Shown: one piece after another, positions 1 through 64,000 of the stretch
How positions within the stretch are numbered: position 1 is the stretch's first letter
How the letters are laid out: every line of letters begins with the position of its first letter
Virus record (IMG/VR): IMGVR_UViG_3300020576_003495
Span: 32,001 to 96,000 of that record
Length of the DNA: 64,000 bases
Source: a virus
Lineage: Duplodnaviria; Caudoviricetes
Strand: one strand, 5' to 3'
The notes under the pieces: model-generated
The model's input: only the letters and a program-made list of their open reading frames with translations
Database searches by the model: none
Told to the model about the DNA's origin: nothing
Position numbers and translations under genes: made by a program

Positions 1-451
1 GTTTGTGAAGAAAGAAGACCTTGAGTTGATTTACAAGGATTGGACAGCTTGGAATGATGCCAAGCGTGGGATGACGCCGACAGGTGAACACACGGGAGCG
101 CATTTACGTCCTGCATCCAATCCAAAACCGGGTATGGCTTTCAGGTTTGCTGCTACACCCAACAAACACTCCTATGGCGGTGAGAGTACACGTCTTGACA
201 ATCACCAGTTTGACCACAAGACCTACAACAAGAATCCGAACCCTTCGGCACACCACGCCCCCAATGCCCCCCAAGTGGCTATTGATGCGACAAAAGAACG
301 CGCCGAGAGTCATATTGACGAAGCCAATAAGAATCGCCACAGTTATCCCGGAGAGAAAGAGTTGGTTCATTCGAAGCCACAAGCCCCTAAGAAGCAAGGA
401 CGGTTTGCTCACTTTATGGATAGCCTAGCTCGAATGGGCAGCAGTGGCTGA
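1..451 (+). CDS. His/Lys-rich putative internal head protein, probably 5'-truncated by window edge
   Basis: Frame is open to the window start; LIYK-DWTAWN resembles the K-DW motif of neighbouring genes. Confidence 0.5.
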   Translation, partial: FVKKEDLELIYKDWTAWNDAKRGMTPTGEHTGAHLRPASNPKPGMAFRFAATPNKHSYGGESTRLDNHQFDHKTYNKNPNPSAHHAPNAPQVAIDATKERAESHIDEANKNRHSYPGEKELVHSKPQAPKKQGRFAHFMDSLARMGSSG

Positions 452-453
452 TC

Positions 454-924
454 ATGGTTTTATTAGAACGCCTAGCCAAAGAAGATTGGACTCAAGCCAG
501 TTGGGGTGAGTCTGATCCCCCGTTCGTTGGGCGTAAGCAACCTGAGCAATCCCAAATAAACCCCAAGAAACGAAAGCCTCATATGTTTGCAAAAATGATG
601 GTGAAGAAAGATTGGACAGTGTGGAATCAGCAGCATCGGGATAGCGCGTCAAAAGCTGCGTGGTCGGCTTCCGATGCGGCCAACACTGCTCGTTCAGATA
701 ATGCTGCCATGATGAAGCTGCACAGACAAGCACAGCAAGCGCACGAGAGCGCGGCACAAGGTTATGCCAAGGAAAGCAATCAGTACAAAGAACACATGAG
801 CGAAGCCTCGACTCATGCTCGCCGTTCTAATGAATTCCGTGACAAGTCGGCAAACGACAAGGGCTTCTCCACAGGAGCAAGCCAAGCGGTTCGTCGGTCT
901 GGTTTCAGCAACTCATCCTTCTGA
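454..924 (+). CDS. Putative internal head protein; internal in-frame leader MFAKMMVKKDW at 583
   Basis: ORF track; ATG at 583 begins a segment nearly identical in DNA to the start of the 934 gene. Confidence 0.55.
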   Translation: MVLLERLAKEDWTQASWGESDPPFVGRKQPEQSQINPKKRKPHMFAKMMVKKDWTVWNQQHRDSASKAAWSASDAANTARSDNAAMMKLHRQAQQAHESAAQGYAKESNQYKEHMSEASTHARRSNEFRDKSANDKGFSTGASQAVRRSGFSNSSF

Positions 925-933
925 AAGATAACT

Positions 934-1284
934 ATGTTTGCAAAAATTATGGTGCAGAAGGATTGGGCGGCGTTCGATGCCATGCGCAAGAACCCCCAAG
1001 CGCAGAAAGTGGCGATTGCAAAGAACCATGAGGTCGCTCAGGGTTTGCTAGCCAAATCTAATGAATTGAAAAACGATTCAGATAGAGCGGTTAAGTTGAA
1101 TGCTCACATGCTCACGCAAGGGTATCTTCCCGACGTAGCTGACAACGGGGACACGCTGTACCTTCCGTTAACAGGTGATCCCAAATCCGATAAACTTCCA
1201 TCAAATCCTGTAGCGGGGCACAAGGTTCATATTGTCCTGAACCATAAGACAGGGCATGTGGATGCTGTTAGTCGGTACACTTAG
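934..1284 (+). CDS. Putative internal head protein (leader MFAKIMVQKDW)
   Basis: Shared leader; tight spacing with neighbours. Confidence 0.55.
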   Translation: MFAKIMVQKDWAAFDAMRKNPQAQKVAIAKNHEVAQGLLAKSNELKNDSDRAVKLNAHMLTQGYLPDVADNGDTLYLPLTGDPKSDKLPSNPVAGHKVHIVLNHKTGHVDAVSRYT

Positions 1285-1293
1285 GAGTTACCA

Positions 1294-1674
1294 ATGTTTG
1301 CAGAAATACTAAAGTCCGACCCCTACCTTGTCCAAAAGCATGGTGTTAAAGGGATGAAGCATGGAGTTAAGCATGCAAAGCCTACGCCTAGTATTGATCA
1401 TTATGCCGAGTCTATAAGGCACATGGAAGAGTCTAGTAGACTGTTTAAAATAAAGGGTCACAGCTTCGGCACAGAAATAGGCGCTCGCGCTGCAAATGCT
1501 TATCCGCTTCACGATACGGCATATAAGTTGCACAAGCGAGCTATAAACCATCCTTCAGATATAAATACCAAAGCGGCCATACGTGCTTCAGCTAAAGCCG
1601 ACCACGCATCGAAGATTCTTTATGATGATGACGCGCCACAGCAGTTACCAGAAAAGTATAGAACATCGGACTAA
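1294..1674 (+). CDS. Putative internal head protein (MFAEILK; HGVKGMKHG motif)
   Basis: AGGAG RBS; shared MF leader; His-rich. Confidence 0.55.
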   Translation: MFAEILKSDPYLVQKHGVKGMKHGVKHAKPTPSIDHYAESIRHMEESSRLFKIKGHSFGTEIGARAANAYPLHDTAYKLHKRAINHPSDINTKAAIRASAKADHASKILYDDDAPQQLPEKYRTSD

Positions 1675-1688
1675 CTGAAGGTACTACC

Positions 1689-2282
1689 ATGTTTGAACGA
1701 ATGTTAACCCGCAAGATGTGGACAAGAGAAGCCCGAGAAGCTTCGGCTAAAGTACGTGCCGCACGTGCCGGACAAAGAACATCGCATTCACAGATTCAAG
1801 CTCCCACCTATACGCATCCTTCGGCACAGCTTCAACCGGAGAACTTTAATCAGAAAGTTCCTGAAGCGTATGACGAGGTTCCCGATGATGAGAAGAAAGT
1901 CAAGCCCCCCACATCCTACGGAAATCAGCGGAGAGTCCCCCCGGAATATGCTGCGAATGGTGGTGGTGTTGATCATGTGGCGGTTGCCAACACAATAATG
2001 AAGCAGTACGGGGGCAACCGATTTAAGGTGATGACTGGTGCAAGTAATTTCACTGCCAGCAAGACTCCCGAAGGACATCCCTACCTTTCCTTCAAGATTC
2101 CCCGTGCCAAGGGGATCACGCATGTCAAAACCGTCCTGAAGCCCGATGACACCTACGACGTGCACATGATTGGGGTTCATGGAAAGAGCATCAAAGAAAA
2201 GCATGTCGCTCATGGGATGCACGCGGATCAACTGGAAGCGCACTTTCAACATCACACCGGACTTTCCACGAGGCTATTCTAA
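1689..2282 (+). CDS. Putative internal head protein with a C-terminal conserved phage domain (TIxxQxGGxRFxxMTGA...DTY...DQL...TGL)
   Basis: MFERMLTRK leader; C-terminal domain recognised from phage hypothetical proteins. Confidence 0.55.
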   Translation: MFERMLTRKMWTREAREASAKVRAARAGQRTSHSQIQAPTYTHPSAQLQPENFNQKVPEAYDEVPDDEKKVKPPTSYGNQRRVPPEYAANGGGVDHVAVANTIMKQYGGNRFKVMTGASNFTASKTPEGHPYLSFKIPRAKGITHVKTVLKPDDTYDVHMIGVHGKSIKEKHVAHGMHADQLEAHFQHHTGLSTRLF

Positions 2283-2776
2283 TGAATACATTTGATGAAG
2301 TAAAAAAAGAATTCTTTCTGGCGCTCAAGGGTGTGGATAAGGCTAACAACGCGGCTACGCCACAAGGCGGAACAACGCAAGCGACCTTCGCTCCCATCAA
2401 CCAACCTAGCCCACAGATTTATACGGCACAAGAAGCGGTTCGGTCTTTATCCAACCACCTTCAACACCCGTGTTCAATCAACCACGATGCTTCAACCACG
2501 GGGGTTCGTCATGCTTCAATGACGGTTCATCCTGAGTGGAATCAGGAACACGTCAAAGAGCAAGCCGATTCCCATTTGGTAAGTTCGGGGTTTAAGGGCA
2601 AGAAAGCTGACGGTTACACAGGAAAAACTTATGAGCATCCACAAACAGGCGCTAAGGTGCATGTGGCTACCATAGGGAAACATCTGGTTATCACGTCAGA
2701 TGACAAAAAGGGCACCAAGGGAACGCCCTACGTAGCAAACCCGGATGCATCGGGGGATAAGAAGGGAAAGAAGTAA
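2282..2776 (+). CDS. Hypothetical His/Lys-rich protein, last of the array
   Basis: TAATG stop-start overlap; composition like its neighbours. Confidence 0.5.
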   Translation: MNTFDEVKKEFFLALKGVDKANNAATPQGGTTQATFAPINQPSPQIYTAQEAVRSLSNHLQHPCSINHDASTTGVRHASMTVHPEWNQEHVKEQADSHLVSSGFKGKKADGYTGKTYEHPQTGAKVHVATIGKHLVITSDDKKGTKGTPYVANPDASGDKKGKK

Positions 2777-2879
2777 GCTTTTTTCTTACTGCTACCTGAT
2801 TTCAAAATAGTTTCAATTTTTATTAGGTAGTAAATTTGTTGCTAGTATGCAGCTATTGTCGAATATCGGAGTGAGTGCG

Positions 2880-4145
2880 GTGCCACAGATAAAGATGAAC
2901 GTGACGAAGTTAGGTGACCCAACAGTCAACTATATCTCGCTTGTCAATCGCGGTGCCAATCGTATTCCTTTCCGCATTGTTAAACATGATAAACAGGAGT
3001 CGAATATGATTGACCTCGCAAATCTCAACATCAGCAAGCTTCTCAAGCAAGATAAAGCCGCTGAAGTGAGTGCACCAACTATCGTTGGTTTCGTGACCAT
3101 GAAAGATGAGAACTTCGAGGCTGTCAAAGACGGACTCAAGAACGCAGGCTTCATGGTGTCCAAGCAGTTTGAAGAAGCCGATGGTTCGGTGGTTTTCAAA
3201 CAAGAAGACACGATGCCAGAAGAATTCACCGTCCTCAAGATGTGTGACTCGCTTCTCGTTCTGGTGGACAAGCTGGACACCGACGACCTCGTTGGCGGCA
3301 CGATCTACGAATCCTTGCTGAAGGAAGATTCTTTCATCCCTTCGCCTGACATCGCCACAGAAGGTCTGGCTCTCGCCATTAGCGAAATCTCCGCTTCGCA
3401 GGATACCCCGCAAGACAAGGTTGCCAAGATGGAACTGGTTACCAAAGATCACAACGGCTACCTGACCAAGCTGTTCTCATGGGTTCCTGCCCGTTTGACC
3501 GAACTTGCCAAGGAACTTGAAGCCAACATTGCCGACCACAAGATCATTTCTGGTTCTACCACAGGTGAAGTGCAAAGCCCGGACAAGAACAAAACCACCA
3601 CAGGTATTGACACGGGCGGTAAGGACGGCGTTGAAGCTAAAGGCACGCCTGCCCCGTCGCCATTCAACGGTGAAATCGACAAGGGTAAAACCGACCCAAT
3701 TCCTGCCAAGGTTACCAAGGAAGACAAATCCACGGACGACAAGACAGCCGACCAAGTTGCTGCCGATGCTGACCCGATGGCTACGTTGGTTTCCAAGATG
3801 GAAACCATGCTTGCTTCCTTGCAAGAAACCATGCAGCAAAACATCACCAAGCAGTCCGAAGAAATCGCAGAAAAAATCTCTGCGGTGGCTCAGTCTGTTG
3901 AAGTTCTCAAGCAGTCACAAGACGTTCTTTCGGATCGTGTTGTGGCGGCTGAAAAAGTTGCAAAGTCTGCTGACAGCGCCGTTCGTGGTCGTATGATCAC
4001 ATCCGATGTTGGTGACGATGCAGTGCATACCACGCAGAAGTCGGATGGTTCGTCCGAAGGCTACGGTGGCTGCATTGATACTGCTTTCCAAAGCACTGTG
4101 CGGAAAACAGCCCTGTCAGCGCGTCAGCGTCCGGCAAATCGGTAA
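2880..4145 (+). CDS. Capsid scaffold protein with N-terminal prohead-protease-type motif (ISLVNRGAN..F..K); nested start at 3006
   Basis: Directly upstream of capsid; acidic with coiled-coil C-terminus; GGAG before GTG 2880 and AGGAG before ATG 3006. Confidence 0.7.
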   Translation: MPQIKMNVTKLGDPTVNYISLVNRGANRIPFRIVKHDKQESNMIDLANLNISKLLKQDKAAEVSAPTIVGFVTMKDENFEAVKDGLKNAGFMVSKQFEEADGSVVFKQEDTMPEEFTVLKMCDSLLVLVDKLDTDDLVGGTIYESLLKEDSFIPSPDIATEGLALAISEISASQDTPQDKVAKMELVTKDHNGYLTKLFSWVPARLTELAKELEANIADHKIISGSTTGEVQSPDKNKTTTGIDTGGKDGVEAKGTPAPSPFNGEIDKGKTDPIPAKVTKEDKSTDDKTADQVAADADPMATLVSKMETMLASLQETMQQNITKQSEEIAEKISAVAQSVEVLKQSQDVLSDRVVAAEKVAKSADSAVRGRMITSDVGDDAVHTTQKSDGSSEGYGGCIDTAFQSTVRKTALSARQRPANR

Positions 4146-4170
4146 TTTTTTTAATCATTAGGAGTTTTTT

Positions 4171-5118
4171 ATGCCTAGCAATCGTGACCTTATCGCCAAA
4201 GCCGATTTAGCCCTGTCTGATCTGGCTTCCAACGGTGGTATGCTTCTCCCTGAGCAAGCAGACAAGTTTATTCGTGTTCTGATCGAACAACCGACCATTC
4301 TCAATGTGTGCCGTGTTGTGACCATGAACTCCCCACAGCGCAAGATCAACAAGATCGGTTTCGGCTCCCGCATCATGCGTGCTGCTGTTTCCGCTACAGC
4401 GCTGGCCGATGGTGACCGTGTTAAGCCTGATCTTTCCCAGATTACGTTGAACACCAAAGAAGTTATTGCGGAAATCCACCTTCCGTATGACGTTCTTGAA
4501 GACAACATCGAAGGCGGCAACATCGCTGTTCCGCTTCAATCCCCGGCTGGTGGTTTGCATGACACCATCGTTCAACTGATCGCAGAACGCGCTGCTCTTG
4601 ACCTTGAAGAACTCATCCTTCTTGGCGATACGACGCTGGCTGGCTCCGATGCCTACCTTGGTCTGCTTGACGGCTATATCAAGCGCATCAATTCTCACGT
4701 TGTCGATGCTGCCGGTGCCACAATCAGCAAGACGCTGCTCAAGAACGCTCTCAAGTCGCTCCCGCCGAAGTATCTGCGTGACCGTGGCGCTCTGAACTTC
4801 TTCGCTTCGGTTAACAACGAAACAGAACTGCGTGACACCTATGCAAGCCGTAACACACCTTTCGGTGACACGACTCTGCAAGGCTTCAACCCGCTGATGA
4901 TGTACGGTTCGCCAGTTCAAGCCGTGCCGCTGATGCCTGAAAACCGTGTTATTCTTACCAACCCGCTGAACCTGATCTTCGGCGTGCAGCGTAAGATCAA
5001 CATCGAATATACGAAAGATATTCGGGCCAGAGTTTTTATCATCGTTTTGACCGCCAGAGTAGACGCTCAAATCGAAGAAACAAATGCGGCTGCAATAGTT
5101 AGGAACATAGGTTCGTAA
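4171..5118 (+). CDS. Major capsid protein (HK97 fold, XkdG/P2-like)
   Basis: GGMLLPEQADKFI, LPYDVLEDNIEG, DLEELILLGD motifs; strong RBS; highly biased codons; terminator follows. Confidence 0.9.
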   Translation: MPSNRDLIAKADLALSDLASNGGMLLPEQADKFIRVLIEQPTILNVCRVVTMNSPQRKINKIGFGSRIMRAAVSATALADGDRVKPDLSQITLNTKEVIAEIHLPYDVLEDNIEGGNIAVPLQSPAGGLHDTIVQLIAERAALDLEELILLGDTTLAGSDAYLGLLDGYIKRINSHVVDAAGATISKTLLKNALKSLPPKYLRDRGALNFFASVNNETELRDTYASRNTPFGDTTLQGFNPLMMYGSPVQAVPLMPENRVILTNPLNLIFGVQRKINIEYTKDIRARVFIIVLTARVDAQIEETNAAAIVRNIGS

Positions 5119-5148
5119 TAAAACCTAAGTAGCACAAGTACTTATAAG

Positions 5149-5180
5149 AAAGCCGGGGTTAGTTCTCTGGCTTTTTTTTT
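5149..5180 (+). terminator. Intrinsic terminator after capsid gene
   Basis: AAGCCGGGG/CTCTGGCTT stem followed by a T run. Confidence 0.8.
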
Positions 5181-5205
5181 CGTCCGTGCATTATGAAAAT
5201 AACTA

Positions 5206-5234
5206 TTGACTACACGGCAGTAGCACACTAGACT
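5206..5234 (+). promoter_or_regulatory. Sigma70-type promoter for HNH gene
   Basis: TTGACT-N17-TAGACT. Confidence 0.55.
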
Positions 5235-5259
5235 AGGTTTTTTTTAAAGAGGATGATCT

Positions 5260-6039
5260 ATGCTAGTCACGGGTGATTTTATGCAAATTGTTTACACTTT
5301 TGGAAGTTGGCGAAGCATGCGAGACAGATGCACGGTTCCTAGCAGCGCAAATTACCTTAGCTACGGTGGTCGTGGAATCATTGTGTGCGAGCGATGGCTA
5401 GAATCTGCGGATAACTTCGTTGTAGATATGGGGATAAAGCCTGTGGGAACTTCCCTAGAGCGCCTTGACGTTAACGGAAATTACGAACCGGCTAACTGTC
5501 AGTGGGCGACAAAGAAACAGCAAGCCCAAAATAGGCGCACCAGCATTGCGCTCACGCATAACGGTGAAACAAAGAACGTTGCTGAGTGGGCTAGGGAAAA
5601 AGGTATGGGCGTGTCGACACTAATTGGGCGACACCACTCAGGAATGCCCCTAGAAAAAGCCTTGGGCGATAAAGTCCATACTAACGCTAAGGAGCGTGCG
5701 CGTAATCGTAAGAGCAACGTCTTAGTTACTTACGACGGTAAAACACAATGCATGATTGAATGGGCAGAAGAAATAAACATTCCTGTGAAGACGCTATGGC
5801 ACCGTAAATCTTTGGGTTGGTCAGATGAGAAAATAGTTACCACTCCGACACATCGTAACCCCGATGTCCCTAAGTTTTATCCTTTCCCCACAGAATCCGG
5901 TGTTGAGATGTTGAATCTTTCAGAAATTGCGCGTAGAACGAATCAAACATTAACAGCGGTTAGAGTTAAAATCTTAGACGGTGAATCCCCTGAAGTGGTG
6001 TTTTCTAATAAAAAACGTAAGCCTAAGCGTTGCAAGTAA
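5260..6039 (+). CDS. Free-standing HNH homing endonuclease with repeated C-terminal DNA-binding modules
   Basis: WxxMxxRC, YGGRGIxVCERW, SLERLDVNGNYEPANCxWAT..Q..N; two xGxTxxxxEWA repeats. Confidence 0.9.
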   Translation: MLVTGDFMQIVYTFGSWRSMRDRCTVPSSANYLSYGGRGIIVCERWLESADNFVVDMGIKPVGTSLERLDVNGNYEPANCQWATKKQQAQNRRTSIALTHNGETKNVAEWAREKGMGVSTLIGRHHSGMPLEKALGDKVHTNAKERARNRKSNVLVTYDGKTQCMIEWAEEINIPVKTLWHRKSLGWSDEKIVTTPTHRNPDVPKFYPFPTESGVEMLNLSEIARRTNQTLTAVRVKILDGESPEVVFSNKKRKPKRCK

Positions 6040-6063
6040 TTTCACCAACCCCCTAACGCAAAA

Positions 6064-6092
6064 TTGCTTTAGCTTACCTGTTGCGCTACTAT
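6064..6092 (+). promoter_or_regulatory. Sigma70-type promoter restarting transcription of head-tail genes
   Basis: TTGCTT-N17-TACTAT. Confidence 0.45.
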
Positions 6093-6131
6093 ACCTAGCC
6101 GAACACTTGTTCGTACTTATAGGAGCTACAC

Positions 6132-6470
6132 ATGGCATACGCACTCACCCTCGTTGGGGCATCAACCTTTATTTCTGCTAGCGGCAAAATCTATCACAAA
6201 GGGCCAGCTTACTCTCCCGACGCTGCTGAAGAAGCTACGCTTATTGCAGCAAAAGATGATTACGAAGTACCGTACTTCGCCAAAGTGGCGGGGGATATTC
6301 CTGTTGAAGTCGCTGAGTCGGTTCCTGAGAGTCCTGTCCCCACGATTGAAGCCGTAGCCAAGAGCATCAATGATCCCACGCCAAGCGCTAGCACAGCAGA
6401 GCAAGGTGAAACGGATACGGCAACTGAACCCACCCGTCGCGTAGGTCGTCCCGCCAAAGTCGCTATTTAA
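6132..6470 (+). CDS. Hypothetical virion morphogenesis protein
   Basis: AGGAG RBS; position after capsid; low-complexity acidic tail. Confidence 0.55.
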   Translation: MAYALTLVGASTFISASGKIYHKGPAYSPDAAEEATLIAAKDDYEVPYFAKVAGDIPVEVAESVPESPVPTIEAVAKSINDPTPSASTAEQGETDTATEPTRRVGRPAKVAI

Positions 6471-6491
6471 GTTTGATCGTTCGGGGGCAGT

Positions 6492-7178
6492 ATGAAACTT
6501 TTATTAGATGTTGAGGCAATCCGCAAGCGTTTAAGCTTGATGGATCACCCCGATGTTATTTCTGCCCTCGAATCGGTTCTATCCTCTGCGCAAACGTATT
6601 TTGAGGAAGTGCTGGATACCAAATTTCTGAAGCGGTCAGGTACAGACTACTTCAATCTGGACACCGACTTGAATCCCTACGCGCCCAATGGATTCTACAG
6701 GCTACGGCTTAAACGAGCGCTTATCAGGGAAGCTATGCCTTTGGTGATTACAGGGGCATCATCCTACAAAGACTTGCTGGCGGGTGTGGGGACGTATGTA
6801 CTGGATGAATCCAAGGGTGAGTTTTACACCGACTTCATACGTGGGGTAGTGTATATCAACAAGGATGGTGCTAGGGATTACACAGGCACGTCCATTACCC
6901 CCCGTGTGGATCAATGGGGCAACCTAAGTACGGTTAACCCTAATGGATACTACAAGGTAGCCTACGACTCTGGTTTTATCTCTAGTTCGGAGTTGCCCGA
7001 CTGGCTAAAGGAAGCGTTCACATCGTATGTTCCGTTTCTTGTTAATCAGCAGCAGACCTACAACAAAGTGGATCAACAAACACCCGCGTTTGAGGAAGGT
7101 AAGAAGACCGCTTTGAAATTATTAGAACCCTACATGCGTGATGTAGGGCTGTGCTTCAGGCCGATTAGGAGCGTCTGA
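6492..7178 (+). CDS. Head-tail adaptor/connector
   Basis: Synteny; YDSGF...LPDWLKEA...LLEPY pattern of connector proteins. Confidence 0.65.
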   Translation: MKLLLDVEAIRKRLSLMDHPDVISALESVLSSAQTYFEEVLDTKFLKRSGTDYFNLDTDLNPYAPNGFYRLRLKRALIREAMPLVITGASSYKDLLAGVGTYVLDESKGEFYTDFIRGVVYINKDGARDYTGTSITPRVDQWGNLSTVNPNGYYKVAYDSGFISSSELPDWLKEAFTSYVPFLVNQQQTYNKVDQQTPAFEEGKKTALKLLEPYMRDVGLCFRPIRSV

Positions 7179-7588
7179 TGCTATCCTTTGAGGCGCTTAT
7201 CCCCCCTCTAGCAGTAGACCTCACCATCGACACAGAACTGCTTTTGGATGATGCCGCGTCCATGATTCTTCACGGCAATCTCACCCGTTTCTTACAGCAG
7301 GTATCCCCCGATGGTGAGAAGTGGGTGCCGTCAAAAGCCGCACTGCGTAGAAAGATACGCGGTATACCGGGGGGCACACTATATGACACAGGCGACCTGT
7401 TCCGCAGTCTGGCTACAGTTAGGGTGGATGAGAATACACGGTCAATCGGAACCAACGTCCCCTACGCAGCACAGCATGAGTTCGGTTTGATGGGTATGGA
7501 GAGGCGCGACTTCTTGGGCGTTTCCGACTCCGATTTTGTTGCTCTGCAAGGTCTTATGGATATTCGATTTAAGGCGTACATAAAATGA
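7178..7588 (+). CDS. Virion morphogenesis / tail completion protein (Mu G / P2 S family)
   Basis: SPDGxKWxP, LYDTGxL, GTNVPYAAQHEFG, RxFLG. Confidence 0.85.
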   Translation: MLSFEALIPPLAVDLTIDTELLLDDAASMILHGNLTRFLQQVSPDGEKWVPSKAALRRKIRGIPGGTLYDTGDLFRSLATVRVDENTRSIGTNVPYAAQHEFGLMGMERRDFLGVSDSDFVALQGLMDIRFKAYIK

Positions 7589-8019
7589 CGACGGCAACAG
7601 ACTGCGTTCTTGATTTGCAGACCAAAATTCAAGCTGTCGCTACGTTAACTCAGAATACCTTCTTCGTCTACACGCAAGAGGATATGCTGAAGCGCACAGC
7701 CAAGATCACTTATCCCGCAGCGGGAATCATCTACGAAGGTATCAGGGCGAAGCCCGACGCTATGGACGGAAAAACAGCTATGGGCTTGTCGGCTGATTTC
7801 TACTGTGCTGTGCTGGTGTTGGTCGGGGGATCATCTTTCGGTAATGTGGATTACAAAGCAGAAGCCATAAAACTGGTGGATACCGTTCGTGGGAAGATAC
7901 TCAAGACACGATCCCCGTCTGGTCACTTCTGGAAGTTCCTTGTTGAATCCCCTGTTGTAGATATTGATGGGGCTTTTGGTTATTACATTCGGTTCAGCAC
8001 CCCTATTATGCTGGCTTAA
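7585..8019 (+). CDS. Probable tail terminator
   Basis: Size and position between neck and tail tube genes. Confidence 0.6.
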   Translation: MTTATDCVLDLQTKIQAVATLTQNTFFVYTQEDMLKRTAKITYPAAGIIYEGIRAKPDAMDGKTAMGLSADFYCAVLVLVGGSSFGNVDYKAEAIKLVDTVRGKILKTRSPSGHFWKFLVESPVVDIDGAFGYYIRFSTPIMLA

Positions 8020-8067
8020 TTATAGCGTAAATATTAGGTGCGTTTTCTTCTGTTAGGATTGCATACC

Positions 8068-8352
8068 ATGAAAGCTAAACTTTTAAAAGAGCATGAACAC
8101 GCAGGGAAACTACTTCCTGTAGGTTCTATCATCGAGTTAGACCTAGATCAGTATAACTGGTTGGTTGATCTTAAGGTGGTAACGTGCGACATCGCTGACG
8201 CTGTTGTAGGAGCATCTGTGACCCAAGAGGTTACTCTCGTTCCTGCCAAAGAAACAAGCGACTACGTGGCTCCCCAGAAGAAGTCTTTTTGGGGTAAAGC
8301 GTCTATCGCTTCCGATGCTCCTAGCGAGCCTACCGAAGCACAAGGTAATTAA
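8068..8352 (+). CDS. Small hypothetical protein preceding tail tube
   Basis: LLKEHEHAG...G..I pattern; start moved to ATG 8068. Confidence 0.5.
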   Translation: MKAKLLKEHEHAGKLLPVGSIIELDLDQYNWLVDLKVVTCDIADAVVGASVTQEVTLVPAKETSDYVAPQKKSFWGKASIASDAPSEPTEAQGN

Positions 8353-8373
8353 TTTTTTTCAGGAGTATCTGAC

Positions 8374-9147
8374 ATGGCATGGGAAACAGTATCGAATTAC
8401 TACTCTGGTCAAGGCGTTGTTATGATTGGCCCCCGCGACACATCCGGCGCAAACGCGAAACCTGCTGGCTTGATCGAAGTCGGTAACGTCTCCGAACTCA
8501 AGTTGTCGGTTAATACGTCGACCGTTGAGCACAAGGAAACGACCACAGGCGCACGTGCTATTGACTTGCGTTTGACCACGGAAATCAAAGCTAACCTGAT
8601 GATGACCATCGAAAACTTCAGCGCGAAGAACCTCGCTCAAGCCCTTCGTGGCAAGACGGCTGCGGTGACTGGCTCAACGGTTACAGCAGAAGCTGTTAAG
8701 GCTTATCCGGGCTTCATCATGCCGCTGCAACACATCAAAGTGTCTGCGGTTACTGTCAAGACGGTCACTCCGTCTGCTTCATTGACGGCTGGCGATGACT
8801 ACGAAGTGAATCTGGAAGCTGGTTCTATCAAGTGGCTTGAAGGCGGCACGGGTGGTGTGACGGCTGGTGAAGATTGCGTTGTGAATTACACCTTTGCTAC
8901 TCAGAACCAAGTTGAAGCCCTGACCGAACCGATGCAAACCATTTGGATGCGCTTCGAAGGTCTGAACAGCGCCGACACCAACAAGCCTGTTGTTATCGAC
9001 GTGTTCAAGTTCAGCACCGACCCGCTGAAGGAACTTGACTTGATTGGCGACAAGGTTAACGCCTTCGCTCTTGAAGGAACGGTTCTGGCCGACCTGTCAC
9101 AACCGTCCGGCAAGTCACGCTACTTCGCTACCCGCATGCTGGCCTAA
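8374..9147 (+). CDS. Major tail (tube) protein
   Basis: YYSGQG, GNVSELKL, RFEGLN, LEGxVLxD motifs; biased codons; strong RBS. Confidence 0.85.
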   Translation: MAWETVSNYYSGQGVVMIGPRDTSGANAKPAGLIEVGNVSELKLSVNTSTVEHKETTTGARAIDLRLTTEIKANLMMTIENFSAKNLAQALRGKTAAVTGSTVTAEAVKAYPGFIMPLQHIKVSAVTVKTVTPSASLTAGDDYEVNLEAGSIKWLEGGTGGVTAGEDCVVNYTFATQNQVEALTEPMQTIWMRFEGLNSADTNKPVVIDVFKFSTDPLKELDLIGDKVNAFALEGTVLADLSQPSGKSRYFATRMLA

Positions 9148-9231
9148 GCTAGCGGCTTCTGCCTAAAAGGATAGGCTGCTCTGCTGTATAGCTTTGCGGC
9201 CTTTCTTTTCAACTGAACAAAGGAAAATATT

Positions 9232-9894
9232 ATGTCTCTCCAAACAGTAGGAAAGGACTTCGGCGTAGCGGGTTCTGTTGTTAATGATGGAACGCTTGCC
9301 AAGGTTCTTCAAGAACTCCAAGGCTTGAATATCTCCGTTGTCGCTGGTGCGGCTGCTGGTACGGCGATGAACGTTGCTGCGCTTCGCACTGAAGACACGG
9401 TTATTTCGGCGGTTGTCTCTACGGATGCTGGCGGCGCTCTGGCCGATGATACGGCCAACGTGACGATTCAATCCACCAAGGCTTTCGGCACGATCACCAT
9501 TTCTGGCAACCCGGTTGCTAATGAAACGTTCGTTGTCAATGGCGTAACTTACACCTTCAAGGCTGCGGTTACTGGCCCGAAGCAGGTTCTGATCACGGCT
9601 GGCAACAACACCACGATGGCTACGGCTGCGGCTGCGGCAATCAATGCTTACGAAACCACCAAGGTTGCTGTTGATGCGGGTGTTGTGGCTACGTCGGCTC
9701 TAGGTGTCGTTACGGTAACGGCTGTTGTCGATGGAACTGCTGGCAATGCGATCACCCTGACTGAAGCGGCTACCAACGTTGCTGTGACGGGCGCTGGTAC
9801 GCTCACAGGCGGAACGGCTACAGGAAGCATCAAGTCCACGACGAACCTCACGGGCAAGTCGGTTACGCTGTTCTGGTTCAACAAGACCGCTTAA
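9232..9894 (+). CDS. Ala/Thr/Val-rich structural or decoration protein
   Basis: Highly biased codons; beta-rich composition; terminator follows. Confidence 0.6.
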   Translation: MSLQTVGKDFGVAGSVVNDGTLAKVLQELQGLNISVVAGAAAGTAMNVAALRTEDTVISAVVSTDAGGALADDTANVTIQSTKAFGTITISGNPVANETFVVNGVTYTFKAAVTGPKQVLITAGNNTTMATAAAAAINAYETTKVAVDAGVVATSALGVVTVTAVVDGTAGNAITLTEAATNVAVTGAGTLTGGTATGSIKSTTNLTGKSVTLFWFNKTA

Positions 9895-9915
9895 CCTTCG
9901 GTTCTGCCACCAACC

Positions 9916-9945
9916 AAAAAGCCCCTTCACGGGGCTTTTGTTTTT
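9916..9945. terminator. Bidirectional terminator between tail genes and inverted cassette
   Basis: AAAAAGCCCC-TTCAC-GGGGCTTTTGTTTTT. Confidence 0.9.
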
Positions 9946-9957
9946 GGTGCTTTGCAG

Positions 9958-10203
9958 TTACTTGCAGCGGCGTTTCAGTTCGGCTTTGACAGCTTTAGCT
10001 GTCTCACCACGCCATGTCCCCGCGTTATTCAGGAAGTAGAGGACGATGCTCTTGGCACTATCGCAACCGTACTTGTCTTCGATGTTGATAATTTCAATCA
10101 TCGCTTGCAGATAGGGTTTAGCCGCAGGATGAACTTTATCCCCCCAATCCTTGCGGATGAGTTGAGCCAGTTGGTAGATCGTCAGTTCTTTAAGGTTTTC
10201 CAT
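9958..10203 (-). CDS. Conserved small phage protein (AxPYLxAM...YFLxNAxxWRGE)
   Basis: ATG 10203 follows the upstream stop with an AGGA RBS; motif recognised from phage hypotheticals. Confidence 0.7.
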   Translation of the reverse strand: MENLKELTIYQLAQLIRKDWGDKVHPAAKPYLQAMIEIINIEDKYGCDSAKSIVLYFLNNAGTWRGETAKAVKAELKRRCK

Positions 10204-10205
10204 GA

Positions 10206-10628
10206 TTAGTCCTTCACAATAAACGGCTTGTCCCACTCACCGACTTTAAGGTCGACGTAAAATCCACACTCGAAATAATCCGTTTGAATATCCGAGTTGT
10301 CATAGTTGCCGGTATTCAGCACCTTCAGGATTTTCTGAAAGACTTCTTTGTTTTCCAGCATCATAGGTTCGTGATACACGTTAACGCTGAAGTTGTCTTC
10401 TGCTAGCCTATCCCGCCCGACGTAGTTTTGACTATCGGCTCGATAGCCGGGGTTCTTAGCGTACACCGCACGGTTATGCTCATCAATCAAATCAACCGGC
10501 GCTGAACGAATAGTCATTACGAGGGTACTGTGGTGCCTCACGCCCAAGCTGTACTTCCAACCTTTCGGGACGACCTTTTTCAGTTGTTCCGCAATTTCCT
10601 TCTTTTTCTCTTGGCTCATGTAAGCCAT
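10206..10628 (-). CDS. Conserved phage protein, LPD29-like (DNSDxQTDYF)
   Basis: GGAGG RBS and own promoter; NYDNSDIQTDYF motif. Confidence 0.7.
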   Translation of the reverse strand: MAYMSQEKKKEIAEQLKKVVPKGWKYSLGVRHHSTLVMTIRSAPVDLIDEHNRAVYAKNPGYRADSQNYVGRDRLAEDNFSVNVYHEPMMLENKEVFQKILKVLNTGNYDNSDIQTDYFECGFYVDLKVGEWDKPFIVKD

Positions 10629-10660
10629 TTTGCCCTCCGTGGCAGTTAGTTCATGTAGTA

Positions 10661-10689
10661 ACTATATACTTTATAGCACCGTTTGTCAA
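10661..10689 (-). promoter_or_regulatory. Early promoter
   Basis: TTGACAAAC, TTGACA-N17-TATAGT on minus strand. Confidence 0.8.
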
Positions 10690-10868
10690 GAGTTACTTTT
10701 GAGTGTTGCTTTTACCGTGATATACCCTTTGGTTTGGATGAGTGCGTAATCCCAATAGTCCTGCGGATGTTGTTCCATGAAGCTAAGAATGTTTTCCGAG
10801 AACAGTTGTGGGTTGTTCTTCACCCAAGTCTTAGAAAACTCCGTTTCTCTGTCTGAATACTGTAGCAT
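10686..10868 (-). CDS. Small hypothetical protein
   Basis: AGGAG RBS on minus strand; stop codon overlaps the next -35 box. Confidence 0.6.
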   Translation of the reverse strand: MLQYSDRETEFSKTWVKNNPQLFSENILSFMEQHPQDYWDYALIQTKGYITVKATLKSNS

Positions 10869-10899
10869 GTTTAAATTCTCCTGTAGTGTTTGCCAAAAC

Positions 10900-11361
10900 T
10901 TACTTCTTAGGTTTCCCTACTTTGGTCAAGGTTTCTTGGTAGGCCAACGCCAGCTTTACTTGGGCGTCTTTTTCTTCACCCGTGAAGCCTTTACGCACGC
11001 TACTACTCGGGGACAAGTAGCTGATCAGTTTTTTGGTGACGATCTTAACTTGCTGGTATTGACCATCACCACTGTAAACCCCTTGTTCTTTGGCGTTACC
11101 GATGTCAATAGAATCGACTCTGCTGAAGCTGGCTGATGAAAGCACTTCACATAGAACAAGATCACCGACCTTGATTTCATCCGCACGCACTGAGCGTAGC
11201 GCATTAAGGTAGTCTTGGGCAGCACGACCACGTTTGGTCAGCTTGACGCCCTTGCCCCCGCAACCGTAGCAACGATCACCGTGCATCTGGTTGTAGGAGT
11301 AACGTCCTGACCCCCCGCAACGACCGCAGGGGACATTTTCAAATAAAAGGGCTTTGGTCAT
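10900..11361 (-). CDS. CxxCxGxG zinc-finger protein
   Basis: CGRCGGSG...CYGCGGKG; ATGA overlap with upstream gene sets start at 11361. Confidence 0.7.
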   Translation of the reverse strand: MTKALLFENVPCGRCGGSGRYSYNQMHGDRCYGCGGKGVKLTKRGRAAQDYLNALRSVRADEIKVGDLVLCEVLSSASFSRVDSIDIGNAKEQGVYSGDGQYQQVKIVTKKLISYLSPSSSVRKGFTGEEKDAQVKLALAYQETLTKVGKPKK

Positions 11362-11618
11362 TTGTATCTTTCGTAGCTTCTGATCTTGGATGACTTGTTG
11401 GCGTTGTGGTTGATGAACTTGACAGGGATGTTCCTGTCGCTCAACGCCCTGCAAAGTGCAGACAGGTCACAGTCTTCTTCAAGGTAGACATGCTCCCCAC
11501 GTTGATAGGAATAGCTGGAAATCTTGTCGGCTATGCCCAAGTCGGTAAGCAGCGAGCGCTTTACTTTACCCCAACCGTGTCCGGGGTCAGTGTAGTATTG
11601 GATTGTCTTGATTTTCAT
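11358..11618 (-). CDS. Conserved phage protein (DPGHGW...YLEEDCD)
   Basis: GGAG RBS; promoter upstream; recognisable motif. Confidence 0.75.
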   Translation of the reverse strand: MKIKTIQYYTDPGHGWGKVKRSLLTDLGIADKISSYSYQRGEHVYLEEDCDLSALCRALSDRNIPVKFINHNANKSSKIRSYERYK

Positions 11619-11645
11619 GTATCACTCCGTTGATTAGATAACTAC

Positions 11646-11673
11646 AGTATACAGCAATGACCACGTTTGTCAA
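11646..11673 (-). promoter_or_regulatory. Early promoter of inverted cassette
   Basis: TTGACAAAC, TTGACA-N16-TATACT on minus strand. Confidence 0.7.
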
Positions 11674-11748
11674 GCTGTTTGTTGTTGCAATTAATTTCAC
11701 GCAAGGGTAAGCTAGCGTTTTTCCCATAACACAACACAGGTGAAGCGC

Positions 11749-12219
11749 ATGGGCGTCAAAGTATCCGATCTATTCCCAGAGAAAACTTTCATACCGATCA
11801 ATGGCGTGAATGTTGAATTGCATCCGCTTTCTTTAACGCAGATTATCCACCTGCTGACGATCTATAGGCAAGACTTGATCATCATGTTTGCTGATAGTGC
11901 TGAGGGGAGCTTGAACTTGGTTTCTCTGGTAGCTACGGCACCCGTAATGGCGGCAGACATTATTGCGTTTGGCATCAACGCCGAAGATCAAATCGCTGAT
12001 ATTCGTGATCTTCCCGGCTTCACTCAAGTAGAACTACTAGCTGGTGTATGGGCAGCGAGCGTGCCTGACCCAAAAAAGCTGATGTCCTTGTTATCCGGGG
12101 CGATGGCAGGGTTGCAGAAAGTCGGAATAAGCCCCAGCCTAGAGCAAGAGCCAGACAGTACCCCTCCCGATACAACATTAGAAACCCTGCCGGAAGCCGC
12201 GCCCGAGTCTACAACCTGA
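11749..12219 (+). CDS. Tail assembly chaperone (G)
   Basis: Upstream of tape measure; contains A-AAA-AAG slippery site. Confidence 0.8.
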   Translation: MGVKVSDLFPEKTFIPINGVNVELHPLSLTQIIHLLTIYRQDLIIMFADSAEGSLNLVSLVATAPVMAADIIAFGINAEDQIADIRDLPGFTQVELLAGVWAASVPDPKKLMSLLSGAMAGLQKVGISPSLEQEPDSTPPDTTLETLPEAAPESTT

Positions 12220-12446
12220 TTGAAGACGTAGACGAGTCTTTGGGCAGTGCTGTTGATATGCTGATTGCGGCGGGGCACACCCTGTCTGACATCAAAGAGT
12301 ACAGCGTTAAGCAGATTCAGAAGTTTTCTGAGTTGTTCCGTCTAAGGAACAAGGTGTTTCTGTGCGAGTCCTCTATCTCTATGCGTGCTGCCTACCACGC
12401 AGATGGAAAAGCGTATAAAGCATTTATTGATACTGCGTCAAAATAA
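12072..12446 (+). CDS. -1 frameshift extension of tail chaperone (GT)
   Basis: A AAA AAG at 12072-12078; the -1 frame is open to TAA 12446 and includes the 12240 ORF. Confidence 0.8.
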   Translation, partial: KKADVLVIRGDGRVAESRNKPQPRARARQYPSRYNIRNPAGSRARVYNLIEDVDESLGSAVDMLIAAGHTLSDIKEYSVKQIQKFSELFRLRNKVFLCESSISMRAAYHADGKAYKAFIDTASK

Positions 12447-12503
12447 GTTAGGTTAGGTCTGCTTGTGTCAGAATTGCCGTAGATACCGCTCAGGGATTTT
12501 TTC

Positions 12504-15500
12504 ATGGCAATTACGCAAGAAGTACAGATACTGCTTAAGGCAGTTGATGGATTCACCCCCACAGTAAAGAAAATAAACGCGGCTATAGTCGGTCTGGGGG
12601 GAGCCTTTGACGGCATAAAGAAGAATATCGCTGGCGTTGCTGATTTAGTAGCGCGGTTAGAGTCGTCCCTCGTAGGTATAGGCAGGGCTGTAGCCCCTGC
12701 ACTGTCTAGCGTACAGAGCCAGCTTGACGCTATAGCCAGTAGCACAGAAAAAGCAATAGCAGCACCAACAAATAAGGCGTTAGTAAACAAAGCATCAGCT
12801 ACGGCAAATGAGCAAAAAGCCGTGGGTCATGGTGGGGACGCTGTTGGTCACCCTTTCCGTGGGAACCAGTACACCACGGTAGATGCTTCTGGGTTGATTG
12901 TTCCTAGACTGGTAAATAAAGAATCAACCAATTCGTCCAGTGTGATTGAACATCAGACGGTAGTTCAACAAAAGGTTGATAGGAAAGACGAAACCCACGC
13001 AGAGAAGAACACAGCAGCATCGGTTCCTACCGCTACCCAACCAACTGTTCCGGGTCAGGCCGCTCCTGCGGGGTTTATTTCCAAGCTGTTGCAGCATATC
13101 CCCGAACAAGAAGGTCACGCTTCTCCGGGGGCACCTAAAGTCCATGACATACCCGGTGCCAGTGGTGTCCATGCGCTTACAGAGGGTTTTGGTGAACTGA
13201 AAGAAGGTGTTGGTGCGTCCAACGAAGCCCTTGAAAAACTTTCGAATCTAATAAAAGTTTTAGGCAGAGGCTACCTGCTTCTGCAAGGCGTTAAGCTGTT
13301 TGAAGAAATGGCGGGTGAAGCGGCTGAAGTAGAGCGTCTTGGTACCGTGGTTCACATGGTCGGTGCTAATGCAGGATACATGGCGTCAGAAGTAGATGCC
13401 GCCGATAAAAAGGTTCAATCGCTTGGCATTACGGCATCTGCATCACGAACATCCTTGACTGAATTCATCAAGTCTGGCCTTGCTTTGGAAGGTGCGGCTA
13501 AGCTAGCCCGAGCAGCACAAGACTTAGCGGTTATCTCTGGTGAAAATTCTTCCGACACTTTCCGTGGGTTGACTGAAGCGATTAGTGAGCAGTCCATTAT
13601 GATGCTGCGCTGGCGCGGTATCAGTGTGACCAACGAAGAAGCACAACAAAAATTTGCTGCACAGCAAGGACGTTCTGTATCGTCACTAACCGAAGTTGAG
13701 AAGAAACAAGCCCTTCTGAATCTAACATTGGAAAGGGCGGCATCGCTGTCAGGCATTTATGAAGCTGCGATGGGTGACGTGGGGAAACAAGCGTCATCGC
13801 TCGCACGTTATCAGGAAGAAGCTGCGGAGACACTGCAACATGCCATGCTCCCTGCGTATTCTCAGGTGGTTACTGAGCTAACCATTTTCCTGCGCAACTT
13901 ACGGACGTTGACCGAAGAATACAACGCAGCGCACCATGGGTCTACGGGATTCAGTGACGGTGTTGGCCTTGTCGCAAGAAATATTAGAAAGGGTCTTGAA
14001 ACACTCGTTTCCTACCGGCAAGAAATAACCACGCTAGCCAAAGCCTATATTGCCTTTAAAGCGGCTCAGGCTGGTGTCTCATTCTTTGCTAATGCCAAGG
14101 ATACGGCTAAAAAAGGCTTTGGAAATCTCGCTGAAGGTAAATCTTGGGGAGGCAAAGCTAAGGGTGAGTTAGCCCATGACAAAGAACAGGTTGCTACGGA
14201 CGAAGCCAAGGTTAAAGCAACCACGGCACATGCGGCTGCGTCCACGAAAGCTGAAATCGCCATTACAGGCGAAGCAACAGCCACAGGGCGTCTGGCTGGG
14301 GCAGTTAATGCCACAGCGATAGCGTATGAACGGATGGCTGTTTCACGTGCTGCGGCGTTAAAGAATCCGCTGAGCATGGTTGCCGGTGAAGTCCAAAACA
14401 CTAATAAAGCAGCACTGCAAACGACGCCTACAGGGTCTGTAGCACAAAAGACACCCGTTAAAGTGCCAACACAGCCAACTGTATATCCCGTTGATGTTGC
14501 CGCTAAAGTAAAAGCTGTAGAGCGTCCTAAGCAACCCGTCAATATCATGTCGGCTAGTGTTAATGCCGCACTGAATAATCCAAACGGAAATCTTGGATAC
14601 ACGCAATACAACCCTGCGGGTAAATTGGTTAACGATGGGGGCAGTTTCAGCGGACAGCGTGCTAGTGCGGCACTAGGCTATCGCCCACGCCCTGTAGATA
14701 ACGCACTGAGCCTTGTTCCCGTAGTAGCCTCACGCTCCCCAACAAAAGCACCTACAGTCACAGCAGAGGCGTCTGGCGCGTCTAACGTTGCTAACGCTGC
14801 CAGCACCATAGCTCCGGCTGTAATAAGCGCAACAGGCGCTGTAGGGGTGCTAGGAAAGGCATTTACTGTTGTCGGCGGAATCATCAAGGGAATCTGGTCG
14901 CTGCTTGGCGGTATTCCGGGGATAATTATAGGTTTGGCAGGGTATTGGCTTGTCTTTGGTGGGGGTGTTGAAAAGATTGGTAAGGTCTTCGATGTTATTG
15001 CCCACACAGCAATGAACATTAAAGACACCATCCATAGCTGGTTCTCTGGTGACAACGAAAAGAAGGAACAGCTAAAGAACCGTATTGCGGATCGCAACAA
15101 AGCGTATGCTGAATCCCAAAAAGACGAAGCACATCTTGAACTACCTGAGTCCAAGGAATACAGCGGTCTATACAAAACCAAGCGGGACGCCGAAGAAAAG
15201 AAAATATACCTTGAGTACCAACAAGGGAAGATCGTGCAGCAACTCAAGGCATCCTACAACGTAGGTGACCAAGAGAAGTCGGATGAACTCAAGGAACAAA
15301 TCAGAACAGCCAAGGAAGAAGCAAAGGCCGCTAACGAAGCATTAGAAAAGTATGAAGAAGAAAACAAGGACAAGCTGACGCCGGGTGTCAAAAAACTAAT
15401 AACGTCCAAGGCGGATAAGGAAGCCTTCCAAAAGGGCATAGAGAACCAAAACAGGCTGGATGTAACTGATCTACAGAACACGCGGAAACAAACAGGGCAA

Positions 15501-18500
15501 GATCAGACCATCTTCAACTATGGGGCACCTGTGTCTATTGGGTTGATGTCGAACCTGAAAGAAGCACGTCTTGAGGTTGATGCGTTTTCAAAGAATATGT
15601 ATGGCGCTGACGCTAGTATTCAGCGTGTTACTCAAGCCTACGAAAACTTTATTGATTCTGCCAAGACAACAGGGGAAATTATTGTTGCTCAGCGCGAATG
15701 GCAAAAGCTGATAGATGAAAATGCCGCTAAGCTGGATGTTCTTACTCAGCTTAAAGGCGGTGCGTCCAAAGAAAAGGCGGGGGCGTCCCCGAAAGAAGCC
15801 GCTTTGTTTAAGGCAACGTCAGAAAGCATTACGGATGAAGCCAATAAATCGGGGGAAACCCCTGACGAAATTATTGCCAAGCGCATTAAGGCCGCAGAAG
15901 CGTTGAAGAGCGGGTTCACTGATTTTGGCAACCCATTGAAAGCTAGCCAGAAGCGCGAAGAAGAACTCAAGGCAAGCCCTGAAAAAGCCAAAGCGTACTA
16001 TGACGAACTTGTAAAAACAGGGGAAATCAGCAAGGAAGTTGCCACGTCTTTCGACGGTAACCTTGATGGTCAAATTGACCTAGCGCTAGGCCATGCGGCG
16101 GGGCTTACCAAAGAGTTTGAACGGCTTGGGGCGACGGTACAAAGCCTGTCTGCTGAAAAAGCCGCGTTCAACGCTTGGGAATTGGCGATAGATGAGTTAA
16201 CCAAGAAAACAGAGTACTTCGCCAAGCAGATAGCCAAAGTCAAAGAACTCAACGATGCGCAGTTCCAACTAGAAACCAGTGCCCTTAGTGGGGCTGAATT
16301 CAAGGGGGATAAAACGTCTACCGTAATGGCGTCTATTAACGTAGAGGCTGAAAGAATAAAATACGAAAGGGCAATGGCTTACATCAAACTTACGGCTGAC
16401 AAGCGTAAGGCGGTATCCACCGTGTCAACGCAGACAGGTTTGGATAGCGATTCCACCAAGAAAGAAACCACGCTTGCCAACGAAAGAGAGACTTACGAAA
16501 AGTCGCTGAAAGCGTATCGTGAAGAACACAAGGCTGAGATAGAAGGCACGCCAGAAAAAGCAAAAGACTCACATGGCACAGAGGGAAAGAAGAACTCAGG
16601 CTTCTTTAACATCCTAGTCAACGGCTATAACGTCAAAGATGATAAGGTTGTGGCTGGTGTTGTTGAAGCCAAGGAAAAAGGAAAAGTAGAAGTACCGGAA
16701 GCCGCTAAAAAACCAGCAACGCCAGAAGTTAAGGCCGCTACCGCCCCAACTCCCCCTGTTGCTACTACCACGAAGAAAGAAGGGTCAGGGGTAGAGGATG
16801 TTATCCGTAACACAGAAGAAAAGAAAAAAGCACTAGAAGAACGTCTGGTAAAAGAAGGTAAAGGGCGTGAGCTAGAGATTTATACGGCTGAACAGAAACT
16901 TACAGAACTGAAGAAAGCAAAAGACAAAGTTTTGGCTACGGAGTCGGCCAAAACAAAAGAAGACGCGGAAACCAAGGTAGTAGAGCAAGAAAAGAAGGTT
17001 GCAGAGCTAAAAGATGCTTTAGCACGCGACAAGAAATTTGCCAGCGCGGCGTATGTCACTAATCGCCTTGAGTCACTGAACGCTAAGCCTGTAAGTGAAC
17101 TTACTGCGTCAGAAAAGGAAGAAAAAACACAACTTACCCAAGCCAACGCCAAAGGGGTCGACACAACAGGAACGAAGTCGCTCACTCTGGAAGGCACGTC
17201 CAGTGATAAGGCGCAGCTTGATAAGTACAACTTTGTATTAGAAAACGCGGAAAAACAAAAGAAGTCTGAGGATAAGTACAAAAAAGAAGCTGCAACACGA
17301 GAAGACTCAGCGAGTACTAATGCTAAGGAATCTAAAGCCAATCTGGAAGAAAAGGCTGGCATCTCTGCACTTGCGCTGGACGCTGATTCGGCTAAAGATC
17401 GCCTGAAAGTATCGCAGAATTACTACGATGCCCTGCGTAAGCAGTTGGATATTTATTACGCTGGCTACACGGCAAAAGTAGAAAGCATGCGTGATATTCA
17501 CAAAGGGGAAATCGACCTAGCAACCACGCTGGTTAACCAACGGCATGGTGACGTTATTGCTGGCGAGCAAATGAAGTTCAACCCGCTCAAGGAAAATATC
17601 TACTCCGCTGAGGCCGCTCAAGGGCAAGCCAAGTTAGGTGCCGAAGGCGCTAAGTACGAAGAAAACTTGTCGGCCTTGAAAAAGAGTGAAGACAAGCAGA
17701 AAGAGATGGTTAACAAGGGAGATGCTACACCCCACGACAAGCAGTTGCAGCTTAACCAAATCGAAGCCGAAGGCATCACTAAACGGCTTGCTTTGAACAA
17801 GGATTATTTCAGCCAACTCAATAGCTTGCGTGAAGATGCTCTAGCAAAGGCTAAACAACACGCCCAAGCGGCTGTTGATTTCGAGAAGCAGGCACGGGAT
17901 ACGATCCTTGAGGGGAATAAGACGCTACGGGAAATGAACCGTACTAACATGTCTGCCCCAGACAAGTACATAGACCAGAAAAAAGAATACGCTGAAGCCA
18001 TGTCCCGTGGCGAAGAAATGCGCAAAGCGGGTGACTTCAAGGCCGCAGAGAAGCAGTTCCAGAGTGCACAAGGCATGGCTAGCGGACTTCTTAACTCCGA
18101 TGCCGTTGACCCGCTTACAGCTAAACGCGAGGCTATGGAAAGGCACGCTGCTGCGACACAATCTCTAGTGGGTGTGCAGACTGAACAAGGGTCAATAGAG
18201 AGGGCTGGTGAAGCTAGCCAGATGGCTACGGTTCAAAACGTGACGGAAACCATGTCGCGTCTTTCCGAGAGCATGCACGAACTTGCCACAAACGCTGAAG
18301 TCAAGCTGAATCCTAAGCTTGACGAGGCCGCTATTGCTGACATACAAAAACAGCTTAACGGCGTTACTGCGGATCACACGGCTGATATAAAAGTAGCTTT
18401 GAACAACGAAAGCGTAGACGCACTGTACAAATCGGTTCAAGGTGCCCTCGATAATCACACGTTCTCTGTAAACATCGAAGAAGCCAACGTTAAGGGCAGT

Positions 18501-21500
18501 AATAGTAGGTCAGCAAAGTCCACCGATGAGTCTGGTGACAGGATAGCTAAAGCTGATGGTGGGCTTATCCAAGGTGTAGGCACAGGAACATCGGACTCTA
18601 TACCAGCACTGCTATCCCATGGTGAGTTTGTCGTTAAGCGTGACGCAACAGACCACTACGGCACAGAGTTTTTGAGTCTTCTTAATTCTAGGGCGTTACG
18701 CTTTTCTGAAGGTGGTGTGGTTGAAGGGAAGCGTAAAGAGGGAATTGCTGGCTGGTTGTTCCACCAAAAATACACGGCTGAAGACGTAGAGAATTCTAAG
18801 ACCGTCAAGAAGTCTATTCTGAAAGAGTCGCAGCATGAAGACTTGCTAAACCGCGCCTTGTCGTCCGAAACCACCAGAAGGGCGCAAATTGCGCAAGCCG
18901 CAGCGTATTCTAATTATTCTCTGGGTGGTTTGGTTAGCCATTTCGATAGTGGTGGTGATTCAGGAGAATTGCTCCCCGGTCAGGTGATGTACAAAGGAAA
19001 ACCTACTTGGGCTTCTCAAGTGCCGAGTGAACCTAAGAAGAAAGAGGGGTTCTTTGGTTCGTTGTTTAGCAAAGTGGGGAGTACTGACGAAAAGAAACCC
19101 GCTGTAGGGAGCACACATGTAGAACCAGCGCATGCACAGGGAACCGTCCTTGGTAATAAGGATGAACTGCAAAAAGTTGCAAACTACGCTGAAGGCGGTG
19201 ACGTAAAACTTGAACCCGGACAGGTTCTGTACAACGGGAAAGCGGTCTGGGCTTCACAGGTTCCGAGGGATTCTAATAAAAAAGAAGGTTTATTTTCCCG
19301 CATCCTAAACAGCCTGACGCCAAAAGAATCAGAACCGAAATCTGACGACAGCGGCTTCTTAGGTGGTCTTCTTGGTAAGAGCCTAGAATCAGACGACAGG
19401 AGAATGGCGCGGACTGTTGCTGCTGCTAATTACGCTGATGGTGGTGGCGTTGGCGACAGCGCTTCTTGGGGTGGTGAAACAACTCGTTTCAATCGCCTTT
19501 CTTCAGACGAACCTAAGAAGTCGTCTACGACAACGACTTCCACCACAAAAACAATCAACTCAAACACAGGAAGAACTAAAGAAGCTGACGGTCACGGTAT
19601 TTTAGGAAGTGTTGCTAGGCACCTAGAACTGAAAGATATTGTAAAGTCTGGAAGGGCGCTAACCAACGCTGATTTGGCGGCTAAAGACCCGTCTGATAAA
19701 AACGTAGCGGCACCATCGTCTTCTAAAGGGTACAGCGAGGTAAAGGCGTCAGATAACTGGTTTAACGCGCTCAAATCTGCGCACAAGCGCAGCGAAGCCG
19801 AAGATATTTGGAATGAGTATCAGACCGCACGCATCGCACGTAGTAACCACTACGACAATTTCGGCAGTAGCCACACCACGTCTTCTACTGGAACTCGCGT
19901 AACTGCGCGTGACTTGGGGGGTCTGTACGCTTCTGGTGGTGATGTAGTTAATCCTACTCTTGTCAAGTATGCCGGTGGGGGTCTAGTCGGATTTAACACG
20001 GGAACTACACCAGAAAAACTGGCGGAAGCTGAAAAACAAAGACGCCTGACTGCGGGACAACCCGCATCAAACCCCACAGCTACACCTGCGGCTGATCCAA
20101 GCGGGGCTTTGCTGGCAATACAGCTTTCTAAAGGTTGGTCAAACGATCTTGCTGCTGCATCCGCCTATGGACTTGAGCCACTAACACCTAAGTCAGTAAC
20201 TCAAACCGTATCTAATGCCAGTGTTGTCAATACCAATAAAGATGAAGCCACAGTAAAGAGGACTCCTAGCGTTTTGGGTAGCGCTGCAAGGCATACTTCT
20301 TTAGTAGACGCGGTGAAGTCTGGAAGGGCGTTAACTAGCTCTGATTTGGCTGATGATGCTTCTTCGGGAAAAATGGCGGCAGTCGCATCTTCGTCCACAG
20401 GGTACAACGAAGTGAAGGCGTCCGACCAGTGGTTCAATAAGCTGAAATCTAATAGAAAGCGGAGCGAAGCAGAAGAAATTTGGAACGACTATCAATCGGC
20501 GCGTATCCAGAGAAGTAATCACTATGATAACTTCGGAAGTAGCCACACCACATCATCTACAGGAGAGCGAGTAACGGCTCGTGATCTAGGTGGTATGTAT
20601 GCTGAAGGCGGTATTGTAGTTCCCCCAATGCTGTCCCTTATGGACAGGTTTGCTGAAGGTGGTATTGCACAGCGAACGGGTGAGTATTGGGCGCACGATA
20701 ATGAAGAATTCGAAAAATCTCACCCGAACCCGCTACAGCAGCTTGGACGACTGCTAAACCCGATTACCGGGTTTGGGTCAGCACTGGGAACCGTTCACAA
20801 AGCTGCTGGTGAGGGGGATTTATTAGGCTTGGGGATGGGCATACTGGGTGCACTCCCTGTGTTCGGGTCTGCTGTGCACGGCGCGAGGGGGATGAAACTT
20901 ACAGCGGACTTGGTTAAGCGTGCGTCAGAACACACGCTCAAGGATCGCACAAAAGAAATGGTGGCAGAGAACATTAAACACCAGACCCATGCGAGCCTAC
21001 CTATCGGGGACATACTGGAAAGGGTTAAAAGTGTAAGGGGCGAGCTACCAAATCTGAGGAATGCTCCGCGTGCTAAGCGAAACTATGCGCAAGGTGATTC
21101 CAACAGCCTCACTGATTTCATTTCAGATAGCAGCAATATAACCAAAGTCTTAAGTTCTGCTTACGATAAGGACAAGCTTAAAGGCACACGCTACGCTCAA
21201 TTTGCTGAAGGTGGTGATGTTGTTGATCGTATCTTGACCGCATTTGGCCTTAACGGGAGGTTAGACCGCACAGCAGAGTCAGTACTTGGTGGAAAGAAGA
21301 AAATATACGGTGATGCTACCAGTGGGATACGCGGTGCCACGGGCGGGATGGCTACCCCTGACGGGTTTATCAATGCACTGGTGTCACACGGGGAATTCCG
21401 TGTTAACAAAGATGCTGTCTCCCACTACGGTTCAGGTTTGTTTAATGCAATTAACGATATGAGTTATTCTCGTTTTTCTGATGGTGGCCTAGCAGGAGCA

Positions 21501-21683
21501 GCTTCGGATATGCTAAATGCAGAAAACCTGCCCAACTCAGGCCAAACCATGACTCCATCAGAAATGATTGAGTTGAGTGTAAAGATTGGTGAGGCTAAAG
21601 CATCAAAAGTGCAAGGTTCTCGTGATAGCATATACAATTTGGTTCATTCTTTGCGAGACTTGCAAGATAGGTCAATGACGTGA
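12504..21683 (+). CDS. Tape measure protein, 3059 aa
   Basis: Position; Ala/Lys/Glu helical composition; hydrophobic segment near 14830-14960; GTGTSDSIPALLSHGEFVV domain. Confidence 0.9.
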   Translation: MAITQEVQILLKAVDGFTPTVKKINAAIVGLGGAFDGIKKNIAGVADLVARLESSLVGIGRAVAPALSSVQSQLDAIASSTEKAIAAPTNKALVNKASATANEQKAVGHGGDAVGHPFRGNQYTTVDASGLIVPRLVNKESTNSSSVIEHQTVVQQKVDRKDETHAEKNTAASVPTATQPTVPGQAAPAGFISKLLQHIPEQEGHASPGAPKVHDIPGASGVHALTEGFGELKEGVGASNEALEKLSNLIKVLGRGYLLLQGVKLFEEMAGEAAEVERLGTVVHMVGANAGYMASEVDAADKKVQSLGITASASRTSLTEFIKSGLALEGAAKLARAAQDLAVISGENSSDTFRGLTEAISEQSIMMLRWRGISVTNEEAQQKFAAQQGRSVSSLTEVEKKQALLNLTLERAASLSGIYEAAMGDVGKQASSLARYQEEAAETLQHAMLPAYSQVVTELTIFLRNLRTLTEEYNAAHHGSTGFSDGVGLVARNIRKGLETLVSYRQEITTLAKAYIAFKAAQAGVSFFANAKDTAKKGFGNLAEGKSWGGKAKGELAHDKEQVATDEAKVKATTAHAAASTKAEIAITGEATATGRLAGAVNATAIAYERMAVSRAAALKNPLSMVAGEVQNTNKAALQTTPTGSVAQKTPVKVPTQPTVYPVDVAAKVKAVERPKQPVNIMSASVNAALNNPNGNLGYTQYNPAGKLVNDGGSFSGQRASAALGYRPRPVDNALSLVPVVASRSPTKAPTVTAEASGASNVANAASTIAPAVISATGAVGVLGKAFTVVGGIIKGIWSLLGGIPGIIIGLAGYWLVFGGGVEKIGKVFDVIAHTAMNIKDTIHSWFSGDNEKKEQLKNRIADRNKAYAESQKDEAHLELPESKEYSGLYKTKRDAEEKKIYLEYQQGKIVQQLKASYNVGDQEKSDELKEQIRTAKEEAKAANEALEKYEEENKDKLTPGVKKLITSKADKEAFQKGIENQNRLDVTDLQNTRKQTGQDQTIFNYGAPVSIGLMSNLKEARLEVDAFSKNMYGADASIQRVTQAYENFIDSAKTTGEIIVAQREWQKLIDENAAKLDVLTQLKGGASKEKAGASPKEAALFKATSESITDEANKSGETPDEIIAKRIKAAEALKSGFTDFGNPLKASQKREEELKASPEKAKAYYDELVKTGEISKEVATSFDGNLDGQIDLALGHAAGLTKEFERLGATVQSLSAEKAAFNAWELAIDELTKKTEYFAKQIAKVKELNDAQFQLETSALSGAEFKGDKTSTVMASINVEAERIKYERAMAYIKLTADKRKAVSTVSTQTGLDSDSTKKETTLANERETYEKSLKAYREEHKAEIEGTPEKAKDSHGTEGKKNSGFFNILVNGYNVKDDKVVAGVVEAKEKGKVEVPEAAKKPATPEVKAATAPTPPVATTTKKEGSGVEDVIRNTEEKKKALEERLVKEGKGRELEIYTAEQKLTELKKAKDKVLATESAKTKEDAETKVVEQEKKVAELKDALARDKKFASAAYVTNRLESLNAKPVSELTASEKEEKTQLTQANAKGVDTTGTKSLTLEGTSSDKAQLDKYNFVLENAEKQKKSEDKYKKEAATREDSASTNAKESKANLEEKAGISALALDADSAKDRLKVSQNYYDALRKQLDIYYAGYTAKVESMRDIHKGEIDLATTLVNQRHGDVIAGEQMKFNPLKENIYSAEAAQGQAKLGAEGAKYEENLSALKKSEDKQKEMVNKGDATPHDKQLQLNQIEAEGITKRLALNKDYFSQLNSLREDALAKAKQHAQAAVDFEKQARDTILEGNKTLREMNRTNMSAPDKYIDQKKEYAEAMSRGEEMRKAGDFKAAEKQFQSAQGMASGLLNSDAVDPLTAKREAMERHAAATQSLVGVQTEQGSIERAGEASQMATVQNVTETMSRLSESMHELATNAEVKLNPKLDEAAIADIQKQLNGVTADHTADIKVALNNESVDALYKSVQGALDNHTFSVNIEEANVKGSNSRSAKSTDESGDRIAKADGGLIQGVGTGTSDSIPALLSHGEFVVKRDATDHYGTEFLSLLNSRALRFSEGGVVEGKRKEGIAGWLFHQKYTAEDVENSKTVKKSILKESQHEDLLNRALSSETTRRAQIAQAAAYSNYSLGGLVSHFDSGGDSGELLPGQVMYKGKPTWASQVPSEPKKKEGFFGSLFSKVGSTDEKKPAVGSTHVEPAHAQGTVLGNKDELQKVANYAEGGDVKLEPGQVLYNGKAVWASQVPRDSNKKEGLFSRILNSLTPKESEPKSDDSGFLGGLLGKSLESDDRRMARTVAAANYADGGGVGDSASWGGETTRFNRLSSDEPKKSSTTTTSTTKTINSNTGRTKEADGHGILGSVARHLELKDIVKSGRALTNADLAAKDPSDKNVAAPSSSKGYSEVKASDNWFNALKSAHKRSEAEDIWNEYQTARIARSNHYDNFGSSHTTSSTGTRVTARDLGGLYASGGDVVNPTLVKYAGGGLVGFNTGTTPEKLAEAEKQRRLTAGQPASNPTATPAADPSGALLAIQLSKGWSNDLAAASAYGLEPLTPKSVTQTVSNASVVNTNKDEATVKRTPSVLGSAARHTSLVDAVKSGRALTSSDLADDASSGKMAAVASSSTGYNEVKASDQWFNKLKSNRKRSEAEEIWNDYQSARIQRSNHYDNFGSSHTTSSTGERVTARDLGGMYAEGGIVVPPMLSLMDRFAEGGIAQRTGEYWAHDNEEFEKSHPNPLQQLGRLLNPITGFGSALGTVHKAAGEGDLLGLGMGILGALPVFGSAVHGARGMKLTADLVKRASEHTLKDRTKEMVAENIKHQTHASLPIGDILERVKSVRGELPNLRNAPRAKRNYAQGDSNSLTDFISDSSNITKVLSSAYDKDKLKGTRYAQFAEGGDVVDRILTAFGLNGRLDRTAESVLGGKKKIYGDATSGIRGATGGMATPDGFINALVSHGEFRVNKDAVSHYGSGLFNAINDMSYSRFSDGGLAGAASDMLNAENLPNSGQTMTPSEMIELSVKIGEAKASKVQGSRDSIYNLVHSLRDLQDRSMT
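18969..19310 (+). repeat. Duplicated 34-aa module in tape measure (18969-19070, 19209-19310)
   Basis: PGQVMYKGKPTWASQVP..KKEG vs PGQVLYNGKAVWASQVP..KKEG. Confidence 0.85.
19596..20612 (+). repeat. Duplicated 115-aa module in tape measure (19596-19940, 20268-20612)
   Basis: Both copies contain VKSGRALT, EVKASDxWFN and RSNHYDNFGSSHTTSSTGxRVTARDLGG. Confidence 0.95.
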
Positions 21684-22081
21684 TTATAATTCGCTTAGGG
21701 GGTTTGGAGTTGAATCCAAGCCTGAACTGGACAGACAGGTTTCAGTCGTATCAGGTGGCTCAGACGGTTAGCCGCACTGTGGGGGGTAAAGCCGTAGTTT
21801 TTGCCACGCCTTTGCAAGCGGGTCGAAAGGTCACATTGGAGTCAACGCAAGAGCAAGGCTGGTTAACGCTTGACATGGTGACTGACCTAGCAGTTATGGC
21901 GTCAACGGTAGGGTCTTCCTTCTTGCTTGAAGTCGGTGATGATGCAGGGACGTTAGAAACGCTAAATGTAATATTCAGGCACAACGAACCCCCTGCGTTA
22001 GAATTGTCCCCCATGATAAATCGCCCCAAGCATGAAACCGAAGATATGTTTTATGGGAAAATAAAGCTGTTAACCATCTAA
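21680..22081 (+). CDS. Putative distal tail protein
   Basis: Overlaps tape measure stop; WTDRF...GRKVTL pattern. Confidence 0.6.
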   Translation: MIIIRLGGLELNPSLNWTDRFQSYQVAQTVSRTVGGKAVVFATPLQAGRKVTLESTQEQGWLTLDMVTDLAVMASTVGSSFLLEVGDDAGTLETLNVIFRHNEPPALELSPMINRPKHETEDMFYGKIKLLTI

Positions 22082-22111
22082 ATTTGCAATTACTTTCATT
22101 GGAGTTTCACC

Positions 22112-23095
22112 ATGGCACTACTACCCGCCGACATCAAGCTTTTCAAACCCGCTAACATTTCAGACACGTCATCCAATGGCGGGGAGATAACCACCGTTGA
22201 ATTGTTGGATGTGGTTGGGGCATTATTCGCCAACGTGGATAATACAGAACGTACTACAGGATCAACCAAGTGGCGCAAGATGTTCTACAAGCTGCATAAT
22301 AACGGGATTGATCCTTTGATAGCCGCACGTGTGTTCATGGACAAGGATACGGGGGGTAGCGATACTGTTCTATTCGTCCCCGGAACAACGACAGACACGC
22401 AGAGCAGCATTAGCGCATCGCCCATTTTTGGTGTGTTTCCCCTAAGCCAATCCATCCTGTCAGGATCAACAGAAGTTAAAGCCACACTACCCGCTGGCAT
22501 AGCCAACCCTTTTTATATTGGCGGTGTTATTCGGGTAACCAACAAGCCCACAGTAGCTGATGCGGGTGATGAGGATTTCGTTACTGTAACGGCCATGTCG
22601 GGAACTACAGGCGTTATCACTATGACGGTCAGCCCTGCGGTCAATAGTTCGTACACAGCAGCAACAACCAAAGTAGCGGGTGTTCATGAGTTTGGAGATT
22701 TAGTGGCAAACGTATCCGACCTTGTTGATGCGTCGGCCACAGGATCATTGGACATCTCAAGCATCGTGTGTAACAACAAGGCAACCATAGACTCTGTGTG
22801 GACGTTCGCATTCACATCAGCTACAGCGTTCAATGTGTCATCCAGTGCGCTTGGTTCTATGGGGACAGGGAATATCGTTACTTCTACGTTTTCTATCGAC
22901 AACGCTGGTGTTAGCCTTCCGTACTTCACAATCCCCAACACGGCTTGGGGCGGCACGTTTACCAACGGGGATACTTTTAACTTTACGACCAATGCGGCAA
23001 GCGTACCTTTGTGGATAAAGCGTGTTGTTCCTGCGGGTTCTACACCAACAACGGTTAATCGTGCTGTTTTCGTTCTTGACGGCGGTTCAATCTAA
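22112..23095 (+). CDS. Tail tip structural protein
   Basis: SNGG, RKMFYK, PLWIKRVVPAG; shares motifs with 27905-29647. Confidence 0.65.
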   Translation: MALLPADIKLFKPANISDTSSNGGEITTVELLDVVGALFANVDNTERTTGSTKWRKMFYKLHNNGIDPLIAARVFMDKDTGGSDTVLFVPGTTTDTQSSISASPIFGVFPLSQSILSGSTEVKATLPAGIANPFYIGGVIRVTNKPTVADAGDEDFVTVTAMSGTTGVITMTVSPAVNSSYTAATTKVAGVHEFGDLVANVSDLVDASATGSLDISSIVCNNKATIDSVWTFAFTSATAFNVSSSALGSMGTGNIVTSTFSIDNAGVSLPYFTIPNTAWGGTFTNGDTFNFTTNAASVPLWIKRVVPAGSTPTTVNRAVFVLDGGSI

Positions 23096-23097
23096 CC

Positions 23098-24099
23098 ATG
23101 GCATTAGAAGTCCGTGCCGTAGTAGCCAACATACCAGCTACGGTAACAAAACTCCACGGATACCCGCTTAAGCTGGTTGGGGATTCTTTCCATGTGCAGG
23201 TGTATCCACCGGGGAACGTTGTTGAGGTAACTGATGGGACGCTGAATCTAATAAAAGCCAACATACGGATTTACATCCCCGGTTCCTTGGTGCGTTTTAA
23301 CAACTCTGTTACAGCCCCATCTGGTTGGCTGGAAATAGGGCATTGGGCAATACTGTATAGTTTTACTGAGACTGTTCTCCACAGCACCAGACCGCTATCC
23401 ATAACATACGACCAAGAATCAGGAAACTTCATAGCTTCTCATCCGTGCCATGCCGCAATAAAGATGGAACCTTTCTTTGCCGAGTACGATTTGTATTCCT
23501 ACACACCCGCTTTCGGTAAAGAAGTTGTGACCTTCGATCCTTGGCTTGGTAAAGAGTACAGAATGTCATCCACGTTTTATGGCACAGCGTACTGCATTCA
23601 TAGGTTTGACCCCGCTCTGCAACTGCCGCCTGCTGTGGCTACGTTTGACATACCCGCGCCGACCATTATTCCGTCTAGTTCAACCAACCTGTATAACACC
23701 TATAGCATAACAACGCCCACCATATTGACTGACCGTGGGGAGTGGCTGCGACCAGCTAAGTGGGACAGCCCTGATTACGATAAAGCCAATGCTTATGGGC
23801 CGGGTGTTGAGGGGCCGAGTAAAGAAGACTCGTGGGTAATGAAAAACAGCGTCATTGAAACAGGACATAACACGGCTGACGGGGACAATATTCACCACAC
23901 AAAACCGAAGCCTCTTGTTATCGGCAGCACGGTAGTTCCAGCGGATCAACTTGTAGTGCAGTATCAAATAAACAAAAAGCCGCCCGGTATGAGCGAGCAG
24001 GACTACCAGAACAGCTTATCTTACGCAGCAAATCGTATTGCTTACCATAATGCCAGCCAGATACTTGATACAACCACACCCGGTTCTGGTGTTGCCTGA
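23098..24099 (+). CDS. Hypothetical tail-region protein
   Basis: Long ORF coupled to neighbours. Confidence 0.55.
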   Translation: MALEVRAVVANIPATVTKLHGYPLKLVGDSFHVQVYPPGNVVEVTDGTLNLIKANIRIYIPGSLVRFNNSVTAPSGWLEIGHWAILYSFTETVLHSTRPLSITYDQESGNFIASHPCHAAIKMEPFFAEYDLYSYTPAFGKEVVTFDPWLGKEYRMSSTFYGTAYCIHRFDPALQLPPAVATFDIPAPTIIPSSSTNLYNTYSITTPTILTDRGEWLRPAKWDSPDYDKANAYGPGVEGPSKEDSWVMKNSVIETGHNTADGDNIHHTKPKPLVIGSTVVPADQLVVQYQINKKPPGMSEQDYQNSLSYAANRIAYHNASQILDTTTPGSGVA

Positions 24100-27000
24100 T
24101 GTCTGAACCATTAAGCATAGGTATCGTAAAGGATAGGGATGAAGCTAAGGCGTACTTCAAACCTGAGACAAGTTTTTATACGTTTTACACTGTTGAGGAT
24201 GTTTATTTATCCCTAACCACGGATACGGATAACGATCCTATTTTTGGTAGTGTGTCCCTTTACAACCCCGCAAAATCAAGTAAGGCCAAACCCCTAAACT
24301 CCACAAAGCATATTGCGCCAGAAAAGCAGTGGGGTAACGCTCCGACAACGAATGTAACGGCTAACGCCACAGTGCCTACAATGGTGTCCAACCAGCTTGG
24401 TCAGCGGTCGTGGGCGTACAGTCCGACAGCCTTCTGCGTAAGCTATTCGCCTTCTAATATTTTTAATTGGGGAGGTAAAGCACACAGCATCTTGACGACG
24501 AGAACGCCCAACGAGTTTCCTGTTTCATGGGGAACGCGGCCAGCGATGTACACACAAACAGCATTACCAGCAACAACAGCAAAAGCAAGCTACAACATAG
24601 AAACCGTAGTCCCGAAGTTACCTACGCCTAGATGGTGGAGGCGCTGCGGTGTGCAACGTGTCGTTAGCGAAAATTTTGGCTCACGTTTATTTTATGTGCT
24701 GACAGACTCTCTTAGCCGTTTCTATGTTTACCCCGTAGGCATCCCCTTAAGTGACATTGTTGATGGCGTAACTTCTGACCGTGAGTACTATGCACCGGAT
24801 GCTTACGTGCAGTCTTGGGATTTTCCTTTTTCTGCACACGGGCTAGAGGTTCCATCTGCCGACACAGCTTACGCGCTAAACTCCAAACTGTACAAATCAA
24901 GCACGTTCAAAGCCAACGCACGCCCTGTTTTTGTGTGGGGTAATTCACCCGTTGATGGAGATTCGGCTAAAAGTAATCCAACAACGTATGATGATTGGGC
25001 GGGGTACGAAAGTGGATTTTCCCTGTCTAAGCCATTAAATTCAGCGCATTACGTGTGGTCGTTCAACTACAACAGCACACGCGCTACAACCATAGCCTAT
25101 AAGTTGAAAACGGATCAACGAGTCATGCAGGGTATTCTTGGTGATGATTATCCGATGTGGAGACACAAAGACTGTCCCTACGGGTACGCCATACCTACAG
25201 TGCTGAAGGATAAAGTAAATGCTAGTGTAGCGTCAGCAATGGCTGTGGAAGGCGTTAACTTTTCAAAAGACAACCGTACCCTTATCCCCTGCAAAGATTC
25301 TGTTACCGCTTTGCTTGAAGTGGGTATAGACATTGTTTTGACGGGGGACACGATAGGAGATTTCGTAGCAACGTTTTCTGTACTTAAAGCCGACCTGTCA
25401 ACAACAAGCGGGAATTATTATGTGGCGTCGGGGTATTCGCGCCCAAAGTGGTCGGACAACTGGCAGAAAATAGTTAACGGTAATGGTCTGGCATGGTCGA
25501 CCTTAAAGTTGTCTGGTGATACTACTGATCTAGCAGGGTACCGACTTACGGACACAGTTTTTACGAACAACACAGAAACAAACCTAGATTTCTCAGCGCG
25601 TGCTAGCGTGTCGACAACAAAGAAAGATTTTTATGAGTACATCCGGTTATTCTTCTCTGAGGGCAGGAGTGACCTTGATGAGTTTTATACCGAACTTGTT
25701 AAGGTTCTGCCAACCCTTGAAGTAAAAAGCAGTACCGTGTCAGGAGATTTCTGGTCGTGTAAGCCTGCGGACGTAAGTTCTAATAAAACGGGGTTTACTA
25801 CAGCTACGTGGGGGCCGATGCTCAAAGTCCCTATAGGCACAATGATAACGGATTACGAAATTTATGCTGGGGACAGGTTAGTTGATCCCGGCGAAGTTAC
25901 GTTTGTCTCCATGCACTCATTGGCATGGCACCTATTAAATGATCCCGCGCTACTGAAATTTATCAGTGCGCAGATAGCTGTTAATTTGAGTCGTAGCGAT
26001 TACGTTGAGGATTCGCACGATGAGGATGAGCTAGCTTATTATTTTGGGGCGTACTACTACCCCGGCGTAACCATAGACGGCGAGCTACTGTACATACCCA
26101 CTGCCACTAACCCAGATACATCTGCCACGTTAGAACACTATCCAGAGGCGCTGTATGCTTTCCAAGGCTACTTATTAGAAGCGCTCTACTTTGTAAATTC
26201 ATCTAAATCAGCATTGTTTACTGAAGCGTATGACGGCCCGTTATCCCATTTCTACTGGCACAACTATGACATAATCTTTAGACTGATGCAGTTGGCTCTG
26301 GTTAATAAGCTGCTGATTTATTCTGAGCTAGAGGATGTTATACGCACCAAGTTTATGCAGGTGTATTTTCAGTTCATGTTCACCGGAAGCACTTCTCCGC
26401 TAGAGATAAAGCTAGAATTCCCGCACCCGCCTGACCCCCCACCACCAGCCGAGACTGACTACCGAACCTTGTACTTCGACAATCTATACGAAGATTGGAG
26501 TATTAGCACCATAGATGGGTACATGGTATCCAACATAGATACGATGCGTGTCAGGTTGCCGTTGAATGCGGCGGCGTCTAACACGCTAGACATCAACGTT
26601 CTTCCCGAGGATCGAACAAAACGGTTCATGGCGACGTTGGTTACTTTCCCTTCAGCGGACGCCGAATTGGTCTATGCACAGACGCAAGCCATGGAGTCGT
26701 TTGGGAGGAAAGTGTACGACTTTAAAGCTTTTTTATGTGGCTACGAGACGTACACAGAGTATGACGATACCACAGGGCTACCCACAGGCAATACGCCTGT
26801 TAGAGACATGTACGTGTATAAGTTGGTGGACACAGAGTACGTCGTTAGCCGTACCAGCTTGGATATACTTGGTAACTTCCCTGAATTGAAACAGGAGGAT
26901 TTACCTTCTTACGGCAAGCCGTTGAATCTCCCGCCGAATATAAATGCCGCGCCTTTGGACATGGAGTGTGCTGAGTTTTTAAAGAGTGATGCGCTCAACT

Positions 27001-27905
27001 ACACCAGACTTGCCTTTAGAAATATCCAAAGTAGCGGTGAAGGGACGAAGCCTTGCGAAACCTATTGGTCTGTTACCACGGGTGTTGATTTCCACATAAA
27101 AGTGACGAAGGATACGGTTACCAATGTGGTGGCTGCGCATGACTTTTCAAATTCAGACACTATGATTTATGCGTGTTCTGCCAATGAGAACTTTCATTCG
27201 TTTTCTTTGGGATCAGCACAGCTTCGGGCTACTGAAGTTGTTGAATTAAACGGTGGTGTTTTAGAGTCAGATATATTGACGCCTTCCGCGTCAGGAACAA
27301 CCCTCGACATATCAGAGTACGCGCTGCTTTACAATTGGGTTCATGCTAACTTTTTTGGGTCTGATTACTACATCCCTAAAACATGGCTGCACTCATCTCC
27401 CTATGCTACGGATGGGAGTGCTGCAACAGAAGCCGCTTTAACCTACGGTGATATTCCAACGAGAGAGTACCTTAATCGGGGCTACTCTATGGGGCCAGAA
27501 ACGCCGAAGGGTGTGTATTCATTCGTAACGTCAGATGCCTACGGCTCAGCCGCTGGCTATTCGCTGCCGCCTAAAGGCACGTTGCAAGTAATTTCAGCGG
27601 CAATACCCACAACAGGCAAACGTAAAAATGCCATATCATCAAAGTATTCATCGGCGCAAACACTGGACTTTGTGTTTTCTAGGAGGCGCAAAGGGGACGC
27701 CACGTTCTACTATAAAACCACGCATAACGACCTATTTAATGGCGCTTTTGCACTTGCTTTATCAGAACCTAGAAAGTACCTGTATTATTGCGATACAACG
27801 TCTTCTGGTGTCGGCGGAGGGTTTGCTACGGCAGGGGGGTTTTACCCATTCAAGCTGCCCAATGTGGGCACAGAATCGTGCCCTAACTTAAAGAAAGAAT
27901 GGTAA
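24099..27905 (+). CDS. Large hypothetical tail-region protein, 1268 aa
   Basis: Long ORF with coupled start and stop; no family recognised. Confidence 0.55.
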   Translation: MSEPLSIGIVKDRDEAKAYFKPETSFYTFYTVEDVYLSLTTDTDNDPIFGSVSLYNPAKSSKAKPLNSTKHIAPEKQWGNAPTTNVTANATVPTMVSNQLGQRSWAYSPTAFCVSYSPSNIFNWGGKAHSILTTRTPNEFPVSWGTRPAMYTQTALPATTAKASYNIETVVPKLPTPRWWRRCGVQRVVSENFGSRLFYVLTDSLSRFYVYPVGIPLSDIVDGVTSDREYYAPDAYVQSWDFPFSAHGLEVPSADTAYALNSKLYKSSTFKANARPVFVWGNSPVDGDSAKSNPTTYDDWAGYESGFSLSKPLNSAHYVWSFNYNSTRATTIAYKLKTDQRVMQGILGDDYPMWRHKDCPYGYAIPTVLKDKVNASVASAMAVEGVNFSKDNRTLIPCKDSVTALLEVGIDIVLTGDTIGDFVATFSVLKADLSTTSGNYYVASGYSRPKWSDNWQKIVNGNGLAWSTLKLSGDTTDLAGYRLTDTVFTNNTETNLDFSARASVSTTKKDFYEYIRLFFSEGRSDLDEFYTELVKVLPTLEVKSSTVSGDFWSCKPADVSSNKTGFTTATWGPMLKVPIGTMITDYEIYAGDRLVDPGEVTFVSMHSLAWHLLNDPALLKFISAQIAVNLSRSDYVEDSHDEDELAYYFGAYYYPGVTIDGELLYIPTATNPDTSATLEHYPEALYAFQGYLLEALYFVNSSKSALFTEAYDGPLSHFYWHNYDIIFRLMQLALVNKLLIYSELEDVIRTKFMQVYFQFMFTGSTSPLEIKLEFPHPPDPPPPAETDYRTLYFDNLYEDWSISTIDGYMVSNIDTMRVRLPLNAAASNTLDINVLPEDRTKRFMATLVTFPSADAELVYAQTQAMESFGRKVYDFKAFLCGYETYTEYDDTTGLPTGNTPVRDMYVYKLVDTEYVVSRTSLDILGNFPELKQEDLPSYGKPLNLPPNINAAPLDMECAEFLKSDALNYTRLAFRNIQSSGEGTKPCETYWSVTTGVDFHIKVTKDTVTNVVAAHDFSNSDTMIYACSANENFHSFSLGSAQLRATEVVELNGGVLESDILTPSASGTTLDISEYALLYNWVHANFFGSDYYIPKTWLHSSPYATDGSAATEAALTYGDIPTREYLNRGYSMGPETPKGVYSFVTSDAYGSAAGYSLPPKGTLQVISAAIPTTGKRKNAISSKYSSAQTLDFVFSRRRKGDATFYYKTTHNDLFNGAFALALSEPRKYLYYCDTTSSGVGGGFATAGGFYPFKLPNVGTESCPNLKKEW

Positions 27906-29647
27906 TGGCTATAGCACCAACATTACTCGCTGGAAGTCAAGTCGCCTTAGAGTTCACAACGATGCCTTTTGTGGAACCGTTGTTTTTACGTGGATTTACG
28001 CAAACACCGAAACTTAAAGCGGCGTATCTCCCCACAGAAAATTCCATACGCTTTTGGATTTCCGATACAGCGGGGGACATGCTAACCCAAGTGTCGTCAG
28101 ATTCAGTCTTTGCTGTTCCTTCAACGCCCTACTCATCTAATTTAAATACCTACAGCGTTATAGCTTACAGCAGAGCAGGTGCCGTTTGTCTGATGCGCAT
28201 AAACCCAAACGCTTCTGGCTATGCTGCTTTTGTCCAAACTGCTACTGCACCTTTGGCGCGTATTGAACAGTCGTTAACCGAAACACTAAGCATAAATTTC
28301 GCAGCAACAAGTCCTCTGGCAACAGTGTACAGCAGCACGGTGAACAGGGATACGGGAGTCTCTTTGTTTGACAATGCCTACTGGTCTTCGTTTAATAGGA
28401 GCGTATCGGTAGCCGCGCCAATAACAGGGTTGGTTCCTCTCGTAACAAGCGGTTTCTCCATAGGAAACTCGTGGATGAAGCAGACTGTTGATGTTGGAAC
28501 TGGCGACATTTATGTTGCGGTTGCCAGCAATTCAGCAACAGGGATAGACGCTGATTTAGGCACCCCTGTCATGATAGTTAAAAACGACGGCACGGTTGGT
28601 TCTCCTGTGTATGTTGTTCCGCCAAACGCTCTAATAAACCTACCTGATACGAAGTATCAATTCACAGCAACAAGCTACACTAGCGCGACGGACGCCAGCA
28701 GTCCTTATCCCTATATTGTGGCTGTAGCCCAAGACGGCAGTGCTTTCGTATTTACTGTAATCGTGGCTTTGGTCAACAAGACCTACGCTGGAACTGTAGC
28801 CCTTACTTTCGACTTTTCCCCTTCTTACCTAAGACGCTACATGTCAGCGTCTGGTCTTGGGGGCGCTTTGACTACACAACTACAACCACCCCCAGTTAAC
28901 GCTTTACCCATGTCAAAAATTACAGGGGTGCGCGTTATCGGTTTGGGGGGTCTGGTTTCTTTAAGTGACATAACGCTAAAGCAACGAACAAATTCACCCA
29001 CGGGTGTTCCTTTGGTACAAGGGCTGTACCCTGCCGTAGACCCTGACAGATACACCTACCTATCTGCATCAGGTGACGGGGTTAATTTCGGTGCAGAGGT
29101 TCTAGCTACAGCGTCTGGTGTCTACACACTGTACACGACTAATGGTGGTACTGTAGCTGTGACAACGAACAGGCTGCTATACGATCCTTATTACAATGGC
29201 GTTGAGGTTGTAAAGTACAACTACTCCGCGTACTCCCTTCTTGACCAAGCAACGGCGTCCAAGCTGCTTCTTGGGGATATTGAGTACAAGTGTTTTTTCC
29301 TTGTTAACACACACCCCACACAAACCATTACCACACTGAAACTATGGTCAGACTATAACTGCGACTACCTGACAGGCTCAACAGCCAACGATAACTACAT
29401 CCAGATGGGCATCATTACTAATGACAGGGACGGGACAGCTAACCCAACCATAGCGAATCAAACCACGGCTCCGGTTGGAATAACTTTCGCGTTTCACAAC
29501 TCTGAGTTAGAAGCGGCTGTGGTGTCCACATTGCTTCCGGGCGAATGCGTTCCTATATGGGTGAAGCGTGTGATAAAGTCTGGGCAGGTGCCAAGTGGCT
29601 TGCCTGAAAACATCACTAGCTCGCTACGACTTAAATTGACGTACTAA
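27905..29647 (+). CDS. Tail tip structural protein
   Basis: C-terminal EYKCFFLVN...PIWVKRV resembles the 22112 gene product. Confidence 0.55.
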   Translation: MAIAPTLLAGSQVALEFTTMPFVEPLFLRGFTQTPKLKAAYLPTENSIRFWISDTAGDMLTQVSSDSVFAVPSTPYSSNLNTYSVIAYSRAGAVCLMRINPNASGYAAFVQTATAPLARIEQSLTETLSINFAATSPLATVYSSTVNRDTGVSLFDNAYWSSFNRSVSVAAPITGLVPLVTSGFSIGNSWMKQTVDVGTGDIYVAVASNSATGIDADLGTPVMIVKNDGTVGSPVYVVPPNALINLPDTKYQFTATSYTSATDASSPYPYIVAVAQDGSAFVFTVIVALVNKTYAGTVALTFDFSPSYLRRYMSASGLGGALTTQLQPPPVNALPMSKITGVRVIGLGGLVSLSDITLKQRTNSPTGVPLVQGLYPAVDPDRYTYLSASGDGVNFGAEVLATASGVYTLYTTNGGTVAVTTNRLLYDPYYNGVEVVKYNYSAYSLLDQATASKLLLGDIEYKCFFLVNTHPTQTITTLKLWSDYNCDYLTGSTANDNYIQMGIITNDRDGTANPTIANQTTAPVGITFAFHNSELEAAVVSTLLPGECVPIWVKRVIKSGQVPSGLPENITSSLRLKLTY

Positions 29648-29648
29648 T

Positions 29649-31472
29649 ATGACCACCAGCACGGTTGATTCCTTAATCCTCATTCCTGTAGGAGAACCCG
29701 CAACGTTATGGGACGTTAGCGAGGATTGGAATTACCTAGAAACCCCCAGTCAGATATACGATAAGCGCCTGTCCGTGCGAAAGTTCGTGCGCTACCCTGA
29801 ACGAGTAAGTGCAAGTGCCCCCGTAAGTTACAATGCGCTAGTCCGCTTTTCTGTTAGAAAAACAGTTCATAGGGCGCTCTATTCTCCTGTTAACAAAAGC
29901 GGCGACGTTTTGTATTCGTCCTACAACCGTGTTGCTTGTAGGAAGACGCTGAAGAACGCTTTGTATAGTCCTGTGGTGACCAGTTATGCGGCACTATGGG
30001 GGCCAGTGGTGTCTCGACTGACTGTTTCGTTCGGTGTTCGCTATTCACGGTGGGACGCTGTAGTATCCAGCAACCCCCTGTCTTACCTCACGGGGACTCG
30101 CGTTAGTGCGAGGTACAGCGCACAGTACATGATACTAGCCCACTGCACGGTGAGCCATGCCGTGTCTTATTACGACTACACAAGGTTGTATAAGTCGGTA
30201 TCGGTGCATTACTCAGTGAAAGATACAGACAGGGTATTTAAGCGTGCAAACGTGCAGTACTTGTCTGTCTTAGTCACGGGTGTTGCTATTATTCCTGTAG
30301 AACCTATCATCATTATTGACTCCGAGTTAGTCTATGTAAAAGACATGACGGTATCTGCGGATGAAGGAAACTTCACCTATTCTTGTGAAGCTACGCTGGC
30401 TAACTACGCTGATTTCCCAAAGTTTTTAGCCAACAAAGAATTCCATGTGAACATTCAGGGCGAGATTTATTACTTTGTGGTCGACAGTCGATCCATGGAC
30501 AGGAAAGATATAACCGCCCCCCACGCCACTGTTAGAGGCTTATCCAGAACATCCCTGCTTACGGGGGCAAAGTCTAAACAAATCATCGGTATAACGATAG
30601 ACACACCGAAGACAGCGAACGAAATTGCTAATCTTCTGGTTTATGATAGCACGATAAATCGCTCTGGCTACATCCCACCACCGGGCGATATGTCTTGGGA
30701 GATTCTTGATTGGGGATTACCCGCCTATCGTTTCGGTGTGGAGAATCAATACCCGCTAGACTCAGTGAAATTACTTGCAGAAGCAGTTGGCGGTGTCGTT
30801 GAATCCACGCCAGAAGGTAACATCAGAGTTAGGTACAAGCACCCTGTTGCTGTTCCTACGTATTCAGATGCTACGACAGACCACTTTTTATTAGATTCTG
30901 ACGATATTCTGTCCATGCAGGAGCGGCATTCACCCAACAAAAAGACGGATAGCATCTATGTCAAGACGTTCCAAGACATCGGTGTGGCTGACGTTATTGA
31001 GTTCTTCGATGTGGAAACTGTTGGGGGCGATTTAGGGTATTTTGACGATGGTAGAACAGCCTACTCTGGTGGTTTTGTTCGAGTTTTCCCAGCTATTTGG
31101 CGGGACAACGTTGAGCTATATACCACGAATAAAAACGTAGAACTTGAGTACCTTGGTATTGAAAATTGGCGTCCTAATGAGTGGCAAGCACCAGATTTCG
31201 GGTGGGAACTTATAGAGATAACTCGATCACAAGGTTCAGCACGGTACCCTGTGTGTGCCATCCAGAGTTACGGGTATCTCACCGAACCTGCGGGTAGCAT
31301 CATCATGCAAGACTACTCAAAGACGTTTTATACATCCGATTTAAACATTAGATTCAGTATGCTTAAGTTAAAATACACCACACGTTGTCATCTTTGGAAA
31401 CTGAAGGCACCGGGCGGAACGCATCTACAGCTTTGCGTCCGTGATACGGTTTTCAACTCTTACTTGAGGTAG
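29649..31472 (+). CDS. Putative tail hub / baseplate protein
   Basis: LAEAVGGVVESTPEGNIRVR hub-like segment; Tyr/Ser/Val-rich repetitive N-terminus. Confidence 0.55.
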   Translation: MTTSTVDSLILIPVGEPATLWDVSEDWNYLETPSQIYDKRLSVRKFVRYPERVSASAPVSYNALVRFSVRKTVHRALYSPVNKSGDVLYSSYNRVACRKTLKNALYSPVVTSYAALWGPVVSRLTVSFGVRYSRWDAVVSSNPLSYLTGTRVSARYSAQYMILAHCTVSHAVSYYDYTRLYKSVSVHYSVKDTDRVFKRANVQYLSVLVTGVAIIPVEPIIIIDSELVYVKDMTVSADEGNFTYSCEATLANYADFPKFLANKEFHVNIQGEIYYFVVDSRSMDRKDITAPHATVRGLSRTSLLTGAKSKQIIGITIDTPKTANEIANLLVYDSTINRSGYIPPPGDMSWEILDWGLPAYRFGVENQYPLDSVKLLAEAVGGVVESTPEGNIRVRYKHPVAVPTYSDATTDHFLLDSDDILSMQERHSPNKKTDSIYVKTFQDIGVADVIEFFDVETVGGDLGYFDDGRTAYSGGFVRVFPAIWRDNVELYTTNKNVELEYLGIENWRPNEWQAPDFGWELIEITRSQGSARYPVCAIQSYGYLTEPAGSIIMQDYSKTFYTSDLNIRFSMLKLKYTTRCHLWKLKAPGGTHLQLCVRDTVFNSYLR

Positions 31473-31478
31473 ACCACC

Positions 31479-32045
31479 ATGGCACTAGAACAACATGCCG
31501 TAACAACCACCATATCCTGTAGTGTCTCTGGGGGAGAGGGGCATCTCCAAGGGGAGATAGATTCCCGACCTTATGGCTTAAATGGTGGGCGTTCTCAGTA
31601 CTTCCCCGGCGATGACTGTTTCGTACTTATCTACAAATCAATCAACGTGACCATCATGGGGTCTTTCGTTACGGGGGGTAGCTTTAGCCACAACGTTCCG
31701 GGTCTTTCGGTTGGTTATAACATTGTTCGTGAGGGGCTATCCTTCTCTACCCCTGTTGCTAATTTCTCTAAGCCAGCCCCATCCAATTTGATCGTACTTA
31801 ATGCTTTGTATCTTCAAAGCGGTGGGTTTACTTTCGTCCCCAACACCACGGTAGCTCGACTTCTCACGTGGGTAGGCTCAGGCGACCCTGCGGCACAACC
31901 CCCCTATGCTTTTGTCTTTGTTGAGTACTCACCTACCGCACAGGTTGGTAAATTCAGCAATCTTCCTGCTCCCCCAACAGGCTCCGTCTTTAGCTGGCCT
32001 GTGCATGCGGTTCTCTACGGCATCGCTACACCAGTCTATCCATAA
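31479..32045 (+). CDS. Hypothetical tail-region protein
   Basis: GAGG RBS; operon context. Confidence 0.55.
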   Translation: MALEQHAVTTTISCSVSGGEGHLQGEIDSRPYGLNGGRSQYFPGDDCFVLIYKSINVTIMGSFVTGGSFSHNVPGLSVGYNIVREGLSFSTPVANFSKPAPSNLIVLNALYLQSGGFTFVPNTTVARLLTWVGSGDPAAQPPYAFVFVEYSPTAQVGKFSNLPAPPTGSVFSWPVHAVLYGIATPVYP

Positions 32046-32380
32046 TGTTCTACTCTATCCGCTGTTACCGTGGCGAAGGTCGGCACCGTGTCAATGACGC
32101 GGTTATCAGCAATCTTCTCTCTGAACTACCTGCATGCATTCAACGCGGCAGAAATGAGCTTGATGATTCGGCGCATGGCAGTCAGCTTGTTACTGTGGAG
32201 ATGGTGTTTCGTCCCGGCTTGCGTTTAGGGCAGATAGTTAAAGTGACAGAAACATTATTCGGTAGCTCATGGTATGCGAAAATAACAGGCATCAAGCATC
32301 ATGTGCAGAATGCTAAGCTGACTACTGAATTAACTTTGCTGAAACCGACTGACTTCTTTGTTGGAAACTTATCTCCATGA
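32045..32380 (+). CDS. Putative hub C-terminal-like protein
   Basis: RGRNEL...PGLRLGQIVKV...ITGIKH pattern. Confidence 0.55.
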   Translation: MFYSIRCYRGEGRHRVNDAVISNLLSELPACIQRGRNELDDSAHGSQLVTVEMVFRPGLRLGQIVKVTETLFGSSWYAKITGIKHHVQNAKLTTELTLLKPTDFFVGNLSP

Positions 32381-32604
32381 ATCCCTTAGAGGCACTTCGT
32401 AACCTGATAGCCCCACCGGCAAACAACACGCCGGGGACAGTTGTAGGTGCGCAAGGATCGCTAACCATGGTGAGAACTGCAACAGGAATAAAGCTAGTAA
32501 AAGCAGGGTCAGCTTCATTTGGTTCAGTTGTTAATTTGGATTCAAGAAACGCGGTGGTGTCAGTGCAAGACTCAGATAACGTAATCCCTTCATTCAAGGT
32601 GTGA
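32377..32604 (+). CDS. Small tail-tip protein
   Basis: ATGA overlap; MNPL..L..L...GTV pattern. Confidence 0.55.
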   Translation: MNPLEALRNLIAPPANNTPGTVVGAQGSLTMVRTATGIKLVKAGSASFGSVVNLDSRNAVVSVQDSDNVIPSFKV

Positions 32605-32605
32605 T

Positions 32606-32986
32606 ATGGCCGATACGATTGTTTTACCTAACCTAGCGGGTCTTGCTACACTGGACTCAGCCGCAGTTAATCCTGTTCCTTCCGCATGCGTCCTAGACAC
32701 GGCAGCGGGTATTGGCGCAAGTTCTAATAATTCTTACCATGCCCTATGGCCGGGGGCATTTCAAGTTGATCCTGTTCCGGGCGGCACTGTTGTTCAAGTC
32801 CAGTGGCGAGTCCACAAAGATGCGGCTTGGATTGTTCTATGGGATTCCAGTGTTGGGTCTAATGGGGCGACAGGGTTCTTGATGACTTGGCAGACTCCAC
32901 CTAACTTTGTGCGTGCCGTTCGTACTAGCGGTTCGGGTGCTGTTAAAGCCTTCATGACAGTTCACGCTATGGCTAGCCAAGGTTAA
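32606..32986 (+). CDS. Hypothetical structural protein
   Basis: Operon context. Confidence 0.5.
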   Translation: MADTIVLPNLAGLATLDSAAVNPVPSACVLDTAAGIGASSNNSYHALWPGAFQVDPVPGGTVVQVQWRVHKDAAWIVLWDSSVGSNGATGFLMTWQTPPNFVRAVRTSGSGAVKAFMTVHAMASQG

Positions 32987-32991
32987 TAACC

Positions 32992-33363
32992 ATGCCGTTT
33001 AATGTGAAACTGCCTCCGATTTATCGCGGTGCTGCCTATAAAAAGGCGTTCCGCTGGTTTTCTCAGGACGACGCGGGTGTTAAAACCCCGATTGATCTTG
33101 CGGGGAAGGCTGGCCGCATACAGTTGCGTTCTGCTGCGGGTGATGAACCTGTTTATGCAGATTGGAGTACTACGAACGGCAAGCTAATCTTTGATGACAC
33201 CAACAGAATCTCCATTGCTGTGCCACGATCCGAAACAGAGTCTTACGATTTTGATTTTGCACAGTGGGACTTATTGATCTGGCCTGTGGGAACAATAGAA
33301 GACGCTGAAGTTTTAATGCGCGGAAGCATCGCTGGCCCGCGTACAATCACTGATCTACCGTAA
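32992..33363 (+). CDS. BppU-N-like baseplate/fibre attachment protein
   Basis: IYRGA...PIDLxG....Q.R...WDL....G pattern. Confidence 0.6.
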   Translation: MPFNVKLPPIYRGAAYKKAFRWFSQDDAGVKTPIDLAGKAGRIQLRSAAGDEPVYADWSTTNGKLIFDDTNRISIAVPRSETESYDFDFAQWDLLIWPVGTIEDAEVLMRGSIAGPRTITDLP

Positions 33364-33371
33364 GGATCAGT

Positions 33372-33926
33372 ATGACCAACGAAGAAACCGTCCTTGTTTC
33401 ACTGGCGCGTGATGTTGTCTTTGTTGAAGAAGAAGACTCATCTCTTGTTGTTTATGCAGAACAAGGGCCAAGGGGTATTCCGGGAATCAAAGGGGATAAA
33501 GGTGATAAGGGGGATGCAGGAACATCTGCATCACTATCCACCGATCCCAACAATCTATCCGTCATCGGCAGTGATGGGGGCATTTATACCCCCGAGAGAA
33601 ACCCTGTAGTTACCGTCAAAGACGAGGGGACTACGCTCGTTAGCTCCCTTGTTGCAATTAATTTCACAGGTTCGGGTGTATCTGCGTCGAACAGTGCGGG
33701 AACAGTCACGGTAAATGTTCCGGGTTTGTCGGGCGAATCCTATACACATACGCAGTCAATAGCTTCAGACACATGGATTATTGTTCACGGCTTAGGTAGT
33801 TACCCGTCTGTTACTATCATAGACTCAAGCGGTGATGAGGTTGAAGGCGAACTCAAGTACGTGTCAAGCAATGAAATTCATGTCACTTTTAGCGCAATGT
33901 TTGGCGGGACTGCTTATTTAAACTAG
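33372..33926 (+). CDS. Fibre-associated protein with short collagen-like segment
   Basis: GPRGIPGIKGDKGDKGDAG; VKDEG module; WxIxHxLGxYPSV domain. Confidence 0.7.
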   Translation: MTNEETVLVSLARDVVFVEEEDSSLVVYAEQGPRGIPGIKGDKGDKGDAGTSASLSTDPNNLSVIGSDGGIYTPERNPVVTVKDEGTTLVSSLVAINFTGSGVSASNSAGTVTVNVPGLSGESYTHTQSIASDTWIIVHGLGSYPSVTIIDSSGDEVEGELKYVSSNEIHVTFSAMFGGTAYLN

Positions 33927-33936
33927 GGGATTTACC

Positions 33937-35088
33937 ATGGCAAAGAAGATTTTAGTCAATTATGACTTTACCAAAAATGAAATACAAAATACGCTAGTTC
34001 ATAAGCTGGCTTCGGCACCGGGTTCCCCCGTTGAAGGTCAAATCTTCACGAATACCACAGCACATGATATGGAATATTACAACGGCACCATCTGGGTGTC
34101 GATGGATGCGACCAAACGAACAGGTATTCCACTTGCTAACCTAGCTACTGACCCGCTAGCCCGTGCTAACCACACAGGAACGCAATTAGCCTCAACGATT
34201 TCCGATTTCGATACACAAGTGCGTACTAGCCGTTTGGATCAAATGGCTAACCCAACAACGTCGGTTTCTCTTAACTCCCAAAAAATCACTAACTTGCTCG
34301 CCCCTTCGGCGGGTACGGATGCGGTCAATAAGACCTACGTTGATAATCTGTCGATGGGTCTTGATGTTAAAGGCTCAGTCAGGGCAGCAACCACAGCGAC
34401 AGCAGGTACCTACGCAAATTCAGGCGGCACATCAACACGCGGTCAGTTGACCGCTTGCCCGAATACCATTGACGGCGTTACCTTGGCTGGCTCTGATCGC
34501 ATTCTGGTAAAGGATCACGGCACACCTTCTGCTAATGGTATTTACGTTGTTAGCACTTTGGGTTCCGGCGCTAACGGTGTGTGGGATCGTGCTACCGATG
34601 CCGATGCTGATGGTGAACTCACTGCAAATGCCTTCGTGTTCGTTGAAGAAGGTACGCAGAACGCTGATACAGGCTGGACGATCACAACCAACGGAACAAT
34701 CATCGTCGGCGGTGCTTCGGGCACAGCCCTAACATGGGCGCAGTTCTCTGGTGCGGGTTCTGTTGTTGCGGGTTCTGGTCTGACCAAAACAGGTAACACA
34801 CTGGATGTTGGTTCGGGTACAGGCATCACGGTTGCCGCAGACAGTATCTCTATTGACACTGCGGTTGTTGTCCGTAAGTACGCTGTCGATGTGGGTGATA
34901 ACTCATCTACCGCTATTACGATTACGCACAACTTGGGAACCAAAGACATATCGGTTGAAGTGTATAATGCTTCGACACCTTGGGACACCGTAGAGTGCGA
35001 AGTTACTCGTCCGACCACCAACACAGCGACCTTAACTTTTGCCGTTGCGCCTACAACAGCGCAGTACCGTGCTGTCGTACAGGCATAA
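33937..35088 (+). CDS. Tail or whisker fibre protein
   Basis: DAVNKxYVD, VRAATT, IDGVTL..DRILVKD...NGIY, ITHNLGT. Confidence 0.75.
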   Translation: MAKKILVNYDFTKNEIQNTLVHKLASAPGSPVEGQIFTNTTAHDMEYYNGTIWVSMDATKRTGIPLANLATDPLARANHTGTQLASTISDFDTQVRTSRLDQMANPTTSVSLNSQKITNLLAPSAGTDAVNKTYVDNLSMGLDVKGSVRAATTATAGTYANSGGTSTRGQLTACPNTIDGVTLAGSDRILVKDHGTPSANGIYVVSTLGSGANGVWDRATDADADGELTANAFVFVEEGTQNADTGWTITTNGTIIVGGASGTALTWAQFSGAGSVVAGSGLTKTGNTLDVGSGTGITVAADSISIDTAVVVRKYAVDVGDNSSTAITITHNLGTKDISVEVYNASTPWDTVECEVTRPTTNTATLTFAVAPTTAQYRAVVQA

Positions 35089-35090
35089 TC

Positions 35091-35119
35091 TTGCACAGCT
35101 AGAGCTTACGCCATACAAT
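35091..35119 (+). promoter_or_regulatory. Sigma70-type promoter before fibre accessory genes
   Basis: TTGCAC-N17-TACAAT in intergenic gap. Confidence 0.5.
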
Positions 35120-35149
35120 AAGGGGTAAGCCTATTTACGGACGCTTTTA

Positions 35150-35941
35150 ATGGCCTTGAAGACTCTAGGCTTTAGGTCTTTGCCTAAAGTAACCGCCCTA
35201 CCCACACCCGTAGCTGGGCTAGAGGGTGTCACGGCAGAATTATCGTCCGACAAGAAGCCGTACTATTGCGATGGGGCTACTTGGGTTGACTTGTCTGCTA
35301 CGGGTAGCGGGGCGGGTCTAACCTACACCACTATAAAAACAAGTAATTTCGGCCCAACTGTAGGCACAGTAGTACGAGTTAACTCCACAGGCGGTGCTTT
35401 TACAGTAACGCTTCCAACCACCCCCGCAGATGGTTCGGTGGTCGGCGTTTTTGATGTCGCTAATTATTGCGGAACAACTCCCGTTTTGGTTTCTCCGGGC
35501 GGCGCAGATACCATAGAGGGTGCCACGGGGCTATCCGCAAACATAAACGGAGCCTACATTCTTTTAGTTTACAACTCAGCGACAACTAACTGGAAGCTAG
35601 CAGACACTTATGCGAATACCTATTCTGCTGCCCCTGCCCCCGCACCGATAACGACAAGCTTCCCCGGCTCAAACGCTACACCCCTAACAGGTGTTTCCCG
35701 TTATTATTTTTCAGCGTCAGCCACCTACACAACGATTATTGTGGGGTTATCTTCAGCACTGACATCATTCACAATAACCATTTATAAGAATGGTTCTTCC
35801 TCTGCTACACTGGTTTATTCTGGTGCCGCAGCTTATACATCGTCAGGCTCCATTAGCCTATCCGTGATTTCTGGCGATTATATTACGGTAGGCGCTGTAG
35901 GTAGTGGCGCTCTATTCGATCTTGTTGTAACTCTTAAATAG
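35150..35941 (+). CDS. Fibre adaptor protein with T4 gp9/gp10-like domain
   Basis: VNSTGGAFTVTLPxxPxxGxxVxVxD motif. Confidence 0.6.
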   Translation: MALKTLGFRSLPKVTALPTPVAGLEGVTAELSSDKKPYYCDGATWVDLSATGSGAGLTYTTIKTSNFGPTVGTVVRVNSTGGAFTVTLPTTPADGSVVGVFDVANYCGTTPVLVSPGGADTIEGATGLSANINGAYILLVYNSATTNWKLADTYANTYSAAPAPAPITTSFPGSNATPLTGVSRYYFSASATYTTIIVGLSSALTSFTITIYKNGSSSATLVYSGAAAYTSSGSISLSVISGDYITVGAVGSGALFDLVVTLK

Positions 35942-35949
35942 GACTAATC

Positions 35950-36360
35950 ATGCTCGTCACTAAAAATGAAATACTGGCTAAGTGCACCCCAGAGGAAATA
36001 GCGGGTGGGAATTACCACGTTATTGCCGAGAAGGTTAACGCGGGGCGCACTAAAACTGAGCTAGTTCCCATATCCGATGTTCAAGCCTACCTGCAAGCCC
36101 AAGGGGTTTGGTGGGCACTAAAAACAGTAGCGTCGACGGATCACCCCGCAAAAGCAGCGGCAGAAGCTGTTATTGACGTAGCTAATGCGCGATACAACAA
36201 CATTGATACCTCGATTCCTTTGGTGGGTCAGATGTTGGGGGCGCTGCTGGCGACCAATGTACTAACCCAAGAACAATACGACCATGTAACCACTATGGGG
36301 GTTTCTCCCGACCTTGCAAGTTGGGAACAGTGCTTTAGCGCAATGAAAGAAGGGGTTTAA
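35950..36360 (+). CDS. Hypothetical fibre-associated protein
   Basis: AGGA RBS; context. Confidence 0.55.
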   Translation: MLVTKNEILAKCTPEEIAGGNYHVIAEKVNAGRTKTELVPISDVQAYLQAQGVWWALKTVASTDHPAKAAAEAVIDVANARYNNIDTSIPLVGQMLGALLATNVLTQEQYDHVTTMGVSPDLASWEQCFSAMKEGV

Positions 36361-36361
36361 A

Positions 36362-36847
36362 ATGGCACTTAACTACGCGAGTTCGCAAACTGTAACGCTT
36401 CCGTCTGCCTTGAATTCTCTGGCAACAGGAAGTTCCGTGCAGAGTGACGTGGTAACAACAGGCACCAGTAACAACACGACAGATACCTTGGTTCACGTTG
36501 AAATAAGCATCGGGGCGATTACCGCATCAGCTTCAACCTATATCTCCATCTATGCCTTTGGCTCAGAAGATGGTACCGCTTATCCGGGCGGGGCGTCCAC
36601 GACTGAAGTATTGGGAGGCGGTAATGGCTCAGTGACGTTATCCGCCAACGGTAACAACCTGAAGTTCCTCGGAACAATCCAAGCCCACACAGCGAGCATT
36701 GTCATCAAGTCGGAACCGATGAGCATTGCTGCCGCCTTCGGGGGTATTATGCCGCGTAAGTGGGGTCTGGTTATCCAAAACAACACAGGGGCTAACCTCG
36801 CATCTTCTGGTCACGCAGCGAAGTACTCCGAAGTTTATTACAACTAG
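36362..36847 (+). CDS. Beta-rich fibre-associated protein
   Basis: Context; NNTGANLASSG motif. Confidence 0.55.
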   Translation: MALNYASSQTVTLPSALNSLATGSSVQSDVVTTGTSNNTTDTLVHVEISIGAITASASTYISIYAFGSEDGTAYPGGASTTEVLGGGNGSVTLSANGNNLKFLGTIQAHTASIVIKSEPMSIAAAFGGIMPRKWGLVIQNNTGANLASSGHAAKYSEVYYN

Positions 36848-36856
36848 GATTTACCT

Positions 36857-38404
36857 GTGAGCCGCCTGATACGCTCAGTGCTGCGTCCTCTGGCGATTTG
36901 TACATCTCAACCACAGGGTAATGCACAGATTGACCTATCCAATCCTATAAATGAAGGGTTGTCGTCGGCTTTTCCTTCGCTGGCGACTTACCCTGCTTAC
37001 GGAGAAGGCATACTCTACCATAACGTAAATTCGGAGAACACCCTTCGCGCTACTCGTCTTGGAGTTGGGCGTAGCTATGCTAGAAATGGGTATAACGCTA
37101 CTACTAGCGGTACGTCAATAGGAGGTATGACTGAAATCAGTGGTGATTACCCACAAACCGTAATGTTGCATGGGATACGTGGGGCATATGACGATACAGG
37201 GGCGTTTTTACTTGATGGTAACGTTGATGTTTACTTTTCTTCCTCGGGGCAATTAGCCTACGACTATGGTGGGGGTTTTGGGGCAACGACAGAAACAGTC
37301 GCCGTAGGGGGTGCTTATACTGTTTTTATGTGGGCGGCTGGGGGTAATATAACCGCAGTTGACCTCAACGGTGACGTGGTGTCCACTGTTGGTGGATTAA
37401 ACTGGGCTACGGGAAGGGCGCATACCCGTATCGGATGCCGCGAGGGTTGGGGTTTAATTAACGGCCAGATTATAAGTTTCCACAGATGGAAACGCTTTCT
37501 AACCGCAGCAGAGAGAGCTAGGTTAGTAGCTAACCCGTGGCTAATGTATCAAGCGCCCCAAAAACGCCTTCCTGTTATAGACATAGTTCGCGGCCCTGCT
37601 TTGACTCGTCAATCACGCTTGTTGGGCACAAGTTCAGGAAGCATCCCCACAGCATCAACGGCAGGATCACGAAAAATAATAGTTACTCAACAACCCCAAT
37701 GGACAGCCCAAATTGATTGGGGGAACCCTATCACAAAGGGGCTTGTGTTTGCAGTTAATGTCAATTGTAATCTTCCTTTGGAGTTGGTCAGGGGTATAAA
37801 GCCCACGTTTTCAGGGTCTTCTATTGTCACCACACCAGAAAAGTTTGGTGTTGCATCTCAATGTGTGGGGGGGTATTTAAACTACGGTAGGACAGGTGCT
37901 GATGACGTAACAACACAAGGCACTATTGTCTATGTGGGGAGAGCAGAAACAAACCCAGTTGATGTCCCTGTATTAACGTCTGATGAAGGGGCTTCGGGTC
38001 ACGGGATCACACTGGCTATTGATAACGTGTCCAGAGTTAATAACGGTGCATCGTCGTTCGCTAATAACGGGGCTTATGTTAACACCACAGGACATAACGC
38101 TGTTTCTTCCAACCTCATTCATAACGTTTATATCTATACGTGGGATGGTACAACGTGGCGCTGGTTCACCAACGGCAAGCAGGTTAACTCTGGAACGTCT
38201 ACCTTTACTTGCACAGCTAACGCAAACAGAACAACAAAACTAACTAATCGGTTTGTAGTTGGTACTCAGAACCACAGGGATGCTCTGCACCTAGTTTACA
38301 ATAGGGCGCTGACAGTGGGAGAAGCGATAAGCATTTCTTCTTCTCTTTTTTCTCCGTGGCAAATACTCAAATCTAACCCTAAACCGATTTGGGTGCCTAC
38401 ATGA
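36857..38404 (+). CDS. Tandem LamG/concanavalin-like domain protein, candidate receptor binding
   Basis: Two repeats QPQ..AQIDxxNPIxxGL ... RxLTxxE ... PW. Confidence 0.65.
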   Translation: MSRLIRSVLRPLAICTSQPQGNAQIDLSNPINEGLSSAFPSLATYPAYGEGILYHNVNSENTLRATRLGVGRSYARNGYNATTSGTSIGGMTEISGDYPQTVMLHGIRGAYDDTGAFLLDGNVDVYFSSSGQLAYDYGGGFGATTETVAVGGAYTVFMWAAGGNITAVDLNGDVVSTVGGLNWATGRAHTRIGCREGWGLINGQIISFHRWKRFLTAAERARLVANPWLMYQAPQKRLPVIDIVRGPALTRQSRLLGTSSGSIPTASTAGSRKIIVTQQPQWTAQIDWGNPITKGLVFAVNVNCNLPLELVRGIKPTFSGSSIVTTPEKFGVASQCVGGYLNYGRTGADDVTTQGTIVYVGRAETNPVDVPVLTSDEGASGHGITLAIDNVSRVNNGASSFANNGAYVNTTGHNAVSSNLIHNVYIYTWDGTTWRWFTNGKQVNSGTSTFTCTANANRTTKLTNRFVVGTQNHRDALHLVYNRALTVGEAISISSSLFSPWQILKSNPKPIWVPT

Positions 38405-39192
38405 TAGGTCGTCAAGTGCCGTGCGGTGGACAAACACAAGACTGGGCCACTATTGACTGGGGCAATCCGATCACTCGTGGACTTTCGCTTGTGTCCACGG
38501 GAAATATGGCCGTCAATCTGGTCACAGGATTACCGCAAACCTATGCAGCGGGATCAGGCACGCTATCTAAAGTCGCAACCCCAAAAGGCACAGGATGGAC
38601 AGCCTCTGGTACAGGGGGGGCTAGTCTAAACGCAAGTGCTGGTGTGTTAGGAAACGGCGACATAACCGCGTTATTTTTTGGCAATCCGACTGCTAATTTG
38701 TTGGCTCAAACACCGATTTACCATACCGCTACAAGTGGAAAGATTTGGTTTTCAGCTAACAACGACGAGAACGAGACGCCTACTAACGGGCAGCTATGTC
38801 TAGGTCTGCTGGAAACAGGCGTAAATCGGTCATCGGTTAAAGTCGCAGGAGCAATCGACGGCACGTTTTCAACCTATCTGCTGGGTAAGACAAGCGGAAG
38901 TGGGCTAGCCTACAAGAACGGAATAAAGCTCACCCCTACAACCACGGGAACACTGGGGGGAAGTCCGTCAACCGGAAGTCCATCATACAAACTCCTAGGC
39001 AATAACACTGCCGGGGGTGGCGAGTGTACGGGTTGGACTATTTTAGTTTGTGCTTGGAATCGGCTTTTATCCGATGCCGAAGCGGCTTTAATAACATCAA
39101 ACCCTTGGCTTATTTTTAAAACCATAACAAAACCAATATTTATCAATATCCCCGCTAGCGCAGCATCTTATATAATGCAGTATTGGAGGTAG
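38401..39192 (+). CDS. LamG-like domain protein
   Basis: IDWGNPITRGL ... WNRLLSDAE ... NPW. Confidence 0.65.
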   Translation: MIGRQVPCGGQTQDWATIDWGNPITRGLSLVSTGNMAVNLVTGLPQTYAAGSGTLSKVATPKGTGWTASGTGGASLNASAGVLGNGDITALFFGNPTANLLAQTPIYHTATSGKIWFSANNDENETPTNGQLCLGLLETGVNRSSVKVAGAIDGTFSTYLLGKTSGSGLAYKNGIKLTPTTTGTLGGSPSTGSPSYKLLGNNTAGGGECTGWTILVCAWNRLLSDAEAALITSNPWLIFKTITKPIFINIPASAASYIMQYWR

Positions 39193-39196
39193 TGCC

Positions 39197-40684
39197 GTGA
39201 CGACTGTGAATCTATCCACCTTAGTTAGTCCGATAGCGACAAGCGGAACACCCGTTGAAGTGCGTGACGAGGGCGTGCAAAAGACGGCTGGGGTTTCCAG
39301 CTTTGACTTTGTTGGTGCGGGCGTTACTGTCACGGCTACAGGTGGCGCAGCTACTGTCACTATTCCGGGGGGAGGCAGTGCCGTTGCAGTAAAAGATGAA
39401 GGGGTATCCAAAACATCTGCTGCTACGTCTCTCGATTTTGTCGGCACAGGAGTTACTGTAACAAATTCTGGTGGTGATGTTACTGTGGCTGTAAACGGCC
39501 AAGATTCTATTCAAGTGCATCAAGTTGCTCACGGCTTTTCTGTAGGGGATATTGCACGCTGTGTTTTCGATACTTGGATTACTGTAGACACGTCTAACTT
39601 CGGCATGGGTGTTGTAACAGCCATTCAAGGTGTTGATGATTTTACGGTGACCTTCAGCGGGATAGTCAATTGCTTTTCCGGGTTAGAACCTGACGCTTCG
39701 TATTTACTATCAAGAACCGCTATTGGTACATTGACACGCGGGGATATACCTGCATCTCCCCCAGAGATGATGTCAAGGCTGGCCGGTAATACCGTTATTT
39801 TTGGTATGGCTTTAACAGCCACATCTTTACAGATCGTTCCCTATGAATCGGCTTTCGCCGACGCAAACGCTGTTTCGACGGTGTATTACTACGCGGAGTC
39901 TGATCCAAGTCAAAAATTTCTTTACTTAGACACGACAACAGACTCGTACTTGCCAGCCAGCGCGGCAAACGTAGCTACGCTAGCAACCGCCCTTTCTATT
40001 TGTTATGACGTATCGAATACTTTGGGTTTGGCTGTGCTTTTGGATGGCAGGGCGCGTCAGTTTGATTACGCTTTATATGGCGGTTTTTGCGGTGACCTTA
40101 CGTACCTTACACTAACTGGTTCACCCGGCGACTTAGTTTACCTAAGCGCCACTGTACCCGGTGGTGTTACTCTTACTCCCCCTGCAATACGTCAAGTAGT
40201 TGGCGTCATAGATTCCAGTAGTTCAATAGCGTGGGTCACACCTTATCTGGAAACAGTTGTCAGTATAGCTAACGAGGGCACACCTTTAACCCCCCACGTT
40301 TCTTCGCTAAATTTCACAGGCGGGGGAGTAACCGCATCTAATACTGGGTCTGCGGTTACGGTGGATGTTCCCGCAAGTATTACGGATCATGGTGCTTTGA
40401 GTGGTCTTGGTGATGATGATCACCCTCAATACAATGTTCTCGTTGCGGACGAAGGGGTAACAAAGACAACGAAAGCGGCATCAATAAATTTTGTGGGGGC
40501 TGGTGTTACGGCGACTAACACAGGTGACGATGTTACCGTTACAATTACGGGGGGCAGCAGCGGTATCGCAACTTACATACAGAACGCAACGCCAACGATA
40601 GCTCCGGGCGATAAAGCGTTGTGGATTCAAACAGGCTTAGGGGATGGTACCGGCATGACGTTTTGGATTGAGGATGGACTATGA
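39197..40684 (+). CDS. Fibre protein with four VxDEG modules
   Basis: Repeats VxVxDEG...xFVGAGVT...VTVxI; DHGALSGLGDDDHPQY. Confidence 0.7.
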   Translation: MTTVNLSTLVSPIATSGTPVEVRDEGVQKTAGVSSFDFVGAGVTVTATGGAATVTIPGGGSAVAVKDEGVSKTSAATSLDFVGTGVTVTNSGGDVTVAVNGQDSIQVHQVAHGFSVGDIARCVFDTWITVDTSNFGMGVVTAIQGVDDFTVTFSGIVNCFSGLEPDASYLLSRTAIGTLTRGDIPASPPEMMSRLAGNTVIFGMALTATSLQIVPYESAFADANAVSTVYYYAESDPSQKFLYLDTTTDSYLPASAANVATLATALSICYDVSNTLGLAVLLDGRARQFDYALYGGFCGDLTYLTLTGSPGDLVYLSATVPGGVTLTPPAIRQVVGVIDSSSSIAWVTPYLETVVSIANEGTPLTPHVSSLNFTGGGVTASNTGSAVTVDVPASITDHGALSGLGDDDHPQYNVLVADEGVTKTTKAASINFVGAGVTATNTGDDVTVTITGGSSGIATYIQNATPTIAPGDKALWIQTGLGDGTGMTFWIEDGL

Positions 40685-41025
40685 GCCTTAGAAACGCTTT
40701 TGAAGACCTAGCCACAGAGAAAGGTTTGACGCTTTTGCGTCGAATATTCCAAGCACTGAAGCCTTTGGGTGTGGTTACGGGTAGCGGCAGTAATCGTTTG
40801 TCTGTTGATGTGAACAACGTCACAGGCGGAACCCTGATCGCAACCCAAGCCACAGCAGGTAACTTGAACTGCACTGCCACTATTGCGTCAGGAACGGTGA
40901 CCACGGTGACCACGGTGGCTACAATGAGCAACCAAACTAATATTGGCGGTGTTTCTGCTTTTGAGATGCTAAAAGCGATGTCCCGAACAGGCTACAATCA
41001 AGGTATTCGGTCACGTATTACATGA
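40681..41025 (+). CDS. Thr-rich fibre-associated protein
   Basis: ATGA overlap; GTVTTVTTV. Confidence 0.6.
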   Translation: MSLRNAFEDLATEKGLTLLRRIFQALKPLGVVTGSGSNRLSVDVNNVTGGTLIATQATAGNLNCTATIASGTVTTVTTVATMSNQTNIGGVSAFEMLKAMSRTGYNQGIRSRIT

Positions 41026-41075
41026 TGTCGCGTGTAACGATCACGACCCACATCAAATTACTCTAAGGATTTTTC

Positions 41076-43934
41076 ATGGCTAACGCAAACAAACAACTAA
41101 TTGACCTACCGTTTTTCGAGTTGTGCAACCAAGCCCCCGTCGCAACGCAAGCCATTGCCGCCATGACGACATCGGAAGACGGCACGGATCGCTATATTTA
41201 TTACATCGTTGGTATTACCTTCTACCGCTACGACACGATTGCAGATACGTGGCAATTACTTGCAGCACCTAATCAAACCACCACGGTTGGGTGTTCTCTA
41301 CGCTATACAACAAAGCGCGGTTTTCACGGGCGCGTCCTTTCAGCAACATCGACCACGATACAAATCCCCGGACTGCGTGGGCCGACTCTTGATGGTCAAA
41401 CCATTGAAATTCTGAGCGGAACAGGTATGGGTCAAACTCGTGTGCTAACGTACACAGGAGAAACTGTTCACGACGCTGGTGTGGTAACCGCTGTTGCAGC
41501 AAACTTGCTCACAGATAGCTTGAAGAAGTGGAAGATTAATCAATGGGCAGGGTACATGGTTGGTGTAACCTTTGGTACTGACTCCACACAATATAAAAAG
41601 ATTCTCTATAATGACACGACGACGCTCTATGTGTCCGACATTAACTTACAGCCCCACGATCCGTGGAGTAATCAGCCGTATGCTGCGATCCTTCCTTATG
41701 CACTCCCCGTAACAACGGCAGGTTCGCAAGCGCACTTCCAAATCATGTCCAGCACGTTTTCTGTAACGGCGTGGACAACGACCCCTGATTACACATCGTT
41801 CTTCACTACGTTATCGGGCGGGATTTACCTTTTGTCGTCCCTTGCAGGCGCACCCTATTTCTCCCTGCAATACTACGATGTGATAGCTGATAGCTGGCAG
41901 AACAAAACAACCCCACAAGGTATGATCCTTGCTGCTTTAGGTACTGACTTTTCTCTTCAGCGCACAGGGAAGTTGGGTTCAGCGTTAGTGACAAATCTTG
42001 GTGTGGTGAGTGGAACTAATCGAACACTTGCTGATGCGGGTCAAACCACATTGGAAGTTGATCGTTGGAGAAATCACCGTATTGTGATTACAGGTGGAAC
42101 GGGTATTGGTCAGTCCCGAAGAATCGTTAGCAACACAGCGGGTGCGTTTACCGTCAATAGAAATTGGGATATAAACCCCACCACAGGTTCAACGTATGAA
42201 GTCTGGCCGGATTACGCTCGCCTCTACATGGCGGGGGGTGCGGCTTCTGCTTTATTCGCCTATTCCACATTCAACGATTGCTGGGGGCAGGGGCAGTACT
42301 TCGATGACGGCATTACAGCTAACATAACCTGCACCATGGCAGGATGGGAGCCTTTCGGCGTCACTTCGGGCACACGTATTGCAGCGGGTGTCCAAGCAAT
42401 CAACACAACGCCAGCCAATGCGGGGACGGGTTATGCCATTGGTGACACATTCAGTTTTGTAACTGGTGCCGGTGCCGGTGCTAAAGGTCGCGTTGTTGCT
42501 CTGTCAGCCGTGGGTGTTCCTTCTACGATTGAATTGATTGATTCAGGCACAACCACAGGCTACACGGTTGCAACATCAGGCGGGGTCACAAACATTGTGG
42601 GTTCAGGTTCGGGATTAACTGTGAGTGTCACAACAGTTGGCCCAACAGCAAATATTGTTCTGGCTTCTGCTAGTTGGTTGAAGCAAGGCGATTCTGTAAC
42701 CTTCGCTGGATGTACAGAAGGATTGTGGAATGCTGCTTATACCATTCTTGGTGTGAGTGCTGTGTCAACATCCGCTTGCACATTCTCTGTTGCAACCACA
42801 GCGACAGCCAACATGGCAGCGTCTAACTCCCAATCAACTACAGTCATTGTCGATCCAAGTAAAAACTGGATTGTCAATGAGCATGTGGGGCGCATTGTTG
42901 ACCTTTGTGTTTCGGGTACCGCACCTACATCACAGAAGCGTTGGATTACAGCAAATACCGCAACGACGTTAACCGTAGCCACTATCGTTGCAGGTGTTAA
43001 CGGAACAAGTAAATATTGCATTTACGACGCCAACATTTTCGGTTGTGATGATCAGCGTAAAGAAGCCAACATGCACGGCTACGGCCATGCTTCAGGGGGT
43101 TCACTCACAACACTAACTGATTCAAGCAAGAACTGGATTCCCGGTCAGTGGATTGGTTATTTGTTCAAAGTGGAAGCGGGTACAGGCTACGGCTCAGGCC
43201 GTATCAGCATCACAGCCAATACGGCAACAACTCTTACCTACACAACCCAATCCTTCACACCGGACGCCACAACACGCTATGAGATTGCGGATGCATGGGG
43301 TATTGCGACATCAGGTGCCGCTTCAACACTAACGGATAACACTAAAAATTGGGCGACTAATCAGTGGGGCGGTAAGCGTGTTCGTGTTACAGCAGGAACG
43401 CTGCAAGGAACGGAGACAACCTGCACAGCCAATACGGCAACGGCACTGACCATCACAGGTACGCCTGACACCACATCAGCTTATGCCATTGTGTCTATTC
43501 CACCAAGGGGCGCGGGTATTGAGTTGATATGGGCGTGGGGAGCTACTGCTGTAGCCAACAAAAAGTTGATGTTCTGCCCTCGGGGTGGTGGTTCTAACTC
43601 AGCCGACATCTACGATATTGCCAAGGAAACATGGGCATTCGGTTACTTCTTCGGGCCACAGGCTGAACCGTTTACCACAGGTTCAAGTTATGCGTATGAC
43701 GGGGTTGATTCTATCCTTGCATCGCGGTCAGCCACAGGACAACCTGTTCGTGTTTTCCGTTATAACCTCGCCACGAACAAGATTAGCGGCTATGCCACGA
43801 CAACGTGGGTACAAGGCACGGCACATATCGGAAATTTCATGGGAATTTGTTCTGCACCGACCACGGGGGAGGAATACCTCTACTGCCTGCAAAATACGGG
43901 CACCCTAATGTCTCGTGCTCAAATGTTCTTCTAA
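41076..43934 (+). CDS. Large repeat-containing fibre/spike protein
   Basis: Repeats LTDxxKxWxxNQWxG...GT...NTATxLT. Confidence 0.7.
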   Translation: MANANKQLIDLPFFELCNQAPVATQAIAAMTTSEDGTDRYIYYIVGITFYRYDTIADTWQLLAAPNQTTTVGCSLRYTTKRGFHGRVLSATSTTIQIPGLRGPTLDGQTIEILSGTGMGQTRVLTYTGETVHDAGVVTAVAANLLTDSLKKWKINQWAGYMVGVTFGTDSTQYKKILYNDTTTLYVSDINLQPHDPWSNQPYAAILPYALPVTTAGSQAHFQIMSSTFSVTAWTTTPDYTSFFTTLSGGIYLLSSLAGAPYFSLQYYDVIADSWQNKTTPQGMILAALGTDFSLQRTGKLGSALVTNLGVVSGTNRTLADAGQTTLEVDRWRNHRIVITGGTGIGQSRRIVSNTAGAFTVNRNWDINPTTGSTYEVWPDYARLYMAGGAASALFAYSTFNDCWGQGQYFDDGITANITCTMAGWEPFGVTSGTRIAAGVQAINTTPANAGTGYAIGDTFSFVTGAGAGAKGRVVALSAVGVPSTIELIDSGTTTGYTVATSGGVTNIVGSGSGLTVSVTTVGPTANIVLASASWLKQGDSVTFAGCTEGLWNAAYTILGVSAVSTSACTFSVATTATANMAASNSQSTTVIVDPSKNWIVNEHVGRIVDLCVSGTAPTSQKRWITANTATTLTVATIVAGVNGTSKYCIYDANIFGCDDQRKEANMHGYGHASGGSLTTLTDSSKNWIPGQWIGYLFKVEAGTGYGSGRISITANTATTLTYTTQSFTPDATTRYEIADAWGIATSGAASTLTDNTKNWATNQWGGKRVRVTAGTLQGTETTCTANTATALTITGTPDTTSAYAIVSIPPRGAGIELIWAWGATAVANKKLMFCPRGGGSNSADIYDIAKETWAFGYFFGPQAEPFTTGSSYAYDGVDSILASRSATGQPVRVFRYNLATNKISGYATTTWVQGTAHIGNFMGICSAPTTGEEYLYCLQNTGTLMSRAQMFF

Positions 43935-43943
43935 GGAATGACC

Positions 43944-44108
43944 GTGACTATTCAAGAACTTATCGTTTTAAGTGAATCCCGTCTTGCTTACATCGGAGAA
44001 CTAAGGGCGTCGGCATTGGCTACTGGCGATGTTCAGCATCTTTTAGTGCTTGAATCACAGCAGGTTGAAACCCAAATTACCTTAGACAAGCTTAGAAGTT
44101 TGGTTTGA
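43944..44108 (+). CDS. Small helical protein, 54 aa (not in ORF track)
   Basis: AAGGA RBS, GTG start; MTIQELIVLSESRL...TLDKLRSLV; terminator follows. Confidence 0.65.
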   Translation: MTIQELIVLSESRLAYIGELRASALATGDVQHLLVLESQQVETQITLDKLRSLV

Positions 44109-44126
44109 TACGCTCAGGTAATGCCG

Positions 44127-44159
44127 AAAGCGCACGCAGTACGGTGCGCTTTTTGTTTT
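44127..44159 (+). terminator. Intrinsic terminator ending tail operon
   Basis: AAAGCGCAC/GTGCGCTTT stem plus T run. Confidence 0.8.
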
Positions 44160-44227
44160 CATAAGGAAGGTAGCTCCCCCGCTATACTCTAACTTTACGC
44201 CACATCATATTAAAAGGACGCCCTGCC

Positions 44228-44731
44228 GTGTCTGACGTACCCCTATCCGAAGCTGTTACGATGGTGCAAGGACTCTCCACAGGAGGCAGCGACATCCTTG
44301 AAGCGACTAAATGGGTAGTCGTCATTCTTCTGATGGTTGCGGGGGCTTGCTTACCGTTCATGATGCTAATCAACAAAAAAACAAAAGACAAGAACACAAA
44401 CGTCTTAGAGACAGCCATATCAGAAGTTGGCAGCACGCTATACACACAGTTAAGCAAGCAAGTTGAAGAATATCGACTAGCGGCAGATTCAGCAAGCAAA
44501 GAACGTAATGAGTTGGTACTTAGGGTTGCTCATTTGGAAGCACAAATCTTCTCCCTTGAATCTTTGCGAGAAACCAACGAGCGCTTGCGCAGCAAATTGG
44601 ATGTGAAAGACGAAGAAATGAAAGGTCTTCTTGCACAGGGCTTGGACGAACGAAAGCAGTTCATGGATATGCTGTTGCTTAAAAACAGAGACAGCTTGCG
44701 TAGAGATGCTAAACAGGAGACACCAATATGA
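44228..44731 (+). CDS. Single-TM coiled-coil lysis-cassette protein (holin/antiholin candidate)
   Basis: One hydrophobic segment then heptad-rich region; first gene of lysis cluster. Confidence 0.55.
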   Translation: MSDVPLSEAVTMVQGLSTGGSDILEATKWVVVILLMVAGACLPFMMLINKKTKDKNTNVLETAISEVGSTLYTQLSKQVEEYRLAADSASKERNELVLRVAHLEAQIFSLESLRETNERLRSKLDVKDEEMKGLLAQGLDERKQFMDMLLLKNRDSLRRDAKQETPI

Positions 44732-45045
44732 TTACGGATGAAGTAAGCAAGGTACGTCGTTTTTTCTACGACTTTTTCAAGATTTTTATTCTGATGGGCG
44801 CGGTCGGTTTTCTTCTGTATCAAGCTGACCCGACCAACGCTGTGATCTTTCAGGCTATGGGGATCGCGCTGTTCATGGTCGGTGGAACACACCTAACCCG
44901 AAGGATTCTTTTCAACAGCCTTGATTTACAGGCCATCGCTAGGTTAGCCGTAAGAGATAACAACATGTCAGCAGCGATTGTGTTTGCTTCTGTTGTGGCG
45001 TTCCTCATAGCGGTGATGTCACTCTCCATGCAGGTTTTCAAATAA
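44728..45045 (+). CDS. Putative holin (three TM segments)
   Basis: 105 aa with three hydrophobic stretches, upstream of endolysin. Confidence 0.7.
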   Translation: MITDEVSKVRRFFYDFFKIFILMGAVGFLLYQADPTNAVIFQAMGIALFMVGGTHLTRRILFNSLDLQAIARLAVRDNNMSAAIVFASVVAFLIAVMSLSMQVFK

Positions 45046-45057
45046 GCGGGGTGGTCT

Positions 45058-45258
45058 ATGATTGTTTGGTCAGTATCACGCCTGTTTCATTTTTCGTGCT
45101 CAGTTTGCAATCACAAGTGGGATGTTTTCAACTGGCCGAACTGGTTTAGCATTAACAGGACGCGACTTCCCGTGGAGTGTCCGAACTGTGGGCACGCGGA
45201 TATTCCCGTAGAATCAGTGGAAAATAAAGATGCTTCCATCTCACCCGCCCCCACTTGA
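45058..45258 (+). CDS. Small zinc-ribbon protein
   Basis: CSVC...CPNCG. Confidence 0.55.
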   Translation: MIVWSVSRLFHFSCSVCNHKWDVFNWPNWFSINRTRLPVECPNCGHADIPVESVENKDASISPAPT

Positions 45259-45904
45259 GCCTATTTGCCCGGTTGTGCAATTAACTGCAAATGAGCAGCA
45301 GCATCTACCTACACTTTTATTAGAATCCAACCTCTATTGGCCTGAGTTGAAATGGAAATCAATGTTAGGTTCTCAGATAAGACAAGAAACCTGCCCGAGT
45401 CTAAAGCACAGGTTTTGCTGGAACCCGAGAGCGGAACTCAAGACATCCCGAGAGTACGGCTTTGGCCTCGGACAAATTACAATCACAGCCAAATTCGACA
45501 ACTTCAAAGAGGCGAAGAAGCTGAATACGACGATGAGTGACTGGAAATGGGAGGACAGGTATGATGCCGCCTACCAAATCAGGACGCTTGTGTTGATGGA
45601 TAAATTTAACTACGGCAAGTTCTCTTTGGCAGCGGATGAAAAAGAACGTATGGCTTTTTCTTTTGCTGCGTATAATGGGGGGCTTGGGGGGGTCTTATCA
45701 GACAAGGCTGTTTGTAGAAATACTTCAGAGTGCGACCCTAACCGATGGTTCGACCACGTAGAGCACACTAGCAAAAAAGCCAAGGTTCCTGTACACGGGT
45801 ACGGTCAGAGCTTCTTCCAAATTAACCGAACATATACAAATAACATAGTTAACGTCTTCCCGCCACGCTATATGCCTTTCTTCGGAGAATGCAATGTTCG
45901 CTAG
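45230..45904 (+). CDS. Endolysin, lytic transglycosylase (SLT)
   Basis: QET catalytic Glu, GLGQ, AYNGGLG motifs. Confidence 0.85.
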   Translation: MLPSHPPPLEPICPVVQLTANEQQHLPTLLLESNLYWPELKWKSMLGSQIRQETCPSLKHRFCWNPRAELKTSREYGFGLGQITITAKFDNFKEAKKLNTTMSDWKWEDRYDAAYQIRTLVLMDKFNYGKFSLAADEKERMAFSFAAYNGGLGGVLSDKAVCRNTSECDPNRWFDHVEHTSKKAKVPVHGYGQSFFQINRTYTNNIVNVFPPRYMPFFGECNVR

Positions 45905-46388
45905 TCTGCTTACAGGTAAAATCATGGGGGGCTTGAGTCTAGCCCTTCTTATCATCTTCGCTGCGTTTGGTGTGTACCATTATTTTCTTGTGTTGTCCCT
46001 TGAGCACACCATCACCAAGCAGGGGGAGAAGATTGCCAGCCTCAACATCAAAAACGCTGAGTTGACCAGTGAAAATACCAAGCTGACTGAAGCTAACGTA
46101 AAAATGGCGGCTTCGATTGACGTTCAAAACGCCAAGATCAAAGAAATGGTTGACGCACAGACTACTGCGGTAGCTGCGGCTATTAAGGTAGCGGATGCAG
46201 CGGTAGCCACGGCTAAAAAGGACAAGGCGAGGTATGAGGCTTTGCTCACTGCCCCAAGGACAACATCGGACGATTGCAAGGAAGCCTCTTTGAAGGTGAA
46301 TGAGTATTTACAGATGCGGTACGCAGATACTCATCCACCAAAAACCCCCACAGCGCCCCCCACAGCGGCGTCAGGAGAAGCAAGATGA
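45894..46388 (+). CDS. Inner-membrane spanin (Rz-like)
   Basis: N-terminal TM, coiled coil, Cys near C-terminus. Confidence 0.8.
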   Translation: MFASLLTGKIMGGLSLALLIIFAAFGVYHYFLVLSLEHTITKQGEKIASLNIKNAELTSENTKLTEANVKMAASIDVQNAKIKEMVDAQTTAVAAAIKVADAAVATAKKDKARYEALLTAPRTTSDDCKEASLKVNEYLQMRYADTHPPKTPTAPPTAASGEAR

Positions 46389-46663
46389 AGTATCTGATAG
46401 CTACCCTATGCCTAGCCCTTTCCGCGTGCGCTACGTGCGATCCTAAAGTCATCATAGAGACAAAGGAAGTTTCTATTCCCGTGGTGACGCGCTGCAAGGT
46501 GAAGTACCCACAGAAGCCTGTGGATATTACGAAGGATGCGGTTCCTACGAAATACTATGAGCAGATCATCGCCCTGATACGTGAGAACGTGGACTACCGA
46601 AACTACATCAACGAACTGGAAGCCGTTCTGAAGGTTTGCGCTGACGATGATCCCGCAAAGTAA
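46385..46663 (+). CDS. Outer-membrane lipoprotein spanin (Rz1-like)
   Basis: Signal peptide with lipobox LSAC; overlaps end of Rz-like gene. Confidence 0.8.
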   Translation: MKYLIATLCLALSACATCDPKVIIETKEVSIPVVTRCKVKYPQKPVDITKDAVPTKYYEQIIALIRENVDYRNYINELEAVLKVCADDDPAK

Positions 46664-46671
46664 ATAATTTC

Positions 46672-46700
46672 TTGACAAATCCTTAACCACGGGGTATAGT
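46672..46700 (+). promoter_or_regulatory. Early promoter
   Basis: CTTGACAAA, TTGACA-N17-TATAGT. Confidence 0.8.
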
Positions 46701-46727
46701 GGTTCCCAATTAGACAACGGAGTGTGC

Positions 46728-47087
46728 ATGAAACCAAACCTTTACGTGTCCCCACAAGACGTTGAGTGTCTTTTGTTTGGCTTTTCTGCGTACAAAGACC
46801 TCACGGAACAACAGAGGAACCTTCTCAAAAGGCTGGCTAGCATCGACTTTACTACAAAAGCGGGTGAAGGTTTTTACTTTCCCGCGCTGTACAACAGCCA
46901 TACTAAAACTCATTGTATCAAGACGCTTCGGGCTTTGACGGGCTTGGGGCTTAAAGAAGCAAAGGACGCTGTTGAACAAGAAACACGATTCAGTCTGTTG
47001 GGTTACGACTTGACCGCAGAGAAGGTTTTGGCGGTAGCGCTTGAGCAGTCTGGTATTGTCCACAAAGTTGTTGTTGCATTCGAGTGA
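46728..47087 (+). CDS. Protein with ribosomal bL12 (L7/L12) C-terminal-like domain
   Basis: IKTLRALTGLGLKEAKDAVE closely matches the bL12 signature IKxVRxxTGLGLKEAKxxVE. Confidence 0.8.
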   Translation: MKPNLYVSPQDVECLLFGFSAYKDLTEQQRNLLKRLASIDFTTKAGEGFYFPALYNSHTKTHCIKTLRALTGLGLKEAKDAVEQETRFSLLGYDLTAEKVLAVALEQSGIVHKVVVAFE

Positions 47088-47115
47088 AATCACCTTCAAA
47101 TTTATAGGAGTAGCT

Positions 47116-47451
47116 ATGCCAAAAGCACAAGTAACAATGGTTGCCGTGGGTGACGGTGGTTATGAAGTTTTCGCCCCCGCTGTCTTAGACTTGAACACCT
47201 TCGAAGCCAGCACAGCGAAAGACGACTTTCTGAACTGCACAGAAGATTCGGATACGTTTTTTGGTCTGGATATAGGTGACGGGGGGGACGACTATATCCA
47301 TCTTGGTGTGGACTACATGTACCCCAACGAATTTATGGTGGTGGACGCTGCGAGTATTGGCCGCATCAAAGCCTACTACAAAGAAAATCCCGGCGCTGTT
47401 GAAGCAGACGACGACATCGAAGGCGAAGACGATGACACCGATAGCCGATAA
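47116..47451 (+). CDS. Acidic hypothetical protein
   Basis: AGGAG RBS before ATG 47116. Confidence 0.65.
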   Translation: MPKAQVTMVAVGDGGYEVFAPAVLDLNTFEASTAKDDFLNCTEDSDTFFGLDIGDGGDDYIHLGVDYMYPNEFMVVDAASIGRIKAYYKENPGAVEADDDIEGEDDDTDSR

Positions 47452-47680
47452 CGAAGAAGACCCTGCACGGCTATGGGCTGAAATCCACCGTTTGCGCGTT
47501 ATTGTGCGCGGCCCAGAAGGCTATGATACGTGGCAAGATGCTGCTTTAGCAGAACGCCTCCGACGTATCGCTTTTCAAGGTGAGCTACAAGCACTACGGA
47601 ACCACGTTGAATATTGGTTTAGGGCAGGGCGTGACTTTGATGCCCTTAAACGGGCTGATGATGCGTTAAAGACTTATTAG
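47432..47680 (+). CDS. Hypothetical protein
   Basis: LWAEIHRLR...GPEGYDTWQDAA segment; fills gap. Confidence 0.55.
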   Translation: MTPIADNEEDPARLWAEIHRLRVIVRGPEGYDTWQDAALAERLRRIAFQGELQALRNHVEYWFRAGRDFDALKRADDALKTY

Positions 47681-47705
47681 TTGCAATTAATTTCAATGGA
47701 GTGAT

Positions 47706-48893
47706 ATGTTAAAAACTGTAGCTAAAGCAGGGATACCGATTATTGCCGTTACCACGTCGGACGTGATGAACGCATCGTCTGTGTTGGCACACATCGTTGA
47801 TTCCCCCGTGGCTGAATGGCCTCAAGGTGGTTCATCTGCGGTGGATAAAGGCAACCTTAAATTTGCCAAGTTTTTCTATACCAAGGATACAGCGCTTGAT
47901 CTAAGCGAGCATACCTACGATTGGCTGGTTAAGCATGGAAAGGTTCTCTTTCTGTTGAACCACGAAGGGTCTTCCCTCGCTTTTGACGGGGGAGAGTTAC
48001 CGACACCTAGTGCACTCGTACAGTCTTTCCTGTCGACCATCATGAGCGGGGACGAAGCAACTAAATGTCTCCCCGCACTACAGGGGCTTACCCTAAAAGG
48101 CGTATCAGAATTGGTACGCATTACATCTGTTGGCGGAACAATCACCAATCACACGCTGCTTGAAAATCGGTGGATGGTTTCTTCACAAGTGCAGGGGCTG
48201 GAAGAAGTCAACAAGGACTTGGGGGTTTATTTACCCTGCAAGCAGCTAGTGGATTACGCTACTCTCAATCTGAAGTACCTCAATAAAAACGTTCCTACAC
48301 AACTTCGCCCCCGTGGTGTGTTGCTTGCCGGTGAGAGCGGTGTTGGAAAAACAATGGGCGCTAAATACTTGGCAAACCAGTTTGACTGCCCTTTGTATCG
48401 CCTTGATATTTCAGCGTCTTTGGGGCGCTATGTGGGTCAGAGTGAGCAAGCACTGAACAAAGTCCTATCTTCGGTACAAACCAGAGGGACGTGCGTGCTT
48501 CTAATAGATGAAGTCGAAAAACTGTTCGGTGAAACAGACGATACAGGCGTTACACATCGTCTTCTGGCACAGCTTCTCTGGTTTTTGCAGGAGCACAGGG
48601 AACCCGTTCTTACGGTGATGACAGCCAACAACTTCAGCAAACTACCCGTAGAACTCTATAGGCCGGGTCGTATAGACGAGGTTATAGTGATACACACCTT
48701 AAGCATGGAAGCGGCTATTGAGTTGTCCAAGAGGCTATACATTTCCATCAAGGCAAGCAAAGCGCACTATGATAAGTTTTGCTCTAGTTTTCTAAGTCTT
48801 CTTGCCGGTCTGTCTTCTGCTGACCTGACACCAGCAAAAGTAACCGCCCACGTGTATCAGTACATAAAAACCAACAATCTCTTGACAAACTAG
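47706..48893 (+). CDS. AAA+ ATPase
   Basis: Walker A GESGVGKT, Walker B LLIDE, TAN...RPGRID. Confidence 0.9.
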   Translation: MLKTVAKAGIPIIAVTTSDVMNASSVLAHIVDSPVAEWPQGGSSAVDKGNLKFAKFFYTKDTALDLSEHTYDWLVKHGKVLFLLNHEGSSLAFDGGELPTPSALVQSFLSTIMSGDEATKCLPALQGLTLKGVSELVRITSVGGTITNHTLLENRWMVSSQVQGLEEVNKDLGVYLPCKQLVDYATLNLKYLNKNVPTQLRPRGVLLAGESGVGKTMGAKYLANQFDCPLYRLDISASLGRYVGQSEQALNKVLSSVQTRGTCVLLIDEVEKLFGETDDTGVTHRLLAQLLWFLQEHREPVLTVMTANNFSKLPVELYRPGRIDEVIVIHTLSMEAAIELSKRLYISIKASKAHYDKFCSSFLSLLAGLSSADLTPAKVTAHVYQYIKTNNLLTN

Positions 48894-48910
48894 GCAAATA
48901 AGCGTACTAT
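48882..48910 (+). promoter_or_regulatory. Early promoter
   Basis: CTTGACAAA, TTGACA-N17-TACTAT. Confidence 0.75.
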
Positions 48911-48941
48911 CCCAACTTCAATAACACAAGGAAAACATACC

Positions 48942-49475
48942 GTGTCTGATTTCAAATTTAATGCCCCCACACTCGAAACTGTGAAGGGGTCTGAGGAAGG
49001 AAGCACCTACCTCGTTTTTGCCAAGGGTGGTAATCTCAAGCTGAGCATTCGCCCTTTCATGATCCCCATCAAACACAAGGACAACCCGTGGATTGCCGTG
49101 GCTGTTCGTCTGCGTGCTGAAACGGTTGATGGTTCATCCTGTTCTATGGGGATGGCTACTGACGTGTTCGGTCAGTTCGGGTTCTACGAGTCGGGACACC
49201 ACAGTTCGGCTATCCTTGCTTTGCCGCTGGCTAAGCTGCTTTGCTCCCCGGCAGAAGTCTATTCCGCTTTTGCTGCACAGGGCGACGTGGCTTCAAATCT
49301 GGTCAATCAGATTGCCGACAAGTTCTACAAGTCGGTCAAGTTCTCGATCAAAAAGGAAGATTTGATCTTTATCCTTCAAGAAAAGCTGGCCGATACCGTG
49401 CCTCAGTTTGTGCTTGAAACCAACACTGATCCAGAATTCCTCTACATCACCCTGAAAAACGAAGGTGCCGAATGA
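48942..49475 (+). CDS. Hypothetical protein
   Basis: AAGGA RBS downstream of promoter. Confidence 0.65.
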   Translation: MSDFKFNAPTLETVKGSEEGSTYLVFAKGGNLKLSIRPFMIPIKHKDNPWIAVAVRLRAETVDGSSCSMGMATDVFGQFGFYESGHHSSAILALPLAKLLCSPAEVYSAFAAQGDVASNLVNQIADKFYKSVKFSIKKEDLIFILQEKLADTVPQFVLETNTDPEFLYITLKNEGAE

Positions 49476-49885
49476 ACCAACTCAAAGCCGATGCCGTTAA
49501 CGAAACGTTCCTCGATTGCTTGTTCAAAGACAAGCCAACTGTCGGCGGATACGTCAAAGCCGAAGGGATCACCCTGTCGGTTGGATTTAACCCCGAAAGT
49601 CTTGCGAAAAACACGGAAAAAATCCATGACTTCCTGATGCAACTCCCGTCGCCGTTCCATCAAGCACACGGGGGAGGTTATTCCTTTTTGGGTGCTTGTG
49701 AAGACAGCACGGGTCTTCAGTGGACGGGTATGCACAAGGACATGGAAGAACTTTTCCTTCTCGGGGTAGCTACGGGCTATGTTAAGTGCCTTCTCCCACG
49801 GGAGATATGGAATTCCCTTCCGGGCGGGGTTCCCTATTACGTAGTTCTCACTGACCCCGTTCCCGTGGAAGTAACCCCGATTTGA
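49472..49885 (+). CDS. Conserved phage protein (GGGYSFL..C....QWTG...LPGGxPY)
   Basis: ATGA overlap; recognisable motif. Confidence 0.7.
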   Translation: MNQLKADAVNETFLDCLFKDKPTVGGYVKAEGITLSVGFNPESLAKNTEKIHDFLMQLPSPFHQAHGGGYSFLGACEDSTGLQWTGMHKDMEELFLLGVATGYVKCLLPREIWNSLPGGVPYYVVLTDPVPVEVTPI

Positions 49886-49891
49886 TTGCGC

Positions 49892-49920
49892 TTGACAAAT
49901 CTGCGTAGTTGGTGTAGTCT
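49892..49920 (+). promoter_or_regulatory. Early promoter
   Basis: CTTGACAAA, TTGACA-N17-TAGTCT. Confidence 0.75.
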
Positions 49921-49951
49921 ACCTACATCAACTACATACCACGGAGGGTAT

Positions 49952-50746
49952 ATGCAATATTTCACCAGACACGGTTCGCTTGTAGCCGAAGACCGCATCC
50001 TGTCAGTTTCTAAAGACGGGCAATCCGCATCGTACAAGTATCTGCACAGTTGTTCGCGTTGTGGTGGTTTGGGTGGCGGTAGTCAGTGGAATCATACGGG
50101 CTGGACGTGTTTTGACTGCGGCGGTAAAGGCAAATGGTTCAAGCACGACGGCAAAGCCTATAGCGCCGAAAAGAATGCGAAGCTTGATGAAGCCCAAGCA
50201 AAACGTGATGCCGCGAAGCTTGCCAAACACAATGCCAAGGTTGCGGCTCGACAAGCTGCGGCGGCGGCACTCCAAGCTGAATTCAAAGTAGGCAACGAAG
50301 ATGTGGTTGCTGCGATTAAAGCCAAGTCAAACTCGTTTTACGAGAGTCTGTATCGACAGTATCAAGATCGTGGGCAGCTTACTGAAGCCCAAGTTGCCGC
50401 TGTTAGGCAGTCCATTGAAAGAGAGAAAGACAAGGCGCTCAAAGCGGCTATAAGTTCTTTTGTCGGTGAAGAAAAGCAGCGTCTGGTTGCCAACGTAACC
50501 GTTGAGCGTGTGTCGTCCTTTGTTGGTTTGGATTGGTGTGGCCGCTCAGTCGTCAAGTACACCACCAAACTCAGGACTTCCGAAGGCAACGCCCTTGTGT
50601 ATTGGGGGCAGGTTGGGGACGAAGGCGAGCAGTTTGACCTGAAGTTCACGGTGAAAGAACACGCGGAGTACCAAGGCGAAAAGCAAACCACGATCAACCG
50701 ACCTGTTATCGTGCCCAAGGCTGAAGAAGCACAAGCCGCCCGATAA
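49952..50746 (+). CDS. CxxCxGxG zinc finger plus C-terminal OB-fold-like protein
   Basis: CSRCGG...CFDCGGKG; TVKEHxEYxGEKQTxIxR; GGAGG RBS before ATG 49952. Confidence 0.7.
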   Translation: MQYFTRHGSLVAEDRILSVSKDGQSASYKYLHSCSRCGGLGGGSQWNHTGWTCFDCGGKGKWFKHDGKAYSAEKNAKLDEAQAKRDAAKLAKHNAKVAARQAAAAALQAEFKVGNEDVVAAIKAKSNSFYESLYRQYQDRGQLTEAQVAAVRQSIEREKDKALKAAISSFVGEEKQRLVANVTVERVSSFVGLDWCGRSVVKYTTKLRTSEGNALVYWGQVGDEGEQFDLKFTVKEHAEYQGEKQTTINRPVIVPKAEEAQAAR

Positions 50747-50757
50747 TCGCACAGCAA

Positions 50758-50796
50758 ATAAAAAAAGGGGGATACCTTGCGGTTCCCCCTTTCTTC
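50758..50796. terminator. Bidirectional terminator
   Basis: A-run, GGGGGA...TCCCCC stem, TTTCTT. Confidence 0.8.
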
Positions 50797-50970
50797 GTGC
50801 TACAGTAACTTCCCGTTGGTATCCCGACTAACTAGAAGTAAAAAACCACGTTCGATCCGCTACCGTTAAGGTTAGGGTCAAGCCGCCTTTCGTTGCAAAA
50901 AGCGCACACGTCGTTTCAGGGCGAATAGTAGCATACTTGGTGATTGTGTCAACACTGTTCAGGAAAAATC

Positions 50971-52629
50971 ATGGCTTTTCAATATCCCAAAGCAAAATTT
51001 GAATACCTACGTGACATCGGTAAGGGGACGCCTTTTACGGTAGTGCACCGTGAAGTCAGAAAAACGGTGGGGCTGAAGACAGCCTTGCTCATTGCTGAAT
51101 TGGAGTGGGGATTCTCTAGCCACGAACACAGCACAGCTAAAAATGCTCACTACGGCATGCCGCGTTACATCATGCCCCCCAAAAAACAAAACAAGTACAT
51201 CCCCATCCTCGCTGACAAGTGTGACTATTCTTCTGCCCGTGTCTTCAAAGAGCAGTTCTCTTTCATCGGGGAGTACTACCCGACACTCACGGACTACTTT
51301 GAAACGGTATCCGTAGGGGAAGACCCGTTCCGTGGGAAGCCCTACGTCTGCATCTACAACAGGAAGAATCACTACGCTCGTTTCATGCGCAACCCGCTTA
51401 ACGCCAAGCGCTTTTTCATTGACCGTTTGAACGGAAAACCTGTCTTGGGGCTGGTGAAAAACAGTTCATCAAAAGAGAAAGTGCACTTCGTACACGAAAT
51501 GCTTTTTAGCAGTTCGAGTAATACTGTTAACAACGTAATTACCATTGATTTTAATAAGAATAATAAATTAATAAATGAAGTTAGTATTACTAAGAAGAAA
51601 GAGGTACTTGCCGACAACTTCGTTGTCAGCGTTGACCCAACCCCTAACAACACAGAACGGGTAGGGCAAGGCAAAGAAGAAGAAAATATTAACTTTACAA
51701 ACGTGGGTATAGAGTCTACAATAGGGTCTTCAAGAGGCTTACCCGGATTTGAAGGTAATTGCACTGATACTCAGGATGAAATTACTTGCAAGGATGCTGC
51801 CGTGATTGTTGAGAAGAAACCGTGGAGTACACCCCCCAAGTCTGCGGCAAAGATGGGGGCTTCTTTGTCTTCTGGCGAGTTACAGGGCATCTATGAAGCA
51901 AAAGCACCCCCACAGCACCTAGCAGACCATGCCCTAAGCTACAATTCGACCAAGCAAGCCCCTTCCTTGAACGCTGCGGCGTTTTATTCGGCTTGGGCTA
52001 AGGCTACCCTTGCACACTACCCTGAAACGCTTCTAACGCCCCCCACAGGGAAAGATTTTGGTGTGTGTAAAAAGATAATCAGTAATGCCAGAGAGCATTT
52101 TAACGACCCTGAAATATTTTCCATGTTCAATGCCTGTTTCAAGGCGTGGGAGAAGGGGATCATCCAAGGCATCCTGAAAACGGACACGGTGCTGTTTACT
52201 TTCCCCGCACGCCTTGAACTTACCTTCTTCTTGAAGTACCAATCCCACTTCATGACGTGGTATCAATCCAGTCTGAAAATTGAATCTCATATGAAGAAGT
52301 ATGCCGAGCAGACGAAAACTGCTGCGGTTAATACCAAGGATGCTGTTGACGGCTGTGCTGTGGTAAAATCTTCACCACCAAAGAAGGAAAGCTACATTGA
52401 TGCGGCTAACAGCGTGGGGATGACGTATCCAAAGAGCGTGCTCAGCGTGTACCCGTCAGTAGCCTACAGGGAAACAATGGAGTTTAGGCTGGCTCGTGCT
52501 GAGATAGGTGACGTTGGTGCGGGGATAATTCAGCAGATTAAAGACTATCTTGCTAAACATGCGGTTGACCTTGCCGTTAGTTTGGCTAAGACTGAAGAGT
52601 ACAAGGTTACGCATGCAAAAGAGTTATAG
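50971..52629 (+). CDS. Putative replication initiator
   Basis: Precedes DnaC-like and DnaB genes; low-complexity central linker over AT-rich DNA; start moved to ATG 50971 (AGGA RBS). Confidence 0.55.
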   Translation: MAFQYPKAKFEYLRDIGKGTPFTVVHREVRKTVGLKTALLIAELEWGFSSHEHSTAKNAHYGMPRYIMPPKKQNKYIPILADKCDYSSARVFKEQFSFIGEYYPTLTDYFETVSVGEDPFRGKPYVCIYNRKNHYARFMRNPLNAKRFFIDRLNGKPVLGLVKNSSSKEKVHFVHEMLFSSSSNTVNNVITIDFNKNNKLINEVSITKKKEVLADNFVVSVDPTPNNTERVGQGKEEENINFTNVGIESTIGSSRGLPGFEGNCTDTQDEITCKDAAVIVEKKPWSTPPKSAAKMGASLSSGELQGIYEAKAPPQHLADHALSYNSTKQAPSLNAAAFYSAWAKATLAHYPETLLTPPTGKDFGVCKKIISNAREHFNDPEIFSMFNACFKAWEKGIIQGILKTDTVLFTFPARLELTFFLKYQSHFMTWYQSSLKIESHMKKYAEQTKTAAVNTKDAVDGCAVVKSSPPKKESYIDAANSVGMTYPKSVLSVYPSVAYRETMEFRLARAEIGDVGAGIIQQIKDYLAKHAVDLAVSLAKTEEYKVTHAKEL

Positions 52630-52635
52630 GATTTT

Positions 52636-53268
52636 ATGAGCGACAAAAAAGACTACCTCGATCCAGAGCATCATGCGGCGTTGCTGCACAGTCTGGATTT
52701 CATTTCTGAGCAGACACACATATCGAAGCACCACTTGCATTACCTGAGTGCTGAGACTGTGTGTACTCCTGCGGAATTTGAGTGGGTTCGTAATTTCAAG
52801 TCCTATCTTAAAGAAGGACGGGCGGGGCTTATTCTGGTGGGTACGGATGGATCATCGCCTGTAATGAAGCTTATCAGCATCGGGGCGACCATGGTGCGGA
52901 ACGGTAAGGATGCGCGTGTTTACTCCACCGGCATGCTGTTGAGCGCTTTGGATGATCGTTATGTTGAGACACCCAACCCCACGGTGTTGATAATCCCCGA
53001 CCTGTGTTCAGGCATAACTCTGACTGCGGGGCAAATCAGCAAGCTATACAATTTGATTTTGGAACGGTTCATCGCCAACAAAATGACTATAGCGTGGGTC
53101 AGTGACTTGACTATGTTACAGACGCTGTACGGGAAGCCGTTTTATTCGTTGATTGAACAGCACTTCGATCTTATGGGGGACTTGAGTGTAGACAATTCTA
53201 AAGTAGAGGCATACAGCATTAAAAAAGAGAAGGTAGCAGGGAAAAAAATAAGTACCCTCAGTGTGTAG
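52636..53268 (+). CDS. DnaC-like helicase loader, degenerate Walker A
   Basis: GLILVG, VLIIPDL, LILERF..KMTI; synteny. Confidence 0.6.
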   Translation: MSDKKDYLDPEHHAALLHSLDFISEQTHISKHHLHYLSAETVCTPAEFEWVRNFKSYLKEGRAGLILVGTDGSSPVMKLISIGATMVRNGKDARVYSTGMLLSALDDRYVETPNPTVLIIPDLCSGITLTAGQISKLYNLILERFIANKMTIAWVSDLTMLQTLYGKPFYSLIEQHFDLMGDLSVDNSKVEAYSIKKEKVAGKKISTLSV

Positions 53269-53309
53269 CCACATTGTTTTCTACAAAATAAACTAAAAAA
53301 GCGTGGGAT

Positions 53310-54560
53310 ATGCTAGGTCATGATTTGATCGTTTCGATGGTTACGGGTGGTGGTGTGTCTGATTTCTATCACGCACGGCTATCACCAGACTATTTTGTTT
53401 CTGACGAACTGGATGTGTACCTGTTCGTTAAGAACCATGTTGATTCCTACAGCGTTCTTCCGTCCATGGTGACGCTGGAAGAAAAGTTCGGTGCTTTGGC
53501 CGCTACACCCGAACCACACGCTTACTATCTGGATCGTATTGAGCAGCGTTTTGGGTTTCAGTGCCTGAACAAGACCTTGCAGAAAAGTTCTGACCTTCTA
53601 AAGAAGAAAGACGTTAAGGGGATCATCGCTGCGTTTACCGAAGTGGCGACTAAACTTACATCATCCGCCTTGCGTTCTAGCGTGGTGGATTGGGTTAAAG
53701 AAGGTCACCAGCTAGTACAGGCCGAAAAGAACAAGGCGTTGATGGGTGCTATAGAAGGCATAAAGCTAGGCTGGAAGTACCTAGACGATATGACTTCAGG
53801 GCTAAGCGGGGGGGATATTCTGTCTGTGGTTGGTCGACCGGCGAGCGGAAAGACCTACGCTAACCTGTGGATGGGGTACAGCGCCTATAAGCAGGGGAAG
53901 AAGGTGCTTGTTTTGTCGATGGAAATGTCGCCTATTTCTATCTGCCAACGGATGCACGGCATACACGCCAAGCTGGACATGACTAACTTCAAGAAGGGTC
54001 TGGTGTCCACTGCGAAGTGGGAGTCTTTGTGCGCCAGCATGGCGATACTCGCAGCCGCAGAAAACGAGTTGGGGAACTACTTCAAGATTGTTGATGGGAA
54101 CATGAACAGCCGCGTGGATGACTTAGCCGCATTCATCGCACAGTACCACCCCGATTTGGTTATTGTTGACGGGGCTTACTTGTTAAAACACAGCAACCCT
54201 CGTTTGGATCGTTTCAACAGGGCAGCAGAAAACGTGGAGTTATTGAAACAACTTTCAGGAGCGGAGAATATACCTATGATTTTGTCTTATCAGTTGAACC
54301 GTGAGTCTACGAAGAAAAAGAAAAGTGATTCCACTGGCCTTGAGGATATTGCCTATTCGGATGCCGTGGGTCAGATTTCAAGTGTTGTTTTGGCGCTGAT
54401 GCAACCCGAGTCGACAGAGACTACCGGGCAGCGGGAGATTACTGTACTCAAAGGGCGCGATGGTCAGTCTGGAAAGTTTTCTATTAACTGGCGTTTCGAT
54501 GCGCTGGATTTCTCACAACTAGACGAAGTTGCCGAGGGCGAAGACCACTTTTACGGCTGA
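53310..54560 (+). CDS. dnaB: DnaB-like replicative helicase
   Basis: GRPASGKT, SMEM, IVDG, QLNR, KGRDG. Confidence 0.92.
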   Translation: MLGHDLIVSMVTGGGVSDFYHARLSPDYFVSDELDVYLFVKNHVDSYSVLPSMVTLEEKFGALAATPEPHAYYLDRIEQRFGFQCLNKTLQKSSDLLKKKDVKGIIAAFTEVATKLTSSALRSSVVDWVKEGHQLVQAEKNKALMGAIEGIKLGWKYLDDMTSGLSGGDILSVVGRPASGKTYANLWMGYSAYKQGKKVLVLSMEMSPISICQRMHGIHAKLDMTNFKKGLVSTAKWESLCASMAILAAAENELGNYFKIVDGNMNSRVDDLAAFIAQYHPDLVIVDGAYLLKHSNPRLDRFNRAAENVELLKQLSGAENIPMILSYQLNRESTKKKKSDSTGLEDIAYSDAVGQISSVVLALMQPESTETTGQREITVLKGRDGQSGKFSINWRFDALDFSQLDEVAEGEDHFYG

Positions 54561-54599
54561 TTTTTGAAGTCAATTGCACAACTATTAGGTAGTCAGTAA

Positions 54600-54628
54600 T
54601 TGACAAATTAGTTAGGTGGTAGTATCAT
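54600..54628 (+). promoter_or_regulatory. Early promoter
   Basis: TTGACAAA, TTGACA-N17-TATCAT. Confidence 0.75.
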
Positions 54629-54647
54629 TGCATCTTCAAATCAGGGG

Positions 54648-54866
54648 ATGCACACAATGAAAAGAAAAGCGTATCAACCAACAAAACACATGCACGGTGC
54701 GGTGTTGACACACATGCGAGAAACCGTGTTCGGCAATAAAGCGTGTGTTGAATTGTACAAAGCCGCAGAGCGTTCGGACAGGATGCGGGATGACGCGGCA
54801 CTCTTAGATGCTGCCGAAGCTAAGAGAAAAAGAAAAGCAGAGAAAAGGGCGAAACATGGCGGGTGA
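54648..54866 (+). CDS. Small basic hypothetical protein
   Basis: Downstream of promoter; AEAKRKRK tail; true start may be a later ATG. Confidence 0.55.
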   Translation: MHTMKRKAYQPTKHMHGAVLTHMRETVFGNKACVELYKAAERSDRMRDDAALLDAAEAKRKRKAEKRAKHGG

Positions 54867-55062
54867 TTTTTCGTGTAGTGGCGTGTGCAATGAAACTAAA
54901 ACAAAAACAAGACTGCGGTTCGAAAAGATATGCAAGCGTATCAATCTGTCTCCGGGGTATCCGTATAACGCCGATACAAACAAGTACGGTGGACATTTGG
55001 TGAAGCAGTCGCACTGGGAGTTCTGGCAAGAAGCCGTTTGTTATGCGAAATTGAAAGATTAG
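54856..55062 (+). CDS. Hypothetical protein
   Basis: Fills gap; start uncertain. Confidence 0.45.
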   Translation: MAGDFSCSGVCNETKTKTRLRFEKICKRINLSPGYPYNADTNKYGGHLVKQSHWEFWQEAVCYAKLKD

Positions 55063-55063
55063 C

Positions 55064-55091
55064 TTGACAAACTATAAAATAGCCTTATAAT
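55064..55091 (+). promoter_or_regulatory. Early promoter
   Basis: CTTGACAAA, TTGACA-N16-TATAAT. Confidence 0.75.
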
Positions 55092-55135
55092 AGGCACATA
55101 GTTTCAAAACAACTTTACTTTTTACGGAGAAAAAG

Positions 55136-55594
55136 ATGCCCATAACCATTACCAAAACCACCAAGGCGGCTAAGTACGTTGATAGCAAGAGCGTCAAGCC
55201 AGTAGCCGTAAAGTCTGAGGCTGATGTCAAGGCAGAACGCATTGTTGCCGCTCAAACGGAGCTAAAAGCAGCAAAGAAGGTTGTTGCCGACTACGAAGTC
55301 GACCGCAAGTTTCTTGCCGCGCTGTTGGATGAAACCGCAAAGCCTGAAGACGAAGTGGTCTACAACGTTGAAGGTGGATCGGTCAAGTTTTCTCCAAAGA
55401 CGGAACAAACATCTTTGGTTGACGCTAAGGCTGTTCACAAGAAGCTTGGCGATGCCGCGTTTTACGCCATTGCCAAGGTTTCGGTTGAAGACCTGAAGAA
55501 GTACCTTTCGGCGGTTGAACTTGCGGCGTTTTGTGAAACCAAGCTTACCGGCGCACGACGCATCAGTGTTGTTGTCGACGCTGTTAAAGCGTAA
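55136..55594 (+). CDS. Lys/Ala-rich hypothetical protein
   Basis: GGAG RBS; biased codons. Confidence 0.7.
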   Translation: MPITITKTTKAAKYVDSKSVKPVAVKSEADVKAERIVAAQTELKAAKKVVADYEVDRKFLAALLDETAKPEDEVVYNVEGGSVKFSPKTEQTSLVDAKAVHKKLGDAAFYAIAKVSVEDLKKYLSAVELAAFCETKLTGARRISVVVDAVKA

Positions 55595-55604
55595 GGGGGA
55601 AACC

Positions 55605-55940
55605 GTGGATATTTCTAAACTTAATAAGGCCGCTGTTCTGGCGGCTCTTTACAACGGTTCCAAGCAGCAAGGCATGGGTTTCATGCATGTGCGTGGTGGC
55701 GAAGGTATGACGGTTGAACAGGCGCAAGCGGAAATAGACAAGTGCCTCGTGTATGCCTTAAGTCTGGGCGTTCCTGAATCAGAGCTAGGCAGGGAATCGC
55801 TGTACTTCGACTACCTGTACGGTCGCGCGTTGAAGATTGACCTTAGTGAAGATGACTTGTTCACGGGGCTTTACAACCGGGACAACGGGCAAGGTGCCGC
55901 AGAGCGCATTATCGAAGAACTGCGCAAGAACGCGGCTTAG
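55605..55940 (+). CDS. Conserved phage protein (KAxVLxALYN...YFDYLxGR..K...YNRDNG)
   Basis: AAGGGGG RBS before GTG 55605; recognisable motif. Confidence 0.7.
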   Translation: MDISKLNKAAVLAALYNGSKQQGMGFMHVRGGEGMTVEQAQAEIDKCLVYALSLGVPESELGRESLYFDYLYGRALKIDLSEDDLFTGLYNRDNGQGAAERIIEELRKNAA

Positions 55941-55948
55941 GTAGGGCA

Positions 55949-55986
55949 AAGGTTTGCTCTAATAGAGGCAAGCCTTCTTTCTTTTT
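55949..55986 (+). terminator. Intrinsic terminator
   Basis: AAGGTTTGC/GCAAGCCTT stem plus CTTTCTTTTT. Confidence 0.65.
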
Positions 55987-55994
55987 GGGATGAA

Positions 55995-56333
55995 ATGATA
56001 CAAGCTTCTGATTTCGATGAACTGGTCTTCACCTGTACGGATATGCTTTTGCATAACCCCAAGAAACTGGTGGATGAACTTGTTCGTTCTGTCGAAGAAG
56101 ACACCTACTACGCGGCAGTTACCTCGTTTGCGGTGTTGCATGCCTCTATAGATTTGTGCTTGCCGCAGGAGCATGTTTCTACTTTTTTCGGGGCGGTTTC
56201 GTCCCTGTGCTCTGCGGATAACGTGTCTGAGTGCACTCGTCATCTGGCTGAAATTGAATCCTCGTACTACGCGGGGTATATGGACGACTATCAAGGTATG
56301 CCCGTGTTTCAATCGAACAATACACTACACTAG
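55995..56333 (+). CDS. Hypothetical protein
   Basis: ORF fills gap before primase. Confidence 0.55.
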   Translation: MIQASDFDELVFTCTDMLLHNPKKLVDELVRSVEEDTYYAAVTSFAVLHASIDLCLPQEHVSTFFGAVSSLCSADNVSECTRHLAEIESSYYAGYMDDYQGMPVFQSNNTLH

Positions 56334-56340
56334 GTCACCC

Positions 56341-57333
56341 TTGAATCGTGGCAAAGTAAAGCAGTTACTCAAGTCCCTGAAAGCAAAGAACATCAGCGAC
56401 CACGATGAGTGGGTGATGTTCTCTTGCATTTTTGCGCACCACACGCATGCGTCTGGAAAAGACTCATCGGCTTCGGCGGGGATTAGCCTGTCTTCTGGCG
56501 GTACCAGCAACTACCACTGCTTTTCTTGCGGTGCGTCTGGTGCCGTAACCAACGTCCTGTTAGAACTCTACGCGCTCAACAAAAAAGACGGGATACCAAG
56601 CCCCCACATTGCTACGGCGCTTGAGTACATGGACGAAGAAGACATTTTCGTTTATGACGCCGACGAATACCCTGAAGACGATAAGGTAAAGGGTTTCGTA
56701 GAGTTTCCTGACTTCTGGTTGAAGGGCTTCCCTAGCGCGTTGGCGTGTCCAGAGGCTATGGCCTACCTCAAGGGGCGCAATGTTCCTGACAAGGTGATTG
56801 TTGATTTTGACCTTCGGTTTGATCATGCAAGGAAAGCCGTGGGTTTTCCTTACTACGATGAAATGCATAAGAAGCTGGCGGGGATGCGTGCACGGATCAT
56901 TGACCCTTCCAGTGAAAAAAAGCATCATGACTACTTGTACAACTCGGTGAACAATACGCATACGACATGGTTCAGGGAAAGTAAGCTGAACGTGGACAAG
57001 GCTGTGGTAGTTGTCGAAGGTCAGTTCGATTGCGCACGTGTTTATCAGGCTTACCGCAATGTGACGGCAATACTCACAGCTTTTCCGACAAAGCGTAAAT
57101 TAGAACACCTTCGTCGGTTCCCCTATATCGTTTGGTTTTCCGATAATGACACAGCGGGTTTGAAGTCGTCTAAGGACGCTTTTGAGTATTATCAGAGCAA
57201 CCATGACGTTAAGATAGACATCGTGAAGTATCAAGAAGGCGACCCCAAAGACCCCGATTCGCTAGACCCAAAAATGCTAAAGTACTATTTGTCCGAGTAC
57301 GTTGAAATGGATGATTTACTGCTTGACACCTGA
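56341..57333 (+). CDS. DNA primase (Zn finger + TOPRIM)
   Basis: C..H...CFSCG; VVEGQFD; DND.AG; KDPD; probable TTG start 56341. Confidence 0.9.
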   Translation: MNRGKVKQLLKSLKAKNISDHDEWVMFSCIFAHHTHASGKDSSASAGISLSSGGTSNYHCFSCGASGAVTNVLLELYALNKKDGIPSPHIATALEYMDEEDIFVYDADEYPEDDKVKGFVEFPDFWLKGFPSALACPEAMAYLKGRNVPDKVIVDFDLRFDHARKAVGFPYYDEMHKKLAGMRARIIDPSSEKKHHDYLYNSVNNTHTTWFRESKLNVDKAVVVVEGQFDCARVYQAYRNVTAILTAFPTKRKLEHLRRFPYIVWFSDNDTAGLKSSKDAFEYYQSNHDVKIDIVKYQEGDPKDPDSLDPKMLKYYLSEYVEMDDLLLDT

Positions 57334-57415
57334 CTACAGGCTTGTCAATATGGTGCTGTTCCTTAATCGGAATTCAAGAACCGTAAATTAACCTAAATAC
57401 CCAAAAGGACTCAAA

Positions 57416-58141
57416 ATGGCTATTACATGGGCGCGTACAGGCGCAGCAGCACATGCCGAAGCAGAAAAACACGAAAAAGAACAAAAAGCAAAGGCAGAGC
57501 AGACGCGAAGGGTTTGGCGTTTTGGCTTGAAGGAAGGGATGGAAGGTCGCATCACCTTCGTTGACGGCTTACTTGGTGCAGATGGTATGGTGGATTATTT
57601 CCTGTACTACGAGCATCACCTGATGTTGAACGGCTCGTGGGGGCACTTCTACACGTGTATCAAGGACATGGAACCTTGCCCGATTTGCGGGGCCAATGAT
57701 TCACCCGCCTTGGTGGGGGCTTTCACGGTTATTGACCACACGCCCTACACTTCCAAGAAGGGTGTGGTCTATGTGGACATGCCCAAGTTGTTTATTGCCA
57801 AGCCGACGACGCTGAAGCAGTTGCAAATCTTGGGCGGTAAGCGCGGTGGTTTGGCTGGATGCACGTTTGACGTGGTTCGCTCAGGGGACAAGTCTCCCGG
57901 TGTGGGGAGCATGTTTGACTTCATTGAGAAGCAGGAAATAGACGTTCTCAAGAAGAAGTATTCCCGTGTTGATCCTGAAACGAAGAAGACCATTTGTTTC
58001 TTTGTTCCTTTGGATTACACCAAGGAATGTGCACCCCTCTCAGCAGAAGAAATCCGCAAGGAAATCCCCACGTTAGCGTCAGCGGCACCTGTGGGGCACG
58101 TTACTTCAGCGCAGAAGGCAGCGCTAGAAGACAACCTGTAA
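57416..58141 (+). CDS. Single-stranded DNA-binding protein (gp32-like)
   Basis: H...C....CPIC zinc site; replication context; AAGGA RBS. Confidence 0.65.
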   Translation: MAITWARTGAAAHAEAEKHEKEQKAKAEQTRRVWRFGLKEGMEGRITFVDGLLGADGMVDYFLYYEHHLMLNGSWGHFYTCIKDMEPCPICGANDSPALVGAFTVIDHTPYTSKKGVVYVDMPKLFIAKPTTLKQLQILGGKRGGLAGCTFDVVRSGDKSPGVGSMFDFIEKQEIDVLKKKYSRVDPETKKTICFFVPLDYTKECAPLSAEEIRKEIPTLASAAPVGHVTSAQKAALEDNL

Positions 58142-58152
58142 GCAGTAGTTTT

Positions 58153-58187
58153 AATCGTCCGGTCGGGGTTCTCCCGGCTGGATTGTT
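58153..58187 (+). terminator. Hairpin after SSB gene
   Basis: TCCGGTCGGG/CCCGGCTGGA stem; weak T tract. Confidence 0.5.
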
Positions 58188-58205
58188 CCATTAACGGAGT
58201 GGGTT

Positions 58206-58442
58206 ATGTTTAACGCGCTAGCTGCGGAGTGGGTTTTGTTCGAGTCGGATTGCATTCCAAAAGACGCTCCTGAGATACAAAGAATAGAAATGCGTAGGGC
58301 GTTCTACGCTGGTATGGAGTCTTTTCTTGCTTTGCAATGTAAGACGGCTAACCAGAGTGAAGACGCCTGTGTGGAGTTGATGAGGGCGTGGAATGACGAA
58401 CTTAAGGCTTTCACACTACAGGTTAAAGCTGGTTTGGCCTGA
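58206..58442 (+). CDS. Small conserved phage protein (QRxEMRRAFYAG)
   Basis: GGAG RBS; motif. Confidence 0.65.
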   Translation: MFNALAAEWVLFESDCIPKDAPEIQRIEMRRAFYAGMESFLALQCKTANQSEDACVELMRAWNDELKAFTLQVKAGLA

Positions 58443-60715
58443 TGCTTGATCTAAAACTGAAAACCAAGCCGCTTTACACAGCGGCAACAGCCGTTTATCC
58501 ATACTCAAAAGACATGGAAACGCATTTCATCGTCAAGACGAAGTATGAGCCTGACCCTATATTTTTGACGAAGAAGATGGGTGATTTCCTGCTGGTTCCG
58601 CGTGAGTTGGCACCACTCGGAGAGGATAGGCGTTCTCGGGGGAAGCCTATTGCAATTACTTGCACTACCGATTTCAAGCCCGACACCTATGAGGTTCAAA
58701 AGCAGCTTCATGGGGACAGTCTTGCCCTGTTAAAACAAGGCGTATCACACACACTGAACGCTTTGATGGGGCTAGGAAAGAGCTATATTGCAACACGCCT
58801 TATTTGTGACATGGGGTTGACCACACTGATCATTGTTACCAAAGAAGATTTGATGCAGCAGTGGAAGGACAACCTGCTTAAATACACCAAAATAAAAGAA
58901 GAAGAAATCGGGTTTATTCAACAGGACGTTTGCCAAGTCGACGGTAAGAAAGTGGTAATTGGTCTGGTGCATTCCCTAGCGGGGCGTGACTACCCAAGCA
59001 GCATCTATAGTGCTTTTGGGCTAACCGTGGCTGATGAGTGTTTTCATCCTGACCATGAGTTATTGACCCCTTCAGGGTGGATTAGTATTGCTGACTTGCC
59101 TGAAGATGCCCAAGTCATGTCTTTCGATGCCCATACTGATACCATGCGTTTTGAGCCTATTCTGAGGAAAGTTGTAAAGCTTTTTTCTGGAAACTTAATA
59201 GCTATTGCTGGTCGCGGTTTTCATACAGTAACAACACCAAACCATGAACAGCCTATTAAACGCGAAAAGGCTCATGGTTGGTCTGTGTGCAGGATTCCAG
59301 TAGCCGACTTACTTTTGAAATCGAGGATAAAGCTGCCTATTGCTGGTTATGTATCAGGAGATGATGGGCGTAGGATTACAGATTGGGAGAGGCTACTAAT
59401 TGCCTTTGAAGCTGACGGACACCACCTTTACACCAGTAAGAACAGCGGAATACGCACATATAGGTTTTCTTTCAGGAGGCCGAGAAAAATAAGTAGATTA
59501 AAATCCATACTTTCTGGTTGCGGCATAGACCACAGTGTTAGCGTTAATTGCCGTGGCGACACCAGCATCACCTTTAAGCATACAAGCCTACTTCCCAAAA
59601 ACTTTGACTGGTTTGATCCCTACGTATCAAGTCCGTTAAATGCTGATTTTTTAGAAGAATTGACTCATTGGGATGGTTGGTCAAATGATGAGGGTTGTTT
59701 TTTTGAACACCTTTTGGAATCTACGGCTAACACTATAGTCATCATAGCAAAGTTATGCGGTAGAGCCGCGTCTATAATTAAGACAGGTTATTCTGGCCGT
59801 GAGAAGCGGTATCGAGTACGATGGTTCGCAGACAAACCTTGGATTTCTCCGAAGGGGTACACAAAAACAATGGTTCCTTACTCGGGGGATGTGCACTGCG
59901 TTACTGTCCCTTCAGGTAATGTGCTGACTAGGTATAAAGGCTCACTTTCCATTTCAGGGAACTGCCATAGAATGTCGGCGGAAACGTTTAGTCAGGCCAT
60001 GTTCAAATTCAATTCTTATCTCAGGCTAGGGTTGAGTGCTACGCCTGTTCGTCCTGATGGGAAGTCTTTTATATTCCGTGCTCATATCGGGGAAGTAGGT
60101 TCATCGTCTGATCATGTACAGTTAGCCCCCCGCGTTCTGGTAATCAGGACGAACTGGAAACTCCCGCTATGGCGCGTGCGAGACGACTTCGGCGGGTACA
60201 AAATGATTCCTATGCCACTACAGCGAGGGCGTCCTGCTGTGGTTTCGTCTAAGATGGCAAAAGACCCCGAACGTAACCATCTGCTAGCCGACCTGTGCCT
60301 CAAAGCCTACAAGAAGGATCGTAGGATTGTGATGTTTTTTGACTCTTTGGCGCACATTGAAGTCATAAAAAAACTTCTAATCAGCATGGGCATCCCCAAG
60401 ACAGAAATACTGAGGTACACGGGGGGTATTTCAAAAACAGACGCCGCTACTGCACACAGCATGCGTGTGCTGTTGGCAACGTACAGCTACATGAGTGAGG
60501 GTACGGACGTTCCATTTTTGGACACGGCTATTCTTTGTTCCCCGAGAAGTAACGTGAGTCAGACGGTGGGGAGAATCTTGCGTAAAGTCCCCGGAAAAAA
60601 AGAACCTGTGATCATGGACATTTTAGACAGTTGCGCACAGGAACTACTTGATTCTTTCCAGTCAAGGGTGCGCCAATACAAAAAGTTGAATGCCACAATA
60701 GTCGATATTACTTGA
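58442..60715 (+). CDS. SF2 DExH helicase (UvsW/Rad25-like) with intein
   Basis: GLGKS, DE/CH, GLSATP.R.DG, EGTDVP, QTVGRILR. Confidence 0.92.
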   Translation: MLDLKLKTKPLYTAATAVYPYSKDMETHFIVKTKYEPDPIFLTKKMGDFLLVPRELAPLGEDRRSRGKPIAITCTTDFKPDTYEVQKQLHGDSLALLKQGVSHTLNALMGLGKSYIATRLICDMGLTTLIIVTKEDLMQQWKDNLLKYTKIKEEEIGFIQQDVCQVDGKKVVIGLVHSLAGRDYPSSIYSAFGLTVADECFHPDHELLTPSGWISIADLPEDAQVMSFDAHTDTMRFEPILRKVVKLFSGNLIAIAGRGFHTVTTPNHEQPIKREKAHGWSVCRIPVADLLLKSRIKLPIAGYVSGDDGRRITDWERLLIAFEADGHHLYTSKNSGIRTYRFSFRRPRKISRLKSILSGCGIDHSVSVNCRGDTSITFKHTSLLPKNFDWFDPYVSSPLNADFLEELTHWDGWSNDEGCFFEHLLESTANTIVIIAKLCGRAASIIKTGYSGREKRYRVRWFADKPWISPKGYTKTMVPYSGDVHCVTVPSGNVLTRYKGSLSISGNCHRMSAETFSQAMFKFNSYLRLGLSATPVRPDGKSFIFRAHIGEVGSSSDHVQLAPRVLVIRTNWKLPLWRVRDDFGGYKMIPMPLQRGRPAVVSSKMAKDPERNHLLADLCLKAYKKDRRIVMFFDSLAHIEVIKKLLISMGIPKTEILRYTGGISKTDAATAHSMRVLLATYSYMSEGTDVPFLDTAILCSPRSNVSQTVGRILRKVPGKKEPVIMDILDSCAQELLDSFQSRVRQYKKLNATIVDIT
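59039..59962 (+). mobile_element. Intein (308 aa) with LAGLIDADG-type endonuclease
   Basis: Starts CFHPD..LT..GW, TPNH block B, ends VHCVTVPSG...SGN with +1 Cys; IAFEADG and LTHWDG motifs; removal restores DECH. Confidence 0.92.
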
Positions 60716-60739
60716 CAAATAAGAAAACCTTGACATACT
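60712..60739 (+). promoter_or_regulatory. Early-type promoter
   Basis: CTTGACAAA, TTGACA-N16-CATACT. Confidence 0.55.
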
Positions 60740-60772
60740 GTGGCGTATGTTAATTTTATATGGAATAGCGCG

Positions 60773-61219
60773 ATGACCAAGCCAGCAGATCAGAAATTCA
60801 AATTTACTGATTGGTACGAAAAGAACAAAGACGACCTTAACGCCAAAAGAAAAAAGAAGTACGAGTCCGACCCTGAGTACCGGCAAAAAGCTAAAGATAA
60901 CGCCAGAAGGTACAGGCTAAGCAAAGTGAAGGGCGGTGTTAATTTCGTAAGTACACGTGCTGTTCCACCCCCCGGAAAACTAAATTTATCAGGGCTGTGT
61001 CAAGCCGCAGGGATTCCAGAAGATACCTACAGTCGCTATCGTCGCTTAGGCTGGATACCAAAGATTAAGAAAAATACATGGTTTACGGGGGCGCATGCGG
61101 TCGCACTAAGCGCGTTGGCTCAGAAGGCTTTGGAATCACGGTACATGAAGATTGGCCGCGCTGGATTCTTGGCACCCTACATCGCGCAGGTAGCTAACGC
61201 TTGGGAGTATACGGAGTAA
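60773..61219 (+). CDS. Basic DNA-binding protein with MerR-like HTH
   Basis: LSGLCQAAGIPEDTYSRYRRLGWIP; basic N-terminal helix. Confidence 0.65.
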   Translation: MTKPADQKFKFTDWYEKNKDDLNAKRKKKYESDPEYRQKAKDNARRYRLSKVKGGVNFVSTRAVPPPGKLNLSGLCQAAGIPEDTYSRYRRLGWIPKIKKNTWFTGAHAVALSALAQKALESRYMKIGRAGFLAPYIAQVANAWEYTE

Positions 61220-61221
61220 CC

Positions 61222-61557
61222 ATGACAAACAAAACAGACAAGATAAAAACCCCAAGTGACGGCACGCTCGTTATTGATACCGTCTTGGGGACAATTACGA
61301 TCATTCATGCCGATGGTTCCGAGGTTGTTAAGCAGCTTCCTGTAAAGGAAGTCGTCGTAGCAAAACCCATGTGCAACGTGGGCGTTTCTGCAAAAGCGAC
61401 CTACAACTTGGGTAACTACGAATCCATGCAGGTTAGCGCCATGATCAACATCCCCGCTGAATACGGTGAGATAGACGAGGTTTATGACTTTGCTCGTCGG
61501 TGGGTTGATACCAAGATGACAGCGATCTATAAAGAGGTCAAAGGCATTGCATCATGA
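61222..61557 (+). CDS. Conserved phage protein (TYNLGNYES)
   Basis: GGAG RBS; motif. Confidence 0.7.
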   Translation: MTNKTDKIKTPSDGTLVIDTVLGTITIIHADGSEVVKQLPVKEVVVAKPMCNVGVSAKATYNLGNYESMQVSAMINIPAEYGEIDEVYDFARRWVDTKMTAIYKEVKGIAS

Positions 61558-62672
61558 GCATTTCTTTTTCGAGTGGTTCTAGCGAGTCCTTGTCTGTACT
61601 GAAGAAGTTCAAAAAGGACATGGGGGATGGTGTAGCCCACATGGGTAATGAAGCCCTTTCAGTCCTTCGTATCCCCACAGGAATCCTTCCGCTGGACGTG
61701 GCTACGAATGGTGGGATACCTCGTAGTCGTGTCACTATCGCTTGGGGAAGTGAGGCGTCAGGAAAAACAGCTATTGCTTATCTTCTCATGGCGCAGGTTC
61801 AGCGAGAAGGGCAGCGTGCCGTCTACGTTGACATGGAAACTACGCTAGACCCGTCTTGGATGGCTTTGTTTGGTGTGAACATGAGCGACCTGATTGTTCT
61901 ACAACCAGACTTCGCAGAGCAAGCCGTGGACATGGTAGAGGCTATGCTGTATGCCAGCGACGTGGGTATTGTGGTTGTTGATTCCATTGCCGCCATGACG
62001 ACAGACAATGAAATAGCCTCGTCAGCACAGAAGATGAACGTCGGTGGGAATTCATACGTTGTTGGTAAGCTGGTTCGTAAATCTGTGGTTGCTTTGGGTA
62101 AAGGAAGGGAACATCGCCCCGCACTTTTTCTAATAAATCAGTCCCGTTATGAAATTGGGAAAATGTTTGGTGACCCGCTGAAGTTCCCCGGTGGTAACGC
62201 CCTGAAGTTTGCATCATCAATGACTTTACGTTTGTACGGCAAGCTTGAAATAGTCAAAGATGTAAACCCAACTAACCCCACTTTTCTTCATGTCACGGGT
62301 TCTATTCAAAAAGCCAAAGTTCCAGTTACATCGCGCTCTTTCGAGTACGACCTTACGCTTATACCCCACGGTAATCTTGGTGTTGGGATGTGCCCGTCTT
62401 GGGGTTTTGTGGCGGTTCGGTGCAAGGATTTGGGCTTGATGACGCAAGACCCCAAGGGGGATAAGGCGTGGACGCTGTGCGGTAGAACAGCCAAGACCCA
62501 GAAAGAACTTCGTCACTGGTATGAAACGGACAAGACGTATAGCCTTCTAATAAATTCAATCATTACGAAGGAAGCGGCCTCTTCTGGCGTGTTTGAGATA
62601 AACCCTGAACCATCCGCATTCAAGGTTGACAAGGAAACAGGGGAAATTTTTTCGGAGAGTACTGTTGGCTGA
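61554..62672 (+). CDS. recA: RecA/UvsX-like recombinase
   Basis: IPTG..LD...GGIP, GSEASGKT, VVDSIAA, INQ, PGGNALKF. Confidence 0.95.
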   Translation: MSISFSSGSSESLSVLKKFKKDMGDGVAHMGNEALSVLRIPTGILPLDVATNGGIPRSRVTIAWGSEASGKTAIAYLLMAQVQREGQRAVYVDMETTLDPSWMALFGVNMSDLIVLQPDFAEQAVDMVEAMLYASDVGIVVVDSIAAMTTDNEIASSAQKMNVGGNSYVVGKLVRKSVVALGKGREHRPALFLINQSRYEIGKMFGDPLKFPGGNALKFASSMTLRLYGKLEIVKDVNPTNPTFLHVTGSIQKAKVPVTSRSFEYDLTLIPHGNLGVGMCPSWGFVAVRCKDLGLMTQDPKGDKAWTLCGRTAKTQKELRHWYETDKTYSLLINSIITKEAASSGVFEINPEPSAFKVDKETGEIFSESTVG

Positions 62673-63042
62673 CTCCCCGTATGAAAAACGTCTGGCTTCC
62701 CGCACTAAAGGAAGTCACGGTGTTGTGTCTGAGAAGAAGGTAGCCAAGTCTCTCGGGGGGAGATTAACCCCCGCATCAGGTTCTATGCACGGGGCTAAGG
62801 GTGATGTACGTGTGGCTGATTTTTTATTAGAAGCCAAGAGTACGTCGGATCAAACGATGCGGGTTGAACTGCATTGGCTGCAAAAAATATCCCACGAAGC
62901 CTTGAGCATAGGAAAGACACCCGCATTATCCATACGGTTTGTTAACCCTGACGGCACACCTAAAAAGGGTGGTTCTTTCGTGGCTATTCCAGAGTTTCTT
63001 TTCGCGGCACTAATAAACAATGGAAGTTTCTCCAATGATTAG
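62665..63042 (+). CDS. PD-(D/E)XK Holliday junction resolvase-like nuclease
   Basis: EKKVAK, PASG....KGDV, LEAKST; GGAG before TTG 62665. Confidence 0.8.
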   Translation: MADSPYEKRLASRTKGSHGVVSEKKVAKSLGGRLTPASGSMHGAKGDVRVADFLLEAKSTSDQTMRVELHWLQKISHEALSIGKTPALSIRFVNPDGTPKKGGSFVAIPEFLFAALINNGSFSND

Positions 63043-63075
63043 TCCTGTGGGAGTATCACTATTTCAGGAGTAATC

Positions 63076-63216
63076 ATGCCAAAAGAACGACGCTACGATG
63101 ACATTTCCGGTAAGGTATTCGGGAGGCTTAAAGCGCTAACTTTCTCACACGTAAAAGCACATCGTACTTTTTGGAATACCCTGTGTGTTTGCGGAATCTC
63201 CCCGAGTATTCAATAG
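63076..63216 (+). pseudogene. Truncated N-terminus of an HNH-type homing endonuclease
   Basis: AGGAG RBS; DISGKVFGRL...W...CVCG then stop after 46 aa. Confidence 0.6.
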
Positions 63217-63261
63217 GAAGTTGTGATGTTTGTTTAATTGTTAATGACGGAGTATTTTCAA

Positions 63262-63720
63262 ATGACTAGCAGTTTTACCGTAGAAACAAAAGACGGTGAC
63301 TTCAATGTTCTACCAGACGGTAGTGGTTTTTTCACAGGTTCTTTCCCATTACCGAAAGACCATTGGCTGTACGCCCCACAATGCGCTGAGTGGGATGATG
63401 CGCGTGGTACCAGTGCCGACACGCCTTACCCCATCTTGCATGTTAGCCTTCGTGACGCGGTAATTGCAGCGGCTAAGTACGCCGTTCGTGGGGCGACGAT
63501 GTGCGGAAAAGACATGGATTTCGACCCAGACGCTTTGGTGAAGAATGTGGCCTATGCTTTGTGTGGCCCGTTTGCCGCGCCTGTCGTAGCACCCGTTGCC
63601 GAACCTGTTGCCGCAGGAGAAACACAGCGTTTGGGGGTAGAGTCTTTTTCTAGCTTTGAATCAGGAGAACCAGAACCTGCCCCAAGGAAGATTCTTGTTG
63701 ACGTGCCTAAGTGGGTCTAA
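63262..63720 (+). CDS. Hypothetical protein (LPKDHWLY...AVRGATMCG..DFDPDA)
   Basis: GGAG RBS before ATG 63262. Confidence 0.7.
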   Translation: MTSSFTVETKDGDFNVLPDGSGFFTGSFPLPKDHWLYAPQCAEWDDARGTSADTPYPILHVSLRDAVIAAAKYAVRGATMCGKDMDFDPDALVKNVAYALCGPFAAPVVAPVAEPVAAGETQRLGVESFSSFESGEPEPAPRKILVDVPKWV

Positions 63721-63723
63721 TTC

Positions 63724-64000
63724 GTGGATTTCATCACGAACGCTCTGAAAGAGAAAAAAGAAGAGGTTTCCCTGTGCAGCTATTTAAACAAGCACTTGGA
63801 AACTAGGAAGCCAGCACGATCCCCAAACGTTATTCATGCGTCAGATATTACCAAGGATGATCCCGAGTTTTGTCCGCGTGAAATCGTTCTTCTTCGTCTG
63901 CTGAAAACCAAGCGCAGGGACGAGAGTTTTTCTGTCGCGCTGAACGTTACCTTCGGCATTGGCAATGCGTACCATGATCTTGTGCGGGACGTGTGGCTCA
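63724..64000 (+). CDS. Cas4-like exonuclease, 3'-truncated by window
   Basis: Open frame MDFITNAL...IHASDI...CPRE...GxxxH running off the end. Confidence 0.6.
   Translation, partial: MDFITNALKEKKEEVSLCSYLNKHLETRKPARSPNVIHASDITKDDPEFCPREIVLLRLLKTKRRDESFSVALNVTFGIGNAYHDLVRDVWL

Follow-up and report, generated by a model that had tools for sequence, protein, structure and literature searches.

A leader-tagged gene array beside the prohead protease gene of an uncultured siphovirus-type phage: a candidate head-cargo system

Layout of the array

The window analysed here is a 64,000-nt stretch (positions 32,001-96,000 of IMGVR_UViG_3300020576_003495) from the genome of a 178-kb uncultured tailed phage, whose tail is of siphovirus type (the major tail protein belongs to phrog_807). 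Six tandem genes, designated A-F, lie between the gene for an XkdF-type prohead protease and a scaffold-like gene (Table 1). An initial sequence-only reading had described tandem small genes upstream of the scaffold; six are indeed present, but the array begins outside the window, with the start of gene A 683 nt upstream of its first position and directly after the protease gene. Intergenic gaps within the array measure 2-14 nt, with one start/stop overlap where gene F begins at the stop of E, and no terminator-like site was found on the plus strand inside the array.

The array products are basic (pI 8.2-9.8) and contain 5-8% His, vs 2.4% genome-wide. The bodies of A, B, and D are helical and of low complexity. 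Protein E consists, in order, of a leader, a conserved N-terminal helix, a disordered linker, and an alpha/beta domain (aa 95-190, phrog_9437), and protein F has a conserved, His-rich alpha/beta body.

Table 1. Features of the array and the adjoining head genes. Coordinates are window positions unless marked as genome positions.
Feature	Position	Strand	Description
Gene A, whole	genome 31318-32451	+	377 aa; start 9 nt past protease gene
Gene A, 3' part	2-451 (listed 1..451)	+	last 149 aa of the 377-aa gene
Gene B	454..924	+	156 aa; leader copies at 454-480 and 583-609
Gene C	934..1284	+	116 aa; leader 934-960
Gene D	1294..1674	+	126 aa, 7.9% His; leader and tag form the first 27 aa (1294-1374)
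Gene E	1689..2282	+	197 aa; leader 1689-1715
Gene F	2282..2776	+	164 aa; weak leader 2282-2308
Scaffold-like protein	2847..4145	+	432 aa; directly before capsid gene
Major capsid protein	4171..5118	+	315 aa; Pfam Phage_capsid, phrog_1623
Candidate capsid propeptide	4171-4200	+

The leader, its tags, and module structure

The array genes share a short leader, F-x-x-[ILVM]-[LFMV]-(x)-K, which is N-terminal in A, B, C, D, and E and also internal in two genes; the leader of F is the weakest match. All seven N-terminal or internal strings on which the leader had originally been proposed occur where they were placed. The leader is more frequent than chance and biased to N-termini. Among 289 crude ORFs, F-x-x-[ILVM]-[LFMV]-K has 16 matches against 6.8 expected (P=0.002), 9 of them within the first 15 residues (P=7e-7). 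The more specific K-D-W form has eight matches across all six frames of the 178 kb, six inside the array. Leader-like matches on the minus strand at window positions 9958-10628, internal to globular-looking proteins of a moron-like island, were judged to be due to chance. The hydrophobic-x-Lys element by itself is a weak motif, and its Lys may be part of a longer conserved peptide that is never cut. The leader of E lies inside a helix predicted, with low confidence, for residues 2-26, which, if real, would make it a less than ideal protease substrate.

The leader Lys is usually followed by a conserved tag of D-W-x-x-W-N, GG-x-GSG-x-H, or S-D-P-Y type; further conserved tags, of GH-x-F-x-GNQ and N-P-x-H-D type, recur in many relatives. 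When 17 related loci were searched with the tags only, the residue preceding the tag was Lys in 26 of 27 cases, with Val or Ile at position -3 in 26 of 27. Gene A opens with a leader and a GG-x-GSG-x-H tag and contains two internal leader sites followed by D-W-x-x-W-N, the second at window positions 20-55; it is probably a three-module polyprotein. In gene B, the second leader copy begins at an internal Met, and a D-W-type tag follows each copy. With two leader copies in B and two internal copies in A, both products look like polyproteins.

The bodies behind the leaders had been called unrelated. This description holds in part, as there are paralogues among the modules: the middle module of A resembles the body of D (E=8e-7, small database) and, weakly, B. 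Leader and body are separated in the metagenomic protein P0015, in which 24 of 27 leader and tag residues are identical to those of D on a body that is unrelated (alignment score equal to the shuffle mean). Homologues of the P0015 body are a polyprotein module in the closest relative and a gene of the present phage that lacks the tag. The E domain also recurs in several settings: here it follows its own leader, in the closest relative it closes a polyprotein of 437 aa, in L091 it stands alone and untagged, and in other phages it is a free-standing protein of ~100 aa.

Protease, scaffold-like protein, and capsid

The protease encoded upstream of the array belongs to the XkdF family (Peptidase_S78_2, Pfam E=5.6e-25). 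Both in the present phage and in a relative, it carries a C-terminal extension that opens with a leader-like site; a comparison of this extension with PDB sequences returned no match. The 432-aa neighbour of the array fits the usual profile of a phage scaffolding protein (a conserved place directly before the capsid gene, elongated helical/acidic composition, and no enzymatic domain) and probably acts as the assembly scaffold. It precedes the capsid gene in each of the 68 loci that have both genes, and Pfam and PHROGs searches placed it in no family with a function.

Hydrophobic-x-Lys sites account for 20 of the 39 Lys residues of the scaffold-like protein, vs a proteome rate of 0.275 (P=0.0014). 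Of the scaffold sites listed in the sequence-only reading, that at aa 46 is invariant and that at aa 67 is 82% conserved among 60 relatives, but the others are poorly conserved. The site noted at the capsid N-terminus is conserved: residues 1-10 close with hydrophobic-hydrophobic-x-Lys, Ala-Asp comes next, and this arrangement is invariant in about 60 relatives; the 10-residue segment is a candidate propeptide.

Leader-bearing proteins elsewhere in the genome

Outside the array, at least eight further proteins, scattered over the genome and differing in Pfam content, have modules that are preceded or flanked by the leader. A 699-aa protein has an ART-PolyVal domain (aa 545-680, E=1.9e-28) that is bounded precisely by a leader site on either side, and a 1920-aa leader-bearing protein ends in an ADPrib_exo_Tox domain. 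The carriers, which include an Alt-like ADP-ribosyltransferase, also comprise zeta-toxin-like kinases and a ParB-like polyprotein. Leader-like motifs additionally occur at the extreme C-termini of the 699-aa protein and of an ADP-ribosyltransferase and the protease of a relative. Motifs in such positions cannot be propeptide cut sites, which argues for a binding role, at least there.

Comparison with relatives

The protease and scaffold genes are neighbours in 50 of 68 related loci. Most of the genes inserted between the two at other loci open with the leader although their bodies are unrelated, one being a 1271-aa topoisomerase IB/PARP protein. In distant relatives, the leader stands at the start of unrelated genes in this same position, and it also occurs in relatives with protease identity of only about 50%. 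Most relatives of 80-100 kb have no gene at the array position; a 108-kb relative has large enzymes there. With respect to the closest relative, identity is 85% for the capsid protein, 59% for the protease, and 50% for the scaffold, vs 28-53% for the A, E, and F modules, and B, C, and D have no counterpart in it. In this comparison, array content turns over faster than the neighbouring genes, in line with the head-cargo reading. Closer homologues of D, E, and F are encoded on contigs of 9.8 kb and 73 kb. Megablast found nothing matching the region among 50,697 phage records.

Families and folds of the array proteins

Searches of A-F against Pfam, PHROGs, and NCBIfam returned a single match, that of E to the uncharacterised family phrog_9437. 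The model of the E domain is good (pLDDT about 88) and has the shape of an alpha-beta sandwich like those of frataxin, the MotA C-terminal domain, and immunity proteins, resemblances that stay at background level (best VIA Z 7.7); Foldseek with this model gave no PDB match at E<=0.001. In the ESM Atlas, residues 95-197 of E led to unnamed phage clusters only, and residues 1-134 of A to nothing usable. The model of F (pLDDT 61, best Z 6.4) does not support an early guess that F is a HicA-like module. Structure prediction, which had been suggested as a route to payload function, thus yielded only background-level matches for E and F and allowed no function to be assigned.

Interpretation and alternative explanations

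The presence of the leader on unrelated proteins genome-wide, among them ADP-ribosyltransferases of the type packaged by T4, at module boundaries, on different genes at the same locus in distant relatives, and on a swapped body supports the view that it is modular, transferable, and tied to head proteins. We consider it somewhat probable (roughly 0.55) that the array encodes T4-like internal head proteins and polyproteins that are loaded by the leader and cut after its Lys. Gene order implies that the array genes would be co-expressed with the portal, protease, scaffold, and capsid genes. The leader could then dock each protein to the assembling core, via the protease, the scaffold, or both, so that it becomes enclosed by the shell, after which the protease would cut behind the leader Lys. 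Cleavage at the same kind of site may trim 10 residues off the capsid protein, free the modules fused to the protease C-terminus, and fragment the scaffold. The basic, His-rich products of 11-21 kDa would stay with the DNA and probably exit with it at infection. As the same address is found on larger effectors (the ADP-ribosyltransferases, zeta-type kinases, and ParB-like polyprotein), the array may represent the small-protein part of a genome-wide, fast-evolving set of head cargo. The original proposal of a Lys-cleaved targeting leader with swappable payloads holds to the extent that the leader appears, from sequence, to be modular, transferable, linked to the head, and a probable protease site; the claim of unrelated bodies is borne out in part, and no anti-defence function could be assigned to the payloads.

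The Lys-ended motif might alternatively be a processing joint only, a polyprotein cut site or flexible linker, with head loading directed by the tag or the body. The tags after the Lys, conserved and recurrent in many relatives, would remain on the mature protein if it were cut there, and the conserved unit in D spans 27 residues rather than 7. This explanation is nevertheless unlikely: the 7-residue leader pairs with at least four different tags, and at C-termini it stands with no tag at all, so the leader behaves as a unit of its own, and the T4 precedent joins address and cut site in one propeptide (PMC7411985). We regard as rather unlikely, too, the idea that the array supplies auxiliary proteins of the core or scaffold, comparable to T4 gp67 and gp68, that are needed to build the larger capsid of a 178-kb genome and are then degraded and expelled rather than delivered to the host. 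It would account for the position of the array beside the scaffold gene, the vacant array position in most 80-100 kb relatives, the helical, low-complexity bodies of A, B, and D, and the enrichment of the scaffold in the same hydrophobic-x-Lys site. Yet two phages whose capsid proteins are 85% identical differ greatly in array content, and parts that determine size would not be expected to do so; the 108-kb relative has large enzymes at the array position; the same leader sits on enzymes typical of injected effectors; and E and F have compact, conserved alpha/beta domains in their predicted models.

Two further explanations would deny the leader any role as a peptide signal, and both are highly improbable. 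The shared N-termini could be functionless remnants of tandem duplication, given the paralogy of some bodies and the 85% identity over 41 nt shared by B and C at their starts. This is disfavoured by the occurrence of the leader on non-homologous proteins elsewhere in the genome, at internal module borders, in relatives with proteases only about 50% identical, and on a swapped body. Short DNA repeats extending across the internal start codon of B and those of C and D, together with the shuffling of array content between relatives, would also be compatible with a nucleotide-level element, such as one that sets the context for translation initiation or serves recombination in the exchange of cassettes. 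In-frame internal copies lie far from any start codon, however, and distant relatives conserve the amino acids with differing codons; the strict Lys before the tags likewise points to a peptide signal. The internal-head-protein reading can be extended to a clade-wide address code (F-x-x-hydrophobic-hydrophobic-Lys plus a short tag) that both loads proteins and releases them by cleavage in XkdF-protease siphophages, a proposal that is tentative and falls somewhat short of even odds.

Relation to known systems

In phage T4, internal proteins (IPI, IPII, IPIII) as well as the ADP-ribosyltransferase Alt are loaded via capsid targeting sequences (CTS) that are removed by gp21, the prohead protease (summaries in PMC7411985 and PMC5512222). 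The array resembles this system in its short shared N-terminal leader on otherwise unrelated, mostly small basic proteins plus an ADP-ribosyltransferase, in the recurrence of the leader-ending motif in capsid and scaffold proteins, and in a gene arrangement that is partly clustered and partly dispersed. A short N-terminal propeptide-like segment shared by unrelated bodies is seen in A-E, in the dispersed carriers, and in the P0015 swap. T4, in contrast, uses a gp21-like (S77) protease with Glu at P1, whereas the present phage has an XkdF/S78_2 protease with presumed P1 Lys and a siphovirus-type tail. Leaders here are also internal, in polyproteins, and C-terminal, and are accompanied by conserved tags; the T4 comparison draws on sequence for this phage. 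The Peptidase_S78_2/XkdF protease and Lys-ended motif make the array an analogue of T4 CTS cargo, not a member of it. Taken together, the array system looks like a variant of the T4-type capsid-targeting theme with a differing protease family and presumed P1 residue; in this siphovirus-type phage with an XkdF-family protease, its proteins are best read as functional equivalents of T4 internal proteins.

Giant myoviruses (SPN3US, phiKZ-like) have ejection and inner-body proteins with propeptides that are cut by the prohead protease (PMC7411985, PMC10052503). There, too, a single consensus motif serves for the processing of many proteins inside the head, and a role in directing these proteins to the prohead has been proposed for the propeptides; they are, however, about 110-130 residues long with T4-like Glu-ended sites, and the array proteins are unrelated in sequence. 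The polyvalent proteins found in phages and conjugative elements are effectors built from shuffled modules and regarded as travelling with the DNA, with processing by zincin-like peptidases proposed (Iyer et al. 2017, PMC5512222). The dispersed tagged proteins (the 699-aa protein with ART-PolyVal and the zeta-kinase proteins) are of this kind, but the motif at module borders here ends in Lys and is tied to the head protease. No domain of the defined polyvalent set was found in A-F; other tagged proteins of the genome do combine several such effector or LPD domains in a single chain.

The siphovirus HK97, whose protease falls in the same broad S78 group, cuts its own capsid protein after a Lys. 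Duda, Oh, and Hendrix reportedly found in 2013 that the C-terminal part of its maturation protease targets the protease, and proteins fused to it, into the procapsid. A short peptide would thus be sufficient for encapsidation in a siphovirus, although the HK97 signal is C-terminal, is known only for the protease itself, and is not known to involve a family of cargo genes. A literature search found no paper describing a leader-tagged array and no cleavage, virion-content, or injection data for any relative; nothing relevant was found on measured cleavage sites in SIO-2/DLP5-like phages or XkdF proteases, or on the tag motifs.

Implications

Proteins that are carried in the head and injected are hard to find. 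The earliest-acting factors in counter-defence and host takeover are among them, yet a rule by which to recognise them exists only for T4 and a few giant phages. If the proposed system is real, the set of injected proteins (the "injectome") of widespread environmental siphophages would be readable from genome sequence, and the substrate specificity of the XkdF proteases, a family that has had little study, would be defined. Any protein could, in addition, be sent into such siphovirus capsids by the addition of 7-27 residues. The system would also point to fast-changing, small, His-rich proteins that may act against host defences and are worth testing.

A lysine-ended leader in the head operon

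The DNA covered comprised the window, bases 32001-96000 of a 178,170-bp IMG/VR record, and the 16 kb upstream of it (L002), because the array of small genes A to F sits at the window start. Gene A encodes 377 aa, only the last 149 of which fall in the window. Intergenic gaps in the array measure 2-14 nt, with a one-base overlap between E and F, and no terminator-like site was found within it on the + strand. Judged by this layout, the array is part of the head operon.

The sequence-only reading described similar N-termini on unrelated bodies, and every string it quoted is present in the sequence. A, C, D and E begin Met-Phe-[Ala/Glu]-x-[Ile/Met]-[Leu/Met], as does B at an internal Met (window 583), and these leaders reach a terminal Lys after 7-9 residues. 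Extra copies occur in A (two, internal) and B (one, N-terminal). Each has D-W-x-x-W-N, or a sequence close to it, as a "tag" directly after the leader Lys. The bodies are not all unrelated: in a search of a small database the middle module of A matches D at E=8e-7, and B is weakly similar to both. Translated in six frames, the complete 178 kb yields eight matches to the K-D-W form, and six of these are in the array. For the general form F-x-x-[ILVM]-[LFMV]-K, 289 crude ORFs contain 16 matches where composition predicts 6.8 (P=0.002), and 9 of these 16 matches fall in the first 15 residues, which hold 7.8% of all residues (P=7e-7).

Features of the head locus, of other leader-bearing proteins and of related loci
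Feature	Coordinates	Strand	Annotation or position
Portal		+	First in order; Pfam Phage_portal
Prohead protease, 340 aa	L002:14286-15308 (genome 30286-31308)	+	Just upstream of window; XkdF/Peptidase_S78_2 aa 8-116, E=5.6e-25; C-terminal DUF5856, E=2.9e-20
Genes A to F, tightly packed		+	After protease, before scaffold-like gene
Scaffold-like gene, 432 aa		+	After array, before major capsid protein gene
Major capsid protein		+	Phage_capsid; phrog_1623, E=1e-103
HNH endonuclease gene	window 5260-6039	+	Between capsid and neck genes; phrog_3377, E=3e-60
Neck and tail genes		+	After HNH gene; include siphovirus-type major tail protein, phrog_807
Island of five small genes	window 9958-11618	-	Within tail module, between tail genes and tape-measure chaperone region; one is phrog_10415
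Tape-measure-like protein, 3059 aa	window 12504-21683		GH-x-F-x-GNQ tag at ~aa 115
699-aa protein	genome 7481-9580		Leader at aa 5, 504, 692; ART-PolyVal aa 545-680, E=1.9e-28, exactly between last two sites
1920-aa protein			Leader in N-terminal region; C-terminal ADPrib_exo_Tox
417- and 543-aa proteins			Leader in N-terminal region; zeta-toxin-type kinase
150-, 274-, 113- and 205-aa proteins			Leader in N-terminal region; no domain found
Closest relative, head region start			Leader-tagged ADP-ribosyltransferase, papain-like peptidase, XkdF protease
Closest relative, papain-family cysteine peptidase	L090:1989-2768		Directly 5' of prohead protease; Peptidase_C1, E=5e-16
Closest relative, after protease			Three leader-tagged proteins, then two large untagged proteins
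Closest relative, polyproteins			437 and 396 aa; internal leader + GG-x-GSG-x-H sites
Closest relative, region end			Small leader-tagged genes, F homologue, scaffold, capsid
Closest relative, repeat-bearing array proteins	L067:510-1388; L067:7439-7810		Perfect repeats: K-E-I-P unit ~10x; T-E-S-V-D/N unit ~9x
L038 (a relative), 1271-aa protein	L038:812-4627		Between protease and scaffold genes; internal tag sites, PARP-like region, type IB topoisomerase catalytic domain (E=1.7e-32)
L091 (unrelated AT-rich phage), E-type domain, 96 aa	L091:5540-5830		phrog_9437; free, untagged, between large terminase and portal

The same leader also heads or borders modules in proteins distant from the head genes (table). 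Recurrent tags after the leader Lys are GG-x-GSG-x-H, G-D-x-x-GH-x-F-x-GNQ, F-N-x-x-H type, S-D-P-Y type and D-W-x-x-W-N, the last confined within this genome to the array. The tag of the tape-measure-like protein is the one that trails leader sites in cargo proteins, here without the usual hydrophobic-x-Lys before it. The minus-strand island in the tail module looks like a moron insertion.

Conservation and exchange among relatives

Capsid relatives numbered 172 in IMG/VR, of which 80 were kept for comparison; cultured relatives at 50-61% identity are Stenotrophomonas DLP5, Vibrio SIO-2 and VH2, and Rhodobacter RcZahn. DLP5, SIO-2 and RcZahn share the order portal, protease, scaffold-like gene and capsid, interrupted by no more than one small gene, and none has an annotated HNH endonuclease between capsid and neck genes. 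Protease and scaffold genes lie within 150 nt of each other in 50 of the 68 loci with both. Where genes are inserted there, none of their bodies resembles A-F, and most start with a leader of this kind, after which the tag [FY]-N-P-x-H-D-x-x-G-R-F often stands. The 1271-aa insertion of L038 is a candidate capsid-borne topoisomerase. When related loci were searched with the tags only and the preceding residues tabulated (27 distinct instances, 17 loci), position -1 was Lys and position -3 Val or Ile, each in 26 of 27.

The hydrophobic-x-Lys pattern had also been proposed for capsid and scaffold. For the capsid the proposal is borne out: in every one of ~60 distinct relatives, the first ten residues end hydrophobic-hydrophobic-x-Lys, followed by Ala-Asp. 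Of the scaffold sites named, two are conserved: the Lys at aa 46 without exception and the Lys at aa 67 at 82%. The others are not. Across the scaffold-like protein, hydrophobic-x precedes 20 of 39 Lys (proteome rate 0.275; P=0.0014).

The closest relative is a single IMG/VR contig (L067 and L090). Identity to this phage is 85% in the capsid protein, 59% in the protease core, 50% in the scaffold and 28-53% in the A/E/F modules; B, C and D have no counterpart there, and eight of its genes have none here. Its papain-family peptidase has no counterpart in this phage. A leader-like site lies at ~aa 207-214 of the XkdF protease, between catalytic core and DUF5856, and a similar one precedes a different C-terminal extension in the relative, as if the extensions were cargo modules fused to the protease itself.

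The E domain follows its own leader in this phage and forms the last module of the relative's 437-aa polyprotein; in protein P0007 it stands behind a different leader and tag, which match an internal site of that polyprotein. These settings show that the leader is independent of its cargo, and the placement of the E-type domain in L091 suggests that, as a rule, this domain has a head-related role. The strongest single evidence comes from P0015, a metagenomic protein. Of its first 27 residues, 24 are those of D. The remainder shows no relationship to D (local score 29 vs shuffle mean 28); its homologues are the final module of the 396-aa polyprotein (score 164) and, within this phage, an untagged gene at 173841-174113 (score 104 vs 26 +/- 5). 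Leaders and bodies are thus exchanged in nature, the same site being a gene start or an internal joint depending on the phage, as expected of a polyprotein cut site that doubles as an address.

Proposed function of the leader

It is very likely (about 85%) that the leader works as a peptide signal linked to head proteins. The internal copies, the leaders in distant relatives and the swapped body fit poorly with pure paralogy as the source of the shared N-termini, and with a signal acting in the DNA instead of the peptide. The two main rivals take the motif as only a joint, with loading left to the tag, or the array proteins as expendable components of the core of a bigger capsid.

Cutting after the Lys, with the XkdF protease as the putative enzyme, is plausible. 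Arguing for it are the way modules split and fuse between phages, the N-terminus of the capsid protein, the enrichment in the scaffold, and the leader-like sites at which the protease extensions of both phages begin. Several points count against it: the motif is weak, the Lys may belong to one longer conserved peptide, the E leader falls in a stretch predicted to be helical, and extreme C-termini carry copies that suggest binding rather than cutting there.

Cutting after each leader Lys would yield pieces of 5-21 kDa, all basic (pI 8.2-9.8), with 2-8% His against 2.4% genome-wide, and 5-8% in all except the 44-aa B1 piece. In the AlphaFold model of E, residues 2-26 form a low-confidence helix, a disordered segment follows, and aa 95-190 make up a confidently modelled alpha/beta domain with no structural match above background; the F model is weaker and likewise matched no structure. 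Among 5.8 billion proteins, homologues of the array proteins are very few, and only a handful of contigs encode them.

Capsid-targeting leaders are textbook knowledge for T4, and long propeptides are known in giant myoviruses. In T4, a 10-20-residue N-terminal sequence, which gp21 removes, brings the ADP-ribosyltransferase Alt and the small internal proteins into the prohead (PMC7411985; PMC5512222). The kinds of leader-bearing protein in this genome closely parallel those of T4. The literature searched, coverage of which is incomplete, describes neither a Lys-ended leader nor these tags for siphophages that have an XkdF protease. What sets the array apart is that its cargo is small and His-rich, that it has a D-W-x-x-W-N tag of its own, and that a leader swap is seen in nature. 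An anti-defence role, as raised by the sequence-only reading, is speculation; the small size, basic charge, abundant His and rapid turnover of the array proteins fit DNA-associated internal proteins, and would fit injected modulators too.
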